Assembly (NCBI GenBank): GCA_009924135.1
Contig: RFSE01000010.1
Span: 63-64,062, forward strand
Source: Pseudomonadota bacterium
GTDB taxonomy: Bacteria > Verrucomicrobiota > Verrucomicrobiia > Limisphaerales > SXTU01
Direction of reading: 5' to 3'
Length of the DNA: 64,000 bases
Shown: piece after piece, positions 1 to 64,000 of the stretch
Layout: each line of letters opens with the position of its first letter
How positions within the stretch are numbered: the first letter of the stretch is position 1
Notes under the pieces: generated by a model
The model's input: only the letters and a program-made list of their open reading frames with translations
Databases searched by the model: none
Told to the model about the DNA's origin: nothing
Translations under genes and position numbers: made by a program

Positions 1-115
1 GGGTGGCCGCTCCCCTCATCCGGCCTCCGGCCACCTTCTCCCCTCGCTCCGCGAAGGGCGAAGGCCAGCACACGTCCGTTCGACAAGATTTCGCGTGCTT
101 CATCCAGAGTGGAGA

Positions 116-754
116 TTACTTGGCTTCCTCGGCCTGGCCTTCCGGTGCGGTTTCCGGTTCTTTTTCCTCCTCCGGTTCCGGCTCCTTGGCCTCGACGGAT
201 TGCAGGGCGGCGCTGATGAGACCTGCGAACAGCCCGCCGCTTAGCAAGGTGTTGCGGAAGAAGGTCCAGGTTTCCGGCCAGCCGCCAACGCCGGTGGTCA
301 ATGCGCGCAGCCAGTCCGCGAAGGTTTTGGCGTAGGCGGGGTTTTGCAGCCAGGCGGCGGTATTGGTGATAAGGTAAAAGAGCACCGCGCCCAGCAGCCC
401 CCCGGCGACGGATTTGGACACCGAGGCATGCCGGGAGAACTGCCGGCCCAGCAGAAAGATGCCTGCGTAGGCGAGGTAGTTCACGGCCTGGTAATCGCTG
501 AAAATGACCGTTTCGTAGTAGAACACGTTCAACACCACATCCGTGCCGAGCATCGTGCCGAGGATGGCCCACCAGGGCAGCCGCCGGGGAAACGCGCCCG
601 CGCAAAAGACCAGCCCATAGGCCACGCTGAAGTTCAAGGGCATCACCCCCGGCCAGCGCGTCAGCGCGAAGGCCGTCAGCAGGAGCGCAGGGACGAGCAC
701 GGTTCGTTTCACGACGGCGGATGATACGGCGGCAGATTCGAGTTCAAAGTTCAA
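116..754 (-). CDS. Polytopic membrane protein, DUF6580-like putative transport protein with acidic Glu/Pro-rich C-terminal tail
   Basis: 212-aa ORF with several hydrophobic helices (VLVPALLLTAFAL, GLLGAVLFYLITNTAAW, LLSGGLFAGLISAAL). The segment WPETWTFFRNTLLSG resembles the DUF6580 family from memory. Tail is EAKEPEPEEEKEPETAPEGQAEEAK. Start may be an internal GTG because only 35 bp separate it from the divergent gene. Confidence 0.6.
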   Translation of the reverse strand: MNFELESAAVSSAVVKRTVLVPALLLTAFALTRWPGVMPLNFSVAYGLVFCAGAFPRRLPWWAILGTMLGTDVVLNVFYYETVIFSDYQAVNYLAYAGIFLLGRQFSRHASVSKSVAGGLLGAVLFYLITNTAAWLQNPAYAKTFADWLRALTTGVGGWPETWTFFRNTLLSGGLFAGLISAALQSVEAKEPEPEEEKEPETAPEGQAEEAK

Positions 755-789
755 AGTGCAACGGGCACAGTGGCGGTTCGCGGTGTGTC

Positions 790-1542
790 ATGGAAAAACT
801 GTTCGATATTCTGTACGAAGACGCGGACCTGCTGGCCATCAACAAGCCCGCCGGCCTCGTCTGTCATCCCACCAAGGGCGACGTCTATTCCAGCCTGATC
901 AGCCGCGTCCGCCTGCACCTGGGGGACACCGTGTCCGCGCATCTCGTCAACCGGCTCGACCGTGAGACCAGCGGGGTGGTCCTCGTGGCCAAGAGTCCCG
1001 AGGCGGATGCCGCCCTGAAAAAACTTTTCTCCCTGCGCAAGGTCGGGAAGGAATACCTCGCCATCACCCACGGGCACTTCGGCCCCGATACCGCCGTGTG
1101 CGAGGCTTCGCTGGGCAAGGACGAGCAGGCCGTCATCGCCATCAAGGACTGCGTGCGGGCGGATGGTGCGGTGTCGAGGACCGAGTTCGCCGTCGAACAG
1201 CGTTTCACGCGGCCGGAGGGGGATTTCACGCTGCTCCGCGTGCGGCCGCACAGCGGGCGCAAGCACCAGATCCGCATCCACCTCCAGCACCTCGGCCATC
1301 CCATCGTGGGCGACAAGCTCTACGGCGGCGACGAAGGCCTTTACCTCGCCTTTGTGCTGCGACAGCTCTCCGCCGCGCAGCGCGTGCGCCTGATCCTGCC
1401 CTGCCAGGCGTTGCATGCCGCCGTGCTGCGGTTCAACTGGCGCGGGCGTGACTGGGAGTTTCGCTCGGAGCCGGAACCGTGGTTTACGGACTTCGTGGCC
1501 GGTGCCCCGTGCACGCCGGACTGGGCGGAGAAATACTTGTGA
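790..1542 (+). CDS. RluA-family pseudouridine synthase
   Basis: Motifs LAINKPAGLVCHP, NRLDRETSGVVLVAK (catalytic Asp motif) and GRKHQIRIHL. ATG at 790 (MEKLFDILYEDADLL) fits the family N-terminus better than the ORF-track start at 721. Confidence 0.9.
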   Translation: MEKLFDILYEDADLLAINKPAGLVCHPTKGDVYSSLISRVRLHLGDTVSAHLVNRLDRETSGVVLVAKSPEADAALKKLFSLRKVGKEYLAITHGHFGPDTAVCEASLGKDEQAVIAIKDCVRADGAVSRTEFAVEQRFTRPEGDFTLLRVRPHSGRKHQIRIHLQHLGHPIVGDKLYGGDEGLYLAFVLRQLSAAQRVRLILPCQALHAAVLRFNWRGRDWEFRSEPEPWFTDFVAGAPCTPDWAEKYL

Positions 1543-1673
1543 AATGGGGGAATGGTGAATTCCGAATGGAGAATCCTACTCTGCGAGCTGCGCACAGATT
1601 CGCCATTCGCAACTCGCCATGCGCCGTTGTCCATCGCTAAAACTTCCTCGTGCTGACGACGATTCCCAAAACG

Positions 1674-2771
1674 ATGCAGGCCGTGGTTTATCGCGGCGTG
1701 GACGATCTCCGCGTCGAGACCGTGCCCGTGCCGCGCATTGGCGCGGGCGACCTGCTTGTGCGGGTGGCCGCTTGTGGCGTGTGCCCCACGGACATCAAGA
1801 AAATCCACCACGGCACGGTCACGCCACCGCGCATTTTCGGCCACGAAACCTCCGGCACCATCGTCAAGCTCGGGGCCCGGGTGCGGGGCTTCCGGGTCGG
1901 TGAACGGGTCGCGCTGCACCATCATATTCCTTGTCTGGACTGCCATGCCTGCCGGCATCGGGCGTTTGCCCAGTGCCCGCAATACAAGCGCACCGGCGTG
2001 ACCGCCGGGTTTGAGCCGGCGGGCGGGGGGTACGCTCAATACGTGTGCGTAATGTCCTTTTGCCTGCCGGGGGTGGTGAAAATTCCGGCCAAAAACACCT
2101 TCATCGAGGGCGCGATGCTGGAGCCGGTTAATACCGTGTTGAAGGCCGTGAACCGGCTGGCCGTGCTGCCCGGTGATTTTGTGCTGGTCGCGGGGCAGGG
2201 GCCCATTGGCCTGTTGTTTACGCGGCTGCTGGCTTTGCGGGGCGTGAAGGTGATTGTCACGGATTTGCTCGATCAACGGCTGAATTTTGCCCGCAGCTCG
2301 GGTACTGCGCACGCCCTGCGGGCCGATGCGGCAGACCTGCCGGAGCAAATCCAACGTTTTACGCGCGGTCGGGGCCTGGATGCAGCCGTGATCGCCGTGC
2401 CGGCGGACGCCGCACTAAAACAGGCCGTTGCGCTTCTGCGGGGCGGCGGGCAGACACTGTTGTTTGCCCACACCAAGCGCGGGGCCGTGTCCCCGGTGGA
2501 TTTGTCGGGCATTTGCGTGGATGAAAAGGACCTGATCGGCAGCTATTCAGCCGATGCGACGCTGCAAAAAAACGTTGCCCGGCTGGTTTTTTCGCGCCGG
2601 CTGGACGTGCGCGAACTCGTCACGCACACGTTCCCGCTCACGGAAACGGCGGCCGCCGTGGCGCTGGCGGCGAATCCGCAGCCGGATTCCCTTAAAATTG
2701 TGGTGCAGCAGGAAGGTTTTGACACTGCGCGGGCAGGTTTAACCCCGGCCGCCCTTAGGGCAAAGTCCTGA
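1674..2771 (+). CDS. Zn-dependent alcohol/polyol dehydrogenase (medium-chain dehydrogenase/reductase family)
   Basis: CGVCPTDIKK and GHETSG catalytic-Zn motifs. Structural-Zn cysteines CLDCHACRHRAFAQC. Rossmann motif VAGQGPIGLL. ATG 1674 (MQAVVYRG) is the likely start; GTG 1650 is the alternative. Confidence 0.9.
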   Translation: MQAVVYRGVDDLRVETVPVPRIGAGDLLVRVAACGVCPTDIKKIHHGTVTPPRIFGHETSGTIVKLGARVRGFRVGERVALHHHIPCLDCHACRHRAFAQCPQYKRTGVTAGFEPAGGGYAQYVCVMSFCLPGVVKIPAKNTFIEGAMLEPVNTVLKAVNRLAVLPGDFVLVAGQGPIGLLFTRLLALRGVKVIVTDLLDQRLNFARSSGTAHALRADAADLPEQIQRFTRGRGLDAAVIAVPADAALKQAVALLRGGGQTLLFAHTKRGAVSPVDLSGICVDEKDLIGSYSADATLQKNVARLVFSRRLDVRELVTHTFPLTETAAAVALAANPQPDSLKIVVQQEGFDTARAGLTPAALRAKS

Positions 2772-2841
2772 GAAAAAACCGGTTGACGGTAACTTGATTT
2801 TCTGCGACAAAGACCTTGCACACGAAATAGGTAGCACGAAT

Positions 2842-3486
2842 ATGAAAACAAAAGCACTTCTCGCTGCGGGGCTGATGATGGCAGCCAGCGCGGTTTCCTC
2901 GTTCGGTCAGACCGTCTATTCCGTCAACGCTGTGGGGTTTGTGAATTCGGTGTTCCCACCGGGATTCTCCCTTAACTCCAATCCGCTGGACAACGGCGGA
3001 ACGAACACGTTCGCTGCCCTTTTCCCGGCCGTTCCCAACGGTACGTCCATCTTCAAGTTTGACCCCATTGGCGGTAGCTACGTTGGTGGCACGTTCAGCC
3101 GTGGCAGTTGGGGTGCGGCCGCCTCGATCACTCTCAACCCTGGCGAGGGCTTCTTCTTCAAAAATCCCGGCGCTACTCCCTACACCAATACGTTCGTTGG
3201 TAACGTCATGCAGGGCACGTTGACCACGCCGCTTGTGAGCGGGTTCACCTTGGTGGGATCACAAGTTCCTCAACAGGGCTTGGTGGCCACTGATTTGGGC
3301 CTTCCAATCGCCAATGGTGACACCATCTACAAGTTTGACAGTAGCGTTAATCAGACCTACACCTTGGCTTCGCTCGTCCGTGGGAACTGGTCTCCCGCTG
3401 AGCCTGCGATTGCGGTTGGCGAAGGGTTCTTCGTGAAAAAGGCGATTGCCGCCAACTGGACCCGTACGTTCTCTGTAAACCAATAG
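2842..3486 (+). CDS. Secreted protein with internal two-fold repeat, unknown family
   Basis: Signal peptide MKTKALLAAGLMMAASAVSSFGQ. Two related halves: ...SIFKFDPIGGSY...NPGEGFFFKN... and ...TIYKFDSSVNQTY...AVGEGFFVKK... Lies directly upstream of a PEP-CTERM gene. Confidence 0.65.
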   Translation: MKTKALLAAGLMMAASAVSSFGQTVYSVNAVGFVNSVFPPGFSLNSNPLDNGGTNTFAALFPAVPNGTSIFKFDPIGGSYVGGTFSRGSWGAAASITLNPGEGFFFKNPGATPYTNTFVGNVMQGTLTTPLVSGFTLVGSQVPQQGLVATDLGLPIANGDTIYKFDSSVNQTYTLASLVRGNWSPAEPAIAVGEGFFVKKAIAANWTRTFSVNQ

Positions 3487-3520
3487 TTTTTAAATCAGCA
3501 ACCCTCTCCAAGCACACATC

Positions 3521-4135
3521 ATGAAGATTAAAACCTCCGCTCTGATTGCTCTGTCTGCCATCTGCCTGACTGCGACGTCTGCTCTGGCCAGTTTCACCTA
3601 CGATCCAACCACCTACAATTCCGCCGATGCAACCAAGGGTGTGATCTGGTTCGATACGGTTGGCACCATGAGCTATGATGGTAACGGTAACCCCGCGAAT
3701 ATTACCGGTGGGACCTTGGGTAACAGCACGGTTCAAGTTGACTTCCTGTTCACCTTCTCGGGTGGCACGGCTCGCAGCATCGTTTATACTCTCGATGCCG
3801 CTTCCGGTGGAATCTCTGCCTTTGGAACAGTTAGCGGGCGTATTAGTCCTGAGACTGTAGCGACAGCTAATAATTTGGCCGGCCTCAGTGGAACTTATCA
3901 GGTTGAAGCGTGGGTTGGCGGAGCTTCGTATGGTGATCCGTTGAACACCAAATCGCGCATCTCGGCCGCTACCGCCATCACTTTTGGTGGAACTCCTACG
4001 GGTCAGCTTCCGGTGCTTCCGTCACCAGTCAATAACTTTGCGAATTTCGCTGTCACTGCCGCAGTTCCCGAACCGACGACTCTCGCCCTCGGCTTGTTTG
4101 GTGCCGCTGGCCTGTTGATCCGCCGCCGCAAGTAA
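3521..4135 (+). CDS. PEP-CTERM sorting-domain secreted protein
   Basis: N-terminal signal peptide MKIKTSALIALSAICLTATSALA. C-terminal VPEPTTLALGLFGAAGLLIRRRK gives the PEP motif, a TM helix and a basic tail, the exosortase sorting signal. Confidence 0.85.
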   Translation: MKIKTSALIALSAICLTATSALASFTYDPTTYNSADATKGVIWFDTVGTMSYDGNGNPANITGGTLGNSTVQVDFLFTFSGGTARSIVYTLDAASGGISAFGTVSGRISPETVATANNLAGLSGTYQVEAWVGGASYGDPLNTKSRISAATAITFGGTPTGQLPVLPSPVNNFANFAVTAAVPEPTTLALGLFGAAGLLIRRRK

Positions 4136-4155
4136 TTGCATCGTCCTTTCCTCTC

Positions 4156-4182
4156 AAGCCGCCCTTTATGGGCGGCTTTTTT
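4156..4182 (+). terminator. Rho-independent terminator after the PEP-CTERM gene
   Basis: AAGCCGCCC-tttat-GGGCGGCTT hairpin followed by a T-run (4177-4182). Confidence 0.75.
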
Positions 4183-4236
4183 GTTGTCTGCAATTGACAT
4201 CTTCCGCCAGTCGTCTAGCATTTCTTCGTTCTGGTT

Positions 4237-4311
4237 GGCCTGTTCGTCTATCGGCTAGGACACGGCCCTCTCAAGGCTGAAAGATGGGTTCGATTCCCAT
4301 ACGGGCTACCA
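4237..4311 (+). tRNA. tRNA-Glu (anticodon CUC)
   Basis: Hand-folded 75-nt cloverleaf. Acceptor GGCCTGT/ACGGGCT (two G-U pairs). D-arm GTCT..AGGAC as in E. coli tRNA-Glu. Anticodon stem CGGCC/GGCTG with loop CTCTCAA (anticodon CTC). T-arm ATGGG-TTCGATT-CCCAT. Encoded CCA end. Confidence 0.85.
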
Positions 4312-4417
4312 ACTAACTTCTCCGAATTTCCCACGGCCCAACATTCATTGCGGTCCTTCATTCGGCGCAATTAAGCCGCTACGTCACGCGAAACTTGGAC
4401 AATCAGTTAGGAGGTTT

Positions 4418-4564
4418 TTATTGGTTCCCTTCGCTTGGAGGTGTTGGCTGCTTTGCCTTCTGTTGGACGCCAATTTTGCGCGTAGTCCGCTTGAAGACGC
4501 CGATCACCACGACTGCCGCCAAAGTCGCGGTGCCCACGATTACCAAGATTTGAAGATCACTCAT
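4418..4564 (-). CDS. Possible small single-pass membrane protein (48 aa)
   Basis: My own translation of the minus strand gives MSDLQILVIVGTATLAAVVVIGVFKRTTRKIGVQQKAKQPTPPSEGNQ*: one hydrophobic helix followed by a basic stretch. It is below the ORF-track size cut-off and has no clear RBS. Confidence 0.3.
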   Translation of the reverse strand: MSDLQILVIVGTATLAAVVVIGVFKRTTRKIGVQQKAKQPTPPSEGNQ

Positions 4565-4661
4565 GCTAGCGAACGCCCCGCGCGCGCAAGTTTTGGGCCA
4601 TTCTCACGGGAAAAATAAAAATCTGGGCGAAGTTGAGGGCATCACCGCCCGTCAGTTGTCC

Positions 4662-5681
4662 ATGCTTTCCACTCAATTGGACTTTACGGCCACCGGCAAA
4701 CAGCAGGGGTTTCTGCAGGTTCCCTATTCGCACAACCTTGGCGGCTGGGCCAATGTGATGGTTCCCTGCACGGTGGTCGCCCGTGGCCAGGGGCCGACCG
4801 TGCTCATTCTCGCGGGCAATCACGGTGACGAGTATCAGGGCCAGATCGCCATCATGAAGCTGGCGCGCGAGTTGACGCCCGAGATGGTCAACGGCCGCAT
4901 CATCCTGATTCCCTCTTTGAATTTCCCCGCCGCCCGCGCTGCCACGCGCCTCTCGCCCGTGGACGGCATGAACATGAACCGCGCGTTCCCCGGTAAGCCC
5001 GAGGGCGCGGTCACAAGCCAAATTGCGCACTACCTTACGACGGTGCTCTTCCCGTTGAGCGATGTGGTCATCGACATCCACTCTGGCGGGCGCAGCATGG
5101 AGTTCGTGCCGTGCTCCACGATGCATCTTGTCGCCGACCGCACGCAGCGTCGCACGATGCTTGATGCCATGCTCGCCTGGAACTCGGACTTCGCCTTTCT
5201 TTACGCGGACATCGCGGGCACGGGGCTGTTGCCGGTCGAGGCGGAGAATCAAGGCAAACTCGTCGTTACTACTGAAATGGGCGGCGGCGAATGCGTCCCC
5301 GCCGAGGTTCACCGCATCACGCAAAGCGGTCTGCGAAACGTCCTCATCCACCTTGGCGCGCTGCGGGGCCGCGAGCAGACGCGCGCCCGGCTCGGCCTGC
5401 CCCCCGTCATCCTCACGCAGGCATTGCACCGCGAGGACTACCTGCTTGCGCCCGAATCCGGCATCTTTGAAATCTGCCTCGACCTCGGCGCGAAGGTGAA
5501 GCGCGGCCAGACCGTCGGCTACATTCATCACCTCGAACGCCCCGATCGCGCGCCGGAACCGCTCGTCGCGCAGAGCAGCGGCTTCCTCATCACCATCCGT
5601 GCCCCCTGCCTCACGCAGCAGGGCGATTGTGTGGCGGTCATCGCGCAACAGGTGAGCGAGCGGGAAGTGATGGCGGCTTAA
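4662..5681 (+). CDS. Succinylglutamate desuccinylase/aspartoacylase-family (M14-like) Zn deacylase, DoeB-like
   Basis: GPTVLILAGNHGDEYQGQIAIMKL Zn-binding HxxE motif and DIHSGG. N-terminus MLSTQLDFTATGKQQGFLQVPYS matches the family start. The ORF-track start 4563 is probably an over-extension. Confidence 0.85.
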   Translation: MLSTQLDFTATGKQQGFLQVPYSHNLGGWANVMVPCTVVARGQGPTVLILAGNHGDEYQGQIAIMKLARELTPEMVNGRIILIPSLNFPAARAATRLSPVDGMNMNRAFPGKPEGAVTSQIAHYLTTVLFPLSDVVIDIHSGGRSMEFVPCSTMHLVADRTQRRTMLDAMLAWNSDFAFLYADIAGTGLLPVEAENQGKLVVTTEMGGGECVPAEVHRITQSGLRNVLIHLGALRGREQTRARLGLPPVILTQALHREDYLLAPESGIFEICLDLGAKVKRGQTVGYIHHLERPDRAPEPLVAQSSGFLITIRAPCLTQQGDCVAVIAQQVSEREVMAA

Positions 5682-5691
5682 GCCCGGTCAG

Positions 5692-5913
5692 GTGAACGGA
5701 ATGCCAACTACTGAGAACGAATTACTGCAATCGTGGTTCGCACCATTGTTCAAGGCCGCTGGATTTAAAAAATCCGCTTCGACCTGGCATCGTGCAACTC
5801 AAGACATTATCCACGTCTTCAACATCCAAGGTTCGCAATGGAGACACAGCTGTTATTTCAAACCAGCCGTTACGGTTGAGGCTTATGAATACCTTGGAAT
5901 TAAACCGGCCTGA
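5692..5913 (+). pseudogene. Short DUF4304-like remnant in a low-GC islet
   Basis: 73-aa ORF. LFKAAGFKKSASTWHRATQDIIHVFNIQGSQW resembles the N-terminal half of DUF4304 proteins (from memory), but it ends after about half the normal length. Visibly AT-richer than its surroundings. Confidence 0.3.
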
Positions 5914-5994
5914 TCGTGCGAGGTCGTCCGACAATTGCACCTTGATGGGGCAAGCCGTTGTGAGATCAAAGCGGAGAAGTGCTTTTGTCTGGAA

Positions 5995-8613
5995 ATGAAA
6001 AGAACGCTTAAATTGAAAGCTGCCAAAATTCTGGCCGTTTTGATCCTCCCGCTCTCAAGTCTGCTCGCCGCTCCGCCGCCGAAACCCCCCGAAGTCCCCG
6101 CCGACCTGCCGCCGAAGATCGAACTGCTCCGTCCGGGCGTGAAGCTCACGCTTCTGGCCGAGCATCCCGCGCTCGTCACGCCCACGGGCATTGACGTGGA
6201 TGCGCAGGGCCGCATCTGGGTCGTGTCTTGCCATACGCATTTCCGCCCGCAGGGTTACGCGGGGCCGGTGCACGATGAAATTCTAGTCTTTGACCGCGAC
6301 GGAAAAAACCGCCGCGTTTTCTACAACCAGACCGACATGACGATGAACGTGAAGGTCGGCCCCGACGGCTGGGTGTATCTCGCCGAGCGCAGCCGCATCC
6401 TTCGCGTGAAAGACACGAACGGCGACGGCGTGGCGGACCTGGCCGAGAACGTCGCCGTGCTCGATACGGTGACGGACTATCCTCACAACGGCCTCTCCGG
6501 CATGACGTGGTTGCCAAGCGGTGAACTGATGTTCTCGTTGGGTGAAAACTTTGGGAAAAACTGGACGCTCTCCGGGCGCGATGGCGTGAAGTTCACCGGG
6601 CGCGGTGAAGGCGGGATCTTCCGCTGCCGCGCCGATGGCTCCGGCCTGCATCGCGTCGCGCGCGGCTTCTGGAATCCCTTCGGCATCATGGCACGCTCGG
6701 ATGGCGAGCTGTTTGCCGTGGACAACGACCCCGGCAGCCGCCCGCCGTGCCGGTTGTTGAACGTTGTCGAAGGAGCGGACTACGGGTTCCAGTGGGTCTA
6801 TGGCAGCGCGCCGGTGCATCCGTTTGTTGCGTGGAACGGCGAGCTGCGTGGCACGCTAGGCATGGTTTTTCCGTCGGGCGAGGGGCCTTGCTCGATTGTG
6901 GAGCTGGGCGGCGGGGCGTTGGTGCCGTCGTGGAGTTATCACCGCATCGATTACTTCCCGCTGGTGCGCAAAGGCGCAGGCTACACGTCCGAGCAGATGG
7001 AATTGGTGCGCGGCAGTGATTTCTTCCGGCCCACCTGCCTGACGGCGGGGCCGGATGGTGCGTTCTATTTCAACGACTGGGTCTTCAGCTCCTACACGCT
7101 GCACGGGCGTGGACGGCTGTGGAAACTGGAGATCGACAAGGCGAAGGCGACCTGGCTCAAGCCCGCGCCCGAACCGTTGAACGCGCCGGCACTGCTCGCG
7201 AAGAACCTGCGGGAAGGCAGGGTGCAGCTCACCGAGGCGCAACTCTTCGAGCATGCGCGCGGCAGCGATGCTTATTTGTCGGATGCGGCGTTGACGGCGC
7301 TCGCCCGTAATGGCGCGAGCTGGACGCCGGATCACGTGCTCAAACTGGCAGCGCGCGATCGCGTCTGGGCGCTCGTGGCGTTGCGCCGGGTGGACTTGAA
7401 CGAGGAGAAATGGGTGCGGCTGCTCTTCAATGATCCCGATCCGGAAATCCGTTTCGAATGCCTGCGCTGGATTGCCGATGGAGTGCTCACTGGTTTCAGC
7501 GCAGACGTCGAGCGATTGCTGACCCGTGCGGACCTCGACTATCGGATGTTTGAAGCCTTGCTCGCCACCTGGAACACGCTGCGCGGTCAGCCGGAGGCCG
7601 GGGTCACCGACGTGAACGTCCTCGTGGAGCGCGTGACGAACGCCGCCACGCCCGCGCGTCTGAAGGGCTACGCCTTGCGCCTCGTGCCGCCAGCGCACGC
7701 CAAGCTCACCGTGCCGCTGCTGCGCGACCTTCTGGCAGTGAACGACCCGCTGCTTTCCTCCGAAGTCGTGCGCACGCTGGCAGCACGCGATGCGGACGAT
7801 GCGCGGGCGGTGCTCGCCAGCATCGCCGCCGATGACGCGCGCCCAGCCGAGCTGCGGGCGGATGCCATCACCGGCCTGGCGGCGGCTCCGGCGCAACAGG
7901 ACTTGCTCCTGAAGCTTGCCGCGAGCGATCACGCTTCGATCCGCGATGAGGCCCTGCGGGCGATGCGCTTGTTGCCGCTGGATGATGCGGCGAAGATATC
8001 GTTGAGCGGCGTTGCGCAGCGCCATGCCCAGTCTGCCGCGCTCGTGAGCGCACTCCTCACGCCCGCTTCCGTGGACGCTGGTCGGCCGCCGTTAGAAGAC
8101 ACCGCCGCGTGGCTCAAGCGGCTTTCGGCTCTGCCCGGCAAGCCCAATGCCGAGGCAGGACGCCGCATCTTTTTCCACTCGCGCGTCGCCATGTGCTCCA
8201 CCTGCCATCGCCACAGCGGACGGGGCAACGTCGTCGGACCGGACCTGAGTTTCATCGCGCAGCAGGGCGACCAGAAGGCGATCCTGCAATCCGTCCTGGA
8301 GCCGAACCGCGACGTCGCGCCGCAGTTTTTCCCGACGCAACTGGAGTTGAAGGACGGCACGGAATTCACAGGCATTCTGCTGCGTTCCTCAAGCGTGGAT
8401 GTCTTCCGTGACCTCACGGGCAAGGAGCGCACGTTCAAGCCAACGGATATTGTGAAGCGCACCGAGCTGAAGACTTCGCTCATGCCGACCGGGCTCGTGG
8501 CCACGCTGACGGATATGGAACTGCGTGACCTCTTGGCGTTTCTAAGTTCGGGTGAAGGCGCGAATGTGGCCGGGGTCCCAAGCTCACGCAATGAGGCGCG
8601 AAAATCGAATTGA
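5995..8613 (+). CDS. PVC-type haem-binding protein (putative membrane-bound dehydrogenase-like N-domain, HEAT-like repeats, C-terminal cytochrome c)
   Basis: Signal peptide MKRTLKLKAAKILAVLILPLSSLLAAPPP. Central helical repeats (DPEIRFECLRW..., VVRTLAARDADD...). C-terminal CSTCHRHSGRGNVVGPDLS...LMP. This architecture is typical of the Pirellula/Verrucomicrobium CxxCH family. Confidence 0.85.
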   Translation: MKRTLKLKAAKILAVLILPLSSLLAAPPPKPPEVPADLPPKIELLRPGVKLTLLAEHPALVTPTGIDVDAQGRIWVVSCHTHFRPQGYAGPVHDEILVFDRDGKNRRVFYNQTDMTMNVKVGPDGWVYLAERSRILRVKDTNGDGVADLAENVAVLDTVTDYPHNGLSGMTWLPSGELMFSLGENFGKNWTLSGRDGVKFTGRGEGGIFRCRADGSGLHRVARGFWNPFGIMARSDGELFAVDNDPGSRPPCRLLNVVEGADYGFQWVYGSAPVHPFVAWNGELRGTLGMVFPSGEGPCSIVELGGGALVPSWSYHRIDYFPLVRKGAGYTSEQMELVRGSDFFRPTCLTAGPDGAFYFNDWVFSSYTLHGRGRLWKLEIDKAKATWLKPAPEPLNAPALLAKNLREGRVQLTEAQLFEHARGSDAYLSDAALTALARNGASWTPDHVLKLAARDRVWALVALRRVDLNEEKWVRLLFNDPDPEIRFECLRWIADGVLTGFSADVERLLTRADLDYRMFEALLATWNTLRGQPEAGVTDVNVLVERVTNAATPARLKGYALRLVPPAHAKLTVPLLRDLLAVNDPLLSSEVVRTLAARDADDARAVLASIAADDARPAELRADAITGLAAAPAQQDLLLKLAASDHASIRDEALRAMRLLPLDDAAKISLSGVAQRHAQSAALVSALLTPASVDAGRPPLEDTAAWLKRLSALPGKPNAEAGRRIFFHSRVAMCSTCHRHSGRGNVVGPDLSFIAQQGDQKAILQSVLEPNRDVAPQFFPTQLELKDGTEFTGILLRSSSVDVFRDLTGKERTFKPTDIVKRTELKTSLMPTGLVATLTDMELRDLLAFLSSGEGANVAGVPSSRNEARKSN

Positions 8614-8650
8614 GGCATGATGCAGAGCCCGAAACTCCCGAGCGCATTCA

Positions 8651-8688
8651 CCCTCTCCCCCATTGGGGGAGAGGGCAGGGTGAGGGGG
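8651..8688. repeat. REP-like palindromic element, copy A (hairpin followed by G-rich tail)
   Basis: CCCTCTCCCCC-att-GGGGGAGAGGG (perfect 11-bp stem) followed by CAGGGTGAGGGGG. Identical to copy E at 15016-15053 except for the loop. Confidence 0.85.
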
Positions 8689-8779
8689 CATCGTGCTGAC
8701 GCAGGCGTCATGCAGTGGGCAAAGACCGTTCGGATTGTCACTTCCCTTTCCCCCTGGGGCCGAATTTCCTCGCACCGTA

Positions 8780-8820
8780 CCCCCTCACACCCCAGCCCTC
8801 TCCCCCAGTGGGGGAGAGGG
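8780..8820. repeat. REP-like palindromic element, copy B (inverted orientation)
   Basis: CCCCCTCACACCCCAG followed by CCCTCTCCCCC-agt-GGGGGAGAGGG. This is the reverse-complement arrangement of copy A. Confidence 0.85.
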
Positions 8821-8848
8821 AGCCGCGCCTAGGATTTCGCTGCCCCGC

Positions 8849-10093
8849 GTGAACCACGTCGCTCACACCCCATCGCCACCGGCACGCCAAGCTGTGCTGC
8901 TGGTGGCCTTCATGTGGTTCGCCTACTTCCTGAACTACTGTGATCGGCAAGCGGTGTTCTCGATGTTTCCGGTGCTGAAGTCCGACCTTGGTTTTACGGA
9001 CAAACAACTGGGCTTCGTAGGCGCGTCGTTCCTCTGGGTCTACGGCGTCGGCAGTTTTTTTGCCGGGCAGATTGGCGACAAGTTTTCCAAACGCCGGCTC
9101 ATCGTGTGGAGCCTGGGTGTGTGGAGCGCGGTGACGATTGCGACTGGTTTCGCGAAGTCGCCGGACATGGTGCTCGCACTTCGCGCGCTCATGGGTGTTT
9201 CGGAGGCGCTCTTCATGCCGGCCGCCATCGCGCTCACGGCGAACGCCTTCCCGCCTGCCACCCGGTCACGCGCCATCGCCGCGCTCACGACGGCGCAAAT
9301 CCTCGGCAACGTTGGCGGCGGGTGGTTCGGCGGGTGGATGGCGGAGCACGGTCTGTGGCGCACGGCTTTCTTTGTGCTGGGTGCGGTGGGCTTGATCTTC
9401 GCGTTGCCTTACTTTGCCTTCCTGCGGGGCATCAGCGAGGAAGCGCAAGTGGAGACCAAGAAAACAGGCGGCTCCGGGGCCTTGCTCGGACTGGTAAGGA
9501 CGCCGACCTACTGGCTGCTCTGCGTGGCCTTTCCGGTCTTCGTCTTCGGCCTGTGGCTGATCTACGGCTGGTTGCCGAACTTTTTGAAGGAGAAGTTTGC
9601 CCTGAACCTTGCCGACGCCGCGTTCAATGCCACGGTCTTTCTCCAAGGCGCGACGCTCGTCGGCATGCTCACCGGTGGCGTGCTGGCGGATGTGCTCTAC
9701 CGTCGCACCAAGGCCGCGCGGCTCTGGCTGCTCACTGCGAGCCTGCTCGGTTGTGCGCCGTTCCTGCACTACCTCGGCAGCAGTGACACCCTCGCGGCCA
9801 CGCGCGTCGCCGCAATGGGGTTTGGACTCTTCAGCGGCTTCCTGATGGGCAACATCTTTCCATCCGCATTTGAAATCGTGCCGGCGGATGCGCGGGCTTC
9901 GGCGGTGGGCGTGCTGAATCTTTTTGGCGCGATCATCTCCGGCTTCGCGACGCTCGCGGGTGGCATGTTGAAGCAGAGCGTCGGGATTGAGCATTTGCTG
10001 ACGTACACCGCACTGGCCTATGTGGTTGCCGGTCTTGGGGTCATTGCGGGCATCTGCTTCTTATTTCAACGTGATTACGAAAAGGTTCACTGA
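8849..10093 (+). CDS. MFS transporter
   Basis: About 12 hydrophobic helices. MFS signature GQIGDKFSKRRLI between TM2 and TM3. N-terminus AFMWFAYFLNYCDRQ. The ORF-track start 8693 runs through the REP copies. GTG 8849, downstream of REP copy B, is the first plausible start that preserves TM1. Confidence 0.85.
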   Translation: MNHVAHTPSPPARQAVLLVAFMWFAYFLNYCDRQAVFSMFPVLKSDLGFTDKQLGFVGASFLWVYGVGSFFAGQIGDKFSKRRLIVWSLGVWSAVTIATGFAKSPDMVLALRALMGVSEALFMPAAIALTANAFPPATRSRAIAALTTAQILGNVGGGWFGGWMAEHGLWRTAFFVLGAVGLIFALPYFAFLRGISEEAQVETKKTGGSGALLGLVRTPTYWLLCVAFPVFVFGLWLIYGWLPNFLKEKFALNLADAAFNATVFLQGATLVGMLTGGVLADVLYRRTKAARLWLLTASLLGCAPFLHYLGSSDTLAATRVAAMGFGLFSGFLMGNIFPSAFEIVPADARASAVGVLNLFGAIISGFATLAGGMLKQSVGIEHLLTYTALAYVVAGLGVIAGICFLFQRDYEKVH

Positions 10094-10095
10094 CT

Positions 10096-13000
10096 ATGAG
10101 TAGTATTACTTCCCAAAGATACGGGCGAGATGCTTGTGAGGTTTGTAGCCATGGAGAACCGTCGCCGAGTTCGTGCGCGCGCTTTCCCTTCACCCCAACC
10201 CTCTCCCTTTGGGAGAGGGAGAGTCCCTGTCCGCTTCACTTGAGTCCGAACGCGTGTTTTGCATTGTGGCTGGCTGACTGCCTCCCTCTCCTCGGGGGAG
10301 AGGGACGGGGTGAGGGGAAAGGCACCGTACAGCGTTCCAGACGCTTCGTTTCGCGCACCATCGGAAGCTGGCTCCTTTTCTTCCTTCTTTCGTCCGCTGT
10401 CTTTGCTGCCACGCCGGATGAACCGCAGGACCTTGCTTTCAAGGCGAAGGTTGATGGCTCCGAGCAGCGCTACGTCGAGTTGCTGCCGCCGGGATTTAAC
10501 GCCGCTGCGATGCACGACGTGGTGCTCGCCTTTCACGGGCACGGGTCGGACCGCTGGCAGTTCATCCGCGATGCGCGCGGTGAGTGTCGCGGCTCGCGGG
10601 ACGTGGCGGCGCGCTATGGGATGATTTTCATCTCGCCGGACTATCGCGCGAAAACCTCATGGATGGGGCCGCTGGCCGAGGCGGACACGGTCCAGATCAT
10701 CGCCGAGCTGCGGGAGCGGCATAAAGTCGGGCGCGTGTTTCTCGTCGGCGGATCGATGGGTGGGACGGCGGTGCTGACGTTTGCGGCGCTGCATTCGGAC
10801 CTGGTCGCGGGCGTGTGCAGTCTGAACGGCACGGCGAACCATGTGGAGTACGACAAGTTTCAGGACGCCATTGTGGCGTCCTTCGGCGGCACCAAGGCGC
10901 AGGTGCCGGACGAATACAAGAAGCGCAGCGCAGAGGTGTGGCCGGAGAGGTTCACCATGCCGGTGGCATTCACCACCGGTGGACGCGATGAACTGGTGCC
11001 GCCGCAGAGTGTGCTGCGGCTTGCGGAGAAGCTGAAACAGGCTGGTCGCAAGCCGCTGTTGCTGCATCGGGAGGCGGGCGGACACGCGACTACTTACGAG
11101 GACACAACGGCCGCTCTGGAGTTCGTTCTGAAGGAGGCGGGAGCGACGCCGTTGGTGCCGGCGGGGTTGTCGGCGGAGGATCAGCGGTTCATCCTCGGTG
11201 AAGCGAACAGGCTGCGGGGCAAACTCGCCAGTCTTCGGCAGCGCGGTGATAAAGTTGAGCCGGCGGATACGCTCGCCGACGCCGACGTGTTTCTGAAGAA
11301 CTTCACCTGGGCGATGCGCTATGAGACAAGCCTGACGACGAACGATGTCTCCGCGCTTAAGAAGACCCTGACGCGTGGGCTTCAGCGGGCGGATGCGCTT
11401 GCCTCCGATCAGAAGCCGTGGGCCGCTCGCAGAGGCAAAGTCCTCCGCGCCTACGTCTCCGCCGTGGACGGCTCGACGCAGCCTTATGGCGTCATCATCC
11501 CCGCTGGCTACGATGGCAAAAAGCCAATGCGCCTCGACGTGGTGTTGCACGGCAGCTCGAAGCCTGTGGGCATGAGTGAACTGCGCTTCGGTGCACGGTT
11601 CGACGAGGGCGATGACGTGGCGAAGTCGGCGCCGGACGTGGAGTTTATCGAACTTCACCCGTTGGGCCGCGTCGAGAACTGCTACCGCTGGGCGGGCGAG
11701 ACGGACGTGTTCGAGGCCATCGAAGCGGTGTGCCGGAATTACAAAATTGATCGTGACCGCATTGTGCTGCGGGGCATGAGCATGGGCGCGTCGGGCACGT
11801 GGCATCTGGGGCTGAAGCACCCCAGCCGTTTCGTCGCGCTCGGGCCATACTGCGGCTATGTGGACACGCACCGTTTCTCCGAGACGCCGATTCCCGGCTT
11901 CATCAAAGTCGGCCCCCTGCCGCTGCATCAAGAACGCGGCCTGCACATGCTCGACTCCATCGACTTCGCGGCGAACGCGGCCGTCGTGCCAGCCATTGGA
12001 GCCATCGGCGACAAGGACGTGTTCTTCCAGTCACACGTTCACATGAAAGAGGTCATGGCGAAGGAGGGGCTCGAAATGGTGAACATCATCTCGCCCGGCA
12101 CCGGTCATACGATTGACCCGGTGACGCATCGGGAGCAGATGCGGCGCATCGGCGAATTCACCGCCAAGGGTCTGGAACACACGAAGCGTGACCTGCGGTT
12201 CGTGACGTGGACGCTGAAATACAATCGCTGCCACTGGCTCGAACTGCTCGCGCTCGGCGAGCACTACGAACGAGCGGAGATCCTGGCGAAGGCTGCGGAC
12301 GATGGTTCGGTCGAGGTCAGCCTCACGAAGAACATCACGCAGTTTGCCATTCATCCGCCCATGCTGGTGTCACCCAGCGCAAAAGTGCGCATTGGTGGCA
12401 CCGAGGTCGATTTGCCGAAGCGGTCCGGAGGCGAGCCACAGGCACTGGTGTTCTTGTTGGAACTGGGCAAGTGGAAGGTCGCCGGCACGCGGTCTTCCGT
12501 CGCACTCACGGGCAAACGTCCCGGCGTGCAGGGGCCGATTGATGATGCGTTCGCCTCGCCGTTTCTTTGTGTGCGCGGCACGGGCACGCCGTGGAATCCC
12601 GTCGTCGGCGCGTGGGCGGACGCCAGTTTGCGGCGCTTTGCCTACGAGTTCGCCCGCTACATGCGCGGCGATCTGCCGGTGAAGAACGACACCGAAGTCA
12701 CGGAGGCGGATGTACGGACGAAGCACCTCATCCTTTTCGGTGACCCCGGCAGCAATCCGTGGATTGCGAAGGCGCTCCCGAAGCTGCCGGTCACCTGGAC
12801 CCGCGACACCGTGAAGCTCGGGGCAGAGACATACGCTGCGAAGGACCACGCGCCCGCCTTCATCTCGTCCAGTCCGTTCGCCGGGGCAGGGGACCACTAC
12901 ATTGTCATCAACAGCGGCCACACCTTCCACGAGAAGGAATTCGCCGCGTTCAATTACCTGCTCTTCCCCCGGCTTGGCGACTGGGCGGTCCTGCGCCTTA

Positions 13001-13098
13001 CTCCCGGCGCGGAAGCGTGGAAGCCCGGAGTAACGACGTTCCCCGAGGAAGCGGTGCGCGCGGGTTACTTCGACGAGCGTTGGCAGTTCCCGCAGTAG
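10096..13098 (+). CDS. Secreted tandem alpha/beta-hydrolase (two esterase/peptidase-S9-like folds)
   Basis: Two nucleophile elbows: LVGGSMGGTAVL and LRGMSMGASGTW. Signal-like helix GSWLLFFLLSSAVFAAT. Start uncertain: ATG 10096 or TTG 10264. Every canonical in-frame start lies upstream of REP copy D. Confidence 0.8.
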   Translation: MSSITSQRYGRDACEVCSHGEPSPSSCARFPFTPTLSLWERESPCPLHLSPNACFALWLADCLPLLGGEGRGEGKGTVQRSRRFVSRTIGSWLLFFLLSSAVFAATPDEPQDLAFKAKVDGSEQRYVELLPPGFNAAAMHDVVLAFHGHGSDRWQFIRDARGECRGSRDVAARYGMIFISPDYRAKTSWMGPLAEADTVQIIAELRERHKVGRVFLVGGSMGGTAVLTFAALHSDLVAGVCSLNGTANHVEYDKFQDAIVASFGGTKAQVPDEYKKRSAEVWPERFTMPVAFTTGGRDELVPPQSVLRLAEKLKQAGRKPLLLHREAGGHATTYEDTTAALEFVLKEAGATPLVPAGLSAEDQRFILGEANRLRGKLASLRQRGDKVEPADTLADADVFLKNFTWAMRYETSLTTNDVSALKKTLTRGLQRADALASDQKPWAARRGKVLRAYVSAVDGSTQPYGVIIPAGYDGKKPMRLDVVLHGSSKPVGMSELRFGARFDEGDDVAKSAPDVEFIELHPLGRVENCYRWAGETDVFEAIEAVCRNYKIDRDRIVLRGMSMGASGTWHLGLKHPSRFVALGPYCGYVDTHRFSETPIPGFIKVGPLPLHQERGLHMLDSIDFAANAAVVPAIGAIGDKDVFFQSHVHMKEVMAKEGLEMVNIISPGTGHTIDPVTHREQMRRIGEFTAKGLEHTKRDLRFVTWTLKYNRCHWLELLALGEHYERAEILAKAADDGSVEVSLTKNITQFAIHPPMLVSPSAKVRIGGTEVDLPKRSGGEPQALVFLLELGKWKVAGTRSSVALTGKRPGVQGPIDDAFASPFLCVRGTGTPWNPVVGAWADASLRRFAYEFARYMRGDLPVKNDTEVTEADVRTKHLILFGDPGSNPWIAKALPKLPVTWTRDTVKLGAETYAAKDHAPAFISSSPFAGAGDHYIVINSGHTFHEKEFAAFNYLLFPRLGDWAVLRLTPGAEAWKPGVTTFPEEAVRAGYFDERWQFPQ
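10186..10219. repeat. REP-like palindromic element, copy C (B-type orientation, shorter stem)
   Basis: CCCTTCACCCCAA followed by CCCTCTCCC-ttt-GGGAGAGGG. Confidence 0.75.
10284..10317. repeat. REP-like palindromic element, copy D (A-type orientation)
   Basis: CCCTCTCC-tc-GGGGGAGAGGG followed by ACGGGGTGAGGGG. Confidence 0.75.
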
Positions 13099-13115
13099 CC
13101 AATCCCTCCCGGCGG

Positions 13116-13706
13116 CTATGGCGCTGATTGCGACGGTTCCGCTGGTGGTGCCGGGCGGATGCCCAGCTTATCCCATCCAGCTTGACCGAGCTGATCGAGC
13201 GTCTCGATGTTCCGCTCGTAAATTGTGTCGGTCGGATAAGCCTCGACCGCGCGGGCGATGCTCGCCTCGCGCAGCAAGTGCTGCGTGGGGTAGGGAGCGC
13301 GATTGGTGTAGTTGCTCAGGGCGTCGGGCTCGCTGTCGGCGAACTGGTACTGCGGGTGAAAGCTGGCGATCTGGATTTCTCCGACCAGTCGCGCCTTCTT
13401 CAACACCGCGTTCGTCCGCGGCAGGAACGCTTGGAAGTCCAGGAACTCGCCCAGCACCTTCGGATGAATGAGCAGGGTGTTGTCGATTTGCTCCGGAGGC
13501 GTGGCTTGCAGGAGTTCCAGCTCGGCTTTCAAGTCGGTCAGGAGCGCTTCGGCGGTCGGCGCGTGGCTGACGACATAACGGACCTGGCCTTTGACCTGCA
13601 CGGCCTTGGCGAAGGGACAGAGATTCAGGCCGATGACCGCCTTGTCCACCCAGTGACGCATGGCGGCAATGATGTCGGCATCGGACGGAATGGGCGGCTC
13701 TGACAT
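13116..13706 (-). CDS. DUF1415 domain protein
   Basis: WVDKAVIGLNLCPFAKAV..., EIQIASFHPQYQFA..., NYTNRAPYPTQHLLRE match the conserved blocks of DUF1415 as I remember them. Confidence 0.8.
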   Translation of the reverse strand: MSEPPIPSDADIIAAMRHWVDKAVIGLNLCPFAKAVQVKGQVRYVVSHAPTAEALLTDLKAELELLQATPPEQIDNTLLIHPKVLGEFLDFQAFLPRTNAVLKKARLVGEIQIASFHPQYQFADSEPDALSNYTNRAPYPTQHLLREASIARAVEAYPTDTIYERNIETLDQLGQAGWDKLGIRPAPPAEPSQSAP

Positions 13707-13753
13707 GGGCGAAGGTTAACGAGGGCGGCGGTGTTTGTCGTGCGACTTGTGGG

Positions 13754-14995
13754 CTACGGTTCGCCGATGCAGTAGAGGTATTGGCCGCTGCGGAGGTAGA
13801 TGAACTTGCTGACGAAGGCAGGCGACCCGCCGTGGCCTTCGCCCAGATGATTGCGTTTCAATTCCTTGAATTGCCGGCCCGGCGCGAGCACCAAGGTGTC
13901 CCCGAGATCGGTGCACAGGAAGAGGTGATTGCCCGCCAGCGCGAGACTGGCATAGAGGTTGGCCCCTACGGCACCCAGGCGGCCGGCCGGCATCGGGAAC
14001 TCAAGGTCCAGGCTGGCCACGAGCTTCCCGGTCTGGGCGTCGAGGATGTGGAACTTGTATTCGTTGGCGACGGCGTAGATCAGTCCGCGATCGTAAACGG
14101 CCGAGGCGTAGAACGTGCCTTCCAGCTCCTGATCCCAAAGTTGTTTGACGGTCCACTTGTCCGGGTTTGTCGCAGAGAACTGCTGCGCGCTGGAGCCGGT
14201 TTGAATCAGATAGAGCGTGCCGTCCTGGACCAGCGGACTGGCGAATTTCAGCCCTCCAAGATCCGTGGCGAGCAGCCTGCCATCGGAGACGCGCACCAAC
14301 TGCCCCGAGGGCATGGCCAGGACTTCCACCCCGCCGATCTGCGCGACCACCGGCGTGCCATAGCTCTCCGGGACCGACGGATTCTTCCAAACGTCGTTCC
14401 CGGTCTTCGGATCGAGCGCGAGGAGATAGGATAGCGTCACCAATAGCTTGCCACCCGCGAGCACTGGAGAAGTGGCACGACCATACTCCGTGGTGGTCTT
14501 CAGGTTGATGTGGCGAATCCATTGTCGCTCACCCTTCACGTCGTAGCAGGCGACAATGCCTGTGCCGAACACCGCATAGACAAACTGCCCGTCGCTGACC
14601 GGCGTGGGCGTGGTGTTGCCGGCATCGGCCAGGAGCGGGCGCTCGGTGACCGCGTGCGGCAGGTCGGCGAAGTCATTGGACTTCTGCCAGAGAATTTTCC
14701 CGTCGGCCGCGTTGACACAGACAAGCCGGGCGGGATCAGCGGTGACGAAAATCTTTCCGTCCACCACGACCGGGGAGGAATACTTGTTGGGTCCGATCTT
14801 TGTCTTCCACCGGATGTTTTTGGTTTCGCTCCATTCGAGTGGCGGCGTGGCGAGCGGATGGCGGCCGGAGCCATCGCCGCGCCAGCCCACGCTGGCTTCG
14901 CCAGCTCGACCGGAGCGACAGCACGCGACGAAAAGGAGCAGTGAAGTGAGTAGAACTATCCAGACTTCCTGCCGCGTTGCGTGTGGAAGTGCCAA
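13754..14995 (-). CDS. PQQ-like (BamB-like) beta-propeller repeat protein, secreted
   Basis: Repeated ...DGKILW.., ..TGNDVWK.., ..GTLYL.., ..GKLVAS.. blades. TTG at 14995 gives a signal peptide (M)ALPHATRQEVWIVLLTSLLLFVACC. The longer ORF to 15301 crosses REP copies E and F and overlaps the next gene's 3' end. Confidence 0.8.
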   Translation of the reverse strand: MALPHATRQEVWIVLLTSLLLFVACCRSGRAGEASVGWRGDGSGRHPLATPPLEWSETKNIRWKTKIGPNKYSSPVVVDGKIFVTADPARLVCVNAADGKILWQKSNDFADLPHAVTERPLLADAGNTTPTPVSDGQFVYAVFGTGIVACYDVKGERQWIRHINLKTTTEYGRATSPVLAGGKLLVTLSYLLALDPKTGNDVWKNPSVPESYGTPVVAQIGGVEVLAMPSGQLVRVSDGRLLATDLGGLKFASPLVQDGTLYLIQTGSSAQQFSATNPDKWTVKQLWDQELEGTFYASAVYDRGLIYAVANEYKFHILDAQTGKLVASLDLEFPMPAGRLGAVGANLYASLALAGNHLFLCTDLGDTLVLAPGRQFKELKRNHLGEGHGGSPAFVSKFIYLRSGQYLYCIGEP

Positions 14996-15015
14996 GACTG
15001 GTCGAACGACGACTA

Positions 15016-15053
15016 CCCTCTCCCCCACCGGGGGAGAGGGCAGGGTGAGGGGG
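15016..15053. repeat. REP-like palindromic element, copy E (A-type)
   Basis: CCCTCTCCCCC-acc-GGGGGAGAGGG followed by CAGGGTGAGGGGG. Confidence 0.85.
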
Positions 15054-15146
15054 CAACGCTGCGGAGTAGAGGCGCGCCCGGATTCATGGAGCAGGCGGAT
15101 CAGCGTCTCCGGCAGTGCTGGCAGCTCGGACTGCTGGACGAATTTT

Positions 15147-15184
15147 CCTCTCACACCAGTCCTCTCCCCCAAGAGGTGAGAGGG
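15147..15184. repeat. REP-like palindromic element, copy F (B-type, degenerate)
   Basis: CCTCTCACACCagt followed by CCTCTCCCCC-aag-AGGTGAGAGGG. As in copy B, it is preceded by GAATTT(T)CCTC. Confidence 0.6.
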
Positions 15185-15267
15185 AGGGGTCGTCGTCACA
15201 CGAAGGTTCTCAGCGCGCTTCACCCACTTAGGACAGGAGCGCCTGGTTATCCAGCCAAGGCGTAAGG

Positions 15268-16767
15268 TCATTTGGCCTGTGGGTCCTTGATGTCGTAGCA
15301 AATGATCTCGACCGGCGTGCGGACGAACAGCCGGCCACGCGAGATGACGGGCATGCTCCAGTCCAGCAGGCCGCGCTGAGAATTCCGGCCGAGGTTGGTC
15401 AGGTCGTGCAGCTTCTCGATGCGCCCGGTTTGCCGGTAACCGGTCGCACTGGCCTCGACCAGCGTGAGCCGCTGGTGGTCGTGGATGAAGAGCAGGCCGT
15501 CGGCGGCGGTGAGGGCCAGGCCAAGGTGGAAGCCCGGCTCCTTCCAGCGCAGTTTGCCGGTCATCAGGTCACTGCAACGGAAGGAGTAATTTTGCTCGCC
15601 AGGCTTGGCCCCGATGTCGGCGGCGTCCTTGCGTGCGTCGATGTAGAAGCCGTAGATGCAGCCGTCCCAGACCAGCAACGGCGTGACGGCATCGTGGATT
15701 TCCACATTGGACCAGAGCACCCTCGGTTTCGGGTCGGGCTGGCTGAAGTCGCACTCGACCAGTGAGGGCACCCAGCCGTTGAGAGAATCCAGATACAGGT
15801 TGGGGCCGACGCGCTTGAGGCTGCCGCTGGCCCACGCGGGGGCTTCCTGTGGACCGGTGCACTCCCAGTTCCAGAGCTGCTTGCCATCGGACTGGCGCAG
15901 AATTTTCCACTGGCGGTTGCCGTGAACGACGAGGCAGTCCTGATTGCGGAACTGAATGGGCAGGCCGGTGCCAGTGACCAGCCCGGGGCCGCGCGATCCG
16001 GGCAGGCAGTCCTCCTCGTATTTCCAAGCGACTTTGCCCGTTGCGGCGTCGTACGCGAAGAACTGCATCTTGTTGCTTACGTCAGTCTTGGCCCACGCAG
16101 GGATCGCTGGATTACCGCCCTGCCAGTAGAAGTACGGGATCTTGTCGCCCACCGGGATGAGCGAGCCATTGAACCCTTTCCATTCCAAGTTTCCTGCGCC
16201 CTTCAGCTTGCCGTCCAGATAAGGCGATTGCAGCTTGAAACTCTGCTGCCAGACGATGGCTCCGGTCTGACGGTCGAAGCAAAACGCGTCGCCAAACGTG
16301 CCGATGGTGAAGACATGCCGCTCCGTGATGGTAGGCGTGGCACGCACTCCGAGCATGCCCCAACCGACATGCCAGATGGGCGGCACCTGGTAGGTGTGGT
16401 GCCACTTTTCCTTGCCCGTGGCGGCGCTGATGCAGCGGATGGTTTCCATGCGCTGAGTGTCCTCCAACTGAGCGTAACAAAGGTCATCGCCGGCGACGGA
16501 AGGGTGGTTGGACCCGGCGGTGACGGGCGTGCGCCACAGCACCTTCGGCCCGTCCTTGGGCCACGCGCGCAACAACCCCTTCTCCTCCGAGATGCAATCG
16601 CCACGTGGTCCTGCCCAACGCGGCCAGTCGCCGACGGCGGTTGAGGTGGCAAAGCCCTTCTCGGCAGCGGTGGCGGCCATCGCCAGTAACAGGCCAAGGG
16701 AGATTCCAGTAAGCTGGCACCGCAACCGGGCAAGGTGCGGGGAAAGCTGGGTTTGCGCTGGGTGCAT
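15268..16767 (-). CDS. PQQ-like (BamB-like) beta-propeller repeat protein, secreted
   Basis: Signal peptide after MHPAQTQLSPHLARLRCQLTGISLGLLLAMAATAAE. Propeller-blade repeats (..TGKEKWHH.., ..TGAIVWQQ.., ..TGKVAWKY.., ..GKQLWNW.., ..TGKLRWKE..). ATG 16767 is preferred over 16803. Confidence 0.85.
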   Translation of the reverse strand: MHPAQTQLSPHLARLRCQLTGISLGLLLAMAATAAEKGFATSTAVGDWPRWAGPRGDCISEEKGLLRAWPKDGPKVLWRTPVTAGSNHPSVAGDDLCYAQLEDTQRMETIRCISAATGKEKWHHTYQVPPIWHVGWGMLGVRATPTITERHVFTIGTFGDAFCFDRQTGAIVWQQSFKLQSPYLDGKLKGAGNLEWKGFNGSLIPVGDKIPYFYWQGGNPAIPAWAKTDVSNKMQFFAYDAATGKVAWKYEEDCLPGSRGPGLVTGTGLPIQFRNQDCLVVHGNRQWKILRQSDGKQLWNWECTGPQEAPAWASGSLKRVGPNLYLDSLNGWVPSLVECDFSQPDPKPRVLWSNVEIHDAVTPLLVWDGCIYGFYIDARKDAADIGAKPGEQNYSFRCSDLMTGKLRWKEPGFHLGLALTAADGLLFIHDHQRLTLVEASATGYRQTGRIEKLHDLTNLGRNSQRGLLDWSMPVISRGRLFVRTPVEIICYDIKDPQAK

Positions 16768-17088
16768 TCGGGCGGAATATAGTTCGGGCGTCCCGGGTGA
16801 CAATGCTGATGTGGCTTACTTGGACGAATTGGGCGCAGCTTGACACTGCTCCAGGGGTGCTGTCAGGCACAGGGTCACGACGTCGCTGACACTTTTTGGG
16901 TGTGGCGGCGATGGTAGTCGTCGGATTTGACATTGCCGGAACCGGGGGTGCAAATGAAGGTTGGGACGAGATTCATTGGCCAACGGGAAAGCCGACTCCG
17001 GGAGGGGGCTGCACGCCCGGGTCCGGTTACAACGTCCGGCGGACGGCAGTCAGCAGTTCAGCGGAAGGGTACGGCTTCCGGCAGTTCA

Positions 17089-20025
17089 TCACGGTCCGAC
17101 CAGCACGCGGTAGTAGCGTTGGCTGTTGGTGGCATTGGCATCGACCACGATAAACGAACCGGCGGTGACGCTGTTGGTGATCAGGAACGTGGTCCAGAGT
17201 GGAGTGTTCAGGCTGTTCGCGTATTGCATGGTGAACGTGTAACCCGGGGCGTTGTTGCAGCTGAATTGAAACCGGAAAGCATCTGGTCGCGCGGGGCTGG
17301 TGATCACGAACGGTGGAATATTGGTCAAGTAGGCGACCACGGCGTAAAAGGCTGCGCCGCTGGGCCCGCCCCCAGTATTGGCGTCAGCCAGGATCAGCTC
17401 GTTGGTTCCGATCTTGAACCACGCGGCATTCGTGGCTGCGAACTGAGTGTCTCCAGTCTCCACGATCATGCCGGTGGTGCTGTTGCCGTTGAGCGAAGGC
17501 GAGATCGGGTTTCCGTTCAGAAACACCCGGCCAAGGTCGTCGACATTGGCCTTGCCGATCAAATTAGGGAATTGAAAGCCGGCGGGCAGGACGAACGTAA
17601 ACTTGAAGAAACCACTCTCCCCATCACCGGGCGGAAGGTTGACCACCAAAGTACCACTGGGAGCCCCACTTGGTACCGGGGTGTAACTGCCAAAGGAACC
17701 CACACTGACCGGTTGAAAAGTCAGCCCGGAGGTGTCGCCGGCATCCAACTGGTTCAGAATGATATTGGATGGTGCGCCAGGGCCCAGTACCGCGGCCAGG
17801 GTGGACGCATCGCTCTTTAGGGTTATGGTTTCGGTGCCGAAGGGGGAAATGGAGACCGATAGGAGACGGTCGGCAAAATTGGAAGCGTTGTCCATCGCCC
17901 GCACTGAAAAGTTGAACACTCCAGCGGTGGTGGGGAAACCTGAAAGGAATCCCGCCGTGGACAAGCCAAGCCCACCCGGCAACGGATCCGAACCGGGACT
18001 CAAGGACCAGCTATACGGGGTTGGCCCACCCGTGGCATTCAACTGGGTGCCATAAAGTACACTGATGTTTCCGTTGGGCAGCGCTGTCGTCGTAATTTGC
18101 ACGCCCCCTGAAGCCGGAGCGATGTACAACGCCAGGAGCTGGTTCGTGGAGTGGCCGTTGCCGTCCTCCAGATGCACCGTAAATTGAAACGTGCCGCTGC
18201 TGCTCGGGATGCCTTGAATTTGGTTTCCGGCCAGGCTCAGACCAGGTGGCATGTTCCCCGGGTCATTCACCGTCCAGATCAGATTGCCGGTGCAATCCGA
18301 GCCCTGCAGGAAATTACCGTAAATGGCGCCCACCCGTCCGTCCGGCAGGTTGGTGGTGGAGATTTGCACACCGTTACAGGGCAGGATGACGAAGTTCACC
18401 GTCGCGTTACGGTTGCTGATGCCGACATTCTGGCTGCCCGGCCATTCATAGGTACCGGCCCCGAGCAGGGTGTCCAAACTGTCGCTTCCGCCCCTGGTTT
18501 CCACTCCGACCGACCAGGCGCCATTGCCGATGTTGAGCGAGTAGTTCCCATTGGCATCGGTATCTACATACTGGAAGAAATTCACGCCGTTGATCGTTGC
18601 GCTGGCCCACACGCCGACCCCAATCATGTTGGTGCCGTAGGCCTGGAGGTTGCCGGTGATCTGATTGGTCGCCAGCAGACCGGTGAAATTGATTAACGTC
18701 GCCGTGCCGGCGGCGACATTGGTGCCGTTGCTGTTCGGCCCGAAATTCGGCCGCGAAAAGACGTAGTTGGCAAAACCGCCGTCAGGGCTGATGCCTATTC
18801 CCCAAGGGTCATTGACTCCCAGACCGCCCAGCACGGCAGTGACGTAACCGCCACCGTTACGGGAATAACCGTCCGCTTGGTACAATTGATTGTTCTGGTC
18901 GTTGGCATAAACATCAATTCCTGCCAGGGGATTTCCCTGGGTGTCCTGCACGCTGCCATAGAACAAGGCCGTGGCTTTCGGTACGGGGACGAGGACGCCC
19001 GACGCCCCGGCATTGGCCGTAATGCCATTATCCAGCCCGACGTAACCATGGACATTGAGCGAGCCACCATCGCCGTTCATACTCCACCGGCCCGGTTGCA
19101 CCCCCACGGAAAAATTTCCGTTCGTGTCGGTAAACGCCACGGCGATGGAGCCGTCGCTGGCCATAGCAGGCACCAGAATGCCCGGCAGACCAGCGCTGGA
19201 GTTAATAGCATCCACCACCTTGCCCGAGATGACCGCCGTGGCATTCGTTACCGTCAGGTTCGTGACGACCGCTGCTCCGCTGCCCAGAGTGACCACTGGT
19301 GCGGCCGAAAAGCTCGACACGCAATTGCTGCCGAAGGCCAGGACCATGTAAGTACCCGGCGGCGCTGGAATCGTGTAACCACCTGAGTTATTAGCCACGG
19401 CACCCGCCAAGGGCTGACCGCTTGGCCCGCCTTTTCCCGGGCGCGGAGGCGGGAACAACAGGACCAGGGCATTGGGCACCGGGGTGCTGGTGCCATTACT
19501 GACAACGTTGCCGGCAAGCGTCTGCGCATAGGGGACATTGGCGACGGTGAACAGATTGGTGAGGGGTGAAAAATTTCCCGCCGGACTGGATAGTTTGTAC
19601 AAATAATTGGCGCCTATGTTCTGCATGAAATCGCCGGTGATGAAACCCAACTTCGCGGTGATTTGCCCCACCGTCGGATCCGTGTCGCCGGGCACATTGA
19701 GGTTGGTCACGCCGGCAATCACCATGCCCCCCTGCCCGTCCGTGAGACTAAACTGCTGCACCATCCAATCGCCGGCGTCGATGAATCCGTTATTGTTCAT
19801 ATCCAGGTATTTCTGCACCAGGACCGTATCGCCGGTAGCCAGGCCGGTGATCTGGAGTGTGAGGCTGCGGTTGTAGGTGTTGCTCACGGTGCCGGGCGTG
19901 ACGGAAAATACGACGGCACCCCGTGCCACCGTCCCCATCAGCGCAAGCCAGATGATCAGGAAGAGGATACCGTGGCAGGTGCACCGCCAAGGCGTCGTAG
20001 CAGGTGATAGTTTGGTTGTTTTCAT
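17089..20025 (-). CDS. Large secreted surface protein with carboxypeptidase-regulatory-like and 'putative Ig' domains
   Basis: 978 aa with an N-terminal signal/anchor (ILFLIIWLALMGTVARG). CarboxypepD_reg-like segments (ISGKVVDA...TDTNGNFSV, FYGSVQDTQGNPLAGIDVYA). Two He_PIG-type Ig repeats (...LPDGRVGAIYG...PPGLSLAGNQIQGIPSSSGTFQFTV; ...LPNGNISVLYG...LPGGLGLSTAGFLSGFPTTAGVFNFSV). C-terminal beta-sandwich ending ...QRYYRVLVGP. Confidence 0.85.
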   Translation of the reverse strand: MKTTKLSPATTPWRCTCHGILFLIIWLALMGTVARGAVVFSVTPGTVSNTYNRSLTLQITGLATGDTVLVQKYLDMNNNGFIDAGDWMVQQFSLTDGQGGMVIAGVTNLNVPGDTDPTVGQITAKLGFITGDFMQNIGANYLYKLSSPAGNFSPLTNLFTVANVPYAQTLAGNVVSNGTSTPVPNALVLLFPPPRPGKGGPSGQPLAGAVANNSGGYTIPAPPGTYMVLAFGSNCVSSFSAAPVVTLGSGAAVVTNLTVTNATAVISGKVVDAINSSAGLPGILVPAMASDGSIAVAFTDTNGNFSVGVQPGRWSMNGDGGSLNVHGYVGLDNGITANAGASGVLVPVPKATALFYGSVQDTQGNPLAGIDVYANDQNNQLYQADGYSRNGGGYVTAVLGGLGVNDPWGIGISPDGGFANYVFSRPNFGPNSNGTNVAAGTATLINFTGLLATNQITGNLQAYGTNMIGVGVWASATINGVNFFQYVDTDANGNYSLNIGNGAWSVGVETRGGSDSLDTLLGAGTYEWPGSQNVGISNRNATVNFVILPCNGVQISTTNLPDGRVGAIYGNFLQGSDCTGNLIWTVNDPGNMPPGLSLAGNQIQGIPSSSGTFQFTVHLEDGNGHSTNQLLALYIAPASGGVQITTTALPNGNISVLYGTQLNATGGPTPYSWSLSPGSDPLPGGLGLSTAGFLSGFPTTAGVFNFSVRAMDNASNFADRLLSVSISPFGTETITLKSDASTLAAVLGPGAPSNIILNQLDAGDTSGLTFQPVSVGSFGSYTPVPSGAPSGTLVVNLPPGDGESGFFKFTFVLPAGFQFPNLIGKANVDDLGRVFLNGNPISPSLNGNSTTGMIVETGDTQFAATNAAWFKIGTNELILADANTGGGPSGAAFYAVVAYLTNIPPFVITSPARPDAFRFQFSCNNAPGYTFTMQYANSLNTPLWTTFLITNSVTAGSFIVVDANATNSQRYYRVLVGP

Positions 20026-20076
20026 AAGTTGGAAGGGGATTGATTGTTGTCGGAGGGAGAGTGTCTTTGCTTCGTG

Positions 20077-20364
20077 TTACCACCCGGCAGACAGGGCCGC
20101 CGTGAGTGTTGGCGCCTCAGCTCGCGCCTCGTTTAACTGCATGCGCCGCCGGAGGGTGCGTTTGGCGGGTAGCCATGACTGCGACAGTCCCTCGGTCATC
20201 GCCTCCGCGTGGGCGGGCCGAATCATGGAATCCAGTTCCACGATTAGGAAGCCGTCCTCGTAACTTGCCTCCGCCGTGGCGCACAACTCCCAGCCGCCGC
20301 GGCTGCTCTGGGCGGCCATGACCATCTCCTGCAGGGTGAAGAGCTTCTGCCGACTTTGCGACAT
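20077..20364 (-). CDS. Hypothetical small protein (95 aa) upstream of the large surface protein
   Basis: ATG 20364 (MSQSRQKLFTLQEMVMAAQSS...). By my codon reading the third positions are strongly G/C-biased, like genuine genes here. No recognisable domain. Confidence 0.35.
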   Translation of the reverse strand: MSQSRQKLFTLQEMVMAAQSSRGGWELCATAEASYEDGFLIVELDSMIRPAHAEAMTEGLSQSWLPAKRTLRRRMQLNEARAEAPTLTAALSAGW

Positions 20365-20643
20365 GGGACAGGCTGCCACCCGTGATTGAGGGTTGCTTCG
20401 TCTAACTTGTCTGAATCCAACCCTGCGCTGGCGACTGTTCACTTGGAGGGGAAACGGAAGCTTGCAGCCAGTTGTAGCCGGCATGGGTAAAGCCATGTCA
20501 GGCCATTCTTGAGACGCCACCGGAATAGGTCCGCCTGTGCCCAAGGATGCGTGCGGTTGCAGGAGATGCTGCAAGGTCACTGGACGCCCGCATGACCGCT
20601 TGCCGAGCATGATTTTGACGGGCTACGCTGAAGCCAGTTCACT

Positions 20644-22143
20644 ATGCCACGCATTTTAATCGCCGAGTGCAAACAGGAAGTCTCGACGTTCAACCCGGTG
20701 TTGAGCGGCTACGAGGATTTTACGATCCGCCACGGGCAGGAGATTTTGAATTACCACCGGTGCGTGCGCAGCGAGGTGGGTGGGGCGCTGAGCGTGTTCG
20801 ATGCGACCGCCGGCGTGGAACTGGTGCCGACGTGCAGCGCGCACTTCATTACCTCGGGCGGCACGCTGGCGGATGCGGCGTTCGCCCGGATCGCGGGCGA
20901 ATTGCTCGCGAGCATCAAGGCGGCTCCGCCGGTGGATGGCATTTACTTTTCCCTGCATGGGGCGATGGCGACGGAGAGCGAGAGCGATCCCGAAGGTTAC
21001 CTGCTCGCGGAGACGCGGAAGATCGTCGGCGAGCACGTGCCCATCGTCATCTCACTGGACCTGCACGGCATTCTGACCGACCGGATGCTGGAGCACAGTG
21101 ATGCAGCGGTGGCCTTTCACACGTATCCGCACGTGGACTTTTTCGGCACGGGCGAGCGCTCGGCGAAGTTGCTGCTGCGCATCTTGGCGGGTGAGGTGAA
21201 ACCCGTGACGGCCAAGGTCACGGTGCCCGCGCTCGTGCGGGGCGATGAACTCATCACCGAGACCGGCTCCATCCGCCACGCGGTGAATGCGGCCAAAGCA
21301 ATCGAGCAAAGTCCCGGCGGACTCTCGGCGGCGATGATGTGGGGTAATCCCTTCACCGACGTGCCGGCGCTTGCTTCGAACAGTTTCGTGGTGACCGACA
21401 ACGACCCCGCCCGGGCCGAGCGCGAAGCGCTGCGCATCGCGAATCTGTTCTGGGAGCATCACCAAAAAATGCAGGTGCCGCTGACCCGTCTCGCGGACGC
21501 GGCGCGCATCACGAAGGAGAACACCTCCGGCACCGTGGTGTTGGTGGATGCGGCGGACGCGACGAGTTCCGGCGCGTCGGGCGACAGTAATGCCGTTCTG
21601 CGCGCGTTGCTTGACGCGGGTTATCAGGGCACGGCACTCATTCCCATCGTGGACCCGGATGCGGTGGCGGCAGCGTTCACTGCTGGGATTGGAAATGCCG
21701 TGAAGACAACGGTCGGTGGCGCGCTCGATCATGGACGGTTCACGCCATTGGCCATTGAGGGCAAAGTGCGGATGCTGTCCGATGGCTGGTTTCACAGCGA
21801 GACGACGCGTGAGTTGTGGCAGGCGGGCAAAACGGCGGTGGTGCAGGTCGGAGGGTTTACACTTTTCCTGACGAGCCGCGCCGTGAGCCTCTATGACCGC
21901 GCGCTGTTCTTGGCGCATGGCCACGATCCGAAGCATTTCGGCGCAGTGGTGGTGAAGTCACCGCACTGCGAACCGCACATGTTCAAGACCTGGGCGGCGC
22001 GTTACGTGGATGTGGACGCTCCCGGTTCCACCAGCGCCAACCTCCGCAGCCTCGGCCACACGAAGTGCGCGCGACCGATGTTTCCCCTCGATGCGAAGGT
22101 CGATTTTGTGCCGACCGCGAAATTGTTCCGCCGGGCGCGGTGA
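20644..22143 (+). CDS. M81-family metallopeptidase (MlrC-like)
   Basis: N-terminus MPRILIAECKQEVSTFNPV. LHGAM...DPEG and SLDLHG blocks. Length of about 500 aa is typical of MlrC-like proteins. Confidence 0.85.
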   Translation: MPRILIAECKQEVSTFNPVLSGYEDFTIRHGQEILNYHRCVRSEVGGALSVFDATAGVELVPTCSAHFITSGGTLADAAFARIAGELLASIKAAPPVDGIYFSLHGAMATESESDPEGYLLAETRKIVGEHVPIVISLDLHGILTDRMLEHSDAAVAFHTYPHVDFFGTGERSAKLLLRILAGEVKPVTAKVTVPALVRGDELITETGSIRHAVNAAKAIEQSPGGLSAAMMWGNPFTDVPALASNSFVVTDNDPARAEREALRIANLFWEHHQKMQVPLTRLADAARITKENTSGTVVLVDAADATSSGASGDSNAVLRALLDAGYQGTALIPIVDPDAVAAAFTAGIGNAVKTTVGGALDHGRFTPLAIEGKVRMLSDGWFHSETTRELWQAGKTAVVQVGGFTLFLTSRAVSLYDRALFLAHGHDPKHFGAVVVKSPHCEPHMFKTWAARYVDVDAPGSTSANLRSLGHTKCARPMFPLDAKVDFVPTAKLFRRAR

Positions 22144-22152
22144 GCTGCGCGG

Positions 22153-24591
22153 CTACCGGCCCGCCTCGGCGAGGTCCTTGCCGCGTCGCAGGCTGAAGGG
22201 GTCGCTCTGCACGATGGCGGTGACGAGGGCGGAGAACTTGTAATCCTGTTTCGCGGTGGTCGTGGTGATCTGGCGGAGGGCGCGGCTGTCGTAGTATTCC
22301 AGGCCGCGCCCCAGCGCGTAGGTCAGCAACTGCTCGGTGAGGTTGCGGGTGAAGAGGTCTTTCTTGTCCTTGAGCAGGGCCTTGAGTTCGCCGGGGCCGT
22401 TGAAGGCCCGGCCATCGGGCAGTTTGCCGGAGGCGTCAATCGCGTCCTCGCCGTCCTTCGTGCGCCAGCCTCCGATTGCGTCATAGTTCTCGAGTGCAAA
22501 ACCCAGGGCATCCATCTGCGCATGGCAACTGGCACAGGCGGGGTTGGTGCGGTGCTGTTCCATTCGTTGGCGAAGGCTGCCGGTGAGCTTTTTCTGGCTG
22601 TCCAGTTCAGGCACGTTGGGCGGTGGTGGTGGTGGCGGGGTACCGAGGAGCTGTTGCAGCACCCAACGGCCCCGTTTTACGGGCGAGGTGCGGGTGGGGT
22701 TGGAGGTGACCGTGAGGATGCTGGCTTGCGAGAGCAGACCGCCGCGTTCGTTCGCGGACAGGTTGATGCGCGTAAAGGTGTCGCGCGCGAAGGGCTTGCC
22801 ACCGGGGCGCTTGGACTTGGCGGTTGTCCCCGGGCGGTTGCCGAGGGTGTCCGTGATGCCGTAGTGCCGGGCGAGAGTGTCGTTCAAGTAGGTGTAGTCG
22901 GCGTCGATCAGGTCGAGCACGCTGCGGTCCTCGCGGATGATTTCGCCGAAGAACAACTCCGTCTCGCGGAGCATCGCGCGCCGCAGGTTGTCGTTGAAAG
23001 CGGGGAAGAGCTTCGTGTCCGGCGCGAAGGTCTGGAGCCGCTTCAATTGCAGCCATTGCATCGCGAAATTGTCCACCAGGGCGGCGGCCTTTGGGTCCTT
23101 GAGCATGCGCTGGACCTGTGCACCGAGCTGCGCGGTGAGCTGGCGTTTCTCAGCGAGGGCGAACAGTTCGGCATCCGGCATCGTGCTCCAGAGGAAATAA
23201 CTGAGGCGGGAGGCCAGTTGGAATTCCTCGAGCGGATGCGGCTGTTTCGCGTCGGGGCGGTCGTCGAGTTCGATGCGAAAGAGGAACTTCGGCGAGCACA
23301 GAATGGCGGCGATGGCGCGCTGGAGGCCGGCTTCCCAAGCGCGTCCGCCGGCGACCGTTTCCTCGACAAGCTGGGTGTGGGTGGCGATTTCCTTCGCGGT
23401 CGCGGGGCGGCGGTAGGCGCGGGTCAGGAGGCTGGTGAGGACTTCGCGGGTTTGCTGGGCTTGGGGTTTGCCTTCGAGACCGGCGAGGAGCTTCAACTGC
23501 GAGGTTGGGCGCGTTTCCAAGGGACCTTCGCTCCAGATGTTTTCGATGAAGAGTTTGGCGGGTTCCTCCCCACCGTCGGGTTTGAGCACGGCGATGCCAG
23601 CGCGGGTGATGCCGTCCACATGGTGCAGGGCGAACTCGATGGTCTGGGGCTTGGCGGCGGTGCGGGCGGTGATCTCGTATGTCTTCAGAATCTTCAACGG
23701 CTTCATCGCGGTCACGCCCGCCCCGGCAAGCTGGGCGATTTCCGCATCCGTCGAGGTCTCCGTGAGCTTGGCTCCCTGGAGGAAGAGGACCACTTTCACC
23801 GGAGCGGTGCCGCGTGGCTCCGCATAAACCGTGGCGCGGAGGAAGAGGTCGGCATCGCCGGTGAGCTTCAGATAGTCGCCGCCGGCGGCGAACGGTCCGG
23901 ACTTCACGGCTTCCGGGGCGACGGGGTCCAGCAGGCGAAAACGGTCCTGCGGGGTCTGGGCGTTGTTGGGCTGGAGATAGCGGCCCGAGAGGTAGCGGAC
24001 GCCGGGCTTGGCTGGTTTTTCGACGAGCACCCGCTGGGCAATGGTCTCGGCGGCGTCGAGGTAGCGCTCCATCAGCAACGGCGAGAGCGTGAGCACGTCG
24101 GCAATGTTGTCGAACCCGTGGCCGATGTCGTCGGCGGGGAAGTTCTCGGTGGGGTTGAAGTCCACGAACAGCAGGTCGCGGACGGTGTTGTGGTATTCGG
24201 TGCGGTTGAGGCGGCGGGCAGTAACGCGGCCCGGGTCCGGTTTCATCGTGGCCTCGGCGCGCTCGAAGGCGGATTCGATGGCGTGGGTGAACTGTTCGAT
24301 CTCCGCCAGCGTAGGGCGCGGCAATTTCGGGGGCGGCATTTCCCCCGCGCTGACCTGTTGCAGGACGTTGAGCCAGACCTTGCGGTTCTTGAGGATGGCT
24401 TCGTCGGCCCGGTCGAGCTTGACCAGGTTGAGGTCGGCCTTGGTGGACTTGCCGCCATGGCATTCGCGGCAATGCTTGTCGAGGAACGGAGCGGCCTGCT
24501 TCAGGAAATCGGTGTGCGCGCCGGCGGCGGCTCCGGCAGCCGGGCAGAGGGCCAGCAAGGCTGCTGTGAGAAGTGAGAGGTGCTTCCGCAT
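22153..24591 (-). CDS. DUF1592/DUF1588/DUF1587/DUF1585/DUF1595-family protein with N- and C-terminal CxxCH motifs
   Basis: Signal peptide MRKHLSLLTAALLALCPAAGAAAG. HCRECHGG near the N-terminus. CASCHAQMDALGFALENYDAIGGWR near the C-terminus. This is the typical planctomycete/verrucomicrobial architecture. Confidence 0.9.
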   Translation of the reverse strand: MRKHLSLLTAALLALCPAAGAAAGAHTDFLKQAAPFLDKHCRECHGGKSTKADLNLVKLDRADEAILKNRKVWLNVLQQVSAGEMPPPKLPRPTLAEIEQFTHAIESAFERAEATMKPDPGRVTARRLNRTEYHNTVRDLLFVDFNPTENFPADDIGHGFDNIADVLTLSPLLMERYLDAAETIAQRVLVEKPAKPGVRYLSGRYLQPNNAQTPQDRFRLLDPVAPEAVKSGPFAAGGDYLKLTGDADLFLRATVYAEPRGTAPVKVVLFLQGAKLTETSTDAEIAQLAGAGVTAMKPLKILKTYEITARTAAKPQTIEFALHHVDGITRAGIAVLKPDGGEEPAKLFIENIWSEGPLETRPTSQLKLLAGLEGKPQAQQTREVLTSLLTRAYRRPATAKEIATHTQLVEETVAGGRAWEAGLQRAIAAILCSPKFLFRIELDDRPDAKQPHPLEEFQLASRLSYFLWSTMPDAELFALAEKRQLTAQLGAQVQRMLKDPKAAALVDNFAMQWLQLKRLQTFAPDTKLFPAFNDNLRRAMLRETELFFGEIIREDRSVLDLIDADYTYLNDTLARHYGITDTLGNRPGTTAKSKRPGGKPFARDTFTRINLSANERGGLLSQASILTVTSNPTRTSPVKRGRWVLQQLLGTPPPPPPPNVPELDSQKKLTGSLRQRMEQHRTNPACASCHAQMDALGFALENYDAIGGWRTKDGEDAIDASGKLPDGRAFNGPGELKALLKDKKDLFTRNLTEQLLTYALGRGLEYYDSRALRQITTTTAKQDYKFSALVTAIVQSDPFSLRRGKDLAEAGR

Positions 24592-24779
24592 GGCGGGACT
24601 GAAAGAGGTGGTTAGCGAGGACCGGATGATCATGGGCGAGTCGAGTGACTGGCGCGTTGCAGGGGGTATTCACAGCCGGGTGCGGCAAGAGGCGGTGCAA
24701 ACTGAAACTTTTCAGTGTTCAGCAAGGCGTTTTCGGTTTTCAGTTCTCCCCAGACACACTGAAAACCGACTACTAAAAC

Positions 24780-25913
24780 ATGAAGATTCGCGAAATCCGT
24801 TGTGCCGGCCTGCGCGGTGCCACTCCTGAAGGCGGCTGGAGCAATGAGCTGCGTCCCGAAGATTGCGTTCACACGCTCATCGCTGTGCATACCGACGAGG
24901 GCGCGGTGGGCCTGGGCAGCGTGTTTACCAACGACGCCCTTGTGCGCGCGGCGCTCGCGGTGCTGGAGCCGCTCTATCGGGGCGAGAATGCCCTGGAGCC
25001 GGAACGGGTTAGTGAAAAGCTCAGCCAGCACATGTTCTGGCTCGGACGCGGCGGCTCCATCACGCACGCCATCAGTGGGGTGGACATTGCGTTGTGGGAC
25101 TTGCTCGGGCAGGCCACGGGGCAGCCGGTCGGACGACTGCTCGGCGGACGTTATCGCGAGCGCGTGCAGCCGTACGCGTCGCTGCTGATGGATGAACCGG
25201 AGAAGCTGCGCGACCACCTGTTGCGGGTTAAGGCACAGGGTTTTCGTGCGTTCAAGATCGGCTGGGGCCCGTTTGGCCGGCGCAACGCGGCGACCGACGA
25301 GGCCATTGTCCGCGCGGCCCGGGAGGCGGTCGGTCCGGAGAACAAGCTGATGGTGGATGCCGGCGGCAGCGACGCCTATTGGAACAACGGTTACAAGTGG
25401 GCGCTCAACACCGCCAAGATGCTCGCGGACTACGATGTGTTTTGGTTCGAGGAAGCGCTGGTGCCTGACGCACTCGAGGATTTTGCGAAGCTGCGCGAGC
25501 ATTCACCCGTTCCGATTTCGGGCGGCGAGGTGCTCACCCGGCGGCAGGCCTTCCAGCCGTTTCTCGAAGCACGGGCTTTCGACATCATCCAGCCCGATGT
25601 GACCAAGGTCGGCGGCATCAGCGAGGAACGGCGCATAGCCTGGATGGCGCAGGAACATGGCGTGCGGTTCATCCCGCACGGGTGGAACACGGCGGTCGGA
25701 CTGGCGGCGGACCTGCATCTGGCGTCGGCCTTTCCGGGCACTGACATCATTGAGTATCTGACCGGTTCGCCGTTTATCGATGAGATTACGGCGGGGGGTT
25801 GGCACCTTGATGCGGACGGGATGTTGCCCATTCCGACGAAGCCGGGCCTTGGTCTCACGCTGGATCGCGATGCCCTGAAGAAATACACGCGTGGCGAGAA
25901 CCTGCTGGATTAA
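24780..25913 (+). CDS. Enolase-superfamily enzyme (mandelate racemase/muconate lactonizing family, probable sugar-acid dehydratase)
   Basis: ISGVDIALWDLLGQATGQPVGRLLGG, FKIGWG, metal ligands in MVDAGG / WFEEA / IQPD, and IPHGW. Confidence 0.9.
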   Translation: MKIREIRCAGLRGATPEGGWSNELRPEDCVHTLIAVHTDEGAVGLGSVFTNDALVRAALAVLEPLYRGENALEPERVSEKLSQHMFWLGRGGSITHAISGVDIALWDLLGQATGQPVGRLLGGRYRERVQPYASLLMDEPEKLRDHLLRVKAQGFRAFKIGWGPFGRRNAATDEAIVRAAREAVGPENKLMVDAGGSDAYWNNGYKWALNTAKMLADYDVFWFEEALVPDALEDFAKLREHSPVPISGGEVLTRRQAFQPFLEARAFDIIQPDVTKVGGISEERRIAWMAQEHGVRFIPHGWNTAVGLAADLHLASAFPGTDIIEYLTGSPFIDEITAGGWHLDADGMLPIPTKPGLGLTLDRDALKKYTRGENLLD

Positions 25914-26039
25914 TGGCCCTGCGGGTGTCGCCACTTTGCACTTTGCACTTTCAGGGTTCCCTTACATGCTTCGTACACCGTCGTACCCGTGGGCAGCGGA
26001 AGCCGCACCGGTCCGCAAACCAACCATGATGGCCGCAGC

Positions 26040-27092
26040 ATGAGCGAGTCAGGCTACCACGCCTCTGCCATTCCGCATCCGCAATCGCCTCTGCTCACGG
26101 CGTTGCTGCGGGATGTTTCCCGCTCGTTTTATCTTACGCTACGAGTGCTTCCGGTGGCGGTGCGTCCGCAAATCGGACTCGCCTACCTGCTCGCCCGGGC
26201 CACGGATACCATTGCCGACACCGAGCTGGTCCCGTTGCCCGAACGGCTGATCGCGCTGCAAAGTTTGCGCGAACGAATCGAAGGGACGCGGTTGATCCCG
26301 GTGAATTTCGGGGCGCTGGCCGAACGACAAAGTTCCCCGGCGGAGCGGATGCTGCTGGAACGGGTGGAGGAGGCATTGAACGTCTTCACGCGCCTGACCT
26401 ACTCCGATCAACAGCGCATCCGTGAAGTGCTCTCCACCATCACGAGCGGGCAGGAGCTGGATTTGAAACGCTTTCACGGGGCGTCACAGAACGGCATTGC
26501 CGCACTGCATACGGAGGCGGAACTGGATGACTACACGTACCGCGTGGCCGGGTGCGTCGGCGAATTCTGGACGCGCATCACCCGGGCGCACCTGTTTCCG
26601 GTGGCACCGTTGGACGATGCCAAACTGCTTCACGACGGCGTGCGATTCGGGCAGGGGCTGCAACTCGTCAACATTCTCCGCGACCTGCCGCGTGACCTGC
26701 GGCAGGGCCGCTGTTACCTGCCGCTGGATCGGTTGCGCGCCATCGGCCTGGAGCCGGCCGACCTGCTCAACAAGGTGAACGAGCCGGAGTTCCGGGCGCT
26801 TTACCACTCGTATCTCGACAAGGCGGCAACGCATCTGGCAGCGGGGTGGGAGTACACGAATACCTTGCCGCGTCGCTTTGTCCGGGTGCGGCTGGCCTGC
26901 GCCTGGCCGGTGCTCATTGGCATCCGCACGGTCGAAAAACTGCGCACGGCCAACATCCTTGACCCGCAGATCCGAGTGAAGGTTTCACGGGCCGAGGTGC
27001 GGGGGATTATCTTCCGCACGTTGGTCCGGTATCCCTGGCCGGACGCGTGGCGCCGCCTCTTTCCCGTTCCGGTCCCGCGCAATTCAAGTTGA
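26040..27092 (+). CDS. Squalene/phytoene synthase-family enzyme (squalene-synthase-like)
   Basis: VSRSFYLTLRVLP, first Asp-rich motif ARATDTIADT, YTYRVAGCVGEFW, and second motif VNILRDLPRDLRQGRCYLP. ATG 26040 (MSESGYH). Confidence 0.8.
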   Translation: MSESGYHASAIPHPQSPLLTALLRDVSRSFYLTLRVLPVAVRPQIGLAYLLARATDTIADTELVPLPERLIALQSLRERIEGTRLIPVNFGALAERQSSPAERMLLERVEEALNVFTRLTYSDQQRIREVLSTITSGQELDLKRFHGASQNGIAALHTEAELDDYTYRVAGCVGEFWTRITRAHLFPVAPLDDAKLLHDGVRFGQGLQLVNILRDLPRDLRQGRCYLPLDRLRAIGLEPADLLNKVNEPEFRALYHSYLDKAATHLAAGWEYTNTLPRRFVRVRLACAWPVLIGIRTVEKLRTANILDPQIRVKVSRAEVRGIIFRTLVRYPWPDAWRRLFPVPVPRNSS

Positions 27093-27125
27093 TTCACTCC
27101 CCGCCCTTCGTTAAATCTACCCCCT

Positions 27126-30100
27126 ATGCAGCTTTTCAAATTGATCGTGCTCGCCATTTTGCTGGCCGGCAGCCTTTGTTTCGCGCCCATTTTGACCCGC
27201 GCCGCTGATTCCAAGGCCAAGGCTGGGGATGCTGCCGACAAGGAAGCCCAAGCCGAAGCCGCCGCTCGGGCGAAGGCCGAAGCCGCCGCGAAGGCCGAGC
27301 GGGAACGCAAGGCCAAGGCCGAAGCCGAAGCGACCCAGCGCGCCAAGATCGAGGCCGACCGCAAGGCGCAAGCCCAGGCCAAAGCCCAGCAGGAAGCCGC
27401 TGCGAAAGCCAAGTCCGACGACGAGAAAAAAGCCAAGGCCGAGGCCGAAGCGAAGCGCCTCGCCGACCAGAAGGCCGCGAAGGTCGCTGAAGAGAACAAA
27501 CGCGCCGCTGAACTTGCCGCCCGCAAAGCCGATCCCGCCGGCTGGGCCGCCCGTGCCAAGTCCGATGCCCAGGCGGCTGCCGCCGATGCCGCCCGTGCCG
27601 CCTCTGAAGCGCAGGCCGCGCAGGCCGCGGAGAAGGCTGCGGCTGCCGCCACGCAGGCTGCTCATGCCGCTGAAACCAAGGCCGTAAACGATTTGGACAA
27701 GGCCAAGTCTGCTGCCAGCAGTGCCGCCAGTGCGTTGAAGTCCGCCCAGTCGGCCACGCAGTCCGCCACCGCCGCGAAGGCCCGCACCGAGGCTGACACC
27801 AAGGCGCATGCCGAGGCCGAGGCGAAGAAGCAGCTCCAGGCCGCCGATGCCATTGCGAAGGCCAAAGCCGCTGCCGAGGCGAAAGCCAAAGCCGCCACGG
27901 ACGCCGCTGCCGCCGCCCAAGCCGAAGCCAACCGCCTCGCGCAGGCAGAAGCCAGCGCCAAGACCGAGGCTCAAGCCGCCGACGCCAAAGCCACCCAGGC
28001 CGCCGCTGATGCCAAGACCGGTGGCGCTTCCATCGCTGAACTGGAGACCGCTCTCAACACGGCCAACAAAACCGCTTCCGATGCCGTTCGCGCCAAGGAG
28101 GCCTACGCCGCCGCCGTGAAGAACAAGCCGGAGCGCGAAGCGCAGGCGGCTCTTCAGGCTGCGACGGTTTACGCCGAAGCCGCTTCGCGCAACGCCCGGA
28201 CCGCGCAGGAGAAACTGGATGCCGCCAAGGCCGCCGCGAAGGCCAAGGTGGATGCTTCCAAGGCTGCCCACGCCGCTGCCGAAGCCGCGCACAAGGCGGT
28301 CAGTGAAGCCAGCAGCAAGGCTGCTGCTGCCAAGCACGCTGCTGACTCTGCCGCCAAGGCGGTTGTGGAAGCCCGGGCCGCTGCGGATGCCGAGACCGCG
28401 AAAGCGGCCAAAGCTGCCGAACAACTTAATCAGGCCAAGGCCGCCGGCGCGGCCGCGTTGAAGGCTAAAGCCGACGCGCTCGCTGCTGCGCAAGCCGACG
28501 AGCAGGCCAAATCCCGCGCCGCCGAACAGGCTGCCAGCGCGGTGAAGACTGCGGAAGCTGCCGCGCAGAAGGCCAAGGCGGATCGCACCGCCGCCGAGCA
28601 GGCGGCTGCTGCTGCTGCCGCAGCCGCGAAGAGCAAGGCCGAAATTGCCCAGCTTGCCCGGAGCGAGGCGAACAAGAAAGCCTCGGTCGAAGCCGATGCG
28701 GTTCACGCCGCGCAGGTTGCCGCCGATGCGGCCAAGGCCAAGGCTGCCGCCGAAGCCAAAGCCAAGGCGGAACAGGAAGCCAAGGCCAAGGCCGAAGCGG
28801 AGAAAAAGATGAAGGCCGAGGCGGAAGCGAAAGCCGAAGCGGATCGCAAAGCCAAGCTGGAAGCCGATCGTCGCATGAAAGCGGAAGCCGAGGCGAAGGC
28901 GGAAGCCGACCGCAAGGCTAAGGCCGCTCAGGAAGCGAAGGCCAAGGCCGATGCCGAGGCTGCCAAGCGCGCCAAGGCCATGGAGGAAGCCGCCCAGGCC
29001 AAAGCCGCAGCGGATGCCAAGCTGAAGGCCGAACAGGAAGCCAAGGCCAAGTTGGAAGCAGAAAAGAAGGCCAAGCTCGAAGCCGAGAAGAAGGCGGAAG
29101 CCGAACGTCAGGCCAAGATCGACGCGGAGAAGAAAGCCGCTGCCGAAGCCAAGGCCAAGATGGAGGCCGAGAAACAGGCCAAGGTGGAAGCCGAGAAACA
29201 GGCGAAGCTCGCCGCCGAAAAGCAGGCGGCTGAAATGAAGGCCAAGATCGAGGCCGACCGGAAGGCCAAGCTCGAAGCTGAGAAGCAAGCCAAGCTCGCT
29301 GCCGAGAAGCAGGCTGCCGAGATGAAGGCCAAGCAGGAAGCGGATGCGAAAGCCGCTGCTGAAGCCGCCAAGAAAGCCGCTGCCGAAGCCAAGGCCAAGA
29401 TCGAGGCTGACAAGAAGGCCAAGGCTGAAGCCGAGCGCCAGGCCAAGATGACCAAGCCGCCGGTCACGACTCCTTCCACCAAGCCCGTTCCCGTTGTCCC
29501 GCCGGTCACGGTTAAGCCGGCTGCCGATTCCGAGGCGAAGGCGAAGCTTGAAGCTGAGCGCAAGGCCCGCATTGAAGCCGAGAAAAAGGCTGAAGCGGAC
29601 GCCAAGGCCAAAGCCGAAGCCGAGAAGGCGGCGAAGGCCGAAGCGGCTCGCAAGGCCAAGCTCGAAGCTGAGCAGAAGGCCAAGGCTGAGACCGAGCGCA
29701 AAGCGGCCGAAGCGAAGGCCAAGATGGAGTTGGAGAAGCAGGCGGAAGCCGCCCGGCTCGCCAAGCTCGAAGCCGACAAGAAAGCTGCCGCCGAGGCCAA
29801 GCTGAAGATGGAGGCTGATAAGAAGGCCAAGGCTGAAGCCGATCGCCTGGCCAAGCTCGAAGCCGACAAGAAGGCCAAGGCCGAAGCCGACCAGAAGGCC
29901 GCTGAAGCCAAAGCCAAGGCCGAGCTGGCGAAGAAGGTGGAGGCCGAACGGCTCGCGAAGATTGAAGCTGACAAGAAGGCCGCAGCAGACGCGAAGGCCA
30001 AACTTGAAGCCGAAACCAAGATCAAGCTCGAAGCCCAGCGCAAAGCTGAGTTGGAGGCGAAGGCCAAGATGGAAGCCGATCGCAAGGCGCGTGAAGCGGC

Positions 30101-31049
30101 TGAAGCGCAGGCCAAGGCCGAATTGAAGATCAAACAGGAAGCCGAGAAGAAGGCCGCCCTGGAAATGGAAGCCAAGCGCAAGGCCGCCGAGGCCGAAGCC
30201 GAAGCTCGCGTCAGGGTGGTGGCCGAGCAGGCGCGCCAGGCCAAGGCTGCGGCTGAGATGCGGGCTGAGACAGTGCGCAAGACGCAGATGGAAGCTGCCA
30301 AAAAGGCCGCCGACGAAGAGAAGGCCAGGCAGGAACTACAGCGCAAGGCACAGGCTGAATCCGAGCGGCTTGCGAAGCTGAAGATGGAAGAGGACCGCAA
30401 GGCCCGCGAAGCTCAGGAAATGGCGCTTCGCAAGTCACAGGAAGCTCAAATTGCAGCCGCCCAGGCCGAAGCCAAAGCGAAGCTCGAAGCCGACAAAAAG
30501 GCCAAGATCGAGGCTGAGGCTGCGCTCAAGGCCTCAATGAAGGCCCAAGAAGAGGCCGCCCGCAAGCAGCGCGAAGACGAAGCGAACCGTATCAAGATGG
30601 AAGCCGCTGCGAAGGTCAAAGCCGAGGCGGATGCCAAGCGTCTCCAGGCCGAAGCAGCAGCCAAGGTGAAGGCTGACGCTGAAGCTGCCAAGAAGGCGGA
30701 GGCCAAGGCCAAGGCGGATGCCGAAGCCGCCAAGAAGGCGGAAGCCAAGAAGCAGGCTGAAATTGAAGCCCGTCTCAAACAGATGGAGCTCAAACGTCAG
30801 GAGGACGAGCGCAAAGCTGCTACCAGCAAGCCCACGCCTCCTCCGGCTGCCACCGGCACGCAGACCACCACCAAAGCGCCTCCGGCCGGCACTACGCCGG
30901 TTCCGTCCGTCGTGAAGCCCGAGGTCAAGAAGGGCCCGGTCAAGCCCAAGGAACAGCGCCTCAAGGAACTGCTCCAGTTGTATCTCACCGACAAGATCTC
31001 CCCGCGCCAGTATCATCAGGAGCGCGCCAAGATCCTGGCCGAGCCCTGA
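27126..31049 (+). CDS. Giant (1307 aa) Ala/Lys/Glu-rich coiled-coil envelope protein with N-terminal signal/anchor, two Pro/Thr linkers and a SHOCT-like C-terminus
   Basis: MQLFKLIVLAILLAGSLCFAPILTRA, then more than 1100 aa built almost only from A, K, E, Q, D and R (AEAKAKAEAEKKAKLEAE...). Linkers MTKPPVTTPSTKPVPVVPPVTVKP and SKPTPPPAATGTQTTTKAPPAGTTPVPSVVKP. Ends QRLKELLQLYLTDKISPRQYHQERAKILAEP. Confidence 0.85.
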   Translation: MQLFKLIVLAILLAGSLCFAPILTRAADSKAKAGDAADKEAQAEAAARAKAEAAAKAERERKAKAEAEATQRAKIEADRKAQAQAKAQQEAAAKAKSDDEKKAKAEAEAKRLADQKAAKVAEENKRAAELAARKADPAGWAARAKSDAQAAAADAARAASEAQAAQAAEKAAAAATQAAHAAETKAVNDLDKAKSAASSAASALKSAQSATQSATAAKARTEADTKAHAEAEAKKQLQAADAIAKAKAAAEAKAKAATDAAAAAQAEANRLAQAEASAKTEAQAADAKATQAAADAKTGGASIAELETALNTANKTASDAVRAKEAYAAAVKNKPEREAQAALQAATVYAEAASRNARTAQEKLDAAKAAAKAKVDASKAAHAAAEAAHKAVSEASSKAAAAKHAADSAAKAVVEARAAADAETAKAAKAAEQLNQAKAAGAAALKAKADALAAAQADEQAKSRAAEQAASAVKTAEAAAQKAKADRTAAEQAAAAAAAAAKSKAEIAQLARSEANKKASVEADAVHAAQVAADAAKAKAAAEAKAKAEQEAKAKAEAEKKMKAEAEAKAEADRKAKLEADRRMKAEAEAKAEADRKAKAAQEAKAKADAEAAKRAKAMEEAAQAKAAADAKLKAEQEAKAKLEAEKKAKLEAEKKAEAERQAKIDAEKKAAAEAKAKMEAEKQAKVEAEKQAKLAAEKQAAEMKAKIEADRKAKLEAEKQAKLAAEKQAAEMKAKQEADAKAAAEAAKKAAAEAKAKIEADKKAKAEAERQAKMTKPPVTTPSTKPVPVVPPVTVKPAADSEAKAKLEAERKARIEAEKKAEADAKAKAEAEKAAKAEAARKAKLEAEQKAKAETERKAAEAKAKMELEKQAEAARLAKLEADKKAAAEAKLKMEADKKAKAEADRLAKLEADKKAKAEADQKAAEAKAKAELAKKVEAERLAKIEADKKAAADAKAKLEAETKIKLEAQRKAELEAKAKMEADRKAREAAEAQAKAELKIKQEAEKKAALEMEAKRKAAEAEAEARVRVVAEQARQAKAAAEMRAETVRKTQMEAAKKAADEEKARQELQRKAQAESERLAKLKMEEDRKAREAQEMALRKSQEAQIAAAQAEAKAKLEADKKAKIEAEAALKASMKAQEEAARKQREDEANRIKMEAAAKVKAEADAKRLQAEAAAKVKADAEAAKKAEAKAKADAEAAKKAEAKKQAEIEARLKQMELKRQEDERKAATSKPTPPPAATGTQTTTKAPPAGTTPVPSVVKPEVKKGPVKPKEQRLKELLQLYLTDKISPRQYHQERAKILAEP

Positions 31050-31084
31050 GCTTCGGGTTTAATAAAACCATTCACCCAAATGAA

Positions 31085-31115
31085 AAGACCGTCGGAAACG
31101 GCGGTCTTTTTCTTT
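31085..31115 (+). terminator. Rho-independent terminator of the A/K/E-protein gene
   Basis: AAGACCGTCG-GAAA-CGGCGGTCTT (10-bp stem with one G-U pair and a GNRA loop) followed by TTTTTCTTT. Confidence 0.75.
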
Positions 31116-31189
31116 GGGTGAGGATGTCCCAGCCAGATCGGGTGAGACTGAACTCGAACGCCGAAGTTGGGAGGGCCAGCAATCGTAGC

Positions 31190-31229
31190 GCAGACTTGCA
31201 GTCTGCTGTTTCGCCGGCTTGTAGCCGGC
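31190..31229. repeat. Two adjacent short perfect hairpins in a repeat-rich intergenic region
   Basis: GCAGACT-tgc-AGTCTGC (31190-31206) and GCCGGC-ttgta-GCCGGC (31213-31229). Flanked by GGGTGAGACTGAACTCGAAC (31140-31159), which recurs at 56740 and, inverted, at 56851. Confidence 0.5.
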
Positions 31230-31423
31230 AGGGCGTCCTGCACCGAGCGGCCAGTAAAAGTGCGTGGCGTCAACGGGTTGCAAGCCTGCGCTACCCGCTT
31301 CGGGATGCCGCGCTGCTTCGAAGTTCGGGTTGAACGACGCTCACGGGCTCACGACAATCTCACCTTGCGCGTATCGTTGCACGGTGCCGGCGGCGCGATG
31401 GAGTCTTGGTCTGCCGATGGAGT

Positions 31424-32751
<1,328 letters not shown>

Positions 32752-32857
32752 CAACCGCTTGGTATTTACACGTGGACGCTAGGAAGGCGGACGGGTGAAG
32801 TCAATGTCTGTTTCAGCCGCGGCCAATGAGTTTGCCGGTCTTTAGGTAAGTCGCGCA

Positions 32858-34522
32858 TCAGTCCACCGGCAGGGTGATGTGTACTTCCAGTCCATGGGGA
32901 TCGCGGTTCTTGGCGGTGACGGTGCCGCCGCACCCTTCGATGCACGTCTTGACGATGGCCAACCCGAGGCCTGCACCACCGGTGTCCCGCGCGCGGTCCG
33001 GTTCGAGCCGGTAAAAGGCATCGAAGATCCGGTCGATATGCTGCGGTGGCACGCCGGGACCGAGATCGGAGATCGTAATGACGGCCGCGCTGCCTTGCCG
33101 CCGGGCGGCGATGGTGATGGGGCCGGCACTGCCCGCGTAACGGAGGGCGTTGCGGATCAGATTCGCAATCGCGCGCTGCAACAGCTCCGGATTCGCGTAA
33201 CACACAAGCTCGGCGGGCACCTGTAGGATGACCCCGCCGTCGTCGGCGGCCTCCCGTTTGGTGGCGGCTTCGGCGATCGCCTTTACATTGATCTGCTTGC
33301 GTTTGACGTTGGCGGGCTTGAGCGAGGCCTTCGAGACGGTGAGCAGTTCGTTGACGAGGTCGCTCATGTGCTGGACTTCTTCCCGGACGTCGTCGAGGCA
33401 GGGCTTTTGCTGGTCGGAAGAATGCTGTTCGAGGATGCCGACCGCCATCTGGAGGCGCGCCAGCGGGGAGCAAAGTTCGTGGGCGAGGTCGCCCGTGGAG
33501 CGTTTCTGGCCGTTGACAAAACCTTCAAGCCGGGCGCTCATGCGGTTGATCGACATGCCAAGCTGGCCCAGTTCGTCCGTGCGCGTCTCGTCCACCCGCA
33601 CGTCAAACTGGCCGTCGGCGATCTGCCGGGTGGCCCGCGTCATCTGTCCGATGCTGCGTGTGACACCGGTGATCAGTGGGAACCAGAACAGGCCGGACAA
33701 GCCGACAATGCCGGCGCAACTCAGCAGCCACGGCCGGTAGTCGAAGAAGAATCCGCCGGCGCTGAAGGTCGCGGAGCGGGCCAGCAAGGTTCCGGGGGTG
33801 TGCGGGCCATCGTTCAGGCGCAAGCCGATCATCAATCCAACCCAGTAGGCGCGTGGGTTTTCGGACTGCACGAGAAAGCGATGATGAATCGGTGCTGAAC
33901 CGGGCGGCTCGAATTGCTCTTTGCCTCCCGGACCGGGCCTGCCAGGGGCATTCATGTTCCCAGTCTGAATCTGCTCGCCATCCATGGGCGGGCGGCGATT
34001 GCCGTCCGGTCCACCTTGGGGCGGCGGGCCTTTGCGACCGTCCGGGGGACCGCCGTGCAGGTCGGAGGGGCGCGGAGGCAGGCCGAGGTGGCCAGTGCCC
34101 AGTTCGTTTTGCGGGCCGCGGGCACCGCGCTCACCAAAGCCGCCGGGCGGCGGACCGCGACGGACCTGCCATTCATCGCGCCGGGGCGGGCGGGGAAGCT
34201 GGCTGCGGAGCCTCGTTGGCAACTCCATTTCCTCGCCCGCGATGATGGCCTGATCATTATCGAGGAGCAGGAACATCACGCCATGGGCCTGGCCGTGGCG
34301 GGCGAGGACCTCGCTCCATTCGTTCCGGGGTTTGGTTTCCAGCTCGGCCATGATGGCGCGGGCGGTGGCCTCGACCCGTCCGCCGACATGTCCCGCCAGA
34401 AAGGAGTCGAAGCCGCTGCGGGTCGCGTAGCGCAAACCGACCCAGGCGATGGCGATCAGCACGATCAGATTCAGGGAGAACCAGATCAGGATTTTCGCCG
34501 TAAGTGAGGAGCTTGCTTTCAT
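32858..34522 (-). CDS. Sensor histidine kinase (two TM helices, HAMP, HisKA, HATPase_c) with Pro/Gly/Arg-rich periplasmic region
   Basis: TM1 ILIWFSLNLIVLIAIAWVGL and TM2 WLLSCAGIVGLSGLFWFPLI. H-box AHELCSPLARL, N-box NLIRNALRYA, G-boxes SDLGPGV and GGAGLGLAIV. Periplasmic segment RGPPPGGFGERGARGPQ...GGPPDGRKGPPPQGGPDGNRRPP. Confidence 0.9.
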   Translation of the reverse strand: MKASSSLTAKILIWFSLNLIVLIAIAWVGLRYATRSGFDSFLAGHVGGRVEATARAIMAELETKPRNEWSEVLARHGQAHGVMFLLLDNDQAIIAGEEMELPTRLRSQLPRPPRRDEWQVRRGPPPGGFGERGARGPQNELGTGHLGLPPRPSDLHGGPPDGRKGPPPQGGPDGNRRPPMDGEQIQTGNMNAPGRPGPGGKEQFEPPGSAPIHHRFLVQSENPRAYWVGLMIGLRLNDGPHTPGTLLARSATFSAGGFFFDYRPWLLSCAGIVGLSGLFWFPLITGVTRSIGQMTRATRQIADGQFDVRVDETRTDELGQLGMSINRMSARLEGFVNGQKRSTGDLAHELCSPLARLQMAVGILEQHSSDQQKPCLDDVREEVQHMSDLVNELLTVSKASLKPANVKRKQINVKAIAEAATKREAADDGGVILQVPAELVCYANPELLQRAIANLIRNALRYAGSAGPITIAARRQGSAAVITISDLGPGVPPQHIDRIFDAFYRLEPDRARDTGGAGLGLAIVKTCIEGCGGTVTAKNRDPHGLEVHITLPVD

Positions 34523-35259
34523 GGGGCTTCTGGCCGGATCAGCATGTAACCGGCCGAGCGCACGGTGCGGATGAAGCGCGGTTCCCGGGGATCGTCGCCC
34601 AACTTCTTGCGCAGCCCGGAAATGTGTACATCGATCGAACGGTCGAACACCTCGTAGTTGCGGTTGCGGATTTCATCGAGCAACTGCTCGCGGGATTTTA
34701 CGCGGCCCTGTGCGCGGGTCAGCGAGAGCAGGAGGTCGAATTCGACGGGGGTGAGGATCAACGCCTCTTTCCCCAGCGTGGCGGTGCGGGCGCTGACATT
34801 GATCTGGAGGTCGCCAGCACTGACGATTTCATCGGCTTCGGAGGCGGCTCCGGTTCCAGACTGGGTGGTCCGGCGGGTGACGGCCCGCAGCCGCGCGAGC
34901 AGTTCGCGCGTGGAAAAGGTTTTGGGCAGGTAATCATCCGCGCCGAGTTCGAGGCCGACGATGCGGTCCGCCTCCTCACCGCGCGCCGTCAGCATGAGCA
35001 CCGGCACCGCCGAGCGGGTGCGGATGCGTCTGAGCACCTCAAACCCATCGCAGCCCGGCAGCATGAGGTCCAGCACGACGGCCTGCCAGGATTCGGCGGT
35101 GGCGCGTTCCGCGCCCTCCGGACCGGTGTGCACGGCCTGGACGCTGTAGCCCAGCGGTTCGAGGTAGTCCTTGATCAGCCGGCAGAGCTTGCGGTCGTCA
35201 TCGATGATGAGGATCCGGGTGGCGGGCGTGGCAGTGGGGGGCTTGTCGGGTGCGGCCAT
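34519..35259 (-). CDS. OmpR-family response regulator (receiver + winged helix)
   Basis: RILIIDDD, VVLDLMLPGCDG (phospho-Asp), LTPVEFDLLLSL...IRTVRSAGYML. The stop overlaps the kinase start by 4 bp. Start is ambiguous: in-frame ATGs at 35259, 35280, 35322, 35340 and 35394. Confidence 0.9.
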   Translation of the reverse strand: MAAPDKPPTATPATRILIIDDDRKLCRLIKDYLEPLGYSVQAVHTGPEGAERATAESWQAVVLDLMLPGCDGFEVLRRIRTRSAVPVLMLTARGEEADRIVGLELGADDYLPKTFSTRELLARLRAVTRRTTQSGTGAASEADEIVSAGDLQINVSARTATLGKEALILTPVEFDLLLSLTRAQGRVKSREQLLDEIRNRNYEVFDRSIDVHISGLRKKLGDDPREPRFIRTVRSAGYMLIRPEAP

Positions 35260-35394
35260 AGAAGCGTTGGCCACGGGCATAGCAGAGGCCGGTGAGTTTT
35301 GAAACTCGCGCGTTCCCGGCATGGATGAATTGGTCGGCATGGCTTTATCCGATGGGGGCAGGATTTTCGCTTTGGCTGTGCCGGGCGAGCACAT

Positions 35395-35483
35395 TTACAC
35401 CCGCTTAACAAATCTGACGTTGGTGCTCATAATCCCCTTACAGGGCTACGCCATCTTGGCCCCAGCAAAACAACGCTGCTGCC
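35395..35483. promoter_or_regulatory. Divergent control region between the response-regulator gene and the YHYH operon
   Basis: Only non-coding DNA lies between two divergent transcription units. I could not identify a convincing operator or -35/-10 elements by eye. Confidence 0.3.
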
Positions 35484-38400
35484 ATGAAACCCAACTGCGC
35501 TTCCTCCTCTTCCGGCTCTGCGGATCAACTTCACCCCGATTGGAAACCGCGTCGCACCGTTTTCCGCCCGGAGCTGGTCCGGTCTTCGAGTCCCGGCTCC
35601 GCCACTGTTTCTGCCCGGCCGGGCAGCCTGCTGTTCTGGTGGCGGCGGTTGGCCCCGCTGGCCGCGCTGATCGCGCTGCTGCTGCCGGGCGTTCTACAGG
35701 GCGCGAGCGTAACCGTCTCGGATGCCGTCGTTAACCTCGCGAGCAGCGCAGGCGGTGCCAAAAACTACACGTTCACGGATGCCACTTCCGGACAGAGTGT
35801 CACCGTGGCGCTCACACTGACGTCATTCTCTTCGGACCCGGCGGCCGTGCTCTCGTTGCTGGATGGAAACTCCCGGGTAGGCGTCGGAAACCCCAACGTC
35901 GGCGGTGACGGCAATCTCATCGTGTATGGCGAGGGCGTGAACTTCGCCGCTTCGCTGGTGAGCGCCTCTGCTGGAGTGAACGCCGGATCGGTCACCTTCC
36001 GCGTGCAGGGCTTGGGGCTGCGGGCCGTGAGCGGCACGGCACCCCTTTACTGGCAGTCCTCGGCCACGGCCTCGAACGCCTTCACGCTCACGGGCGAGAC
36101 CGTGAACACGCTCGATGCCGCCGGGGCTTCGCTGAACGGCAGCAGCTATGCCGGCCAGCTTGGGTTTTCCGTCAACGACGGTTCCGACGCGCAACTGAGC
36201 GATGCCGGGACGATTGCCGGGCTGGGGCTGGTGTTGAATGTAAGTTTCACGACGAACGGCGTGGTCACGGCCCCGCTCATCACCTCGTGGTTCACCGCTT
36301 ATTCGGGCAAATACGCCCGCATCTACACCAGTGACACGACGAAAAACGCCGGCACGGCGGCCACGGTCTGGACCAACGGCACCACCAGCCAGGCGCTGCC
36401 GGTCTATTCCGGCGTGCAGGAAATCTCCTCCTCGATCAACTGGGTCTATATCCGCAGCTCGGGACTGGGCTCGCACACGATGGGCCCTTGGTATCTGGAT
36501 GCGCAACATCAGCAGCTCTTTCCCAACTTTCCGACCAACCAGAAGGTCTATTACCGGCTGCCCCGCACGCCGAGCGTGCCCGGCACCAAGACTGCCAATA
36601 ACGGCGGGGCCATCGGTTACTTTGTGGATGGCGTGGCGATGTTCAACAGTTGGGACGCCTACTATTGGAACGGCTCGGCCGAAGTGCAGTCCATGGGTAA
36701 TGGGACTGGTTATTGGAACCGTGACGCTTACGTGAACGAAGGCCAGTCCTTCGACGGGAACAACGCTCATCAGGCCGGCGGCCAGCATCACTATCATGCG
36801 AACCCGCCGGCGTTGCGCTTCCTGCTGGGCGATCACGTGGATTTTAATTCCACGACCAAGGTTTACTCGGAATCCACGGCGGCTCCCACGAAGCACTCGC
36901 CCATTCTTGGCTGGGTGGCCGATGGCTATCCGATCTACGGACCTTACGGCTATGCGAACGCCGCCGATGCCAACAGTGGCGTGCGCCGGATGATCTCGGG
37001 TTATGTGCTGCGCAACGGACAGAGCAATACCGTGAATCTGGCATCCACCGGGCGCACGACATTGCCGCAGTGGGCGGTGCGCCTCTACCAAGTCACGGCG
37101 TCTCAGGCCGGTCCCACGGTGAGTCCCCAGTATCCGCTGGGCCGTTACATGGAGGACAACGACCACCTTGGCGATCTTGGTTACACGGCGGGCGTGGATT
37201 ACGACCTCGACGAATACAACGGCCGGTTCTGCGTGACCCCGGAGTTTCCCGGCGGGACATACGCTTACTTCGTTGCAATCAAGTCCGATGGTACGCCCGC
37301 GTTTCCCTACAACATTGGCCGCGGCTATTACGGCAGTCCGACTGGCGGCGCGGTGACGACGTTGAACGAAACCGTCACGACCAATTTCGTCGGGGGCACG
37401 AACATGCCCATACAGCTCGGCGCTCCCGCGAAATCTCCCTCGACCGTCACGCTCATGTGGAGTGCGGTGGACGGTGGAAACTACGATGTCGAATCGCGCA
37501 ACACTTTGGGCACGGGTGCCTGGCAGACCAAGGTGTCCGGCGTGTCCGTCACGGGGATCGTCGCGCAGGCGGCGGACACGTCGGCCGGCAGCGCTGAATA
37601 CTACCGTATCAAGCTCGCCTCGATAGCTGCTTACGACCCCGTCACGGGCACCGTCGCCGGTGGTGGTGGTGGCGGCGGCGGTGGCGGTGGCCAGCCCACC
37701 CCGCCGAGCGTGGGCACTGTGACGCCCAACACGGGTACGGCGAGCGCGTCCGTGACCGTGACGATAAACCTGAATGGCGGGACTAACCTGCCGCCCGCCA
37801 ACGCCACGCCGACCTCGGTCACGCTTGGTACCGCCACCGGCACGGCGGTTTCCTACGATGGCTCAGCCGTGACGGCGACGTTCACGCTGCCGGTGACGAC
37901 CGGTTTGCAGAACATCGTGATTACATTCCCGGCTCCGCCAGCAGGCGGGAACGCGCTGGTCGTCACGGGCACGAATGTCTTTACGGTCAACGTCGCTGGT
38001 GGTGGCGGTGGCCAGCCAACGCCGCCGAGCGTGGGCACCGTGACACCCAACTCAGGCACGGCGAGTGCCTCAGTGACGGTGACGGTGAGCCTGCTAGGCG
38101 GGACCAACCTCCCGCCCGCCAATGCTACACCGACTTCGGTTACGCTTGGGTCTGCCACCGGTACGGCGGTTTCCTACGATGGTTCGGCAGTAACGGCGAC
38201 GTTCACTCTGCCGGTGACGACCGGTTTGCAGAACATCGTGATCTCCTTCCCAGCTCCGCCCGCAGGCGGGAACGCGCTGGTCATTACTGGCACGAATGTC
38301 TTCACGGTTAACGCTGCTGGTGGCGGGGGAACCTCCACCACCACGGCTCCCAATGGCTCGGCTACGCGGGGCACGACGGTGACCGTCACCATCACATTGC

Positions 38401-38645
38401 CCACGAACCCGCCGTTGCCGCCGCTGCTGGGCCAGAACAACCAGACGTTGCTGCCGCAGACCGTGACGCTCGCGGGCATCACCGGCACGAATGTTTCGCG
38501 CCCCGCCCAGGGCACTGTTATTGCGACGTTTGTGATTCCAGCCAATGCCCCCACCGGCGCGCAGAATGTCGTCGTGACCTTTCCCCCGCCTCAGGGAATG
38601 CAGGCGGCCACCTACACCCTGACGGGCGGCGTCACGTTGCACTAG
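35484..38645 (+). CDS. Large secreted YHYH-domain protein with FN3-like module and three IPT/Ig-like C-terminal repeats
   Basis: Signal helix RRLAPLAALIALLLPGVLQGAS. YHYH-domain blocks GGQHHYHANP, GWVADGYPIYGPYGY, LDEYNGRFCVTPEFPGGTYAYFV...FPYNIGRGYYG. Module TLMWSAVDGGNYDVESRNTLGTGAWQ...EYYRIKL. Poly-Gly, then 107-aa repeats. Confidence 0.85.
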   Translation: MKPNCASSSSGSADQLHPDWKPRRTVFRPELVRSSSPGSATVSARPGSLLFWWRRLAPLAALIALLLPGVLQGASVTVSDAVVNLASSAGGAKNYTFTDATSGQSVTVALTLTSFSSDPAAVLSLLDGNSRVGVGNPNVGGDGNLIVYGEGVNFAASLVSASAGVNAGSVTFRVQGLGLRAVSGTAPLYWQSSATASNAFTLTGETVNTLDAAGASLNGSSYAGQLGFSVNDGSDAQLSDAGTIAGLGLVLNVSFTTNGVVTAPLITSWFTAYSGKYARIYTSDTTKNAGTAATVWTNGTTSQALPVYSGVQEISSSINWVYIRSSGLGSHTMGPWYLDAQHQQLFPNFPTNQKVYYRLPRTPSVPGTKTANNGGAIGYFVDGVAMFNSWDAYYWNGSAEVQSMGNGTGYWNRDAYVNEGQSFDGNNAHQAGGQHHYHANPPALRFLLGDHVDFNSTTKVYSESTAAPTKHSPILGWVADGYPIYGPYGYANAADANSGVRRMISGYVLRNGQSNTVNLASTGRTTLPQWAVRLYQVTASQAGPTVSPQYPLGRYMEDNDHLGDLGYTAGVDYDLDEYNGRFCVTPEFPGGTYAYFVAIKSDGTPAFPYNIGRGYYGSPTGGAVTTLNETVTTNFVGGTNMPIQLGAPAKSPSTVTLMWSAVDGGNYDVESRNTLGTGAWQTKVSGVSVTGIVAQAADTSAGSAEYYRIKLASIAAYDPVTGTVAGGGGGGGGGGGQPTPPSVGTVTPNTGTASASVTVTINLNGGTNLPPANATPTSVTLGTATGTAVSYDGSAVTATFTLPVTTGLQNIVITFPAPPAGGNALVVTGTNVFTVNVAGGGGGQPTPPSVGTVTPNSGTASASVTVTVSLLGGTNLPPANATPTSVTLGSATGTAVSYDGSAVTATFTLPVTTGLQNIVISFPAPPAGGNALVITGTNVFTVNAAGGGGTSTTTAPNGSATRGTTVTVTITLPTNPPLPPLLGQNNQTLLPQTVTLAGITGTNVSRPAQGTVIATFVIPANAPTGAQNVVVTFPPPQGMQAATYTLTGGVTLH
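37659..37691 (+). repeat. (GGN)11 simple-sequence tract encoding poly-glycine
   Basis: ggt ggt ggt ggt ggc ggc ggc ggt ggc ggt ggc, in frame within the YHYH protein. Confidence 0.9.
37689..38330 (+). repeat. Tandem 321-bp (107-aa) direct repeat x2 inside the YHYH gene
   Basis: Units start GGCCAGCC(C/A)AC(C/G)CCGCCGAGCGTGGGCAC at 37689 and 38010. They encode GQPTPPSVGTVTPN(T/S)GTASASVTVT...NVFTVN, nearly identical. A third diverged unit follows. Confidence 0.85.
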
Positions 38646-38666
38646 TTCGCCCCAAGTCGATTCGCC

Positions 38667-38861
38667 ATGAAAGCCCCGGCCCTCACCACTGATCAGCGCA
38701 TCGCCCGCGTCTGGGCGCTGTTCACCGTGCTCGCCTTGTTGCTCTGGCTGAGGAATCAGGTGCGTGGTGCGGAGTCCGAAGTGACGGTGGCGATCGAACC
38801 GCGCTTCCGGGGCGAGCCGCTGGTGTTTGACCAGTTGACCTGCACCAACGCGGCCCGGTAG
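38667..38861 (+). pseudogene. 5' fragment (signal peptide + first strands of an MbnP-like domain), ended by an in-frame TAG
   Basis: MKAPALTTDQRIARVWALFTVLALLLWL... then VTVAIEPRFRGEPLVFDQLTCTNAAR*. TAG at 38859-38861 is in the same frame as, and directly abuts, the 38862 ORF. Confidence 0.6.
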
Positions 38862-40532
38862 GTGCTCGCCATCACGCGGCTCGACCTGTTGCTCTCGGGC
38901 CTGGCCGTGCGGCGTACGGACGGCACCTGGTTGGAGAAGAATGACTGGTTTGCCTATCTCAGCGGTCGCGCGGGCCGCACGAACTTCGTGCTGCGTGGCC
39001 TGCCACCGGGTGATTACGACCGGCTGCAGTTCAACATCGGCGTGCCGCCGGATCTGAACCATGCGGCCCCTGCGAAGTTGGAAGAGCGGCATCCGCTGAA
39101 CCCGATGGTGAACGGCATGCACTGGAACTGGCAGGGCGGGTATGTGTTCCTCGCGCTGGAAGGAAGGTTCACTCCGCTCGCGTCGGCAACGGCTGGTTCG
39201 CAAAATCAGTCGGCCAGCGGCTTCTCGTGGCATCTTGCCACGGACCGGCTCTTGATGAATGTGGAGGTGCCCGTGACGCTGGCCTTGTCCGGCGAACGGG
39301 CGGCTGACCGGCGGACCACGCTGCGGGTCGCGCTGGAGCTGGCGCAGGTGTTTGACGGCATAATACTGGATGACGAAACCAGTTCCACCCATTCACGACC
39401 GGAGGACCGGTTGGCGGACAAGTTGCGACAGCGGGTGGAACAGGCGTTTTTACCGGGGCAGCGCGCAGACACGGCCGGCCCGGTGGAAAAGCTGGTGACA
39501 CCGTTAACGGCTCAATCCGGCCCAGTTGTCGGTACGCCTTATCGCTTCACCATGTCCGCCGCCTTTCCCAAGCCCGCGCTGCCGCGTGACAATCCACTCA
39601 CGATGGAAGGCGTCGCACTGGGCCGCCGCCTGTTCAACGACCCGTTGCTCTCACGCGGCGGGAAGCAGTCCTGTGCGTCGTGTCATCAGATGCAGGCCGG
39701 CACGGTGGACGCGGGCAAGGCCTTCAGCGTTGGCGTGGACGGCCAGCCCGGCAAACGCAATGCCATGCCGCTCTACAACCTCGCGTGGAAGTCCGAGTTC
39801 TTCTGGGATGGGCGCGCCAAATCACTGCGGCAGCAGGCGCTCATGCCCATTCAGGATGAATTGGAGATGCATGAAACGCTGGCGAACGTGGTCGGGAAAC
39901 TGAAAGCGGCGGGCGGGGCGGAGAGTTACCACGAGGTGTTTGCGTGGGCGTTTGGTTCGTCTGACATTACCGCTGAACGGGTGGGACTGGCCTTGGAGCA
40001 GTTTCTGCTGACGCTCACTTCCCACGACGCCAAGTTCGACCGGGTAATGCGGCGGGAAGCGCTGTTCACGGCGGAGGAACAACGGGGTTTCGAGCTGTTC
40101 CACACGGAACACGATCCCCGGCGGGGGTTGTTTGGCGCGGATTGTTTTCACTGCCATGGCGGACCGCTGTTTCAGAACGTTGCGTTCGCCAACAATGGCC
40201 TGGACCACGAGCCGCGCGACCTTGGCCGTTACCTCGCCACGGGGCGCGAGGGCGACCGGGGCAAGTTCGCCGTGCCATCACTGCGCAACGTGGAGCTGAC
40301 TGCGCCTTACATGCACGACGGGCGGTTTGCCACGTTGGAAGAGGCCGTGTTCCATTACGTTCGCGGCGTGCGGCACAGCCCGACGCTGGACCCGAACCTG
40401 GCGAAGCACCCACCGGGCGGGGTACGCCTCCCGCCCGAGGATGTGCGGGCGCTGGTCGCATTCCTGCGCACCCTCACCGAAGAGTCGCTTCGCCCAGGCG
40501 CGCGGAACGTAGCGCTTGCGCCATCGCCATGA
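38862..40532 (+). CDS. MbnP-like domain fused to dihaem cytochrome c peroxidase (MbnH/MauG-like); lacks its own signal peptide
   Basis: MbnP-type blocks LAITRLDLLLSGLAVRRTDGTW, GDYDRLQFNIGVPPDLNH, HPLNPMVNGMHWNWQGGYVFLALEGRF. CCP blocks GRRLFNDPLLSRGGKQSCASCH, FFWDGRA, CFHCHGGPLF, PSLRNVELTAPYMHDGRF. Confidence 0.8.
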   Translation: MLAITRLDLLLSGLAVRRTDGTWLEKNDWFAYLSGRAGRTNFVLRGLPPGDYDRLQFNIGVPPDLNHAAPAKLEERHPLNPMVNGMHWNWQGGYVFLALEGRFTPLASATAGSQNQSASGFSWHLATDRLLMNVEVPVTLALSGERAADRRTTLRVALELAQVFDGIILDDETSSTHSRPEDRLADKLRQRVEQAFLPGQRADTAGPVEKLVTPLTAQSGPVVGTPYRFTMSAAFPKPALPRDNPLTMEGVALGRRLFNDPLLSRGGKQSCASCHQMQAGTVDAGKAFSVGVDGQPGKRNAMPLYNLAWKSEFFWDGRAKSLRQQALMPIQDELEMHETLANVVGKLKAAGGAESYHEVFAWAFGSSDITAERVGLALEQFLLTLTSHDAKFDRVMRREALFTAEEQRGFELFHTEHDPRRGLFGADCFHCHGGPLFQNVAFANNGLDHEPRDLGRYLATGREGDRGKFAVPSLRNVELTAPYMHDGRFATLEEAVFHYVRGVRHSPTLDPNLAKHPPGGVRLPPEDVRALVAFLRTLTEESLRPGARNVALAPSP

Positions 40533-40703
40533 GGCCATTTTTTCACTTTGCTCGTGTGAGCAAACGGCGGACGGATCGGTTTAATTCGTATGCACGATCC
40601 GTCCGCTGTGTCTCTTTTCGTGCCGGGGCGACGCGGTCTGGCCGGAGATTTCTTTGCTGCGTTGTTCCCGGTGGTCCGTGTTAGATTGCCCGCATTCTTC
40701 ATC

Positions 40704-41717
40704 ATGATGTTAAGCCCTTGCCCTTCACGATTTGCTCTCCCGATGGCCGGACTTGCGTTGTTCGCGGGTGTGCTGGTCGCCAGTGCCCAGCCCCGGCCGG
40801 ATGAGCCGCGTGGTCCTGGTGGTCGCAATGGCGAGAAGATGGGCAAGCAATACGCCGCCCCGGCGGGGGATGGCCAGAGTCCCGGCGCGAACCAGGTGAG
40901 CATCGTCGTCGAGGGGGGCTTTCGCGTGATCCGCGCCAACGGGCTGCCGGATCATGCGCCGGGTCAGTTTCCCAATCGCGGCAACCCGAATGTGATTGCG
41001 GCGCAGAAGTACAACTACCGCATCCCGCTTCAGCCCAAGGAAAACCCGCAGTTCACCCCGGTGCGGATGCACCCCTTTGGGGTTGCCCTCAACGGCGTCG
41101 TCTTCGATCCCGGGGCGGCGGAGTGGTGGCAGATGGACCCGCGCTCGGGCTGGACCCTCGACCCGATCAGCGGCTCGCAGAAGCTGGGCATCGACCGGCA
41201 CAATGCGCATGTGCAGCCCAGCGGGGCATATCATTACCACGCGTTGCCGACGGGGTTGATCGAGCGGCTCACGGGCGGCAAGGAAAAGATCGCCCAAGTT
41301 GGCTGGGCGGCGGATGGCTTTCCCATCTACGGGCCGTGGGGCTACAGCGAGGCCAAGAGCACGAACAGTGCGTTGAAGCGGTTGAAGTCCAGCTACCGCC
41401 TGCGCGAAGGCACGCGCGCCAGCGGACCCGGCGGGAAGTTCGATGGCAGTTACGTTGAGGATTTCCAGTATGTCAACAGAGCCGGCGATCTGGATGAGGC
41501 AAATGGGCGATTTGGTGCCACCCCGGAGTTTCCCCAGGGCACTTACTACTACGTTCTGACCGATGATTTTCCCTTCATCCCGCGTCAATACAAAGGCACG
41601 CCGGACAGCAGCTTTTTCCGACATGGCCCGCCCCCCATGCGATTCGGAGCTGGTGATGTGGGCTTCCGGGGTGGTCCGGGATCGAAAGGACCGCCGCCCG
41701 GAAAAGATGGCAGGTAA
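40704..41717 (+). CDS. Secreted YHYH-domain protein
   Basis: Signal peptide MMLSPCPSRFALPMAGLALFAGVLVASAQ. GAYHYHALP, GWAADGFPIYGPWGY, LDEANGRFGATPEFPQGTYYYVLTDDFPFIPRQYKG. Gly/Pro/Arg-rich N- and C-terminal tails. Confidence 0.85.
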   Translation: MMLSPCPSRFALPMAGLALFAGVLVASAQPRPDEPRGPGGRNGEKMGKQYAAPAGDGQSPGANQVSIVVEGGFRVIRANGLPDHAPGQFPNRGNPNVIAAQKYNYRIPLQPKENPQFTPVRMHPFGVALNGVVFDPGAAEWWQMDPRSGWTLDPISGSQKLGIDRHNAHVQPSGAYHYHALPTGLIERLTGGKEKIAQVGWAADGFPIYGPWGYSEAKSTNSALKRLKSSYRLREGTRASGPGGKFDGSYVEDFQYVNRAGDLDEANGRFGATPEFPQGTYYYVLTDDFPFIPRQYKGTPDSSFFRHGPPPMRFGAGDVGFRGGPGSKGPPPGKDGR

Positions 41718-41735
41718 GCGCATGAACCTTACAGT

Positions 41736-43409
41736 GTGCTTGTGAGTGCGACGCCCTCCGGGTCAACCCCAGAACAGCCGGATCAACCCCGCCCCGACAG
41801 CGAGGACAGCGAAACTTTACCCCGTGAGGCCGCGCATCCCAGCGGCTCCAGCGGCTCGGCCGCGATGAAGTTCCGCCCCCCGGTGCGCGATCTCTCCGGC
41901 TCCCAGCTGGGCGAATACCGGCTCGTCCGCAAGATTGCCGAAGGCGGCATGGGCGAGGTCTATGAAGGGGTCCAGCTCAAGCTCGACCGGCGGGTCGCCG
42001 TAAAGCTCCTGGCCGAGCAGCTCGCGCGCGAACCTGAGTTCCTCGCCCGGTTTGAGCGCGAGGCCAAGTCCGCTGCGGCGCTCAATCACCCGAATGTGTT
42101 GCAGGTCTATGACTTCGGCTGCGCGAACGGGCAGAATTATTTCGTGATGGAACTGGTGGACGGGCTGGATCTCTCCCTGTACGTCAAGGAACATGGCAAG
42201 CTGGCCGTTCCGGTGGCGCTGGAATATTTCGAGCAGGCGGTTCACGCCCTCCAGTTCGCGGCCCGGCACGCCATCATCCACCGCGACGTGAAGCCCGCCA
42301 ACTTGATGCTCACGGGCGACGGCCGGGTGAAGGTCGCCGACCTCGGTCTCGCCAAAAAATTGACCGACGATTCCGATGTGACCATGACCGGTGTGGGCAT
42401 GGGATCGCCGCATTTTCTCGCGCCCGAGCAGGCGGACGACGCCGCGCATGTGGATCATCGCGCGGACATCTATTCGCTCGGGGTCACGCTGCTGTTTTTG
42501 CTCACGGGCCGGCGGCCGTTTGACGGGGCTTCGAATTTCTCCGTTGTCCTGGCCCACGCGAACAAACCGCTGCCCACGGGCATTGAACTGGGCACGCCGT
42601 TGCCCGATGAAATCGAGCGTTTCATCAAGCGCATGACGGCCAAGACGCCCGAGGCCCGGTACCAAAGCTACGAGGAACTGCTCGCCGACTTGCAGCGCGT
42701 GAAGGCGGGGCAGGGCCCCCGGCAGGACTGGGGGCAGGTCCTGAAGAATTCAAAGACGGTATGGATCACCGGCGCGGGTATTATGGCTTTGGTTGCGCTT
42801 GTGTTCGCCGCCCCGTGGATAGGGTCCGACCGGAAACCAACCGCCAGCGAATCCGAGCGACAAACGATCCAGCCCTCGCCGCCGGGTGATCGTCCGGAAC
42901 GTGCTGAGCCCCGCCCGCCATCCCAAGGTGATCGGCCGGGCTTCGGGGACCCGAGGGAAAAGGGCAAGGGCGGGGCGGGTAAGATGGATTTGGGCGGTGG
43001 TTTGCGTCCCCCCTGGCCACGGCGGCCACCTCCCGATCGGTATCCGCTGCGCGATGGTCCAATTCCGCAGATGCTCGCCGAGGCGGACGCCTATGCTGCC
43101 GCCAACAAGGAGGAGTATGTGGAAATTATCCACCGTTACGGACAGATCGAAGAAAAAGCTACCGGCACCCCGTGGCAAAAGGAGGTCGAGCGCCGTTTTG
43201 ACCAGGCTCAGGACCGGTTGCAGGCGGCCTCCAGTGCCTATATTAAACAAACGGAAGCCAAGATGGAACCATTGTTGCAAGCCGGCAAATATGAAGAGGC
43301 CTACCAGCTCTGGCGGGATTTTCCCTTGCGCATCCAAACTCATGAAACCGATCAGGAGGTTTTGCAACTGCTGCGCCGCCGTCTGCCGCCGGACTTTGTG
43401 CCCCGATGA
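41736..43409 (+). CDS. Hanks-type Ser/Thr protein kinase with one TM helix and an extracytoplasmic Pro/Gly/Arg-rich + helical domain
   Basis: G-loop EGGMGEVYEG, VAVKLL, HRDVKPANLML, DLGLAK, SPHFLAPEQ. TM helix VWITGAGIMALVALVFAAPWI. GTG 41736 or ATG 41865 as start. Confidence 0.9.
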   Translation: MLVSATPSGSTPEQPDQPRPDSEDSETLPREAAHPSGSSGSAAMKFRPPVRDLSGSQLGEYRLVRKIAEGGMGEVYEGVQLKLDRRVAVKLLAEQLAREPEFLARFEREAKSAAALNHPNVLQVYDFGCANGQNYFVMELVDGLDLSLYVKEHGKLAVPVALEYFEQAVHALQFAARHAIIHRDVKPANLMLTGDGRVKVADLGLAKKLTDDSDVTMTGVGMGSPHFLAPEQADDAAHVDHRADIYSLGVTLLFLLTGRRPFDGASNFSVVLAHANKPLPTGIELGTPLPDEIERFIKRMTAKTPEARYQSYEELLADLQRVKAGQGPRQDWGQVLKNSKTVWITGAGIMALVALVFAAPWIGSDRKPTASESERQTIQPSPPGDRPERAEPRPPSQGDRPGFGDPREKGKGGAGKMDLGGGLRPPWPRRPPPDRYPLRDGPIPQMLAEADAYAAANKEEYVEIIHRYGQIEEKATGTPWQKEVERRFDQAQDRLQAASSAYIKQTEAKMEPLLQAGKYEEAYQLWRDFPLRIQTHETDQEVLQLLRRRLPPDFVPR

Positions 43410-44689
43410 AACTTAAGTTCCTCCTCACCACCGCCCTGTATCTGAGTGGCTGGCTTTCCCTTTCCGCTGCGGAGCTGGACTGGTCACGCTTCCGTGGCGC
43501 GAATGGTTCCGGCATTGCGGTGGGCGCGCAGCCGCCCACGACGTGGAGCGACACGCAGAATCTGAAATGGAAGACCGAGTTGCCAGGAGCGGGCACCTCC
43601 AGCCCCATCGTGGTCGGCGAGCGCGTGTTTCTGACGTGCTGGACCGGTACTGGCGCGGTGACGCGTCAGCTCGTGTGCGTCAGCCGGGCTTCCGGGAAGA
43701 TTCTCTGGGCCAAGTCCGTGGCGGGCGAAGCCTCTCCCGACCGTTATGACGGCTTCCTGCAGGAGCACGGCTACGCGAGCCACACGCCGGTCAGCGACGG
43801 TGAAAAAGTTTTCGTTTATTTCGGTCGCGGTGGTGCGGCAGCTTTCGATCTGGAGGGCAATCAACTGTGGCAGGTGAAGTTGGGGAATGATGCGAACGGC
43901 AAAAACTGGGGTTCCGCCGCCAGTCCCATACTCTACAAGAACACCGTCATCATCACTGCGTCTGAAGAGGCCCATGCCGTGGTCGCGCTCGACAAGGCCA
44001 CGGGCAAGGAGGTCTGGAAGTCTCCCGGTTCGGCACTGGAATACGTCTTCAACACACCGGTGCTGGCTGGCAGCGACACACAACCAGAACTGGTGCTGGT
44101 GCTGCCCGATGAGCTGTGGGCGCTAAATCCCGACAACGGCAAGCTGCGTTGGTATGCCGCGACCGGCCTGCCGGGAAACATTGCTCCGAGCGCCGTCGTG
44201 GGGGATGGCGTTGTGTATGCGTTTGGCGGTTTCCCGCAGCTCGGCGCGGTCGCGTATCGCACCGGAGGCAAAGGCGATGTCGGTCAGACGCATCAACTCT
44301 GGATCACCCGCAACAGCACCTACGTTCCTACGCCAGTGCTGCACGAGGGCCGCCTCTACGTCGTGACCGATCAGGGTTTCGCGCTCTGCCTGGATGCGAA
44401 GACGGGCGAGGAAGTTTACAAGGAGCGGCTTCCCGGAGCGAGCGCCACGGGGCGCGGTGGCAAGCCCTTTTACGCCTCGGCAATATTGGCGGATGGAAAC
44501 TGCTACGCGGTCAGTCGGCGCAATGGCACGTTTGTCATCGCAGCGAAACCGCAGTTCCAGCTCGTCGCGCAAAACACGTTTGCCAGCGACACTACGCAGT
44601 TCAACGCCACTCCGGCGGTGAGCGGCAAACAGCTTTTCCTCCGCTCCGACAAGTATCTCTATTGCGTCGAGGCTGGAGCAAAACCTTGA
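43406..44689 (+). CDS. PQQ-like (BamB-like) beta-propeller repeat protein, secreted
   Basis: Signal peptide MKLKFLLTTALYLSGWLSLSAAE. Blade repeats (..SGKILWAK.., ..GNQLWQV.., ..TGKEVWKS.., ..GKLRWYA.., ..TGEEVYKE..). ATGA overlap with the kinase stop. Confidence 0.85.
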   Translation: MKLKFLLTTALYLSGWLSLSAAELDWSRFRGANGSGIAVGAQPPTTWSDTQNLKWKTELPGAGTSSPIVVGERVFLTCWTGTGAVTRQLVCVSRASGKILWAKSVAGEASPDRYDGFLQEHGYASHTPVSDGEKVFVYFGRGGAAAFDLEGNQLWQVKLGNDANGKNWGSAASPILYKNTVIITASEEAHAVVALDKATGKEVWKSPGSALEYVFNTPVLAGSDTQPELVLVLPDELWALNPDNGKLRWYAATGLPGNIAPSAVVGDGVVYAFGGFPQLGAVAYRTGGKGDVGQTHQLWITRNSTYVPTPVLHEGRLYVVTDQGFALCLDAKTGEEVYKERLPGASATGRGGKPFYASAILADGNCYAVSRRNGTFVIAAKPQFQLVAQNTFASDTTQFNATPAVSGKQLFLRSDKYLYCVEAGAKP

Positions 44690-44714
44690 TCCCAAACATC
44701 AACCCTCAGTGTCT

Positions 44715-45182
44715 ATGAAAAAAATCCTGTTAGTTCTTATTGTCGGTGCACTCGGAATCTTCCTGCTCTCCACTTCGGCCCAGGACCCGCAGCGTCCGCA
44801 GCCCGGACGGGATGGGACGTCATCGCAGCCCGGACGGGATGGGACGTCATCGCAGCCCGGACGCGATGGAGCGTCACCGCAGCCGGGCCAGCCAGGTTTC
44901 CGGCCGCCCAAGCACCCGCTCGAAGTGGCGCTGGATGCCAATGGCGACGGGGTTATTGATGCGCAGGAAATTGCCAATGCCTCCGCTGCGCTCAAGAAGC
45001 TCGACAAAAATGGCGACGGCAAATTGACCGAGGACGAGTATCGTCCGGCCCGGCCGATGGGTGGTCCCGGTGGGCGCGGTGGCTTTGGCGGACCGGGCGG
45101 CGGTGGTCCCGGCAATGGCCCGCAGGGCCGCGACAGCAAGGACGCCAGCCCGGCCAACAAACGACCACCGCTGGACAAGTAA
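44715..45182 (+). CDS. Secreted EF-hand Ca-binding protein with QPGRDG(T/A)S(S/P) repeats and Gly-rich tail
   Basis: Signal peptide MKKILLVLIVGALGIFLLSTSAQ. Two canonical 12-residue loops, DANGDGVIDAQE and DKNGDGKLTEDE (44934-45038). Tail GGPGGRGGFGGPGGGGPGNGPQGRD. Confidence 0.85.
   Translation: MKKILLVLIVGALGIFLLSTSAQDPQRPQPGRDGTSSQPGRDGTSSQPGRDGASPQPGQPGFRPPKHPLEVALDANGDGVIDAQEIANASAALKKLDKNGDGKLTEDEYRPARPMGGPGGRGGFGGPGGGGPGNGPQGRDSKDASPANKRPPLDK
44799..44879 (+). repeat. 27-bp tandem repeat x3 (third copy diverged)
   Basis: CAGCCCGGACGGGATGGGACGTCATCG at 44799 and 44826, and CAGCCCGGACGCGATGGAGCGTCACCG at 44853. In frame (QPGRDGTSS x2, QPGRDGASP). Confidence 0.9.
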
Positions 45183-45485
45183 GCTCAGAGTTCACGAACT
45201 TCAGTAAATGAAGTGTCGCGCTGGGCGCGTGGTGTTCACCCTGGATAAAGCCCGACCACCAACGGCTTGCAGTAATCTTGCCCCACCAGTTACCGCAGGT
45301 CTTTCTTTCGGGGCAGAGTGAATCCTTCTGCTTTACTGCGGCTTCACTGGGGCGGGCAGGATGCCCGCCGCCACAAGAGCCGACCTCGCTCTTCGGTTTA
45401 AACCAGCGAAGAATCCACCATTTCATGCTAAGTCCTCGCCAATCCATGGTGAGTACAGTCGGCCGCTCACAGCCATTCTTGCGCT

Positions 45486-46316
45486 GTGAAAAACGAGAAC
45501 CTACCAGAGGCGGGCGGAAAACCGGAGGCCCAACCGGTCCGCGACTGGGTCGCCTCGACCGTGCGGTGGGGGACTTTGGGAGTCAGCGTGGTGGTGGCGG
45601 TCGTGGTGGTTTCCTGCGCCACGGTCACCCGGACGGTGGTCGAGATGCCGACCATTCCCGGGGCCGAGTTCGTGGGGAACCAGAACTGCGCGCAGTGCCA
45701 CGCGGAGACGGTCCGGGATTTCAAGACCTCCAGCCACGCCAAGCTACAGGCCAAGGGCACCAACGCCGTTAACCTTGGCTGCGAAGGCTGCCATGGCCCG
45801 GGTAGTTTGCACGCTCAGGCCGGTGGCGGACGCAACAACATCCTGAATCCACGGCGCGACGCCGAGACGTGCTTCAAGTGCCATCTCGACAAACGGGGCG
45901 AATTCTCCCTCCCGCACCATCACCCGGTGCTGGAAGGCAAGGTGAGCTGCGGCGATTGTCACCATCCCCACAAGGGTGACGCCATCGCGGGTGGAGGCAC
46001 CCACCTCGCCTCGGAGCACGAGACCTGTGGCCGGTGCCACACGGCCCAGCGTGGGCCGTTCGTCTTCGAGCACGAGGCGGTGCGGGAAGGCTGCACCACC
46101 TGCCACAAGCCGCACGGCTCGGTGAACCGCCGGATGCTTACGGAGCGCAATTCCAACCTGTGCTTCAAGTGCCACTTCCAGCAGCAGACGGCGGCCGGCA
46201 AGGTCTTCAATGGCGGGGTTGATCACACTTCGTTCCTCAAGCGCGGCACCTGCTTCAGCGGCGGCTGTCACGAGGCGGTCCATGGTTCCAACATTGGTTC
46301 ATCCCTGCGGTTCTGA
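45486..46316 (+). CDS. Multihaem c-type cytochrome, 7 CxxCH + 1 CxxxxCH (octahaem), probable lipoprotein; MtrA/PioA/MtoA-like periplasm-to-barrel cytochrome
   Basis: CAQCH, CEGCH, CFKCH, CGDCH, CGRCH, CTTCH, CFKCH plus CFSGGCH. Lipobox-like VVVSC after a hydrophobic helix. C-terminal ...CHEAVHGSNIGSSLRF. GTG start. Confidence 0.9.
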   Translation: MKNENLPEAGGKPEAQPVRDWVASTVRWGTLGVSVVVAVVVVSCATVTRTVVEMPTIPGAEFVGNQNCAQCHAETVRDFKTSSHAKLQAKGTNAVNLGCEGCHGPGSLHAQAGGGRNNILNPRRDAETCFKCHLDKRGEFSLPHHHPVLEGKVSCGDCHHPHKGDAIAGGGTHLASEHETCGRCHTAQRGPFVFEHEAVREGCTTCHKPHGSVNRRMLTERNSNLCFKCHFQQQTAAGKVFNGGVDHTSFLKRGTCFSGGCHEAVHGSNIGSSLRF

Positions 46317-46317
46317 A

Positions 46318-48471
46318 ATGGAGAACGTCATGAAAACCCCAGCAAATCGCCCTCTCAATCCCTCGGTCGAAAGCCGGCATGGCGCGTTGGTGCTCGCGGT
46401 GGCACTGGCCGGCGGTTCGGTGGCCTCCGCCCAAACCGTGACCAACAACGTGGCCGGGGCCAAGCCTGCGGCCGAGGCCAACCCGGCCGAGGAGCCGGTG
46501 AACTGGATCACCCTGGGTGCCGGGGGCGTGTCCACGAGCGGCAACCGTGCGGCGTTTGAGGAACGCTGGGGCAGATCGCAGGGAGTCATGGGTGGCTTGC
46601 AGGACTTTCATTACGAGTTGTTGTTTGGGAAGAAGGGGATGCTGGAACTGGACGGCAAGGCCATGTACGGCCAGCAGGATTACTCGGTGAAGCTGGGCGT
46701 GGCGGACCCGGATGTCGGGTTCCTGCGCGGCGGGTTCAAACAGTCGCAGACCTGGTACGACGGCAGCGGCGGGTATTACCCGGCCACGGGCAAGTCGTTT
46801 TCCCTCTACAGTGACGAACTGAGTTTGAAACGCGGCGAGTATTGGGTCGAAGGCGGCCTGACCCCGCCGGATGGGCCGATGCTGACGTTGAAACTGGCCC
46901 GCGAGTATCGCCGGGGCACCAAGGATTCGCTCATCTGGGGCGATTCGACCCAGGGCGGCACCGCGCGCGGAATGGTGCCCAGCTTTCGTGACCTGAATGA
47001 GTTGAGAAACATCATCATCGCCGACTTGAAACACACCGTCGGCAAGACCGATGTGGGCATCGGCCTGCGGTATGACAAGGTGGACAACAACGACGCGCTC
47101 AAGGAACACCGGAAGCCCGGGGAAGCGGGAGCGGATCGGTATGTGACCCAGCGGGACCTGTTTCAGGCGGACATGCTGAATTTCCACGGCTTCACCGAGA
47201 CGCGCTTCAATGACGCGGTGATGCTGACCACGGGCTATTCCTACACCCGGCTGAACACCGATCTTGGCGGCAGCCGGATTTATGGTGCTGGTTACGATGC
47301 GGTTTACTCCAAGACCTCGGTGAACCGGCAGTTCCATGACGAGGGTTACTACAATCTCACCGGCGGCTCGATTGTGGACCAGTATGTGATGAACCTCGCA
47401 CTGCGGCTCGAACTGGCAGAGAACCTGGTGTTGATCCCTTCGTTGCGGGCGGAAAAGATTGATACCACGGGCAGCACCTCTTTCACCGAGACCTCCGTGG
47501 GAGCGGGGCCAGGCTTTGTCACGGCCGAGAGCAACCTGTTGAATTCACGTCAGAACGGTTTTTTGACGGTTTCCGAAGCCATGGAGGCCCGCTACACGGG
47601 CTTGCAGAACTGGCTGCTCTACGCCCGGGGCGATTGGTCGGAAGGCGATGGCTATCTGCGCGAGACGGAACAGGACCTCACCGCCGGAACAACGGGCATC
47701 AACCGCAGCACGGACTCCGAGCGATTCACGCAGAAGTACACCTTTGGTGCCAACTGGTATCCGCTGCGGAAGCTTCATTTCGCCGCCCAGTTCTACCACA
47801 AAAACGTCGAGAACGATTACACCCATCTGGTGGATTCGACGCCCAACACCAGCGGGGACCGTTATCCGGCCTACCTGCTGGCGCACCATCTCACTACGGA
47901 CGATTTCAACGTGCGGGCGACGTGGCGGCCCTTGCCCAATGTCACCTCGGTGACCCGGTATGACTACCAGATTTCCAGCATCGACACCTACCCGGATGGG
48001 CTGATTGGCATCGAGAGCGCTCAGACCACGGCGCACATCATCAGCCAGACCCTGACCTGGGTACCGTGGTCGCGGCTCTTCCTGCAGGGTACTTTCAGTT
48101 ACGCGCTGGACTCCACCACCACGCCAGCCAGTTCGCTCACGGGCGGGGCGGCCGGTCTAGTCAGCGACGCACGCAATGACTACTGGCAGGCAACGGCCGC
48201 CGCGACATTCGTGGTGGATGACAAGAGCGATTTGAAGGCCAGTTACTTCTATTACCGGGCCAACAATTTCATCGATAACTCGGTTTACAGCATGCCTTAC
48301 GGCACGAGCGGCAATGACCACACGGTGAACGTCAGCCTCGACCGCAAGTTCAGCAAGACCGTGAAGGGCACCATCAGCTATGGCTTTTTCCGTCATCGCG
48401 ATGACACCACTGGCGGGCTGGATAATTACACCGCCCACACCATTTTTTCGTCCATCACCTACCGTTTCTAA
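46318..48471 (+). CDS. Large outer-membrane beta-barrel (about 717 aa), MtrB/PioB-like porin partner of the octahaem cytochrome
   Basis: Signal peptide ...GALVLAVALAGGSVASAQT. Long series of alternating-hydrophobic strands rich in Y/W/G/D/N/T. Terminal ...FSSITYRF (aromatic C-terminal residue of OMPs). ATG lies 1 nt after the cytochrome stop. Confidence 0.75.
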   Translation: MENVMKTPANRPLNPSVESRHGALVLAVALAGGSVASAQTVTNNVAGAKPAAEANPAEEPVNWITLGAGGVSTSGNRAAFEERWGRSQGVMGGLQDFHYELLFGKKGMLELDGKAMYGQQDYSVKLGVADPDVGFLRGGFKQSQTWYDGSGGYYPATGKSFSLYSDELSLKRGEYWVEGGLTPPDGPMLTLKLAREYRRGTKDSLIWGDSTQGGTARGMVPSFRDLNELRNIIIADLKHTVGKTDVGIGLRYDKVDNNDALKEHRKPGEAGADRYVTQRDLFQADMLNFHGFTETRFNDAVMLTTGYSYTRLNTDLGGSRIYGAGYDAVYSKTSVNRQFHDEGYYNLTGGSIVDQYVMNLALRLELAENLVLIPSLRAEKIDTTGSTSFTETSVGAGPGFVTAESNLLNSRQNGFLTVSEAMEARYTGLQNWLLYARGDWSEGDGYLRETEQDLTAGTTGINRSTDSERFTQKYTFGANWYPLRKLHFAAQFYHKNVENDYTHLVDSTPNTSGDRYPAYLLAHHLTTDDFNVRATWRPLPNVTSVTRYDYQISSIDTYPDGLIGIESAQTTAHIISQTLTWVPWSRLFLQGTFSYALDSTTTPASSLTGGAAGLVSDARNDYWQATAAATFVVDDKSDLKASYFYYRANNFIDNSVYSMPYGTSGNDHTVNVSLDRKFSKTVKGTISYGFFRHRDDTTGGLDNYTAHTIFSSITYRF

Positions 48472-48492
48472 GTCAGCTCAACTCTGAATCCC

Positions 48493-48831
48493 ATGAACTC
48501 AAAGCAAACCCTCATCGTAACCACCGTCACATTTCTCCTGGCCGCCGCTCCCTCCTTGCTGGCGGCCGATGTCGCGGAAAACTGGACCAAGAATTGCGGC
48601 TCCTGCCACGGTGCCGACGGCACGGGCAAAACCAAGGCCGGGCGCATGGCAGGGGCGAAGGATCTCACTGATGGGGCCTACCAGAAGCAATTCACCGACG
48701 AACAAATGCTTCAGCGTCTCAAGGATGGCGTGACCGACAAGGGCAAGGAGAAGATGAAGCCCTATAAAGGCGTGCTCTCCGACGATGAATTGAAAGCGTT
48801 GGTCGCCAAGGTCCGGACATTTGCGAAGTAA
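48493..48831 (+). CDS. Periplasmic monohaem class-I cytochrome c
   Basis: Signal peptide MNSKQTLIVTTVTFLLAAAPSLLAA. Single CGSCHGADGTG. Distal KMKPY (Met ligand). ...LSDDELKALVAKVRTF. Confidence 0.9.
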   Translation: MNSKQTLIVTTVTFLLAAAPSLLAADVAENWTKNCGSCHGADGTGKTKAGRMAGAKDLTDGAYQKQFTDEQMLQRLKDGVTDKGKEKMKPYKGVLSDDELKALVAKVRTFAK

Positions 48832-48888
48832 GCCGGTCACCTGCGGGTGACCCACGCGTGGTGAAACGGTCTGCAACCCTTCGACCGG

Positions 48889-49614
48889 ATGAATGAGAAC
48901 CAGAAAACCTCGCTCGCCCTGACCAGTCTGACGGTCCTCTTCAGCCTGGCCGCGCTGGTGTTCTGGATGACGCCTCACGCTGGCACCACGAACAAGAGCA
49001 GCGGGCCATTGGTTGGAACGGCATTCACCAACACCGCCACCTTCCGCCTTTCCGTCGCCGACTTGACGAAGGCGGGTGGCGATGTGTCGGGGCTGGATTG
49101 CTACGCCTGCCACAGCAAGGACAAGCCGGTGGCTCCGAAGTTTGACGCGGCCGGCCGGTTGATTCCTTCGGTCGCTCATCGCGATGTGGTGTTTTCACGG
49201 ATGAATTGCGCCGGTTGCCACGCAGCGTCAGAGAAGGTGGAACTCAAGTTTGATGCCGAAGGAAAAATCCTCACGCCGGCCGCCCACACCAATGACGTGG
49301 CCCGCCACGGTCGCACCATCGGCAATGACCACTGCTTCAATTGTCACGACGCAACAAACCTTACCGAATTGCACACGCCCGGGGGCAAGAAGCTCAAACT
49401 CGCCGACAGCACGCAGCTCTGCGGGAGCTGCCACGGCCCGAGCTATCGTGACTGGGAGGCCGGTCTGCATGGACGACACAATGGCTTCTGGAACGTGAAG
49501 CTGGGTCCGATGGAGCGCAAGGACTGCACCTCCTGCCACGACCCACATGCGCCCGATTTGCCACACCTGAAACCCCTGCCGCCGCCGTTCCGCACGGCCT
49601 TGAGAGGACACTGA
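48889..49614 (+). CDS. Membrane-anchored pentahaem c-type cytochrome
   Basis: N-terminal TM helix LALTSLTVLFSLAALVFWM. CYACH, CAGCH, CFNCH, CGSCH, CTSCH. Confidence 0.9.
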   Translation: MNENQKTSLALTSLTVLFSLAALVFWMTPHAGTTNKSSGPLVGTAFTNTATFRLSVADLTKAGGDVSGLDCYACHSKDKPVAPKFDAAGRLIPSVAHRDVVFSRMNCAGCHAASEKVELKFDAEGKILTPAAHTNDVARHGRTIGNDHCFNCHDATNLTELHTPGGKKLKLADSTQLCGSCHGPSYRDWEAGLHGRHNGFWNVKLGPMERKDCTSCHDPHAPDLPHLKPLPPPFRTALRGH

Positions 49615-49615
49615 C

Positions 49616-50572
49616 ATGGCCGCCAACCCCAACTTGCCGAACCTGGCCTCCCCGCCGCCTCCCGCTGGCGGGACCAGCCGCCGGAGCTTTCTCCGCACAT
49701 CCGCCGCCGTGGCCTCCGGTCTCGCCGCGATGGCCGCGAGCCTGGCCCCGCTGCGTGAACTGAGCGACTTCGGTTCCGTGGAGGAGTTCCTGCAAAAGCA
49801 CTACAAGGAACTAACGCCCGTCGAGATGGAGCAGGCGTTGGCGCGCATCCGCCGCGAGGTCGAGAAGCAGTACGGCCTGCGTCCGCACGTGCGCGATCTC
49901 AAGCCGATGGACGGCGTCGAGTTTGTCTATTGCCTGAACCTCACGCGGTGCATTGGCTGCCGGAAATGCGTTCATGCCTGCGTCGCGGAGAACAACCAGT
50001 CGCGCAGCCCGGAGATTCAATACATCCGCGTGCTCAAGATGCCCAACGGCACCTTCGACATGGAAAAGGGCGACCACCACTACGTCACACCGACCGTACC
50101 GGAAAAGGGTTTTTACTACATGCCGGTGCAGTGCCATCAATGCAAGAATCCGCCTTGCGTTAAGGTTTGTCCCGTGGACGCCACCTGGCAAGAGAGCGAT
50201 GGCATTACCGTGATCGATTACGACTGGTGCATCGGCTGCCGCTATTGTGAGGCCGCGTGCCCCTACTTCGCCCGGCGCTTCAACTTCGCTGAACCCAAGA
50301 TTCCGAAGGAACAGGTCAATCTGGACATGGCCTATCTGGGCAACCGGCCGCGTCACAAGGGCGTGATGGAAAAATGCCACTTCTGCATCCAGCGCACGCG
50401 TGCCGGCAAATACCCCGCCTGCCTCGAAGTCTGCCCCACCGGCGCCCGCAAGTTCGGCAACATTCTTGATCCCGCGAGCGAGGTTTCTCAAATCCTCCGT
50501 AACAAGCGTGTATTCGTGCTGAAGGAGGAGGTCGGGACCCTGCCGAGGTTCTTCTACTACTTTGATGTATGA
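49616..50572 (+). CDS. Tat-exported 4x[4Fe-4S] ferredoxin-type subunit (NrfC/HybA/PsrB-like)
   Basis: Twin-arginine signal TSRRSFLRTSAAVASGLAAMA. Four Cys clusters: CIGCRKCVHAC, CHQCKNPPCVKVCP, CIGCRYCEAACP, CHFCIQR...CLEVCP. Starts 1 nt after the preceding stop. Confidence 0.9.
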   Translation: MAANPNLPNLASPPPPAGGTSRRSFLRTSAAVASGLAAMAASLAPLRELSDFGSVEEFLQKHYKELTPVEMEQALARIRREVEKQYGLRPHVRDLKPMDGVEFVYCLNLTRCIGCRKCVHACVAENNQSRSPEIQYIRVLKMPNGTFDMEKGDHHYVTPTVPEKGFYYMPVQCHQCKNPPCVKVCPVDATWQESDGITVIDYDWCIGCRYCEAACPYFARRFNFAEPKIPKEQVNLDMAYLGNRPRHKGVMEKCHFCIQRTRAGKYPACLEVCPTGARKFGNILDPASEVSQILRNKRVFVLKEEVGTLPRFFYYFDV

Positions 50573-52239
50573 ACCGGACCGCGAAAAACTTTCTGAGCTT
50601 TCTCTGGCGCTGCGGCCAGCTTGCCTGCGAGGGCGACTGGCGGTATTTCGCCTGGACCGGTGCATTGTTCCTGCTCTGCCTCGTGGGCCTCAACGCCTAT
50701 GCGAAACAGTTTGTTCAGGGGCTGGTTTCGACGGACATGACGGACCAGGTTTGCTGGGGCGTTTACATCGCGAACTTCTCCTTCCTCGTCGGCATCGCGG
50801 CTTCGGCGGTCATACTGGTCATCCCGGTCTACCTCTACAAAAACGAGGAGCTTCACGACCTGGTCATCTTTGGGGAACTGCTCGCGATCGTGGCGATCCT
50901 CATGGCGCTGGCGTTTGTGATGGTGGACCTTGGCCGGCCCGACCGCTTCTGGCACATGGTTCCGGGCATCGGCAAATTCAACTTCCCCGGGTCGCTGTTG
51001 AGCTGGGATGTCATCGTGCTCAACGGCTATCTGGCGTTGAATATTTACGTCGCCGCGTACCTGCTTTACTGCCGGTATGAAAAGCGCCCTCCGACAAAGG
51101 CACTTTACCTGCCGGTCATCTTCTTTGGGATTTTTTGGGCGGTTTCCACCATGATGGTTTCAGCCTTCCTTTACGTTGGCCTCGGTGGGCGGCCCTTTTG
51201 GAATTCGGCCATCATCGGCCCGCGGTTTCTGGCCTCGGCCTTCACGGCCGGACCGGCGCTCATCATCCTCGCGTTGCAAGTGGTCCGCCGCCTCACGGCC
51301 CATTCCCTTGCTTCCCCAACGGAGTCAGAGGTCGCCCCACTGGGGGTGCACCATGTCACGAAGGAAGACTGGGACCTGCTCGCCCGGGTTTTGCCGGAAC
51401 TCAGTTCCGCGTCGGAAGAGGCCCGCCTGCGCGTGCTTGCCAGCGGTGCCGTATTGGAAGTCCCCGCCGGCCGCACGCTTCTGCGTCAGGGCGCGCGGAG
51501 CGATGAGGCGTTTTTCGTGCTGCGCGGCCGGGTGTCCGTGAACCGTACCGACGGCGGCCGCATCCGCACCGTCCGCACGCTGGGTCCCGGCGAACAGTTC
51601 GGAGAGATTTCTGCGCTCAACGGCACGCCCCGCACGGCCACCGCCGTGGCCGACCAACATGCCTGGGTGCTCCGGTTGCCCTCGGCTGCGCTTCGCGAAC
51701 TGATGAAATCCCCCGCTCTCGACCATGTCATCCGCGCGCGGATGCACGACCGGCTCATGATCAGCGACCGTGCTTTGCTCACGCTGCGCCACATCGTGCA
51801 GGTCGCGATGATCATCAACGTGTTCCTCTTGCTGAACGAGGTCTTCAAGGAGTTCTATACCGGCAACCTCCATGTCGCCGCTTCGCAATATCTCTACTTT
51901 GGCCTGGATGGGCATCATGCGCTGGTGCCGTGGATTTGGACCGCCATCGTCTGCAACCTGGTTGCTCTCACATTGTTGCTATTGCCGATCAGCACGAGCC
52001 TTAAGTGGCTTGATGTCGCGTGCGTGCTGGCCGTCGTCGGCATCTGGATCGAAAAGAGCATGGGGATCATCATTCCCGGCTTCGTGCCATCGCCTCTCGG
52101 TGAGATCGTGGAATACTCCCCCACCTGGAACGAGACGCTCATCTGCTTTGGCATCTGGGCGTTTGGCCTGCTGTGCTACACCGTGCTCCTGCGCGTCGCC
52201 GTGCCGATCCTGCAGGGGCGCTTCACCCGTATCGCATAA
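50569..52239 (+). CDS. NrfD/PsrC-type integral-membrane quinone-site subunit (about 10 TM) with an inserted cyclic-nucleotide-binding domain
   Basis: NrfD hallmark VMVDLGRPDRFWHM and many TM helices. Residues ~265-395 have a CAP/cNMP fold signature: FFVLRGRVSV...LGPGEQFGEISALNGTPRTATAVA. ATGA overlap with the Fe-S gene. Confidence 0.85.
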   Translation: MNRTAKNFLSFLWRCGQLACEGDWRYFAWTGALFLLCLVGLNAYAKQFVQGLVSTDMTDQVCWGVYIANFSFLVGIAASAVILVIPVYLYKNEELHDLVIFGELLAIVAILMALAFVMVDLGRPDRFWHMVPGIGKFNFPGSLLSWDVIVLNGYLALNIYVAAYLLYCRYEKRPPTKALYLPVIFFGIFWAVSTMMVSAFLYVGLGGRPFWNSAIIGPRFLASAFTAGPALIILALQVVRRLTAHSLASPTESEVAPLGVHHVTKEDWDLLARVLPELSSASEEARLRVLASGAVLEVPAGRTLLRQGARSDEAFFVLRGRVSVNRTDGGRIRTVRTLGPGEQFGEISALNGTPRTATAVADQHAWVLRLPSAALRELMKSPALDHVIRARMHDRLMISDRALLTLRHIVQVAMIINVFLLLNEVFKEFYTGNLHVAASQYLYFGLDGHHALVPWIWTAIVCNLVALTLLLLPISTSLKWLDVACVLAVVGIWIEKSMGIIIPGFVPSPLGEIVEYSPTWNETLICFGIWAFGLLCYTVLLRVAVPILQGRFTRIA

Positions 52240-52243
52240 TAAC

Positions 52244-52705
52244 ATGGCGCACCAACTAACCGCTGACGACGCCCGGCAATCCATGCGTGACCATTGTGCC
52301 GCCAAAGGTCAGGAGGTCCGCGAAAGACTTGGTCCGTACCTCGGCTGGACGGAACTGAACCGTCTGCTCGAAGACCGCAAGTTGGTACGTTACCCCTGCA
52401 CCATCGCCTTCGATTCTTCACCGCTCCAGCCCGAGGAGATGGCGTATGCCGAGCCGCTGGGGGCCCAGCCCGAAGCGGGCTTCCGCATTTGCGTCCATCC
52501 CCGTTTTCAGACCGACCTTGATGCCGTCGTGGCCCTGGTCCTCTACCAGTTGGTGGCCGTGAACTACGGTGACTTCGCCACAGCGGAGGATGCCGAGGCG
52601 TTTGGCAGTGCGGCGGTGGGACTGAGCCGGGACGAGTATTATCAACGGCTTTGTGAACTTGCGGACCAGCCCAGTACGGTCGCTGCCGTTGCTGGCAACG
52701 GTTAG
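52244..52705 (+). CDS. Hypothetical soluble protein (153 aa), last gene of the cytochrome operon
   Basis: ATG 4 nt after the NrfD-like stop (MAHQLTADDARQSMRDHCAAKG...). No signal peptide, no haem or Fe-S motif, no family recognised. Confidence 0.55.
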   Translation: MAHQLTADDARQSMRDHCAAKGQEVRERLGPYLGWTELNRLLEDRKLVRYPCTIAFDSSPLQPEEMAYAEPLGAQPEAGFRICVHPRFQTDLDAVVALVLYQLVAVNYGDFATAEDAEAFGSAAVGLSRDEYYQRLCELADQPSTVAAVAGNG

Positions 52706-52839
52706 TCGCGTTTCCGGCCCCAACCGGATGTTCCTTCACGCGTTCAGAAACCCGTCGTGCTGCGGGCCGGCAAACCCAAGGCTCGCTTGTTCTCCAGAAC
52801 TTTTGGCATCATGCTATTTACGGTGTTCGTTCTGCTCAG

Positions 52840-54516
52840 ATGACTTCTCTCCTTGAATTGGCCCGGTTGAATCCCGTTGCCCACGCGGTGCTGGTGCTCG
52901 CGTGCGTGGTGGCGCTGGGGCTGGCGTTGGGCAGTGTGAAGGTCAAGGGCATTGGCCTTGGTGCGGCCGGCGTGCTGTTTGTCGGCATCCTCTGCGGGCA
53001 CCTCCAGTTCACGCTCGCGCCCGACCTGCTGGCTTTCGTGCGGGACTTCGGGCTGGTGCTTTTCGTTTACACCATCGGGTTGCAGGTGGGGCCGGGTTTC
53101 GTCACGTCACTGCGGCAGCAGGGGTTGCCCTTGAATCTCATGGCGGCCGGGATCGTGCTGTTGGGGGCAGGCGTCACTGTGCTCGTGGCGAAATTGCTGG
53201 GCGTGGACATGGCGGCGGCGGTGGGCATCTTCACAGGTGCAACGACCAACACCCCGGCCCTCGGGGCTGCGCAGGAGGCGCTCAAGAGTCTTCCGGGGAT
53301 AGATGCAGACCGGCTCGGGCTGCCGGCGCTGGGCTACGCAGTGGCCTACCCCTTCGGTATCCTAGGCATCATCCTCGCGATGCTTGCCCTCCGGTGGGCG
53401 CTGCGCGTGGACATCATGGCGGAGGCCGAAAGCTTCCGCGGTGAGCAACGGCAAGAGCATGAACCGGTCGAACGGCGGAACATTCTCATTACCAACCCGA
53501 ACTTCAACGGGCTTCACCTCCATCAACTTCCGGCCAAGGACAAGCTCGACGTGGTCATTTCGCGCGTAAAACACCTCGGCGAGACCGAGGCGGTGGCCGC
53601 TGGCCAGGCGACTATCCTGCATGCCGGCGACCTCCTGCTCGTGGTTGGTACACGGACGAGCCTCGACGAGTTTTGCCTCATCGCGGGCAAGCCGTGTGCG
53701 GAAGATCTCATGCTTACACCGGGGCGCGTCACCTCCCGCCGCGTGGTGGTGACGCAGAAGGAAATGCTTGGCCAGTCCCTCCGCGAACTGCAGTTGAACC
53801 AACGCTATGGCGTCACCCTTACCCGGGTGACCCGCGGCGATGTGGAACTCAGCGCGCGCGCCGACCTGCGCCTTAAATTCGGTGACATGGTGCAAATGGT
53901 CGGCGAAGAGGAGGACATCGTGCGCGCCGCCGAGTTCTTCGGCAACTCGGTGAAGGAACTGAACCACACGAACCTCATCCCCGTCTTCGTTGGCATCGTC
54001 CTCGGCGTCATGCTGGGCATGTATCCCTTCCAGCTTGGCACTATGCCCACCCCCGTGCGGCTCGGCCTGGCGGGCGGTCCGTTGCTGGTCGCGATCATCC
54101 TGAGCCGCATCGGGCGCATCGGTCCGCTGCTTTGGTACATGCCGGCCAACGCCAACACGTTGTTGCGCGAACTGGGGATCACCCTTTTCCTCGCCTGCGC
54201 GGGCTTGAAAGCCGGCGAGCACTTCTTCCACGTCCTGCGGGAGGGCGACGGCCTCAAGTGGATGGCCTGCGGCGCGGTCATCACGCTCCTGCCCCTCCTC
54301 ATCGTGGGCGCGGGCGCACGGCTGCTGGGCAAACTCAACTACCTCAACCTCTGCGGTCTTCTCTCCGGCAGCATGACCGATCCCCCCGCGCTCGCCTTTG
54401 CCAATACTGTGACCGGCAGCGACGCCCCATCTGTCGCCTACGCCACCGTGTATCCTCTGACCATGCTCTTGCGCATCGTGGTGGCCCAGCTGCTCGTGCT
54501 CTTCTTCTGTGGGTAA
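52840..54516 (+). CDS. YidE/YbjL-type (aspartate:alanine exchanger family) transporter with two RCK_C domains
   Basis: Two homologous membrane halves (GLALGSVKVKGIGLGAAGVLFVGIL... / GLAGGPLLVAIILSRIG...). Two central TrkA_C-like domains (NFNGLHLHQL...; KEMLGQSLRELQLNQRYGVTLTRVTRGD). Confidence 0.85.
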   Translation: MTSLLELARLNPVAHAVLVLACVVALGLALGSVKVKGIGLGAAGVLFVGILCGHLQFTLAPDLLAFVRDFGLVLFVYTIGLQVGPGFVTSLRQQGLPLNLMAAGIVLLGAGVTVLVAKLLGVDMAAAVGIFTGATTNTPALGAAQEALKSLPGIDADRLGLPALGYAVAYPFGILGIILAMLALRWALRVDIMAEAESFRGEQRQEHEPVERRNILITNPNFNGLHLHQLPAKDKLDVVISRVKHLGETEAVAAGQATILHAGDLLLVVGTRTSLDEFCLIAGKPCAEDLMLTPGRVTSRRVVVTQKEMLGQSLRELQLNQRYGVTLTRVTRGDVELSARADLRLKFGDMVQMVGEEEDIVRAAEFFGNSVKELNHTNLIPVFVGIVLGVMLGMYPFQLGTMPTPVRLGLAGGPLLVAIILSRIGRIGPLLWYMPANANTLLRELGITLFLACAGLKAGEHFFHVLREGDGLKWMACGAVITLLPLLIVGAGARLLGKLNYLNLCGLLSGSMTDPPALAFANTVTGSDAPSVAYATVYPLTMLLRIVVAQLLVLFFCG

Positions 54517-54658
54517 GCTCCGGCTGGCGTCAACCTCCCGCGCATGTCGATTTTGGCCATCTGCCACAGGCCTGCCGGACCTGACCGAAGCCCAGATGCG
54601 TGACGAACGCGTGACGGGCGGAAAATGAGCTTGGCGAATTCGCTCCGTCGCTGTCTCC

Positions 54659-56053
54659 TTGGGCCGAGTGATCGGTCACCTGCTCAAACCAGAAATCGCC
54701 GAGTTGATTCACGCGCGGAACTTCACGCAACTGCGTGACCTGCTCGTGGAGTTCCCTGCGCAGGAGATCGCGGAGATTTTCACCGACCTGAACCCCGAGG
54801 ATGAGGCGGTCCTGCTGCGCATCCTGCCCCGGCACGTATCTTCCGAGGTGTTCGGCTACCTCAGCCTGGCGGATCAGGAAGCGCTGCTGCACGCCCTGGC
54901 CAAGGAGGATGTCGCCGCCATCCTGAATGACATGACGGCGGACGACCGCACGGCCTTGCTCGAGGAACTGCCGTCCTCGGCAACCCAGAAGCTGCTGGAA
55001 CTGCTCTCGGCCGAGGAACGCAAGGTCGCGACGGAACTGCTCGGCTATCCTAAACATTCGATCGGGCGGCTCATGACGCCGCAGTTCGTGGCCATCAAGC
55101 AGAGCTGGACGGTGGCCGAGGTGCTGGCGTATCTGCGCCTGGAACAGCGCAAGCGCGACACGATGAACCAGCTCTACGTCGTGGATGCGCAGGGGCGGCT
55201 CGTGGATTTCGTGCGGTTACGAAACCTCGTCGTCAACCCGCCGGAGACGCCGGTGGTCGAGATTTTGGAGGGCCGCTATCTTGCGCTCCACGCCACGGAC
55301 GACCGGGAGACCGCTGTCGCCGCCTTCAAGAAATACGATGTGACGATCCTGCCGGTGGTGGATTCCCGCGACGAACTGGTGGGCGTGGTCACGGTGGACG
55401 ATGTGCTGGACGTGGCCGAACAGGAAGCCACCGAGGACATGCAAAAACTCGGCGGCATGGAGGCCCTGGACGCGCCCTATTTCAAGATCACCATGGGGGC
55501 GATGCTCATGAAGCGAGCGCCCTGGCTGGCCATCCTCTTCGTGAGCGAAATGTTCACCTCCACGGCGATGGGCTATTTCGAGAAGGAGATCGAGAAGGCC
55601 GCAGTGCTCGCCCTCTTCCTCCCGTTGATCCTGTCCAGCGGCGGCAATTCCGGCTCGCAGGCCACGACCCTCATCATCCGCGCCATGGCCCTGCGCGATG
55701 TGGCACTGGGCGACTGGTGGAGAGTTTTCCGGCGCGAGCTTACCGCCGGTTTCTTCCTCGGATGCACGCTGGCCACGCTGGGAGTCGTCCGCATCCTGGC
55801 GTGGCAGTGGCTCGGCTTCAAAGACTACGGTCCCGGCTATCCGGCCTTGGCCATGACGATCGGCGGCAGTCTTGTCGGCGTCGTGCTCTGGGGCAGCCTG
55901 ATGGGGGCCATGCTGCCCATCGGGTTGCGGGCCATCCGGCTGGACCCGGCGACCTGCTCCGCGCCGTTTGTGGCGACGCTCGTGGATGTGACCGGGATCA
56001 TCATTTACTTTACGGTCGCCTGGAAACTCATGTTGAGCGGCGCCCCCCTTTGA
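54659..56053 (+). CDS. mgtE: Magnesium transporter MgtE
   Basis: MgtE N-domain (LNPEDEAVLLRILP, ILNDMTADDRTALLEELP). Two CBS motifs (..ILPVVD..). TM domain with SSGGNSGSQATTLIIRA and ATLVDVTGIIIYF. TTG 54659 or GTG 54668 as start. Confidence 0.92.
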   Translation: MGRVIGHLLKPEIAELIHARNFTQLRDLLVEFPAQEIAEIFTDLNPEDEAVLLRILPRHVSSEVFGYLSLADQEALLHALAKEDVAAILNDMTADDRTALLEELPSSATQKLLELLSAEERKVATELLGYPKHSIGRLMTPQFVAIKQSWTVAEVLAYLRLEQRKRDTMNQLYVVDAQGRLVDFVRLRNLVVNPPETPVVEILEGRYLALHATDDRETAVAAFKKYDVTILPVVDSRDELVGVVTVDDVLDVAEQEATEDMQKLGGMEALDAPYFKITMGAMLMKRAPWLAILFVSEMFTSTAMGYFEKEIEKAAVLALFLPLILSSGGNSGSQATTLIIRAMALRDVALGDWWRVFRRELTAGFFLGCTLATLGVVRILAWQWLGFKDYGPGYPALAMTIGGSLVGVVLWGSLMGAMLPIGLRAIRLDPATCSAPFVATLVDVTGIIIYFTVAWKLMLSGAPL

Positions 56054-56055
56054 CC

Positions 56056-56613
56056 ATGGCAACGGGGCCTGACTTGGGCGAAAACCTCTGCCTCCGCTGC
56101 GGTCTCTGCTGCGATGGCACCCTTTTCCGCGACGTGGAACTCCAGCCGGGGGACGATGCCGCGCAACTCCGCGCGCTGGGCTTGCTCGTGCCGGTTGCCG
56201 GTTCCGCTGCAAGTATTCGGCGTTTTCCCCAGCCATGCGCCGCACTGTGCCCGGATTTGAAATGTCGTGTTTACGCCGACCGCCCGACGCGGTGCCGCGA
56301 GTTCGAGTGCGCGCTGTTCAAGGTGGTCGCGGCGAAACGCGTGGAACTGCCTGCGGCTCTTAAGACCATCCGTCAAACCCGCCAGCAGGCGGAGAAGGTC
56401 CGCCGGCTGCTTCGGGAACTCGGCGATGCAGGGGAACGCGTGTCGCTGGCCAAACGGTTCAAGCGCGTGAAGCGGAAGTTCGACGCGGGGGAAGTCCCCG
56501 ACCATCTGGACACCGAGACCGCCTACGACCGGTTGGCCGAACTCAGCCTCGCCGTTCACGAGTTGGACATGCGGCTGCGCACCAAATTCCATCCGGACCC
56601 GGGCGATGGGTAG
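56056..56613 (+). CDS. YkgJ-family cysteine-cluster (Zn/Fe-chelating, UPF0153) protein
   Basis: CLRCGLCCDG...CAALC...CRVYADRPTRCREFEC pattern. ATG lies 2 nt after the mgtE stop. Confidence 0.75.
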   Translation: MATGPDLGENLCLRCGLCCDGTLFRDVELQPGDDAAQLRALGLLVPVAGSAASIRRFPQPCAALCPDLKCRVYADRPTRCREFECALFKVVAAKRVELPAALKTIRQTRQQAEKVRRLLRELGDAGERVSLAKRFKRVKRKFDAGEVPDHLDTETAYDRLAELSLAVHELDMRLRTKFHPDPGDG

Positions 56614-56734
56614 TCGGCGGTTCAGATGTTGATGTCGGGCCATAAGTCTGCTGATTCGGCAGGGGAATTGAGGGCAGGGGAATTTTTTCCCAAGGTTCTG
56701 CGCTTAATCTTCCTGCCGCGCGCTTTCGCTTCTA

Positions 56735-56878
56735 CGGTAGGGTGAGACTGCGTCGAACCCCATTTGCCGACAGCGTCGGCGCAAGCGCAGCGAGCATCTC
56801 AAGACGGCCTGCTGGATATGCTCGCCCGGCTCGCCTCGCAGCGCTCGGAATGGGGCTCGACCGAGTCTCGCCCTGCCG
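56735..56878. repeat. Imperfect 28-bp inverted repeat pair separated by ~88 bp (MITE-like or structured RNA)
   Basis: Left arm CGGTAGGGTGAGACTGCGTCGAACCCCA (56735-56762). Right arm TGGGGCTCGACCGAGTCTCGCCCTGCCG (56851-56878). 23 of 28 positions are complementary by my count. The core GGGTGAGACTG...TCGAAC also occurs at 31140. Confidence 0.45.
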
Positions 56879-56944
56879 CAGAGGAAATGAGGCCCGGAGA
56901 CGCGGTGCTTGTGTCGGGACGGGGGTTTGGGTTCAATCGCCCGC

Positions 56945-57883
56945 ATGAACTCATTGTTCCGCTTTGCGCTTCTTCTTGCCCTGACTGCCAGCCTCCGTGC
57001 GGCGGACCCGCACGACCAGTCGGGCGTGGCCTTGGAAGTGGATTCACCCGATCCCAAGCTTGCCAAGATCGTGTTGCTCGTGGGCGGGCCCAGCAGCAAG
57101 CCCATGGCGCATGAGTATTTCGCCGGTTGCGCACTGCTGATGGACTGGCTCAAGAAACAGCCGGGCGTCTGGCCGGTGATGGTGCGCGACTGGCCGAAGA
57201 ACGAAAAGGTTCTCGAAGGAGCCAAGTGCGTCCTGTACTTCGGCGACGGCGGCGGCAAGCAGCCGTTCATCGAGCCCGTGCGCTGGGCGAAACTCAGCCA
57301 GATGCTCGACGCAGGCTGCGGCTTCGTGCTGCTGCACCAGTCGGTGGATTTCCCCAAAGGCGCGGACGGCGAGAAGATCAAGGGCTGGCTCGGCGGCGTC
57401 TTCCACGGGGACATCGGCTGCCGCGGGCACTGGGACATGGACTTGAAGACCGTGGGCGAACATCCGGTGCTGCGCGGGGTGAAGCCGTTTGCCGCGCCGG
57501 GCGACGGCTGGCTCTACAACCTGCACTTCGCCGAGAAGGACAAGGGCTTTGCTCCGCTCATCGTCGGCCAGGTGCCGGACAAGTCCCGGTCCAGCGCGGA
57601 CGCGAAACAGCACAATGGCCGCGACGAAGTCATCGGCTGGGCGCATCAGCGTCCCGGTGGCGGACGCGGCTTCGGCTTCACCGGCGTGGACCTGCACAAG
57701 AGCTGGAGCTACGAGAGCCAGCGTAAGTTCGTGGTCAATGGCATCCTCTGGAGCGCGGGCCTCGAAGTGCCGGCGGACGGCGCGAAAACGACCTTCGATG
57801 AGGCCGATCTGAACAAGAATCTCGACAAGAAGGCCGCCCCGGCGACGAAGGCCGCGCCGAAGAAGGCCGTCGAGGCGAAGTGA
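56945..57883 (+). CDS. Secreted ThuA-like domain protein
   Basis: Signal peptide MNSLFRFALLLALTASLRAADP. KIVLLVGG...HEY, VLYFGDGGG, GFVLLHQS, EHPVLRGVKPFAAPGDGWLY blocks resemble the ThuA (trehalose-utilisation-like) fold. Confidence 0.65.
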   Translation: MNSLFRFALLLALTASLRAADPHDQSGVALEVDSPDPKLAKIVLLVGGPSSKPMAHEYFAGCALLMDWLKKQPGVWPVMVRDWPKNEKVLEGAKCVLYFGDGGGKQPFIEPVRWAKLSQMLDAGCGFVLLHQSVDFPKGADGEKIKGWLGGVFHGDIGCRGHWDMDLKTVGEHPVLRGVKPFAAPGDGWLYNLHFAEKDKGFAPLIVGQVPDKSRSSADAKQHNGRDEVIGWAHQRPGGGRGFGFTGVDLHKSWSYESQRKFVVNGILWSAGLEVPADGAKTTFDEADLNKNLDKKAAPATKAAPKKAVEAK

Positions 57884-57923
57884 CTGCGGGTTTGCTACTT
57901 CGCAGTTTGCATTATGCTCAAGC

Positions 57924-58370
57924 ATGTCCGAAGCAATCGCCCAACAGTTGAGTGGTCTTTTCCACGAGTTGACCGAGCAGTGTTCGTTTAGCAACACTGC
58001 GCGGACGGCTCTTACACGGGCGGAATCAAGTGGGCAGGTGCGCGATCTGCTGATTTGGCAATGCGACAGCGACGAGTTAACCTTTACAGCCGCCACGCGA
58101 CGATGGTGGCTTATGGATGCCTCTGGGTTGCACTTGGGTAGTGGCAAATGGCCTGTGACAGATGCCCAGGCGAATTCTGTGGGGTGGTTTGCGGAGCATC
58201 CCATGATTAAGTTTACAACAGACGGGAAACGTGTGCGGTTCGGGATGCGGTTTGGTAGGGATTGGTATGTTTCGCGCGAGGCATTTGTTGGACCTGACGG
58301 ACGATTTGTTACAGCGTCTTTGGCAGAACCAACACCAAGCTGGTTGACTGCGTTTTTTGGCAAAATGTGA
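57924..58370 (+). CDS. Hypothetical protein (148 aa) with atypical, AT-richer codon usage
   Basis: Intact ORF with no recognisable domain or signal peptide. Many A/T-ending codons (ttt, aca, ggt, gat, tta), unlike neighbouring genes. Confidence 0.5.
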   Translation: MSEAIAQQLSGLFHELTEQCSFSNTARTALTRAESSGQVRDLLIWQCDSDELTFTAATRRWWLMDASGLHLGSGKWPVTDAQANSVGWFAEHPMIKFTTDGKRVRFGMRFGRDWYVSREAFVGPDGRFVTASLAEPTPSWLTAFFGKM

Positions 58371-58687
58371 CCTGTCAGATGGACGAAGTGTAATGCCTGC
58401 ACGGGAGGGCCAGCCTTTGCGCGTTGTGCAAGATCAAGCGGTGGGCCTGGTGGGAGGCTTTCGAGACGTGGTTCCTCGCTGGTGGCTGAGCATCTGTCAC
58501 AAGATTCAAGTGAGCGGACTCTGCGTTATTCCTTTCAAATACCTGTGCGGCTTAGGTCCACGAGAACTTCCCGCTATCCAAGATGGTGGCAAACATTCTT
58601 GCGTCCCTCTACTTTCAGTTAAGCCCTCACCCAAGCTTGCCGATGGGAAAACTGGACAAAGCGGGTGGACCGCTGCAACTTCGACGC

Positions 58688-61192
58688 ATGAGTGACGAGA
58701 TGAGCAATTTCACCCCGCGCGCCCAGCAGGTGCTGGCCCTCGCGCGGAAGGAAGCCGACCGCTTCAACCACAATTTCGTCGGCACAGAGCACCTGCTCTT
58801 GGGCCTGATTAAATTGGGCCAGGGGGTCGCGGTCAACGTGCTGCAAAAGATGGGCCTGGATCTCGAGACCGTCCGCCAGGAGGTCGAGAAGCAGTCCAAC
58901 GCCGGGCCCGACCAGAAGCAGGTGGGCAACATCCCCTACACGCCGCGCGTGAAGAAGGTGCTCTCGCTCGCCTCGAAGGAGGCCAAGGCGCTCAGCCACA
59001 CCTACGTCGGCACGGAGCATATCCTGCTCGGTTTGCTGCGCGAGGGCGACGGCGTCGCGGCCAAGGTCCTCAAGAGCTTGGACATCGACATCGAGATGGT
59101 CCGCCAGGAAATCCTGAAGGAACTCGATCCGAATTTCCAAAACCAGGGCGAGGAAGCCACCGCCGGGGGCGGCGATGGCGAAAAGAAAGAGGGCGAGAAG
59201 AAGGGCGACAACAAGACGCCCGCGCTCAAGGCCTTCGGTCGCGATCTGACCGAGATTGCGCGCAAGGGCGAGATGGACCCGGTCATCGGCCGCAAGACCG
59301 AGATCGAACGCGTCATCCAGATTCTCTGCCGCCGCACGAAGAACAACCCCGTTCTCCTCGGTGAGGCCGGCGTGGGCAAGACCGCCATTGTCGAAGGTCT
59401 CGCGCAGGAAGTCGTGAAGGGCAACGTGCCAGAAATCCTCCGCGACAAGCGCGTCATCGTGCTTGATCTCGCGTTGATGGTCGCCGGCACCAAGTATCGC
59501 GGCCAGTTCGAGGAGCGGATCAAGGCCGTGATGGACGAGATCCGGAAGAACAAGAACATCATCCTCTTCATCGACGAGATGCACACCATCGTGGGCGCGG
59601 GCAGCGCCGAAGGCACGATGGACGCCAGCAACATCATCAAGCCCGCCCTTTCGCGCGGCGAGATGCAGTGCATTGGTGCGACCACGCTCAACGAGTACCG
59701 CAAATACATCGAGAAGGACGGCGCGCTCGAACGCCGCTTCCAGTCCGTGAAGGTCGAGCCGCCGTCCATCGAGGATGCCATCACGATCCTCAAGGGCCTG
59801 CGGGGCAAGTACGAGGAGCACCACCGCGCCGAGATTACCGACGCCGCCGTCGAGGCCAGCGTGAAGCTTTCCGACCGTTACATCACCGGCCGGTTCCTGC
59901 CGGACAAGGCCATTGATGTGATGGATGAGGCCGGTTCGCGTGCCCGCATCGGCGCGATGACCCGCCCGCCTGACCTGAAAGATCAGGAAGCGGAAATCGA
60001 AGAGCTCAAGAACCGCAAAGAACGCGCCATCAAGGAGCAGGATTTCGAAGGCGCCGCTTCGTATCGCGACAAGGAAAAACAGGCCAAGGAAAAGCTCGAG
60101 GCCACGCTCAAGTCCTGGCGCGAAGCGAAGGAAGAAAAACGCGTCAAGGTGGACGAGGACGAAATTCTCCACGTCGTTTCCAAGTGGACCGGCATCCCGC
60201 TCAAGCGGATGGAGAAGGACGAGACCGCGCGCCTGCTCGAAGTCGAGAAGGTGCTGGCCAAGGTGGTCATCGGCCAGACCGACGCCGTCCTCGCGATGGC
60301 CAAGGCCCTGCGCCGCTCCCGCGCGGATTTGAAGGACCCGAAGCGCCCCATCGGCACGTTCGCGTTGCTCGGACCCACGGGCGTCGGCAAGACGCTCCTG
60401 GCCAAGACGCTGGCGGAGCAGATGTTCGGCGACTCGAAGTCGCTCATCCAGCTCGACATGAGCGAGTACATGGAGAAGTTCACCGTGTCGCGCCTGGTCG
60501 GTTCGCCGCCCGGTTACGTCGGCTACGAAGAGGGTGGCCAGCTCACCGAGCAGGTGCGCCGCAAGCCCTACTGCGTGGTGCTTTTCGACGAAATCGAGAA
60601 GGCCCACCCGGACGTGATGAACATGCTGCTCCAGATTCTGGAAGACGGCAAACTCACCGACAACACCGGCCGCGTGGTGGACTTCCGCAACACCATCATC
60701 CTCCTTACGTCGAACGTGGGGGCGGAAACGATCAAGAAGAACACCACCATCGGCTTCGGCGCGTCAAAGGACGAGTTCAGCTACGAGAAGATGCGGGAGA
60801 AGATCCTCGACGAGGCGAAGAAAGCTTTCCGTCCCGAGTTCCTGAACCGGCTCGACGACATCATCGTCTTCCGTCAGCTCACCAAGCCTGATCTCATCAC
60901 GATCCTTGATCTCGAGGTCATCAAGATCATGGACCGGCTCAAGCACAAGAACATCCAGATCGTGCTCGACGACAAGGCCCGGGACTTCCTGGTGGAGAAG
61001 GGTTTCGACCCGCAATACGGCGCGCGCCCCATGCGTCGCAGCGTGGAGAAACACCTCGAAGACCCGCTCGCCGAGGAACTCCTGCGCGGCAACCTGAACC
61101 CTGGCGAACCCGTGCAGGTCTCTGCCGCCGAAGGCAAGCTCACCTTCACCCAGAAGGCCGCAAACTCGACCGAGGGCGCGGTGGCGAGCTAG
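58688..61192 (+). CDS. clpC: ATP-dependent Clp protease ATP-binding subunit ClpC
   Basis: Two Clp_N repeats ([16 protein letters not shown].., [16 protein letters not shown]..). Walker A motifs GEAGVGKT and GPTGVGKT. Short middle domain with UVR-like [16 protein letters not shown]-terminal D2-small domain. ATG 58688. Confidence 0.95.
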
Positions 61193-61211
61193 CCGTTTCG
61201 TTTAACTTACG

Positions 61212-61250
61212 CACCAACGCCACCCGGTCGCCGGGTGGCGTTGGTGTTTT
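61212..61250 (+). terminator. Rho-independent terminator after clpC
   Basis: Perfect 16-bp stem CACCAACGCCACCCGG-tcg-CCGGGTGGCGTTGGTG followed by TTTT. Confidence 0.85.
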
Positions 61251-61360
61251 GGGGTGTGGCATCCATGCCGCGCCCCGTGAGCACCGGGGCCTTTCGTCCC
61301 CAGCAAAACTCTTTTACACCCCGGAGTGCCGCCGATACAGTCCGCCGCAACATTAACCCT

Positions 61361-62407
<1,047 letters not shown>

Positions 62408-62568
62408 CCTGAGTTCCGGCGCCGGATTGCCGCGTGGGTAAAGGGCTGAAGCGCCTGACTTTGCTTCGCTTCCTTCGCGGCCTTCGCGCGACCTTTTTTC
62501 CGCGAAGCGCCACCGCCAAAACCCCGAATTGACTGATTCTGGCCCTCGGCTATGCTGCGCGTCTCTTT

Positions 62569-63825
62569 ATGGCGAAATTAACCGTCCGAGATTTGAATGT
62601 GCGTGGCAAACGCGTCTTTGTGCGCGTGGATTACAACGTCCCGATGGAGGAAAAGGACGGGCAGATGGTCATCAACGATGCCACCCGCATCAAGGAAACG
62701 CTCCCGACGTTGGATTTACTGGTCGCCGGTGGCGCGAAGGTGATTCTCGCCGCCCACTTGGGCCGCCCCAAGGGCAAGCGCGAGCCGTCCATGAGCCTCC
62801 GGCCCGTCGCGGCCAAGCTCGCGGACCTCATCAACCGCCCGGTCGCGTTCGTGGATGATTGCATCGGCGAGAAGGTCGAGAACACCGTTGGCGCGCTGAA
62901 GGAAGGCGATATTCTTCTGCTGGAAAACACCCGTTACTACGATCAGGAAGAGGCTAATGACGCGGCGTTCTCCGAGCAGCTCGCCAAGGTCGCGGATATT
63001 TACGTGAACGACGCTTTTGGCGCGGCGCATCGGGCGCACGCGAGCACCGAGGGCGTGGCCCGGGTCATCGCGAAGCGCGGCGGCCAGTGTGCGGCGGGCT
63101 TGCTGATGGAGCGTGAGCTGAAGTTCCTCGGCGACGAGCTGGAAAATCCGGCCCGGCCGTTCGTCGTCATCCTCGGCGGCGCGAAGGTTTCGGACAAGAT
63201 TCTCGTCATCGACCGGTTGCTGGAGAAAGCCGACACCATCCTCATCGGCGGGGCGATGGCCTACACCTTCAAGCTCGCCATGGGCTACGGCGTCGGCAAA
63301 TCGCTCGTCGAGCCGGATGCGACCCGCACCGCCGTTCGCGCCCTCGCCAAGGCGGCCGAGCGCGGCGTGAAGTTTCTCCTGCCCACCGACAACATCGTCG
63401 CCACGCCGCAGGACACCGGCAAACTCAACAAGAAGGGCAAGCCCGTTTATGAATTCGTCAACCCGCGCGCGAATGCCGACGCGGACATCGCCGCTGCCGA
63501 CGAAGGTTTCGACATCGGACCGGCCACGTCCGCGCGTTACGCCGCGATCGTGCGCAGCGCCAAGACCGTGCTGTGGAACGGCCCGATGGGCATGTTCGAG
63601 GACAAGCGCTTTGCCGAGGGCACGAACGTCGTGGCCCGGGCGGTGGTCGAGGCCACCCAGAAGAACGGGGCCAAGACGATCATCGGCGGGGGCGACAGCG
63701 TGAAGGCGCTCAATCAGGCCGGACTCGGCGACCAGGTCACCTTCATGAGCACCGGTGGCGGTGCGAGCCTGGAATTCCTTGAAGGCAAGGAACTGCCCGG
63801 TGTCGCGGTGCTGAGCGAGAAGTGA
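62569..63825 (+). CDS. pgk: Phosphoglycerate kinase
   Basis: [77 protein letters not shown]. Confidence 0.97.
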
Positions 63826-63856
63826 TTTCCGGAACGAACTGAACTACCTTCGCCCC

Positions 63857-64000
63857 ATGGGCCAAGTTAACACACGCATCAAAGTTGCCAACTGGTTCGA
63901 CCTCGAAAGGGTCGCAACTGGTGAGCGCAGCGAGCCGGCCCGCACGGCTGAAGCGGATGCGTTGGTGGACACAGGTGCGGTGCGGTTCTATCTCCGGTCG
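63857..64000 (+). CDS. Partial (5' end only) retropepsin-like clan-AA aspartic protease
   Basis: My translation gives [48 protein letters not shown]..., open to the window edge. ALVDTGA is the D-T-G-A aspartic-protease signature. Confidence 0.4.

Follow-up and report, generated by a model that had tools for sequence, protein, structure and literature searches.

The window, the whole 64-kb stretch of DNA that was analysed, carries a cassette of genes for extracytoplasmic proteins that would belong to a type spread across the Verrucomicrobia, with its own OmpR-family two-component system. In the explanation that we consider best, and to which we give an even chance, this regulon is built around a self-maturing MbnP-MbnH copper protein that serves secreted partners, and it has been inactivated in this lineage. 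The gene positions match those of an earlier sequence-only reading, and profile searches confirm the domains, namely two YHYH domains, an MbnP domain joined to a MauG-type dihaem peroxidase, and an OmpR/kinase pair. As that reading had described, the two-component genes are divergent from three co-directional genes (ORFs at 35484-38645 and 38667-40532, and a YHYH ORF ending at 41717), the regulator and kinase genes overlap by 4 bp (32858-34522(-) vs 34519-35394(-)), and the gaps among the three plus-strand genes measure 21 nt and 171 nt, against the 21 and ~170 nt given. The three genes are indeed present, but the co-directional string runs past 41717, with genes for a Ser/Thr kinase, a PQQ-like beta-propeller and an EF-hand protein. 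The features are:

32858..34522, minus strand: sensor histidine kinase, 554 aa (Pfam HAMP/HisKA/HATPase_c)
34519..35340, minus strand: OmpR-family response regulator (Pfam Response_reg and Trans_reg_C); the full ORF extends to 35394
35394..35409, plus strand: direct repeat TTTACACCCGCTTAAC (TT[TA]AC-N6-TT[TA]AC), candidate response-regulator binding site from motif comparison
35405..35433, plus strand: predicted sigma-70-like promoter, TTAACA-17-CATAAT (10/12 matches)
35484..38645, plus strand: large secreted YHYH protein, 1053 aa (Pfam YHYH, E 2e-38)
35649-35702, plus strand: hydrophobic segment in its long leader
36552-37283, plus strand: its conserved core, an N-subdomain and the YHYH domain
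36786-36800, plus strand: its HHYH motif
37680..38323, plus strand: two tandem copies of a 321-nt unit (107-aa Ig-like repeat) within the same gene (TRF)
38667..40532, plus strand: MbnP fused to a MauG/MbnH-type dihaem enzyme, 621 codons (Pfam MbnP, CCP_MauG)
38859..38861, plus strand: in-frame TAG at codon 65 of the fusion, CAG to TAG, replacing Gln
39120..39131, plus strand: HWNW, the WxW motif of MbnP, aligned with MAWNW of PDB 7L6G
39672..39686, plus strand: first haem-binding motif, CASCH (C336, C339 and H340 invariant)
40143..40157, plus strand: second haem-binding motif, CFHCH (C493, C496 and H497 invariant)
40356..40358, plus strand: Tyr564, predicted from alignment as distal ligand of the six-coordinate haem; invariant
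40704..41717, plus strand: small secreted YHYH protein (Pfam YHYH, E 2e-69)
41736..43409, plus strand: membrane Ser/Thr protein kinase (Pfam Pkinase, E 9e-45), 18 nt after the small YHYH gene
43406..44689, plus strand: secreted PQQ_2/BamB-like beta-propeller (Pfam), overlapping the Ser/Thr kinase gene by 4 bp
44709..45182, plus strand: secreted EF-hand protein (Pfam EF-hand), with two canonical loops, DANGDGVIDAQE and DKNGDGKLTEDE

Pfam reports MbnP for residues 37-238 of the fusion (99 bits, E 4e-28) and CCP_MauG for its dihaem part (171 bits, E 2.5e-50). The proposed identity of the N-terminal domain withstands this profile comparison, and its predicted fold is MbnP-like as well: the AF2 model of the domain (pLDDT 92) returns MbnP 7L6G as its sole PDB match (E 1.6e-8, TM 0.52-0.59), the next hit standing at E 0.06. 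Both halves fall below the NCBI equivalog cutoffs (43 vs 140 bits for MbnP, 189 vs 363 bits for MbnH). In alignments with 17 and 44 homologues, from which residue conservation was read, the HWxW motif is invariant, W153 and W155 being kept in all 45 fusions. In characterised MbnP, Kyn174 falls within the WxW motif, a Trp of which is the kynurenine precursor (PMC11951088). The C-terminal half carries an inter-haem Trp besides the two CxxCH motifs, and in alignments Tyr564 corresponds to residue 294 (Tyr) of MauG chains and to a Tyr of MbnH 6E1C. His-Tyr as opposed to His-Met ligation separates MauG-type enzymes, which are poor peroxidases, from canonical peroxidases (PMC11892367). The sequence-only reading had held that a single MbnP-MbnH polypeptide is notable in itself; it is the standard form in Verrucomicrobiota, where it is common (no fewer than 595 genome loci, over 3600 proteins in databases) and already annotated as 'MbnP family protein'.

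These features suggest how the protein may work. Once the protein is exported and its haems are attached, the dihaem domain would use H2O2 to reach a bis-Fe(IV) state and would oxidise to kynurenine a Trp of the HWxW motif, either in the MbnP domain of the same chain or in that of a partner subunit. The resulting Cu site would probably be formed by kynurenine and the conserved His189 and His242, rather than by His/Met. The copper protein so formed may capture periplasmic copper and supply co-encoded secreted proteins, which would be the YHYH proteins here and, elsewhere, YHYH-multicopper oxidase fusions or galactose-oxidase-like giants, the Cpx/Bae-like kinase presumably turning the set on via the direct repeat.

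The fusion shares with MbnP/MbnH of Methylosinus trichosporium OB3b (7L6G, 6E1C) the MbnP fold, the WxW motif and the partnership with a dihaem enzyme, and its dihaem half, MauG-type with the Tyr ligand, aligns with MbnH 6E1C over the full length (E 1e-39). In contrast to the OB3b pair, MbnP and MbnH form one polypeptide, in that order; the canonical MbnP is a 'four-Cys motif protein', whereas this motif is absent from the fusion and the homologue alignments contain no conserved Cys; and the candidate Met ligand, Met197, is not invariant among the aligned homologues, which have invariant His residues instead. Moreover, the surroundings contain neither a methanobactin operon nor a TonB-dependent transporter; what is conserved next to the fusion is a YHYH protein, and control would lie with the OmpR-family pair. 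Methanotrophs have, in MopE/CorA, a copper protein that is secreted or at the surface; its site is made of kynurenine and two His, and its gene lies beside that of the dihaem peroxidase MCA2590/CorB (PMC3621798, PMC11951088), and the His-rich conservation in the fusion would fit such a site. However, its fold differs from that of MbnP (PMC11951088), it has no sequence relation to the proteins of the window, and MopE/CorA and the peroxidase partners are unfused and without a YHYH partner. MauG, which acts on pre-methylamine dehydrogenase, is also a His-Tyr dihaem enzyme oxidising Trp of a protein substrate, and its Tyr294 is kept here, but its similarity to the fusion is weaker (E ~1e-28), its substrate and product (tryptophan tryptophylquinone) are others, and no mau genes are present.

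The large YHYH protein comprises a long leader, a lineage-specific N region, the conserved core and Ig-like C-terminal repeats. It may be a surface protein, as described earlier: it has the signal-like segment and the repeats, but no recognised anchor was found. Orthologues of ~590 aa share 61-68% identity with the core and are encoded by the gene directly 5' of the fusion in most related loci. The arrangement of YHYH genes and fusions is far beyond chance: the 1.30 Mb around 80 orthologous fusion loci contain 50 YHYH ORFs, every one of which shares the fusion's strand, and 46 lie upstream. Counted by species, 41/69 loci have YHYH upstream of the fusion and co-oriented with it, directly adjacent in 34, and YHYH is absent from 28; where the two genes adjoin, the gaps are 8-80 nt. 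Reciprocally, the four YHYH orthologues on long contigs all have the fusion downstream. Co-localisation of YHYH and MbnP/CCP genes, as the proposal called for, is therefore seen in most related genomes and in both directions for the ~590-aa orthogroup. Both YHYH proteins score well above the threshold of PF14240 and keep the His-rich motif, and His, Tyr and Trp residues of the domain are invariant in the alignment. A structure search found no solved structure for this family, and the literature searched makes no mention of a link between it and MbnP-MbnH; the cassette provides a first functional lead for it.

The small downstream YHYH protein (337 aa from 40704, or 324 aa from 40743 in database gene calls) contains a signal peptide, the YHYH domain (41016-41597) with its YHYH motif (41229-41243), and a Pro/Gly-rich tail; its AF2 model (pLDDT 76.5, core >90) has no PDB relative. 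The gene lies 3' of the fusion in close relatives only (L001, L004, L008 and L019), and the more remote small YHYH genes have no MbnP nearby. By comparison of the loci it is a lineage-specific addition, which limits the proposal of two flanking YHYH proteins as module partners. Farther downstream, the Ser/Thr kinase gene is syntenic in L001, L004 and L008, and the beta-propeller gene keeps its synteny in close relatives. The EF-hand family is found in 19/80 fusion loci, in 18 of them on the cassette strand (the opposite one in L063), most often immediately behind the fusion or else between the response regulator and the cassette; it also occurs in L086 and L087.

The kinase consists of TM1, a ~235-aa periplasmic region with a Pro/Gly-rich low-complexity stretch, TM2, HAMP, HisKA and HATPase_c. 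Among NCBIfam models it scores best with CpxA (186 bits against a cutoff of 486), the heavy-metal sensor subfamily (162 bits against 293) and BaeS, reaching none of the cutoffs. A dedicated envelope-sensing system had been proposed as part of a metal-handling module; the OmpR/kinase pair is there, but metal sensing would be conjectural, since the periplasmic part holds no conserved His, Cys or Met in an alignment of 11 orthologues, and the nearest models are the envelope-stress kinases CpxA/BaeS. The response regulator probably starts at 35340 (M19) or 35259 (M46) rather than at 35394, because ATGs at these positions are conserved in L001/L004. The search of the divergent region for a direct-repeat operator shared by orthologous loci returned TTTAC-N6-TT(A/T)AC. 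It matches once in the whole window and occurs, with its orientation kept, in 10/10 loci with an orthologous response regulator and in none with the other regulator type. Across 1.34 Mb, 18 of 25 matches sit just upstream of response-regulator, YHYH, fusion or EF-hand genes, where our own estimate from base composition gives ~1.5 matches in total, and the repeat recurs even in genomes whose two-component system is encoded elsewhere. The predicted -35 element is the second half-site of the repeat; one such promoter was found vs 0.1 expected in shuffles, and its sequence is kept in L001. The system resembles CpxRA/BaeSR in its OmpR-family regulator and HAMP kinase, with overlapping genes divergent from the target, and in having a direct repeat of pentamers as its box, which on the opposite strand is GTAAA-N6-GT(A/T)AA. 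The CpxR box is GTAAA-N5-GTAAA, the spacing here being one base longer. Unlike in CpxRA/BaeSR, all scores are below the equivalog cutoffs, and the sensor domain has no relation to theirs and is in part of low complexity.

The proposed copper role is backed only indirectly, by the predicted MbnP fold with HWxW, the MauG-type Tyr ligand, YHYH-multicopper oxidase fusions directly 5' of the fusion (L022, L068 and L069), and a ~2400-aa glyoxal/galactose-oxidase-like protein directly 3' of it in ~13 loci without YHYH. The fusion neighbourhoods contain no copper transporter, no gene of the CopA/CusF type and no TonB-dependent receptor. An unlikely alternative is that the cassette is not copper-specific and forms a Cpx/Bae-like regulon for envelope or cell-surface remodelling, in which YHYH would be a Zn-dependent hydrolase or glycan-binding, the EF-hand protein would bind calcium, and the dihaem enzyme would serve peroxide or other oxidation. 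The kinase models, the sensor devoid of metal ligands and the likeness to the CpxR box speak for it. So do a YHYH-sulfatase fusion (L053), sulfatase genes directly after the fusion in 6 loci, YHYH domains fused to cadherin-like domains, and the recurring EF-hand genes; the sulfatases and EF-hand proteins point to glycans or calcium rather than to copper. The sole published prediction for YHYH, which is found on phage baseplate and virion proteins, is also of this kind, a Zn hydrolase on phage tails (PMC7824862). Nevertheless, the Tyr ligand marks a MauG-type enzyme, a poor peroxidase, the N-terminal domain matches in predicted fold only the copper protein MbnP, and there are two independent associations with copper oxidases.

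Quite improbable, in our view, is that the MauG-type domain matures its neighbours too, leaving an oxidised or cross-linked residue in YHYH or in multicopper/galactose-oxidase-like proteins, much as MauG acts on pre-methylamine dehydrogenase, with the MbnP domain as a docking or copper-donor module. MauG-type enzymes do oxidise separate protein substrates at long range (PMC11951088), the adjacency of YHYH and fusion is tight and reciprocal, YHYH has invariant His, Tyr and Trp, and the neighbours vary (YHYH, YHYH-multicopper oxidase, galactose-oxidase-like) while the fusion is constant. However, the known type of substrate is the MbnP domain, which 80/80 loci encode and which bears the invariant HWxW, and the substrate would therefore already be built in; moreover, YHYH is missing from 28/69 loci, and no target residue in YHYH has been singled out.

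Returning to the self-maturing copper protein, both of its domains stand in one frame in the window, as the sequence-only reading had it, but that reading passed through the TAG at codon 65. The replaced Gln is conserved in at least 90% of homologues, and the TAG is directly followed by a GTG that gene callers take as a start, public gene calls splitting the frame into 64-aa and 556-aa ORFs. Three assemblies from different samples or runs have the TAG allele and a fourth, from another sample, has an intact 621-aa allele with Gln65 (P0242), for which reason the gene is probably a recent pseudogene in this lineage. Because of this amber, the module is most likely inactivated here, and recently, with the rest of the cassette intact. 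That the amber is harmless, being suppressed, read through or bypassed by a restart at the GTG that yields a working 556-aa protein, would agree with its presence in three assemblies, with the GTG directly behind it and with the lack of a further lesion in the remaining 556 codons, but is highly improbable: the three assemblies are DNA-identical outside a repeat and therefore represent one clone, in which the single C-to-T change can be very recent, and a protein begun at the GTG would have neither the signal peptide nor the initial strands of the MbnP domain and, from established cytochrome c maturation, should not be exportable for c-type haem attachment. Amber-decoding systems are not known from this phylum. 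Lastly, the copy number of the 321-nt unit in the large YHYH gene differs among assemblies, one additional unit in L090 giving a protein of 1160 aa.

The locus is laid out as follows, with domains assigned by Pfam.

32858-34522, minus strand: histidine kinase (HK) of 554 aa; HAMP/HisKA/HATPase_c
34519-35394, minus strand: ORF of the OmpR-type response regulator (RR); Response_reg/Trans_reg_C
35484-38645, plus strand: large YHYH protein, 1053 aa; YHYH, E 2e-38
38667-40532, plus strand: fusion, a frame of 621 codons; MbnP at residues 37-238 (E 4e-28) and CCP_MauG in the C-terminal half (E 2.5e-50)
ending at 41717, plus strand: small YHYH protein, 337 or 324 aa; YHYH, E 2e-69
41736-43409, plus strand: membrane Ser/Thr kinase
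43406-44689, plus strand: PQQ_2 beta-propeller
44709-45182, plus strand: secreted EF-hand protein (Pfam and sequence)

ORF listing and translation agree with the sequence-only reading that the HK and RR genes overlap by 4 bp and are divergent from three consecutive plus-strand genes, separated by gaps of 21 and 171 nt. That reading closed the cassette at 41717, but the plus-strand string runs on through three more genes to 45182. We would place the RR start at 35340 or 35259, where the ATGs are conserved in two relatives, rather than at 35394. The Ser/Thr kinase and the PQQ-like propeller (41736-44689) adjoin the cassette only in close relatives. At L001 (13167-17476), a fusion locus of another genome, genes for an FHA protein and for one with a metallo-beta-lactamase fold are inserted ahead of the Ser/Thr kinase, and in L089 a Lactamase_B gene lies 3' of the fusion.

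The assignment of the N-terminal domain of the fusion to MbnP is confirmed by Pfam PF20243 (99.1 bits for a cutoff of 27; residues 37-238, a segment that runs across an in-frame TAG). An AF2 model of this domain was built on the intact allele P0242, about 98% identical to that of the window, and reaches a pLDDT of 92.1. Foldseek analysis of the model against the PDB reports six chains of the MbnP structure 7L6G (E 1.6e-8 to 1e-7, probability 1.0, TM 0.52-0.59), which are the only matches below E 0.05, the next one being at E 0.06. NCBIfam TIGR04052 (MbnP family copper-binding protein, equivalog) returns 43.2 bits, below its cutoff of 140, and aligns with residues 107-171 only. The domain is therefore a true but divergent MbnP. 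In the characterised MbnP, MbnH turns Trp174 of a WxW motif into kynurenine, and the copper site consists of this kynurenine, a His, a Met, and water (PMC11951088). HWNW of the fusion (residues 152-155) pairs with AWNW of 7L6G; single-sequence and profile alignments alike reach the WxW region only, too little to place the His/Met copper ligands of 7L6G on the fusion. The copper site, if formed, would likely be His-rich, because both Trp of WxW, His189, and His242 are invariant among 45 fusions, Met197 is not, and the four-Cys motif is lacking, no Cys occupying an invariant or nearly invariant position of the MbnP domain (7L6G is titled 'four-Cys motif protein'). The kynurenine sites of MopE/CorA are nearer to such a putative site.

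The entire C-terminal half can be aligned to MbnH (6E1C, E 1.3e-39), and its core also to canonical peroxidases (1IQC, E 1.6e-40). Both haem motifs, CASCH (336-340) and CFHCH (493-497), are invariant, as is the inter-haem W380, located in FFWDGRA and aligned to the Trp of NeCCP and MbnH. Counting along the alignment, the invariant Tyr564 corresponds to a Tyr of MbnH 6E1C and to the Tyr at chain position 294 of MauG, which we take to be the Tyr ligand of that enzyme. Tyr564, and not a Met, is the predicted distal ligand of the six-coordinate haem. MauG-type enzymes are told apart from peroxidases by this His-Tyr instead of His-Met ligation (PMC11892367). NCBIfam TIGR04039 (MbnH family di-heme enzyme) scores 189.1 bits for a cutoff of 362.85, and we file this half, as judged from its sequence, under MauG/MbnH-type enzymes rather than as an MbnH equivalog.

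The occurrence of MbnP and MbnH on one polypeptide had been singled out as notable in itself; the single chain stands, but it is the norm in Verrucomicrobiota and no peculiarity of this locus. A protein search returns 3607 matches at E <=1e-20, and nearly all of the best 120 of these possess both Pfam domains, under the source names 'MbnP family protein' or 'cytochrome c peroxidase'. Species-representative genomes yield at least 595 confirmed stretches. Each of the best 80 is a fusion, nearly all of them bear a Verrucomicrobiota label, and the cultured Chthoniobacter flavus Ellin428 is among them. Verrucomicrobial-type cassettes are also met under doubtful labels (Akkermansia muciniphila, Bifidobacterium, Acidoferrum, Sulfopaludibacter, and Pseudomonadales, at loci L004, L010, L015, L018, L026, L029, L060, and L076). 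Since these labels look unreliable, the spread of the fusion beyond Verrucomicrobiota cannot be read from them. MbnP/MbnH pairs are widespread beyond methanobactin operons, and we see the module as a variation on the MbnPH system rather than a system of a new kind. In the papers searched, among which the primary MbnP paper is not included, the fusion is undescribed and YHYH is not linked to MbnP or MbnH. The single-chain form would ease the study of the kynurenine-forming reaction.

Both YHYH proteins score far above the Pfam PF14240 cutoff of 25 bits (132.5 bits for the large one, 234 for the small one), with the His-rich motif reading HHYH in the former and YHYH in the latter. Invariant residues of the domain include H84, H169, H177, H179, and several Asp/Glu. 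For the small protein, AF2 gives a model with a pLDDT of 76.5 and a core above 90. Neither a PDB sequence search (E up to 10) nor Foldseek analysis of this model against the PDB (best E 0.41) identifies a solved relative, and a viral structure library returns only other predicted, unannotated YHYH proteins from cyanophages and giant viruses. PHROGs reports the domain in baseplate and virion proteins. YHYH occurs in bacteria, phages, giant viruses, and diatoms, and to our knowledge has neither a structure nor a tested function. The one published proposal predicts a Zn hydrolase (PMC7824862).

All ORFs of the best 80 of the at least 595 fusion loci were translated and searched with the proteins of the window, and linkage was counted over the 69 of these 80 loci that have at least 2.5 kb upstream. 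Co-location of YHYH and MbnP/CCP genes in other genomes, anticipated from this locus, is borne out: a same-strand YHYH ORF lies upstream of the fusion in 41 of the 69 loci and directly adjacent to it (<400 nt) in 34. Over the 1.30 Mb of flanks of the same best 80 loci, all 50 YHYH ORFs are on the strand of the fusion, 46 upstream and 4 downstream. The partner is a ~590-aa YHYH type that matches the core of the 1053-aa protein (36276-37703; 61-68% identity). In the reverse test, the fusion is found next to the orthologue of this type on four of four long contigs, with gaps of 8-53 nt in three and one intervening gene in the fourth. The small YHYH gene occurs 3' of the fusion only in the close relatives L001, L004, L008, and L019. 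An obligate association of every YHYH gene with MbnP is ruled out, as the two more distant small YHYH genes of the database proteins P0180 and P0163 sit elsewhere, behind PAS-HisKA kinases. In L084 (4787-8933) and L085 (4016-8894), the stand-alone small YHYH gene has no MbnP nearby and directly follows a large PAS-HisKA hybrid kinase.

The divergent pair is an OmpR-family two-component system, composed of a receiver and winged-helix RR and a HAMP-HisKA-HATPase kinase, with a direct repeat at the predicted promoter. This candidate operator was revealed by cross-species alignment; a generic finder of direct and inverted repeats returned a chance 8-mer only in the intergenic region. Alignment of the divergent region with L001 and L004 delineates a conserved block, GCGAGCA-ATTTACA-CC-GCTTAACAAATCTG, inside which lies TTTAC-N6-TTAAC (35394-35409). 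The second half of the repeat is the -35 element of a predicted sigma-70-like promoter (TTAACA-17-CATAAT), the sole one in the region for 0.1 expected in shuffles. The corresponding box, TT[TA]AC-N6-TT[TA]AC, has one match in the 64-kb window. The expectation of an operator shared with orthologous loci holds: the box stands beside the regulator gene, in the same orientation, in 10 of 10 loci with an orthologous RR (E 1e-83 or better), and is found in no locus with the other RR type. It matches 25 times in 1.34 Mb, as compared with ~1.5 estimated by hand from base composition, and 18 of the 25 matches are just upstream of RR, YHYH, fusion, or EF-hand genes. These 18 include matches at loci whose flanks contain no two-component system (L012, L068, L074, L076, and L079). 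Together, these are strong comparative evidence that the YHYH, fusion, and EF-hand genes would form one regulon of this RR, through its presumed binding to the box. NCBIfam models all score HK below their cutoffs (CpxA, 186 for 486; cztS_silS_copS, 161.6 for 292.55; Cu/Ag sensor, 129 for 423), CpxA and BaeS being the nearest. The periplasmic part of HK comprises a conserved N-terminal segment and a variable Pro/Gly-rich stretch; a metal-sensing signature is ruled out there, as no His, Cys, or Met is conserved. In two loci of the other RR type (L011, 4121-4147; L015, 3973-3999), the minus strand bears a triple TTAAC with 11-bp spacing at a distance from the cassette.

Further neighbours were identified from clustered crude gene calls and Pfam among the best 80 of the at least 595 fusion loci. 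An OmpR/kinase pair, of two different types, is present in ~26 of these 80 loci, and an EF-hand protein in 19, on the cassette strand in 18 and on the opposite strand in L063. In ~13 of the 80 loci, devoid of YHYH, a secreted galactose-oxidase-like giant of 2100-2900 aa is encoded directly downstream of the fusion, with Glyoxal_oxid_N, Kelch, galactose-oxidase E-set, PKD, RoxA/CCP-like cytochrome, and PA14 domains (L027, 11590-18699, beta-propellers included). In three loci, the upstream YHYH is fused to multicopper oxidase domains (L022, 4-5109; L068, 16-3378 and 3432-8669; L069, 4444-9897). These two copper-oxidase links, multicopper and galactose-oxidase-like, provide the best, albeit indirect, support for a putative copper role. 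Neither a TonB-dependent receptor nor a copper exporter recurs in the flanks of these 80 loci. What else recurs there are housekeeping genes or generic genes of the PVC superphylum (DUF1501/DUF1553, for example).

The proposal of one regulated module, in which YHYH partners MbnP-MbnH, finds support in the conserved adjacency, strand, and operator as well as in the domain fusions; the co-oriented gene pair, the shared regulator box, and the YHYH-multicopper oxidase fusions are what tie YHYH to MbnP/MbnH. That this module serves copper is, from sequence data, an evenly balanced proposition. It might instead constitute a non-copper envelope or glycan regulon. The links to sulfatases, cadherin-like domains, and EF-hand proteins point that way: L053 encodes a YHYH-sulfatase fusion (4664-9814), and a separate sulfatase gene lies 3' of the MbnP-MbnH fusion in six loci (L017, L052, L058, L067, L071, and L079). 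We regard such a regulon as unlikely. Maturation of neighbour proteins in trans by the MauG-type domain, next to which YHYH genes so often stand, is quite unlikely; substrate (MbnP) and enzyme (MbnH) are on one chain across a whole phylum. Within the copper reading, we tentatively propose that YHYH may be an unrecognised extracytoplasmic copper-dependent or copper-handling domain, loaded or matured by a self-modifying single-chain MbnP-MbnH, and that, with its dedicated two-component system, the module could be a phylum-wide copper supply to the secreted multicopper and galactose-oxidase-like oxidases of Verrucomicrobiota. If true, a first function would follow for YHYH in phages, giant viruses, and diatoms as well. 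Chthoniobacter flavus Ellin428 (L074), which is in culture, has all three elements (YHYH gene, fusion, and box), so that the hypothesis is directly testable.

The locus described by the sequence-only reading is real, but the fusion had been taken as an uninterrupted gene, and an in-frame TAG at 38859-38861 (codon 65) had been overlooked. Alignment with 17 homologues shows Gln at this position in at least 90% of the sequences, and a single C-to-T change accounts for the TAG. Database gene calls split the fusion into P0241 (64 aa) and P0001 (556 aa, starting at a GTG directly after the TAG), while P0242, from another sample and of the same 90% cluster, is intact (621 aa) and reads ...AARQVLAI... 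at the site. Three contigs, each from a different sample or run (ERZ28574192, Logan SRR3568955, and ERZ28575138), share the TAG allele and are identical in DNA to the window except at a variable tandem repeat. An assembly error is ruled out since the allele recurs in three assemblies, and an old, maintained allele is ruled out since the three represent one clone; the stop is therefore real, recent, and of one clonal lineage. With TAG at codon 65, this genome encodes no intact, exportable fusion product. In cytochrome c maturation, a restart product devoid of a signal peptide could not obtain its haems, and hence the fusion gene is here probably a recent pseudogene. Suppression of the TAG, or rescue of the gene in some other way, is very improbable. 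The copy of the window is of lower value because its central gene is a probable pseudogene, and the family matters more. The variable repeat is a 321-nt Ig-like unit of the large YHYH gene (37680-38323; L090, 2011-2657), whose copy number differs between assemblies of the same clone, the protein having 1053 aa in the window and 1160 aa in the ENA scaffold; this is either true length variation or a repeat collapsed in one assembly.

Similar Pro/Gly/Arg/Asp-rich low-complexity stretches (PPPGG..., GPGG..., and QPGRDG repeats) are shared by three proteins encoded at the locus, all secreted or periplasmic, namely in the periplasmic part of HK (33600-34100), the tail of the small YHYH protein (41600-41717), and the EF-hand protein (44780-44900 and 45050-45170), the relatives of which display PPMHRHRPP motifs at other loci. 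Downstream of the cassette, a plus-strand cluster (45486-52236) opens with two genes that keep synteny with the cassette in L001, L002, L004, and L008, one for a 276-aa multihaem cytochrome c and one for a 753-aa protein that falls in no family. Its further products are a small cytochrome c, another multihaem cytochrome, a 4Fe-4S protein, and a fusion of an NrfD-like membrane protein with a cyclic-nucleotide-binding domain. On the other side, a 1307-aa ORF (27126-31049, plus strand) returns no Pfam match and is mostly made up of Lys/Glu/Ala-rich repeats with periods of 42-87 nt, which accounts for an AT skew as extreme as 0.53 in the 28-30 kb bin.

Follow-up and report, generated by a model that had tools for sequence, protein, structure and literature searches.

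Pairs of an outer-membrane porin and an eight-haem cytochrome have already been proposed for Verrucomicrobia, in 2017 by He et al. (PMC5615132) and again in 2026. Porin-cytochrome clusters of Verrucomicrobiota are transcribed in anoxic peat (bioRxiv 10.64898/2026.05.27.727921). The Mto pathway uses monohaem shuttles (PMC4412085, PMC13390432), and NrfCD-type precedents are SirCD, a quinol dehydrogenase that can substitute for CymA in Shewanella, and CbcSTU in Geobacter (PMC11434368). Cultured Limisphaera, members of the Limisphaerales, use ferrihydrite and ferric citrate as respiratory electron acceptors, contain no quinone other than MK-7 and carry genes for multihaem cytochromes associated with porins; they are organoheterotrophic, and lithoautotrophic growth was not seen on H2/CO2, the sole lithotrophic condition tried (PMC13608581). 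Canonical alternative complex III (ACIII) is also present in Verrucomicrobia (PMC5615132, PMC13608581).

Here we analyse a seven-gene locus in a 64,000-nt stretch of DNA (the window) of an uncultured member of the Verrucomicrobiota, for which a sequence-only reading had proposed a candidate extracellular electron-transfer conduit. We conclude that the operon probably encodes an Mtr/Mto-type electron conduit that spans the cell envelope, along with a dedicated set of genes for a quinone module in the inner membrane.

Gene order and conservation

Translation of the open reading frames in the window recovered seven plus-strand genes at the positions first read (Table 1), with intergenic gaps from g1 to g7 of 1, 21, 57, 1, -4 and 4 nt, an exact match to that reading; its haem counts of eight, one and five, the Tat signal of g5 and the YRF ending of g2 also held in the translations. 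Terminator-like sites in the region do not exceed the shuffled expectation in number, and for the hairpin beyond g7 only the position is suggestive.

Table 1. Features of the locus (window coordinates)
Feature	Position	Strand	Size or detail	Description
g1	45486-46316	+	276 aa, GTG start	lipoprotein octahaem c-type cytochrome, MtrA/DmsE homologue
g2	46318-48471	+	717 aa	outer-membrane beta-barrel, predicted 26 strands, plug-less
g3	48493-48831	+	112 aa	soluble periplasmic monohaem class-I cytochrome c
g4	48889-49614	+	241 aa	pentahaem c-type cytochrome, single N-terminal transmembrane helix
g5	49616-50572	+	318 aa	Tat-exported periplasmic four-[4Fe-4S] protein, NrfC/PsrB/DsrO/ActB2 type
g6	50569-52239	+	556 aa	10-TM NrfD/DsrP-type quinone-interacting membrane subunit
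Cyclic-nucleotide-binding domain (CAP/PKA-R type) in g6	51301-51774	+	Pfam core aa 297-380 = 51457-51708	
g7	52244-52705	+	153 aa	conserved accessory protein of NrfD module
Weak terminator-like hairpin	52713-52728	+	consensus scan	8 nt past g7 stop codon

A neighbourhood survey of barrel homologues in species genomes found the octahaem gene directly upstream of the barrel gene at 70/70 loci with enough upstream sequence, so these barrels are syntenic with a multihaem cytochrome throughout. Genes g4 to g7, encoding the pentahaem, Fe-S, NrfD and 153-aa proteins, form a tightly conserved module: at NrfD-anchored loci the pentahaem and Fe-S genes lie upstream in 40/40, the g4 homologue immediately upstream of the Fe-S gene each time, and g7 lies downstream in 56/61. 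A barrel gene is found no more than 10 kb from the NrfD module at 11 of the 23 loci with enough flank; since about half of the loci lack a barrel within 10 kb (in L082 the module stands alone), the module is not dedicated to the conduit. Homologues of g3 occur at 60 of the 73 barrel loci having downstream sequence and also precede the NrfD module at barrel-less loci, which often retain ImcH-like and CbcL-like genes.

Many genomes collect these parts in a single island (for example the Verrucomicrobiota loci L145, L103 and L112), in the order 9-haem cytochrome, octahaem, barrel, monohaem, pentahaem, Fe-S, NrfD, g7, monohaem, ImcH-like, CbcL-like. The last two labels describe domain composition: ImcH-like proteins have NapC/NirT homology, and in CbcL-like proteins multihaem domains are joined to cytochrome b domains of the FdnI type. 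At least one of the three inner-membrane modules (NrfD, ImcH-like, CbcL-like) is present at 36 of the 47 barrel loci whose downstream sequence extends for 6 kb or more, and the NrfD module lies near the conduit genes in varied arrangements, on the same strand, divergent or downstream (L042, L067, L116, L119, L122). The 9-haem cytochrome is added upstream in 13/80 relatives; within the window no extracellular multihaem cytochrome is encoded. The seven-gene arrangement is far beyond chance; its order is repeated in many species genomes. The recurrence of the NrfD/Fe-S/pentahaem set beside the porin-cytochrome pair and in islands with ImcH-like and CbcL-like genes lends weight to its earlier proposed role as the inner-membrane entry point.

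The porin-cytochrome pair

The haem sites of g1, seven CXXCH and one C-terminal CX4CH (CFSGGCH), are kept in 71/72 homologues. Comparison with family models agreed with the DmsE/MtrA relationship suspected at the outset: g1 matched the NCBIfam GSU2203 decahaem family (E 4e-49) and the DmsE family TIGR03508 (E 8e-47, 159.8 bits), though the latter below its cutoff of 192.2. A PDB sequence search matched chain A (333 aa) of an Mtr complex entry, 6r2q_A, at E 3.5e-31; we take this chain to be MtrA, and the alignment places g1 haems 3-8 on MtrA haems 5-10 (g1 residues 64-272 of 276). In the Mtr complex, the C-terminal haems of MtrA extend to the cell surface. Judged by sequence, g1 is a true MtrA homologue. 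Its lipobox (VVSC; Cys44, codon at 45615-45617) is conserved among the 72 homologues at a near-fixed distance of 22-26 residues, mostly 23, from haem 1, and none of the 72 has Asp at +2. Outer-membrane targeting of the lipoprotein, as opposed to retention at the inner membrane, is predicted by the E. coli sorting rule, which may not hold for Verrucomicrobiota.

The barrel protein g2 has a signal peptide, no Cys and a C-terminus of ...ITYRF. Its sequence did not yield the link to MtrB/PioB-family models that had been looked for: Pfam and NCBIfam searches returned no match even at E<=1, and the g2 family profile found no MtrB among PDB sequences. All source-named matches among its 140 homologues are from Verrucomicrobiota and none of the 140 carries a functional name, while a few have weak precomputed matches to PF07396 and PF13609, both of them general porin families. 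An AF2 monomer model (58 sequences; pLDDT 86.9, pTM 0.80) comprises 26 long strands, well above a small barrel of fewer than 16, with no plug and with disorder confined to residues 1-53. The top Foldseek match in the PDB is MtrB (6r2q_B; E 9e-14, TM 0.59/0.64). We rejected a plugged transporter such as a TonB-dependent receptor, given the plug-less model and TM scores of only 0.30-0.45 against that fold. The likeness to MtrB is thus at the level of fold, with no detectable sequence similarity, and to PioB no sequence-level relation was detected. Together, the g1/MtrA homology, the MtrB-like fold of g2 and their invariant synteny support the proposed extracellular electron-transfer conduit.

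The inner-membrane module and its cytochromes

The g3 protein, first read as a monohaem class-I cytochrome c, has one CXXCH (CGSCH), carries a Sec signal but lacks a lipobox Cys, and matches Pfam Cytochrome_CBB3 (E 1e-10) and Cytochrom_C (E 3e-9). The distal haem ligand is likely the Met of KEKMKPY, and g3 resembles class-I cytochromes with His/Met ligation. Their potential is usually high, which fits electron uptake or delivery to an oxidase better than reduction of low-potential minerals. As anticipated for a membrane-anchored pentahaem cytochrome, g4 has five CXXCH and a single predicted N-terminal hydrophobic helix (aa 9-27); its Pfam matches are generic multihaem ones, and a PDB sequence search gave no significant match to solved structures, ActA included.

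The g5 sequence has SRRSFLR as twin-arginine motif and 16 Cys grouped in four clusters, in accord with the Tat-signal 4x[4Fe-4S] protein first described. Its best NCBIfam match is DsrO (E 4e-51, 173.8 bits, under the cutoff of 200); QrcC and further Fe-S subunits of the NrfC type rank next. Its PDB matches include ArrB-like 6cz7_B, PsrB 2vpw_B and, in 6btm_B and 6f0k_B, the Fe-S domains of ActB. Given the Tat signal of g5 and the signal anchor of g4, both proteins are on the periplasmic side. The NrfD-like character assigned to g6 is upheld by Pfam NrfD (E 5e-34) and NCBIfam DsrP (379.8 bits, over the cutoff of 350); the protein has ten hydrophobic segments, the first 4 nt of its gene lie within g5, and its closest solved NrfD-type subunits, weakly at E 0.002, are the ACIII ActC chains 6f0k_C and 8k9e_C. 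The 153-aa protein g7 is still without a convincing family: its 286 homologues are all unnamed or hypothetical, the organism-named ones being Verrucomicrobiota, and its AF2 model (pLDDT 91.4) had no significant match to PDB folds (best E 0.9). C52, H85 and C137 are invariant among the homologues, some of which have Cys/His-rich C-terminal tails. As g7 lacks both signal peptide and TM helix, it is presumably cytoplasmic.

A cyclic-nucleotide-binding domain in g6

A domain that the sequence-only reading had not described, PF00027 (E 2.5e-20), is inserted in the g6 loop between TM6 and TM7, and a PDB sequence search matched it to PKA/PKG regulatory domains (E 1e-14 to 1e-11). This loop is predicted to be cytoplasmic, lying with both termini of the protein on the K+R-richer side. 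In the phosphate-binding cassette (FGE..SAL..PR.A), the Glu and Arg are kept in 120/120 relatives. The insertion is present in 63/80 NrfD-anchored metagenome loci and missing from close g6 orthologues of about 400 aa; NrfD proteins that carry it outnumber barrel homologues. Most likely, cAMP or cGMP would modulate the g4-g7 module through this domain. Our literature search found no description of a cyclic-nucleotide sensor built into such a quinone-linked membrane module.

Proposed electron path and alternatives

In the conduit that we propose, g1 would be lipid-anchored, probably at the inner leaflet of the outer membrane, and threaded through the lumen of g2, which was modelled as a monomer, to form a haem wire across that membrane. 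Haem-free g6 would bind (mena)quinol, with g5 seated on its periplasmic face, membrane-anchored g4 relaying electrons between g5 and g3, and g3 shuttling them over the periplasm; the cyclic-nucleotide domain would sit in the cytoplasmic loop between two four-helix bundles of g6, and the conserved g7 would be a cytoplasmic accessory protein. Electrons would flow outward, with menaquinol as donor and Fe(III), humics or particulate organics outside the cell as acceptors, a direction we modestly favour over inward flow. The conduit is supported by the MtrA homology of g1, the g2 fold, core synteny, the lipobox, short gaps, module conservation and the islands; it is weakened by a barrel lacking MtrB/PioB sequence similarity, the window's lack of an extracellular multihaem cytochrome, the usual high potential of the g3 class and an NrfD module that is often barrel-less.

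The same hardware could instead work inward, like MtoAB/PioAB, with Fe(II), reduced humics or minerals outside the cell as electron source. The electrons would then go either by way of the monohaem cytochrome to a terminal oxidase or uphill through the NrfD module into the quinone pool. The Cytochrome_CBB3 class-I assignment of g3 agrees with inward flow, and the sequence-only reading had left the direction open too. We nevertheless regard this reading as rather unlikely: reverse transfer to low-potential menaquinone is strongly uphill, the 9-haem cytochrome upstream in some relatives recalls outward Mtr systems, and related islands hold ImcH-like and CbcL-like genes. In Geobacter, the namesakes ImcH and CbcL are quinol oxidases in metal reduction. 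The layout, which lacks an extracellular multihaem cytochrome within the window, does mirror the Sideroxydans Mto cluster (PMC4412085, PMC13390432), but the Fe(III)-reducing, MK-7-containing Limisphaera are organoheterotrophs that failed to grow on H2/CO2 (PMC13608581).

It is improbable that g4-g7 and the monohaem cytochrome are a general quinol:cytochrome c oxidoreductase, a minimal ACIII analogue serving periplasmic or aerobic respiration as a mere neighbour of the porin-cytochrome pair. The barrel-free loci, the greater number of NrfD proteins with the insert than of barrels, the ActA, ActB2 and ActC parallels and the distant ActC matches speak for such a role. Against it, the module follows the conduit genes on the same strand after a gap of only 57 nt, their proximity is retained in several arrangements, ImcH-like and CbcL-like genes often persist at barrel-less loci, g4 and g5 lack an ActA match and an ActB1 domain, respectively, there is a single NrfD-type subunit, and Verrucomicrobia already possess canonical ACIII (PMC5615132, PMC13608581). 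We give very little credence to g2 as an ordinary porin or transporter beside a periplasmic g1 reductase of a soluble substrate, with no electrons crossing the outer membrane: the missing MtrB sequence similarity and weak general-porin matches would suit it, but 26 strands far exceed the 16-18 of general porins, the plug-less barrel has MtrB as top fold match, the MtrA homologue is an invariant neighbour, and g1 aligns with MtrA through the surface-reaching C-terminal haems.

Comparison with known systems

The core porin and eight-haem pair of the conduit is not new; the cyclic-nucleotide sensor in g6 is apparently undescribed. Within the inner-membrane module, g4-g5-g6 parallel ActA, ActB2 and ActC of ACIII, whereas g5 lacks the ActB1 domain of ActB and the operon has one NrfD-type subunit. 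MtrC/OmcA systems differ from the window locus in having an extracellular multihaem cytochrome. With the Sideroxydans Mto cluster, the locus shares a multihaem cytochrome, a barrel, a monohaem cytochrome and a quinone-linked inner-membrane module (PMC4412085, PMC13390432).

A candidate operon between the quinone pool and the cell surface

The operon has seven genes (g1-g7), all on the forward strand and spaced by gaps of 1, 21, 57, 1, -4 and 4 nt, as the sequence-only reading had described. Its gene-by-gene assignments were likewise borne out: g1 is a lipoprotein-like octahaem cytochrome with eight haem sites and a lipobox, g2 a barrel of about 717 aa ending in YRF and modelled here with 26 strands, g3 a monohaem class-I cytochrome with one CXXCH, g4 a membrane-anchored pentahaem cytochrome with an N-terminal helix and five CXXCH, g5 a Tat-signal 4x[4Fe-4S] protein with four Cys clusters, g6 an NrfD-like subunit scoring above the Pfam cutoff, and g7 a 153-aa protein that has no convincing family match. 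We refer to the g1-g2 porin-cytochrome pair as the conduit and to g4-g7 as the NrfD module. The best-supported reading of this gene set is a three-stage path from quinone module through shuttle to conduit. (Mena)quinol would bind g6, from which electrons would pass to the Fe-S clusters of g5 and on to the haems of g4; g3 would ferry them over the periplasm, and the haem wire of g1, within the g2 barrel, would take them to the cell surface.

Genes of the operon and System II cytochrome c biogenesis genes at related loci
Feature	Coordinates	Strand	Description
g1	45486-46316	+	276 aa; 7 CXXCH and a terminal CX4CH; hydrophobic leader, lipobox VVSC (Cys44)
g2	46318-48471	+	717 aa; signal peptide; Cys-free; C-terminal YRF
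g3	48493-48831	+	112 aa; Sec signal; 1 CXXCH; class-I cytochrome c
g4	48889-49614	+	241 aa; single N-terminal helix (aa 9-27); 5 CXXCH
g5	49616-50572	+	318 aa; twin-arginine motif SRRSFLR; 4 Cys clusters
g6	50569-52239	+	556 aa; NrfD family; start overlaps g5 by 4 nt
g7	52244-52705	+	153 aa; no convincing family
L027	12211-15260		System II genes
L030	15182-18517		System II genes
L116	3645-6599		System II genes
L119	3645-6599		System II genes
L155	2-3025		System II genes

In a domain scan of the flanks, the 5' side showed one gene for a Ser/Thr kinase, one for a BamB-like propeller and one for an EF-hand protein, and the 3' side an Asp-Al_Ex transporter and MgtE; because these genes are unrelated, the unit spans 45486 to 52705. 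The promoter scan returned no sigma-70-like site upstream of g1, and the number of terminator-like matches in the terminator scan was not above the shuffled expectation. The three upstream genes directly adjoin the operon (kinase, 41736-43409 (+); BamB-like PQQ propeller, 43406-44689 (+); EF-hand protein, 44709-45182 (+)), and at L081, one of the numbered loci from related genomes and metagenomes used for synteny, a Pkinase gene (13769-16039) lies just 3' of the same seven-gene cluster.

The conduit pairs an MtrA relative with a predicted MtrB-like barrel

Judged by its sequence, g1 is a clear relative of MtrA. In a search of PDB sequences, its sole strong solved relative was 6r2q_A, the MtrA chain of the Mtr complex 6R2Q (E 3.5e-31), with two aligned stretches covering g1 residues 64-272. 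Haems 3-8 of g1 correspond to MtrA haems 5-10 and haems 1-2 to the start of MtrA, indicating that g1 is an MtrA shortened by two haems. Kinship with the DmsE/MtrA family, which the sequence-only reading had proposed to check, was clear against NCBIfam TIGR03508 (159.8 bits, E 8.1e-47), although the score fell below the curated cutoff of 192.2 and, where the family has ten CXXCH, g1 has eight sites (seven CXXCH and one CX4CH). The model of the GSU2203 decahaem family matched at E 4e-49. This haem pattern is kept in 71 of 72 g1 homologues, almost all of which also carry the lipobox Cys 22-26 residues (mostly 23) ahead of haem 1; Asp at position +2 occurs in none of the 72. In the PDB sequence table 6r2q_A is named 'Cystathionine beta-synthase', yet its sequence is that of the decahaem cytochrome and its entry bears the title 'Structure of the Mtr complex'.

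The barrel gave a different outcome, as no match of g2 to MtrB/PioB models was found. The family search returned zero Pfam matches even at E ≤ 1, PF11854 included, and zero NCBIfam matches, and a 58-sequence g2 profile searched against PDB sequences did not recover the MtrB chain at E ≤ 10, its only hit being a chance match (E 0.45). These null searches rule out g2 as an MtrB/PioB member by sequence, so the likeness to MtrB stands at the level of fold only. The AlphaFold2 monomer model, built on the 58-sequence alignment (pLDDT 86.9, pTM 0.80), has 26 long strands and no plug, and its top Foldseek match in the PDB is MtrB, 6r2q_B (E 9e-14, TM 0.59/0.64). A small or plugged barrel would have spoken against a conduit; with 26 strands, an absent plug and TM scores of only 0.30-0.45 to TonB-dependent receptors, we ruled out both such a receptor and a FadL-type protein. 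Named g2 homologues include Limisphaerales and Pedosphaera, and these, together with planctomycete-type cytochrome domains found in other parts of the window, assign the operon to an uncultured member of the Verrucomicrobiota.

We then surveyed the neighbourhoods of barrel homologues. Scanning species-representative genomes found relatives in 256 stretches, 80 loci were kept, and genes within them were recognised by tblastn with score thresholds. The octahaem gene lies directly 5' of the barrel gene in 70/70 loci having at least 1.2 kb upstream, in line with the multihaem partnership proposed from the operon, and 60 of 73 barrel loci also have a monohaem gene resembling g3. Thirteen barrel loci have a nine-haem cytochrome of ~570-620 aa, directly 5' of g1 where inspected, which is probably the surface component of these relatives; the window holds no further multihaem cytochrome, of the nine-haem type or otherwise. 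Of the barrel loci, 47 extend at least 6 kb downstream; the NrfD module occurs in 15 of them, an ImcH-like gene in 25, a CbcL-like gene in 4 and none of these in 11. Many records (L001-L003, L007, L014, L016, L029, L045, L048, L055) list this clearly Verrucomicrobiota cluster under the titles Klebsiella, Akkermansia muciniphila, Bifidobacterium or Proteobacteria; these implausible names, apparently placeholders or taxonomic errors, were disregarded.

An NrfD module in the inner membrane

The membrane subunit g6 matches the NrfD/PsrC family PF03916 at 118.8 bits (cutoff 25.8), has ten hydrophobic segments and is encoded alongside an NrfC-type Tat partner, g5, with a 4-nt overlap. It also scores 379.8 bits against the DsrP equivalog NF045798 (cutoff 350), in two stretches split by an inserted domain, and its nearest solved relatives, weakly matched, are the ActC chains of ACIII. 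The Fe-S protein g5 is of the NrfC/PsrB/DsrO/ActB2 type with four clusters; it scores 173.8 against the DsrO model, under the cutoff of 200, and its alignment to ActB is confined to the C-terminal Fe-S portion (6btm_B residues 772-945). For g4, the PDB sequence search found no solved relative and NCBIfam no DsrJ match.

The Dsr name suggested by these scores was rejected. DsrM/DsrK-like genes are absent among the operon genes and the domain-scanned flanking ORFs; with DsrM, DsrK and DsrJ all missing beside g6, it is not the true DsrP of a Dsr complex, and the DsrP/Dsr name would be an over-annotation. For g4 as ActA, sequence support was not found: g4 has five CXXCH and an N-terminal helix, and it matched no ActA chain at E ≤ 1. 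The operon departs from ACIII in its single NrfD-type gene and in a g5 that has no molybdopterin-like B1 domain.

A metagenome scan anchored on g6 found 540 relatives, from which 80 loci were kept. Pentahaem and Fe-S genes lie upstream of NrfD in 40/40 of these loci, and g7 lies downstream in 56/61. Where the flank was sufficient, a barrel lies within 10 kb of NrfD in 11 of 23 loci, and at L082 the module stands without a conduit. These neighbourhoods support the proposal that an NrfD/Fe-S/pentahaem module is the conduit's inner-membrane entry point, as a frequent and not an exclusive arrangement. At L082, a 725-aa DUF6797 protein (5986-8163) with weak SGL/NHL propeller and Ig-like matches lies ahead of the conduit-less module and might be an alternative redox partner in the periplasm.

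The genes recur within a larger island, whose order, for example at L145, L103 and L112, is nine-haem cytochrome, octahaem cytochrome, barrel, monohaem cytochrome, pentahaem cytochrome, Fe-S protein, NrfD, g7, monohaem cytochrome, ImcH-like and CbcL-like (one or two copies); different genomes carry different subsets. The last two labels were given by domain content: ImcH-like proteins have ~490 aa, an N-terminal helix, six CXXCH and NapC/NirT homology, and CbcL-like proteins have 9-11 haems fused to an FdnI-type cytochrome b. The idea that the NrfD module and the ImcH-/CbcL-like genes are strict alternatives at one position was dropped, as the metagenome loci often have them together in one island. 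We conclude that the NrfD module is a module of the haem network moving electrons between quinone pool and periplasm, and that its coupling to the conduit is frequent and non-exclusive; in the window, it is the sole such module adjoining the conduit.

At eight loci (L090, L092, L103, L104, L109, L110, L145, L151), the monohaem, ImcH-like and CbcL-like (one or two copies) sub-cluster directly follows g7, so these Verrucomicrobiota keep up to three distinct inner-membrane quinone-linked modules side by side, an arrangement reminiscent of ImcH, CbcL and CbcBA in Geobacter, a potential-tuned set. Several genomes have System II cytochrome c biogenesis genes in or next to conduit and NrfD islands. 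These genes, labelled ResB-like and CcsA-like from sequence similarity between loci and a reading of their N-termini, would fit a dedicated haem-attachment supply.

A cyclic-nucleotide-binding domain inserted in the NrfD subunit

The sequence-only reading took g6 for a plain NrfD-like subunit; the NrfD assignment holds, and an inserted cyclic-nucleotide-binding domain had been overlooked. Residues 297-380 match PF00027 at 72.7 bits (cutoff 27.5, E 2.5e-20), and the PDB sequence search shows that the domain resembles PKA/PKG regulatory domains. It occupies the loop of 163 residues that joins TM6 to TM7, at the junction of the two four-helix bundles of the 10-TM NrfD fold. Since this loop is on the side of both termini and of the more positive loops, it is predicted to be cytoplasmic. 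The Glu and Arg of the phosphate-binding cassette FGEISALNGTPRTATA are kept in 120/120 of the relatives listed, and NrfD and cyclic-nucleotide domains are both present in 120/120 top database relatives. Among module loci, 63 of 80 have the insertion, which is missing from close orthologues of ~400 aa, indicating a clean domain gain or loss. We found no description of an NrfD/cyclic-nucleotide-domain fusion in the literature searched, the coverage of which is incomplete.

The neighbouring protein g7 has 286 homologues, none with a functional name, and those named by organism are Verrucomicrobiota. Three residues, Cys52, His85 and Cys137, do not vary among them, and Cys/His-rich tails occur in some. 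Its AlphaFold2 model (pLDDT 91.4) matched no solved fold, the best E being 0.9 among hits that include a weak, untrusted zincin-like match, and the Pfam search gave only a marginal DUF3263 match over 26 residues. It accompanies the NrfD module with or without the nucleotide domain. We put forward, as a tentative and rather doubtful proposal, that the inserted domain might make this a second-messenger-gated respiratory module, in which cytoplasmic binding of cAMP or cGMP allosterically opens or closes the quinone site or proton path, that surface electron flow might thereby be switched at the level of protein and not of transcription, and that g7 might be a new cytoplasmic subunit of the module. 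If the sensor works, a respiratory quinone module would here be controlled directly by a second messenger, which is rare.

Direction of electron flow

The reverse path, running inward through the same parts, is possible. It accords with a layout like that of Mto (PMC4412085, PMC13390432) and with a g3 shuttle of class-I type; the lack of a surface cytochrome in the window also favours it. Against inward flow, ImcH-/CbcL-like genes accompany the NrfD module, relatives have nine-haem proteins, anoxic peat shows transcription of related clusters (bioRxiv 10.64898/2026.05.27.727921), and Limisphaera in culture reduce ferrihydrite and ferric citrate with MK-7 as their only quinone (PMC13608581). 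On the strength of the ImcH-/CbcL-like neighbours, the nine-haem relatives, Limisphaera Fe(III) reduction and the peat transcription, we lean toward outward flow.

Other genes of the window

Upstream of the operon, a 556-aa protein (38862-40532 (+)) combines an MbnP domain (E 2e-24) and a CCP/MauG di-haem peroxidase domain (E 2e-50) in one chain, and in its domains resembles a fused MbnP-MbnH copper-acquisition pair. A YHYH-family protein (40590-41717 (+)) follows it, and a 1053-aa YHYH-domain protein (35484-38645 (+)) lies just upstream. The 1307-aa ORF at 27126-31049 (+) has a signal-peptide-like start and zero Pfam matches. The AT skew around it is extreme (0.53 at 28-30 kb), and its product is probably highly repetitive, from an A-rich coding strand. 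The 826-aa 'Planctomycete-specific' cytochrome protein at 22153-24633 (-) has PSCyt1, PSCyt3 and PSD2-5 domains, a marker of the PVC superphylum; such PSCyt/PSD genes are enriched in oxic-layer Verrucomicrobia (He et al. 2017, PMC5615132).

Significance

The locus provides a complete, testable candidate gene set from quinone pool to surface in the Verrucomicrobiota, a phylum that abounds in soil, peat, lake and groundwater habitats. The phylum's 'novel porin-cytochrome' would be a divergent Mtr-type system, predicted to be lipid-anchored, and can have as its partner in the inner membrane an NrfD-type module, often with a predicted cyclic-nucleotide sensor. The use of iron and of humic or particulate organic matter as respiratory acceptors is considered to draw carbon away from methanogenesis. 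With iron-reducing Limisphaera strains now cultured, the predictions are genetically testable.

Comparison with known systems

As in MtrAB of Shewanella, MtoAB of Sideroxydans/Gallionella and PioAB of Rhodopseudomonas, the cytochrome gene directly precedes the barrel gene, g1 is homologous to MtrA, and the predicted barrel is plug-free with 26 strands and MtrB as its best fold match. The operon has no extracellular cytochrome, as in MtoAB and PioAB and unlike MtrCAB. MtrA is soluble, whereas g1 is a predicted lipoprotein with a conserved lipobox; it has eight haems against ten, the missing pair being two haems of the MtrA N-terminal half, and its last haem site is CX4CH. The barrel differs from MtrB/PioB in having no detectable sequence similarity, and, as it contains no Cys, the N-terminal Cys motif that MtrB is reported to have is missing.

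In the same phylum, He et al. (2017) described a 'novel porin-multihaem cytochrome' of Verrucomicrobia, with 20 or more predicted strands and a periplasmic partner of eight haems, called non-homologous to Mtr or Pcc (PMC5615132). Verrucomicrobial clusters of this novel type also appear in He et al. (2019; PMC6344600), and the EET3 and EET4 clusters of the phylum, with 'MtrA-like' models, in Fiorito et al. (2026; bioRxiv 10.64898/2026.05.27.727921). Sharing a porin of at least 20 strands next to an eight-haem periplasmic cytochrome, and sometimes an extracellular multihaem cytochrome, these clusters very probably belong to the g1-g2 family, a likeness by description. SPRUCE peat genomes hold relatives of the window genes (L030, L047, L070, L077). 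The papers describe their proteins as non-homologous to, or highly divergent from, Mtr, whereas g1 is a clear MtrA homologue by sequence. They do not mention the NrfD/Fe-S/pentahaem module, the cyclic-nucleotide domain or g7, and 'NrfD' and 'inner membrane' occur zero times in the texts searched. Relative to the literature searched, the MtrA homology and predicted lipidation of g1, the modelled 26-strand MtrB-like fold, the four-gene NrfD module with its placement in a larger island, and the inserted cyclic-nucleotide domain all appear to be new.

The Mto cluster of Sideroxydans lithotrophicus ES-1 (the MtoA-MtoB pair, the monohaem MtoD/PmcA and ImoA, a NapC/NirT cytochrome of the inner membrane) likewise joins a pair that spans the outer membrane to one or more small class-I monohaem shuttles and to an inner-membrane partner linked to quinone, and related Verrucomicrobiota islands also carry two monohaem genes, one ahead of each inner-membrane module. 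The partner here is a three-subunit NrfD-type module instead of a NapC/NirT tetrahaem cytochrome, and g3 likely has a Met ligand, as predicted from its sequence, in contrast to the bis-His ligation of MtoD (PMC4412085). Mto works inward, in Fe(II) oxidation, whereas for this operon we only lean toward outward flow.

NrfCD-type quinol dehydrogenases feeding such pathways have precedents in Shewanella SirCD, which can substitute for CymA in ferric citrate respiration, and Geobacter CbcSTU (PMC11434368). With SirCD, Cbc4 (CbcSTU), the DsrJOP part of the sulfite-reduction complex DsrMKJOP, and ACIII, the module shares a membrane-anchored c-type cytochrome and an Fe-S protein with four clusters, placed on the periplasmic side of a haem-free NrfD/PsrC-type subunit. 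It has the dsrJOP gene order (cytochrome, Fe-S, NrfD), and g6 passes the DsrP cutoff; it differs from DsrMKJOP in that DsrMK and DsrAB are not adjacent, g4 is pentahaem where DsrJ is trihaem, and g5 is under the DsrO cutoff. ACIII differs in its ActA, whose sequence g4 does not match, in the ActB1 domain that g5 lacks, and in having two NrfD-type subunits (ActC and ActF) instead of one. To all of these the module adds the conserved, putatively cytoplasmic g7 and a cyclic-nucleotide domain in the membrane subunit, which we found described for none of them.

The Geobacter Pcc system (OmaB/OmbB/OmcB) also pairs an octahaem periplasmic cytochrome with a porin, and differs in its outer-membrane dodecahaem lipoprotein, absent from the window; the Pcc proteins are regarded as having no kinship with Mtr, whereas g1 is related to MtrA. 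The inner membrane offers a closer parallel: like Geobacter with ImcH, CbcL and CbcBA, related Verrucomicrobiota have several alternative quinone-linked modules, their islands placing the NrfD module by ImcH-/CbcL-like genes.

Follow-up and report, generated by a model that had tools for sequence, protein, structure and literature searches.

A respiratory membrane subunit of the NrfD family, encoded in the 64-kb stretch of verrucomicrobial DNA analysed here (the window), carries a cyclic-nucleotide-binding (CNB) domain in one of its loops. The protein is predicted to interact with quinone, and the domain, a gain of this lineage, probably allows a cyclic nucleotide (cNMP) to modulate quinone or proton chemistry through the linker that joins helix αC of the domain to the seventh transmembrane helix (TM7). 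The presence of a CNB domain in a respiratory subunit suggests that the enzyme is a direct target of a second messenger. If true, such signals would reach the respiratory complex itself, beyond transcription factors such as CRP.

NrfD-type subunits are the anchors of many enzymes of anaerobic respiration, among them Nrf, Psr, Dsr, Qrc, ACIII and Hyd-2, in which they presumably link the chemistry of quinones with the movement of protons. To our knowledge, next to nothing has been reported on their post-translational control. A ligand-switchable member would, if confirmed, offer a probe of the conformational and proton-pathway mechanism that is disputed across the family, and a natural comparison is at hand in close orthologues, some of which carry the insert while others lack it. 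The sequence-only reading of this DNA, made without database searches, was not aware that such a fusion had been characterised, and a full-text literature search likewise gave no paper on an NrfD+CNB fusion. A review of the NrfD family mentions neither fusions nor inserts, and one literature match for NrfD with CNB was set aside as it concerned an unrelated hydrogenase cluster. The fusion of a CNB domain to a respiratory NrfD subunit appears to have been studied by nobody.

The NrfD-type subunit and its insert

The 556-aa protein is predicted from its sequence to be a quinone-interacting, cofactor-less membrane subunit of the NrfD type. It matches the Pfam model NrfD (PF03916; E=5e-34, 118.8 bits against a cutoff of 25.8, residues 54-246) and the NCBIfam model DsrP (NF045798; 379.8 bits, cutoff 350), the latter split over two stretches of the protein. 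The PF03916 match is also broken in two by the insert, and is unbroken in insert-less relatives. The motif DLGRPDRFWH (residues 120-129) and about ten transmembrane helices had been taken earlier as NrfD hallmarks, and these were confirmed together with the two profiles: ten hydrophobic helices are present, of which six lie N-terminal to residue 243 and four C-terminal to residue 400.

Further support comes from structure and from the putative active site. In Foldseek searches with the membrane part, ActC of alternative complex III ranks top (E 1.6e-8 to 2.8e-7, TMt 0.61-0.63). By alignment, the quinone-site hallmarks D120, S142 and D147 correspond to ActC His139, Ser164 and Asp169, with His139 thus replaced by aspartate, and all three are invariant among the 78 homologues over which residue conservation and the lengths of tether and linker were counted. 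The pair E495-K496 is invariant in the same set and aligns with Glu394-Arg395 of ActC, the proposed gating position, where DsrP1 has Lys. The AF2 model of the whole subunit (pLDDT 71, pTM 0.72) places TM6, the CNB domain, a 7-residue linker and TM7 in this order, with low confidence in the periplasmic loops.

The insert of ~152 aa between helices 6 and 7 is, on profile and model evidence, a genuine and complete CNB domain with its cNMP-contact residues retained. Pfam cNMP_binding (PF00027) matches residues 297-380 at E=2.5e-20, with 72.7 bits against a cutoff of 27.5. In the AF2 model, N3A helices (265-292) are followed by an eight-strand beta-barrel (294-371), which includes the helix of the phosphate-binding cassette (PBC; 346-351), and by the C-terminal helices αB (372-378) and αC (382-392); the stretch FFVLRGRVSV occupies residues 315-324. 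Supporting this, a PDB sequence search with the insert matches PKA, PKG, Epac and MloK1, and Foldseek recovers the CNB domains of PKG, PKA and MloK1 at 1.9-3 Å rmsd and that of CRP at 2-3 Å. The sequence-only reading had placed a CNB domain between these two helices and had proposed a Pfam scan and an AlphaFold model as checks; the profile hit, which lies far above its cutoff inside the NrfD protein, the modelled CNB fold and the Foldseek matches all bear it out. Its coordinates for the cassette are exact, and the range that it gave for the domain, 51361-51753 (residues 265-395), corresponds to the CNB domain proper.

Conservation is uneven along the insert. The cassette is its best-conserved segment (mean top-residue frequency 0.88, against 0.43 for the N-terminal tether), and G345, E346, L350 and R355 are invariant in 78/78 homologues. 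Residue 356, beside the phosphate-binding Arg, is T in 54/78, with L, A and M also seen, so ligand specificity may vary among members. The N-terminal tether ranges from 18 to 28 aa, with low pLDDT in part of it. The αC-TM7 linker, by comparison, is 7 aa long in every one of the 78 homologues, and three of its seven residues (R395, L396 and I398) are invariant.

A cytoplasmic position of the insert, which had been proposed on condition that the N-terminus is cytoplasmic, fits several observations. The FeS subunit encoded next to it bears a twin-arginine signal, which puts this subunit and the DLGRPDRFWH loop on the periplasmic side, and the cytochromes carry signal peptides. In the predicted cytoplasmic loops, 12 of 65 residues are lysine or arginine, versus 7 of 105 in the periplasmic ones, a positive-inside bias. 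The ActC-like fold agrees with this arrangement, and 10-TMH NrfD-like subunits have both their N and C termini on the N-side, in the cytoplasm (PMC8076601).

Table 1. Genes and protein segments of the NrfD locus, with positions in the window
Feature	Positions	Strand	Remarks
Periplasmic multihaem cytochrome, 276 aa, DmsE/GSU2203-like	45486..46316	+	8 haem motifs
Putative outer-membrane porin, ~714 aa	46327..48471	+	Signal peptide, C-terminal ...ITYRF
Monohaem cytochrome c, 112 aa, signal peptide	48493..48831	+	
Pentahaem c-type cytochrome, 241 aa, 5 CXXCH	48889..49614	+	N-terminal hydrophobic anchor or signal
Periplasmic 4Fe-4S subunit, NrfC/DsrO type, 318 aa	49616..50572	+	Twin-arginine signal SRRSFLR
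CNB-bearing NrfD-family (DsrP-like) subunit, 556 aa	50569..52239	+	Profile matches
Residues 1-243: N-terminal amphipathic helix and TM1-TM6 (= TMH A, TMH1-4, TMH5)	50569..51297	+	
Residues 244-264: N-terminal tether of insert	51298..51360	+	Variable sequence
Residues 265-392: CNB domain	51361..51744	+	Profile and AF2/Foldseek
Residues 344-361: phosphate-binding cassette FGEISALNGTPRTATAVA	51598..51651	+	
Residues 393-399: αC-TM7 linker	51745..51765	+	
Residues 400-556: TM7-TM10 (= TMH6-8, TMH B)	51766..52236	+	
Conserved soluble protein, 140-153 aa across loci	52244..52705	+	Directly downstream of NrfD gene

Operon context and spread of the fusion

The CNB-bearing gene begins within the end of the upstream FeS gene, with start and stop sharing the four bases ATGA. 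The FeS protein has 4Fe-4S dicluster domains and scores 173.8 bits with the DsrO model, under the cutoff of 200, and the pentahaem cytochrome gene lies upstream of the FeS gene in nearly all related loci. Together, the anchored pentahaem cytochrome c, the Tat-exported 4Fe-4S protein and the 10-helix NrfD subunit are predicted to form a periplasm-facing module with a DsrJOP/NrfBCD-like layout.

Beside this module, here and in many relatives, lies a porin and octahaem cytochrome conduit of the type associated with extracellular electron transfer (EET). The haem motifs of the 276-aa cytochrome comprise seven CXXCH and one CX4CH. The putative porin is without a Pfam match and its start codon is uncertain, as the ORF may open as early as 46210; it pairs with the eight-haem cytochrome in many related loci. 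A Verrucomicrobial cluster in which a novel porin gene adjoins a periplasmic eight-haem cytochrome has been described (He et al. 2017; PMC5615132), and the cytochrome at 45486-46316 and the ~714-aa porin fit it when compared by description. Most probably, the module passes electrons between the quinone pool and carriers that lie in the periplasm or outside the cell.

The fusion itself is not rare. As proposed earlier, its spread was followed in databases: the NrfD+CNB architecture is found in 120/120 of the best matches, from many independent assemblies, and in 35 of 80 loci from GTDB species representatives, some of them on contigs of 0.8-7.9 Mb that include a closed 7.9-Mb chromosome. Such proteins are plentiful in public metagenomes, where they are present only under generic names, and the insert-bearing Verrucomicrobiota come from lakes, peat, soil and groundwater. 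Because the protein is abundant and its operon lies beside a putative EET conduit, regulation of the module may bear on the redox cycling of humic substances and iron in anoxic, carbon-rich settings.

Orthologues without the insert, at 61-71% identity, occur in the same operon in Verrucomicrobiota, Planctomycetota and Elusimicrobiota. They have ~2 residues at the insert position, and their junction reads '...RR[VI]T[A]-Y[HR]I[TA]D[KR]ALLTLR'. The loop is short in ActC too, in agreement with the earlier expectation that short loops are usual at this site. Since same-operon orthologues in three phyla lack the insert, the fusion is a Verrucomicrobiota-specific gain. Sequence comparison indicates that in one Verrucomicrobiota lineage the CNB domain entered a cytoplasmic turn of ~2 residues that connects TMH5 with TMH6, the two helices with which the second four-helix bundle begins.

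The residues at the junction are informative on the number of such events. All 31 full-length insert-bearing loci have L at position 396, whereas every one of the 23 insert-less loci has Y; of the 21 outgroup loci, 19 have Y or H. More broadly, L396 and M397 are diagnostic of insert-bearing forms, with Y and H/R at these positions in insert-less forms and outgroups. This pattern argues for a single gain, with the insert-less state ancestral. In a neighbour-joining tree of the non-insert columns, which carries no support values, insert-bearing and insert-less Verrucomicrobial sequences interleave, and for both reasons the tree was not relied upon for a single origin. The closest available DNA relative has ~72% amino-acid identity, and synonymous sites are expected to be saturated.

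Candidate roles of the domain

A mechanism can be proposed in which cytoplasmic cAMP or cGMP, the presumed ligands, would bind the intact phosphate-binding cassette. Binding would cause a hinge and lid movement of αB/αC, passed via the fixed 7-residue linker to TM7. A shift of TM7 could then alter the TMH5-8 bundle, with its E495/K496 gating pair and a putative P-side proton half-channel, so that quinol/quinone turnover or its proton coupling might be turned up or down. The long and variable N-tether would merely close the loop. The insert-less orthologues evidently work without the domain, which is therefore likely to be accessory rather than core; allosteric gating by cAMP or cGMP, raised as a possibility in the sequence-only reading, is what we infer for the forms that have it.

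A more far-reaching proposal is possible, if somewhat short of probable. Here, the module would be the first respiratory quinone complex with a built-in second-messenger receptor, in which cAMP or cGMP directly gates proton-coupled quinol oxidation or quinone reduction and so, as a post-translational valve, governs how electrons pass between the quinone pool and the EET conduit. The fusion of a CBS pair in a sister lineage, described below, would then mark a wider and so far unrecognised principle of ligand-regulated NrfD subunits.

It is rather unlikely that the CNB-fold insert binds a ligand other than a 3',5'-cyclic nucleotide, or nothing at all, and that its role at the cytoplasmic face is structural or one of docking, be it of the 153-aa downstream protein or in dimerisation of the complex. 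CNB folds with other ligands do exist, including CooA (haem), NtcA (2-oxoglutarate) and CprK, and the variability of T356 would be compatible with such a role. No nucleotide cyclase was found by Pfam scan of ~40 genes of the window, nor was any cyclase enriched near insert-bearing loci when all ORFs of 80 loci were clustered. The same clustering gave no gene specific to insert-bearing loci, its sole "insert-specific" cluster being an antisense ORF inside the insert and hence an artefact. A docking partner might be sought in the conserved soluble protein that is always encoded downstream, which belongs to no Pfam or NCBIfam family and has no PDB fold match (best E=1.4) despite an AF2 pLDDT of 92.6. 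However, this protein is equally present in insert-bearing and insert-less loci, and so is not a CNB-specific partner. The cassette also speaks against a different ligand: its canonical Gly-Glu...Arg-Thr-Ala pattern is intact, with G345, E346 and R355 shared by all 78 homologues in the most conserved part of the insert, and is typical of the true cNMP binders PKA, PKG and MloK1.

It is also quite improbable that the domain binds cNMP but steers assembly, stability, localisation or supercomplex formation in place of catalysis, for instance through ligand-dependent NrfD dimerisation or protection from proteolysis. CNB domains of the CRP family dimerise via their C-helix, and the insert is peripheral, on a loop that is dispensable in orthologues. 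Nevertheless, the stiff connection between αC and TM7, constant in length and with invariant residues, suggests mechanical coupling to the helix bundle instead of a free-hanging module.

Lastly, an assembly chimera, a mis-called ORF or a functionless, decaying remnant is hardly credible: GC content (~0.70 in the insert versus 0.57-0.60 in the flanking TM-coding DNA) and two MAG loci with N and C halves in different frames (L030 and L058) could be read in this way, but the GC shift is expected for an Arg/Ala/Gly-rich soluble domain between hydrophobic segments, motif conservation is strong, L396 at the junction is identical in 31/31 full-length insert-bearing loci, and the chimera that the sequence-only reading had itself raised is countered by recurrence of the in-frame architecture in many independent assemblies (120/120 best matches) and in 35 species-representative genomes, including the closed chromosome and contigs of 0.8-1.5 Mb.

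Relation to known systems

Among curated sequence models, the subunit matches DsrP of the DsrMKJOP complex best (NF045798, 379.8 bits); like DsrP it has 10 TM helices, and it shares the Lys at the gating position seen in DsrP1. As in the DsrJOP sub-module, the subunit is preceded by a multihaem cytochrome with a membrane anchor and by an FeS protein that resembles DsrO and has a Tat signal. However, the cytochrome has five haems here versus three in DsrJ, the FeS protein falls below the DsrO cutoff, and DsrP is without a CNB insert. Among the ~40 genes scanned in the window, no dsrM, dsrK, dsrAB or dsrC was found. Membership in DsrMKJOP was rejected on the lack of DsrM/DsrK-type genes, the five-haem cytochrome and the DsrO score (173.8 < 200).

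ActC (PDB 6btm_C, 8k9e_C, 6f0k_C and 6lod_C) is the top fold match and the only solved structure found by sequence. It shares the 10-helix layout of TMH A, two four-helix bundles and TMH B, and its quinone-site Ser/Asp and Glu-Arg/Lys pair align with the NrfD subunit. Sequence identity is nevertheless ~13-16%, and the TMH5-TMH6 loop of ActC is short. Membership in alternative complex III was rejected, as the operon contains only a single NrfD-like gene, its FeS protein has 318 aa and nothing of ActB size is encoded; ActB (a fusion of molybdopterin-like and FeS parts), ActD, ActE and a second NrfD-like ActF were not found in the window.

In gene content, the locus resembles NetBCD, which is homologous to NrfBCD: beside an outer-membrane porin-cytochrome system lie genes for a multihaem cytochrome, an FeS protein like NrfC and a membrane subunit like NrfD. 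In PMC8805035, NetBCD of Aeromonas hydrophila is cited as a quinol dehydrogenase of the inner membrane that serves MtrCAB. The conduit here, porin and octahaem cytochrome, is by contrast of the Verrucomicrobial type of He et al. 2017 and not MtrAB, and NetD is without a CNB domain. The subunit is also not an NrfD orthologue (TIGR03148, 32.5 bits against a cutoff of 347.6).

For the domain, the closest parallels are membrane proteins of transport or energy conversion that have their own cytoplasmic CNB domain with a canonical PBC, namely the MloK1, SthK, HCN and CNG channels and SLC9C1. The insert resembles the CNB domains of MloK1 and of PKA/PKG in both sequence and fold. In the channels and SLC9C1, however, the CNB domain is C-terminal and coupled via a C-linker on its N-terminal side, whereas the domain described here sits inside a loop, with a floppy tether on its N-terminal side and a rigid connection on its C-terminal side. 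The output path is more similar to that of CRP and Epac, in which the C-helix drives what follows. The host also differs from channels and exchangers in being the subunit of a redox complex.

The nearest comparison within the family is a sister NrfD lineage (the P0126 cluster) of the same DsrP-like subfamily, at 51% identity and with 420.7 bits for NF045798. Its sensor is a C-terminal CBS pair, in contrast to the internal CNB domain described here, and its neighbours include Fer2 and FAD_binding_2 genes, so the CBS-bearing subunit probably belongs to a different complex. On sequence comparison, the NrfD subfamily has thus acquired a fused cytoplasmic nucleotide sensor a second time and independently, and this fusion is likewise uncharacterised.

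Architecture and spread of the fusion

The ORF at 50569-52239 (+) encodes a 556-aa NrfD-family protein in which a cyclic-nucleotide-binding (CNB) domain is inserted between the sixth and seventh transmembrane helices. The protein matches the Pfam NrfD profile (PF03916, E=5e-34) over residues 54-246, covering the first 205 of 313 profile positions, and the NCBIfam DsrP equivalog model at 379.8 bits (cutoff 350 bits), in a match split into two stretches. Ten helices are seen in both a hydropathy scan and an AlphaFold2 model; six precede residue 243 and the other four follow residue 400. The sequence-only reading, which described NrfD hallmarks and about ten helices, is borne out, and the motifs it quoted (DLGRPDRFWH, FFVLRGRVSV and the phosphate-binding cassette, PBC) lie where it placed them. 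The insert itself matches cNMP_binding (PF00027) at residues 297-380 (E=2.5e-20, 72.7 bits, cutoff 27.5 bits), and its fold matches the CNB domains of PKG, PKA, MloK1 and CRP at 1.9-3 Å rmsd (Foldseek). Its nearest relatives by sequence are PKA/PKG-type and MloK1 CNB domains. The presence of a CNB domain at the span first noted is thus confirmed. GC content is 0.68-0.71 over the insert (51250-51850) versus 0.57-0.60 in flanking TM-coding DNA, a rise for which the residue make-up of a soluble domain rich in Arg, Ala and Gly would account.

Features of the NrfD subunit and of its genetic surroundings, with one gene of a sister lineage (model-based rows: AlphaFold2, pLDDT 71.4, pTM 0.72; CNB blocks about 80-87)
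Feature	Residues	Position (nt)	Remark
Cytochrome, eight haem motifs		45486-46316	further upstream
~714-aa signal-peptide protein		46327-48471	putative porin; ends ...YRF; no Pfam match
Monohaem cytochrome c		48493-48831	upstream of FeS gene
Pentahaem cytochrome		48889-49614	N-terminal anchor; upstream of FeS gene
4Fe-4S protein, NrfC/DsrO type		49616-50572	twin-arginine signal; upstream of NrfD gene, 4-nt overlap
DLGRPDRFWH	120-129		NrfD protein
TM6	213-243		model
CNB domain	265-395	51361-51753	
N3A helices	265-292		model
Beta-barrel	294-371		model
FFVLRGRVSV	315-324		NrfD protein
PBC FGEISALNGTPRTATAVA	344-361	51598-51651	
PBC helix	346-351		model
αB	372-378		model
αC	382-392		model
TM7	400-430		model
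Soluble protein, 140-153 aa		52244-52705 (+)	directly 3' of NrfD gene
P0126 gene (related NrfD lineage)		L081 3389-5089	downstream of Fer2 (218 aa) and FAD_binding_2 (531 aa) genes

At least 7,985 relatives were found among 5.8 billion proteins searched. PF03916 and PF00027 occur together in all of the best 120 of these (65-100% identity), which come from NCBI, JGI, ENA and Logan assemblies and bear only generic names ('NrfD/PsrC family molybdoenzyme membrane anchor', 'polysulfide reductase NrfD', 'HybB-like'). The insert is also present in 35 of the 80 best related loci in GTDB species representatives, including a closed 7.9-Mb Limisphaerales chromosome and contigs of 0.8-1.5 Mb. This recurrence excludes an assembly chimera, a possibility raised when the insert was first noted. 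At 50% clustering, full-length fusions fall into one cluster (representative P0121) plus fragments, and therefore form one tight, very populous family. By their titles, insert-bearing loci belong to Verrucomicrobiota (Limisphaerales, Opitutaceae/Opitutales, Oceaniferula and others); two entries with odd bin labels ('Acidoferrum' and 'Bifidobacteriaceae') are probably mis-binned, since their sequences group with Verrucomicrobial ones in a neighbour-joining (NJ) tree. All carriers found are MAGs, with no cultured carrier among the matches. In two MAG loci (L030 and L058), the insert-bearing gene changes reading frame between its N- and C-terminal halves, reflecting either an assembly frameshift error or a pseudogene.

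Topology and genetic setting

The top fold matches of the membrane part are ActC subunits of alternative complex III (6btm_C, 8k9e_C, 6f0k_C and 6lod_C; E 1.6e-8 to 2.8e-7, TMt 0.61-0.63; Foldseek). A sequence search, too, found ActC as the only relative of solved structure. Invariant S142 and D147 line up with Ser164 and Asp169 of the ActC quinone site, invariant D120 with His139, and invariant E495-K496 with Glu394-Arg395. Arg395 of this pair has been proposed as a proton gate, and DsrP1 has Lys in its place (PMC8076601). In 10-TMH NrfD-like subunits, both termini lie on the N-side and the helices are ordered TMH A, 1-4, 5-8, B (PMC8076601), which places the insert between TMH5 and TMH6 (TM6 and TM7 here), on the cytoplasmic side. 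The Tat signal of the FeS subunit and the signal peptides of the cytochromes make these partners periplasmic, and therefore the DLGRPDRFWH loop as well. Predicted cytoplasmic loops contain 12 Lys or Arg among 65 residues, periplasmic loops 7 among 105. Together, this evidence agrees with the cytoplasmic position initially suggested by counting helices.

Across the 80 loci, the conserved core comprises cytochrome c, the pentahaem cytochrome, the FeS protein, the NrfD subunit (with or without the CNB domain) and the small soluble protein. The octahaem cytochrome and putative porin fit the Verrucomicrobia cluster of He et al. (2017, PMC5615132), a 'novel porin plus 8-haem periplasmic cytochrome' for which those authors suggested a role in extracellular electron transfer. 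This pair lies at most 8 kb away in about 45% of Verrucomicrobial loci, insert-bearing and insert-less alike. Besides the insert itself, no gene in the 80 loci is specific to insert-bearing ones, and the roughly 40 genes of the window scanned against Pfam included no nucleotide cyclase.

In nearly all Verrucomicrobial loci, insert-bearing or not, the gene for the soluble protein comes directly after the NrfD gene; it has weaker homologues (37-47% identity) in Planctomycetota loci, some of them 1-2 kb further downstream. Its product belongs to no Pfam or NCBIfam family, and the very confident AlphaFold2 model of it (pLDDT 92.6) matches no PDB fold (best E=1.4). R36-Y37-P38-C39, H72-P73 and N94-Y95-G96 are among the invariant residues. 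The protein could serve as a cytoplasmic partner or assembly factor of the module formed by the pentahaem, FeS and NrfD proteins.

Other genes were observed upstream. At 35484-43409 (+), two YHYH-domain proteins (1053 and 375 aa) flank a 556-aa fusion of MbnP and di-haem peroxidase (CCP_MauG), followed by a Ser/Thr protein kinase (557 aa), a PQQ_2 beta-propeller (427 aa) and a small EF-hand protein; this appears to be a periplasmic system for handling copper or other metals, placed shortly before the cytochrome operon. A 1307-aa ORF at 27126-31049 (+) has no Pfam match at E<=1e-5. Near it, at 22153-24633 (-), lies an 826-aa 'Planctomycete cytochrome' protein with PSCyt1, PSD2-5 and PSCyt3 domains, a set typical of the PVC superphylum.

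Origin of the insert

Orthologues without the insert, at 61-71% identity, occur in Verrucomicrobiota, Elusimicrobiota and Planctomycetota/Phycisphaerae. They read '...RR[VI]T[A]-Y[HR]I[TA]D[KR]ALLTLR...' at the site, with a TM6-TM7 turn of only about 2 residues; the equivalent ActC loop is likewise short, as had been claimed for this position. In the fusion, 'Y-H/R' is replaced by about 154 residues ending 'L-M'. Every one of the 31 insert-bearing loci has L at column 396, where all 23 insert-less Verrucomicrobial loci have Y and 19 of 21 outgroup loci have Y or H. Insert-bearing loci carry M or L at column 397, as against H, R or Q, and 27 of the 31 have V at column 239, where all 23 insert-less Verrucomicrobial loci have I. 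These junction columns favour an insert-less ancestor and one gain of the insert within Verrucomicrobiota. In an NJ tree of the 80 loci (non-insert columns, without support values), insert-bearing and insert-less Verrucomicrobial sequences interleave, so recombination or repeated loss is also possible. The two forms may have swapped places through homologous recombination across the highly conserved flanks, or the tree may simply resolve poorly.

Proposed regulation and known systems

In a 78-sequence alignment (A2; mean top-residue frequency), the PBC is the most conserved segment of the insert (0.88) and the N-terminal tether (residues 244-264) the least (0.43); G341, G345, E346, L350 and R355 are invariant. 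Because the ligand pocket is strongly constrained, cyclic-nucleotide binding is likely. Judging from PKG and HCN cassettes, the RTA cassette presumably does not discriminate between cAMP and cGMP. The tether varies from 18 to 28 residues, whereas the αC-TM7 linker (residues 393-399) has 7 residues throughout, 3 of them invariant. A floppy tether opposite a rigid, fixed-length link suggests an output route through αC into TM7. Ligand would drive a hinge/lid motion of αB/αC and so move TM7 (TMH6), which would act on the second four-helix bundle with E495/K496 and a putative P-side proton half-channel. Quinone turnover, proton coupling or both could be affected. The reading of the insert as a cytoplasmic cNMP regulatory domain has support, at the level of a hypothesis.

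A sister NrfD lineage (P0126; 51% identity, cluster of 24 members) independently supports cytoplasmic-side regulation: there, the same DsrP-like scaffold (DsrP model 420.7 bits) bears a CBS pair at its C-terminus. The gene neighbours of P0126 suggest a complex other than the module, and the locus seems to encode a flavoprotein/FeS complex whose NrfD-type anchor bears a nucleotide sensor. Elsewhere in the subfamily, NrfD is joined to a C-terminal multihaem cytochrome region (P0125, 616 aa), to an N-terminal 4Fe-4S protein (P0215, 573 aa) or to a long extension without annotation (P0130, 859 aa).

No description of an NrfD-CNB fusion was found in the full-text literature searched, an absence from searchable texts only, and a review of the NrfD family does not mention it; as initially supposed, the fusion is apparently uncharacterised. 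Among known systems, the protein resembles DsrP by curated HMM. Membership of DsrMKJOP was rejected: neither dsrM nor dsrK turned up among the roughly 40 window genes scanned, the cytochrome carries 5 haems instead of 3, and the match to the DsrO model falls short of its cutoff. Alternative complex III was also rejected, with ActB and ActF absent despite the ActC fold, as was NrfD orthology (TIGR03148, only 32.5 bits versus a 347.6 cutoff). In gene content, the locus resembles the NrfBCD/NetBCD-type quinol dehydrogenases that serve porin-cytochrome conduits. The predicted mode of working is shared with CNB-regulated membrane proteins, but the CNB domain here is an internal loop insertion rather than a terminal one. 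In CRP and Epac, the C-helix drives what follows, as proposed for the insert, whereas HCN and MloK1 channels couple through the linker preceding the CNB domain and not through a link such as αC-TM7.
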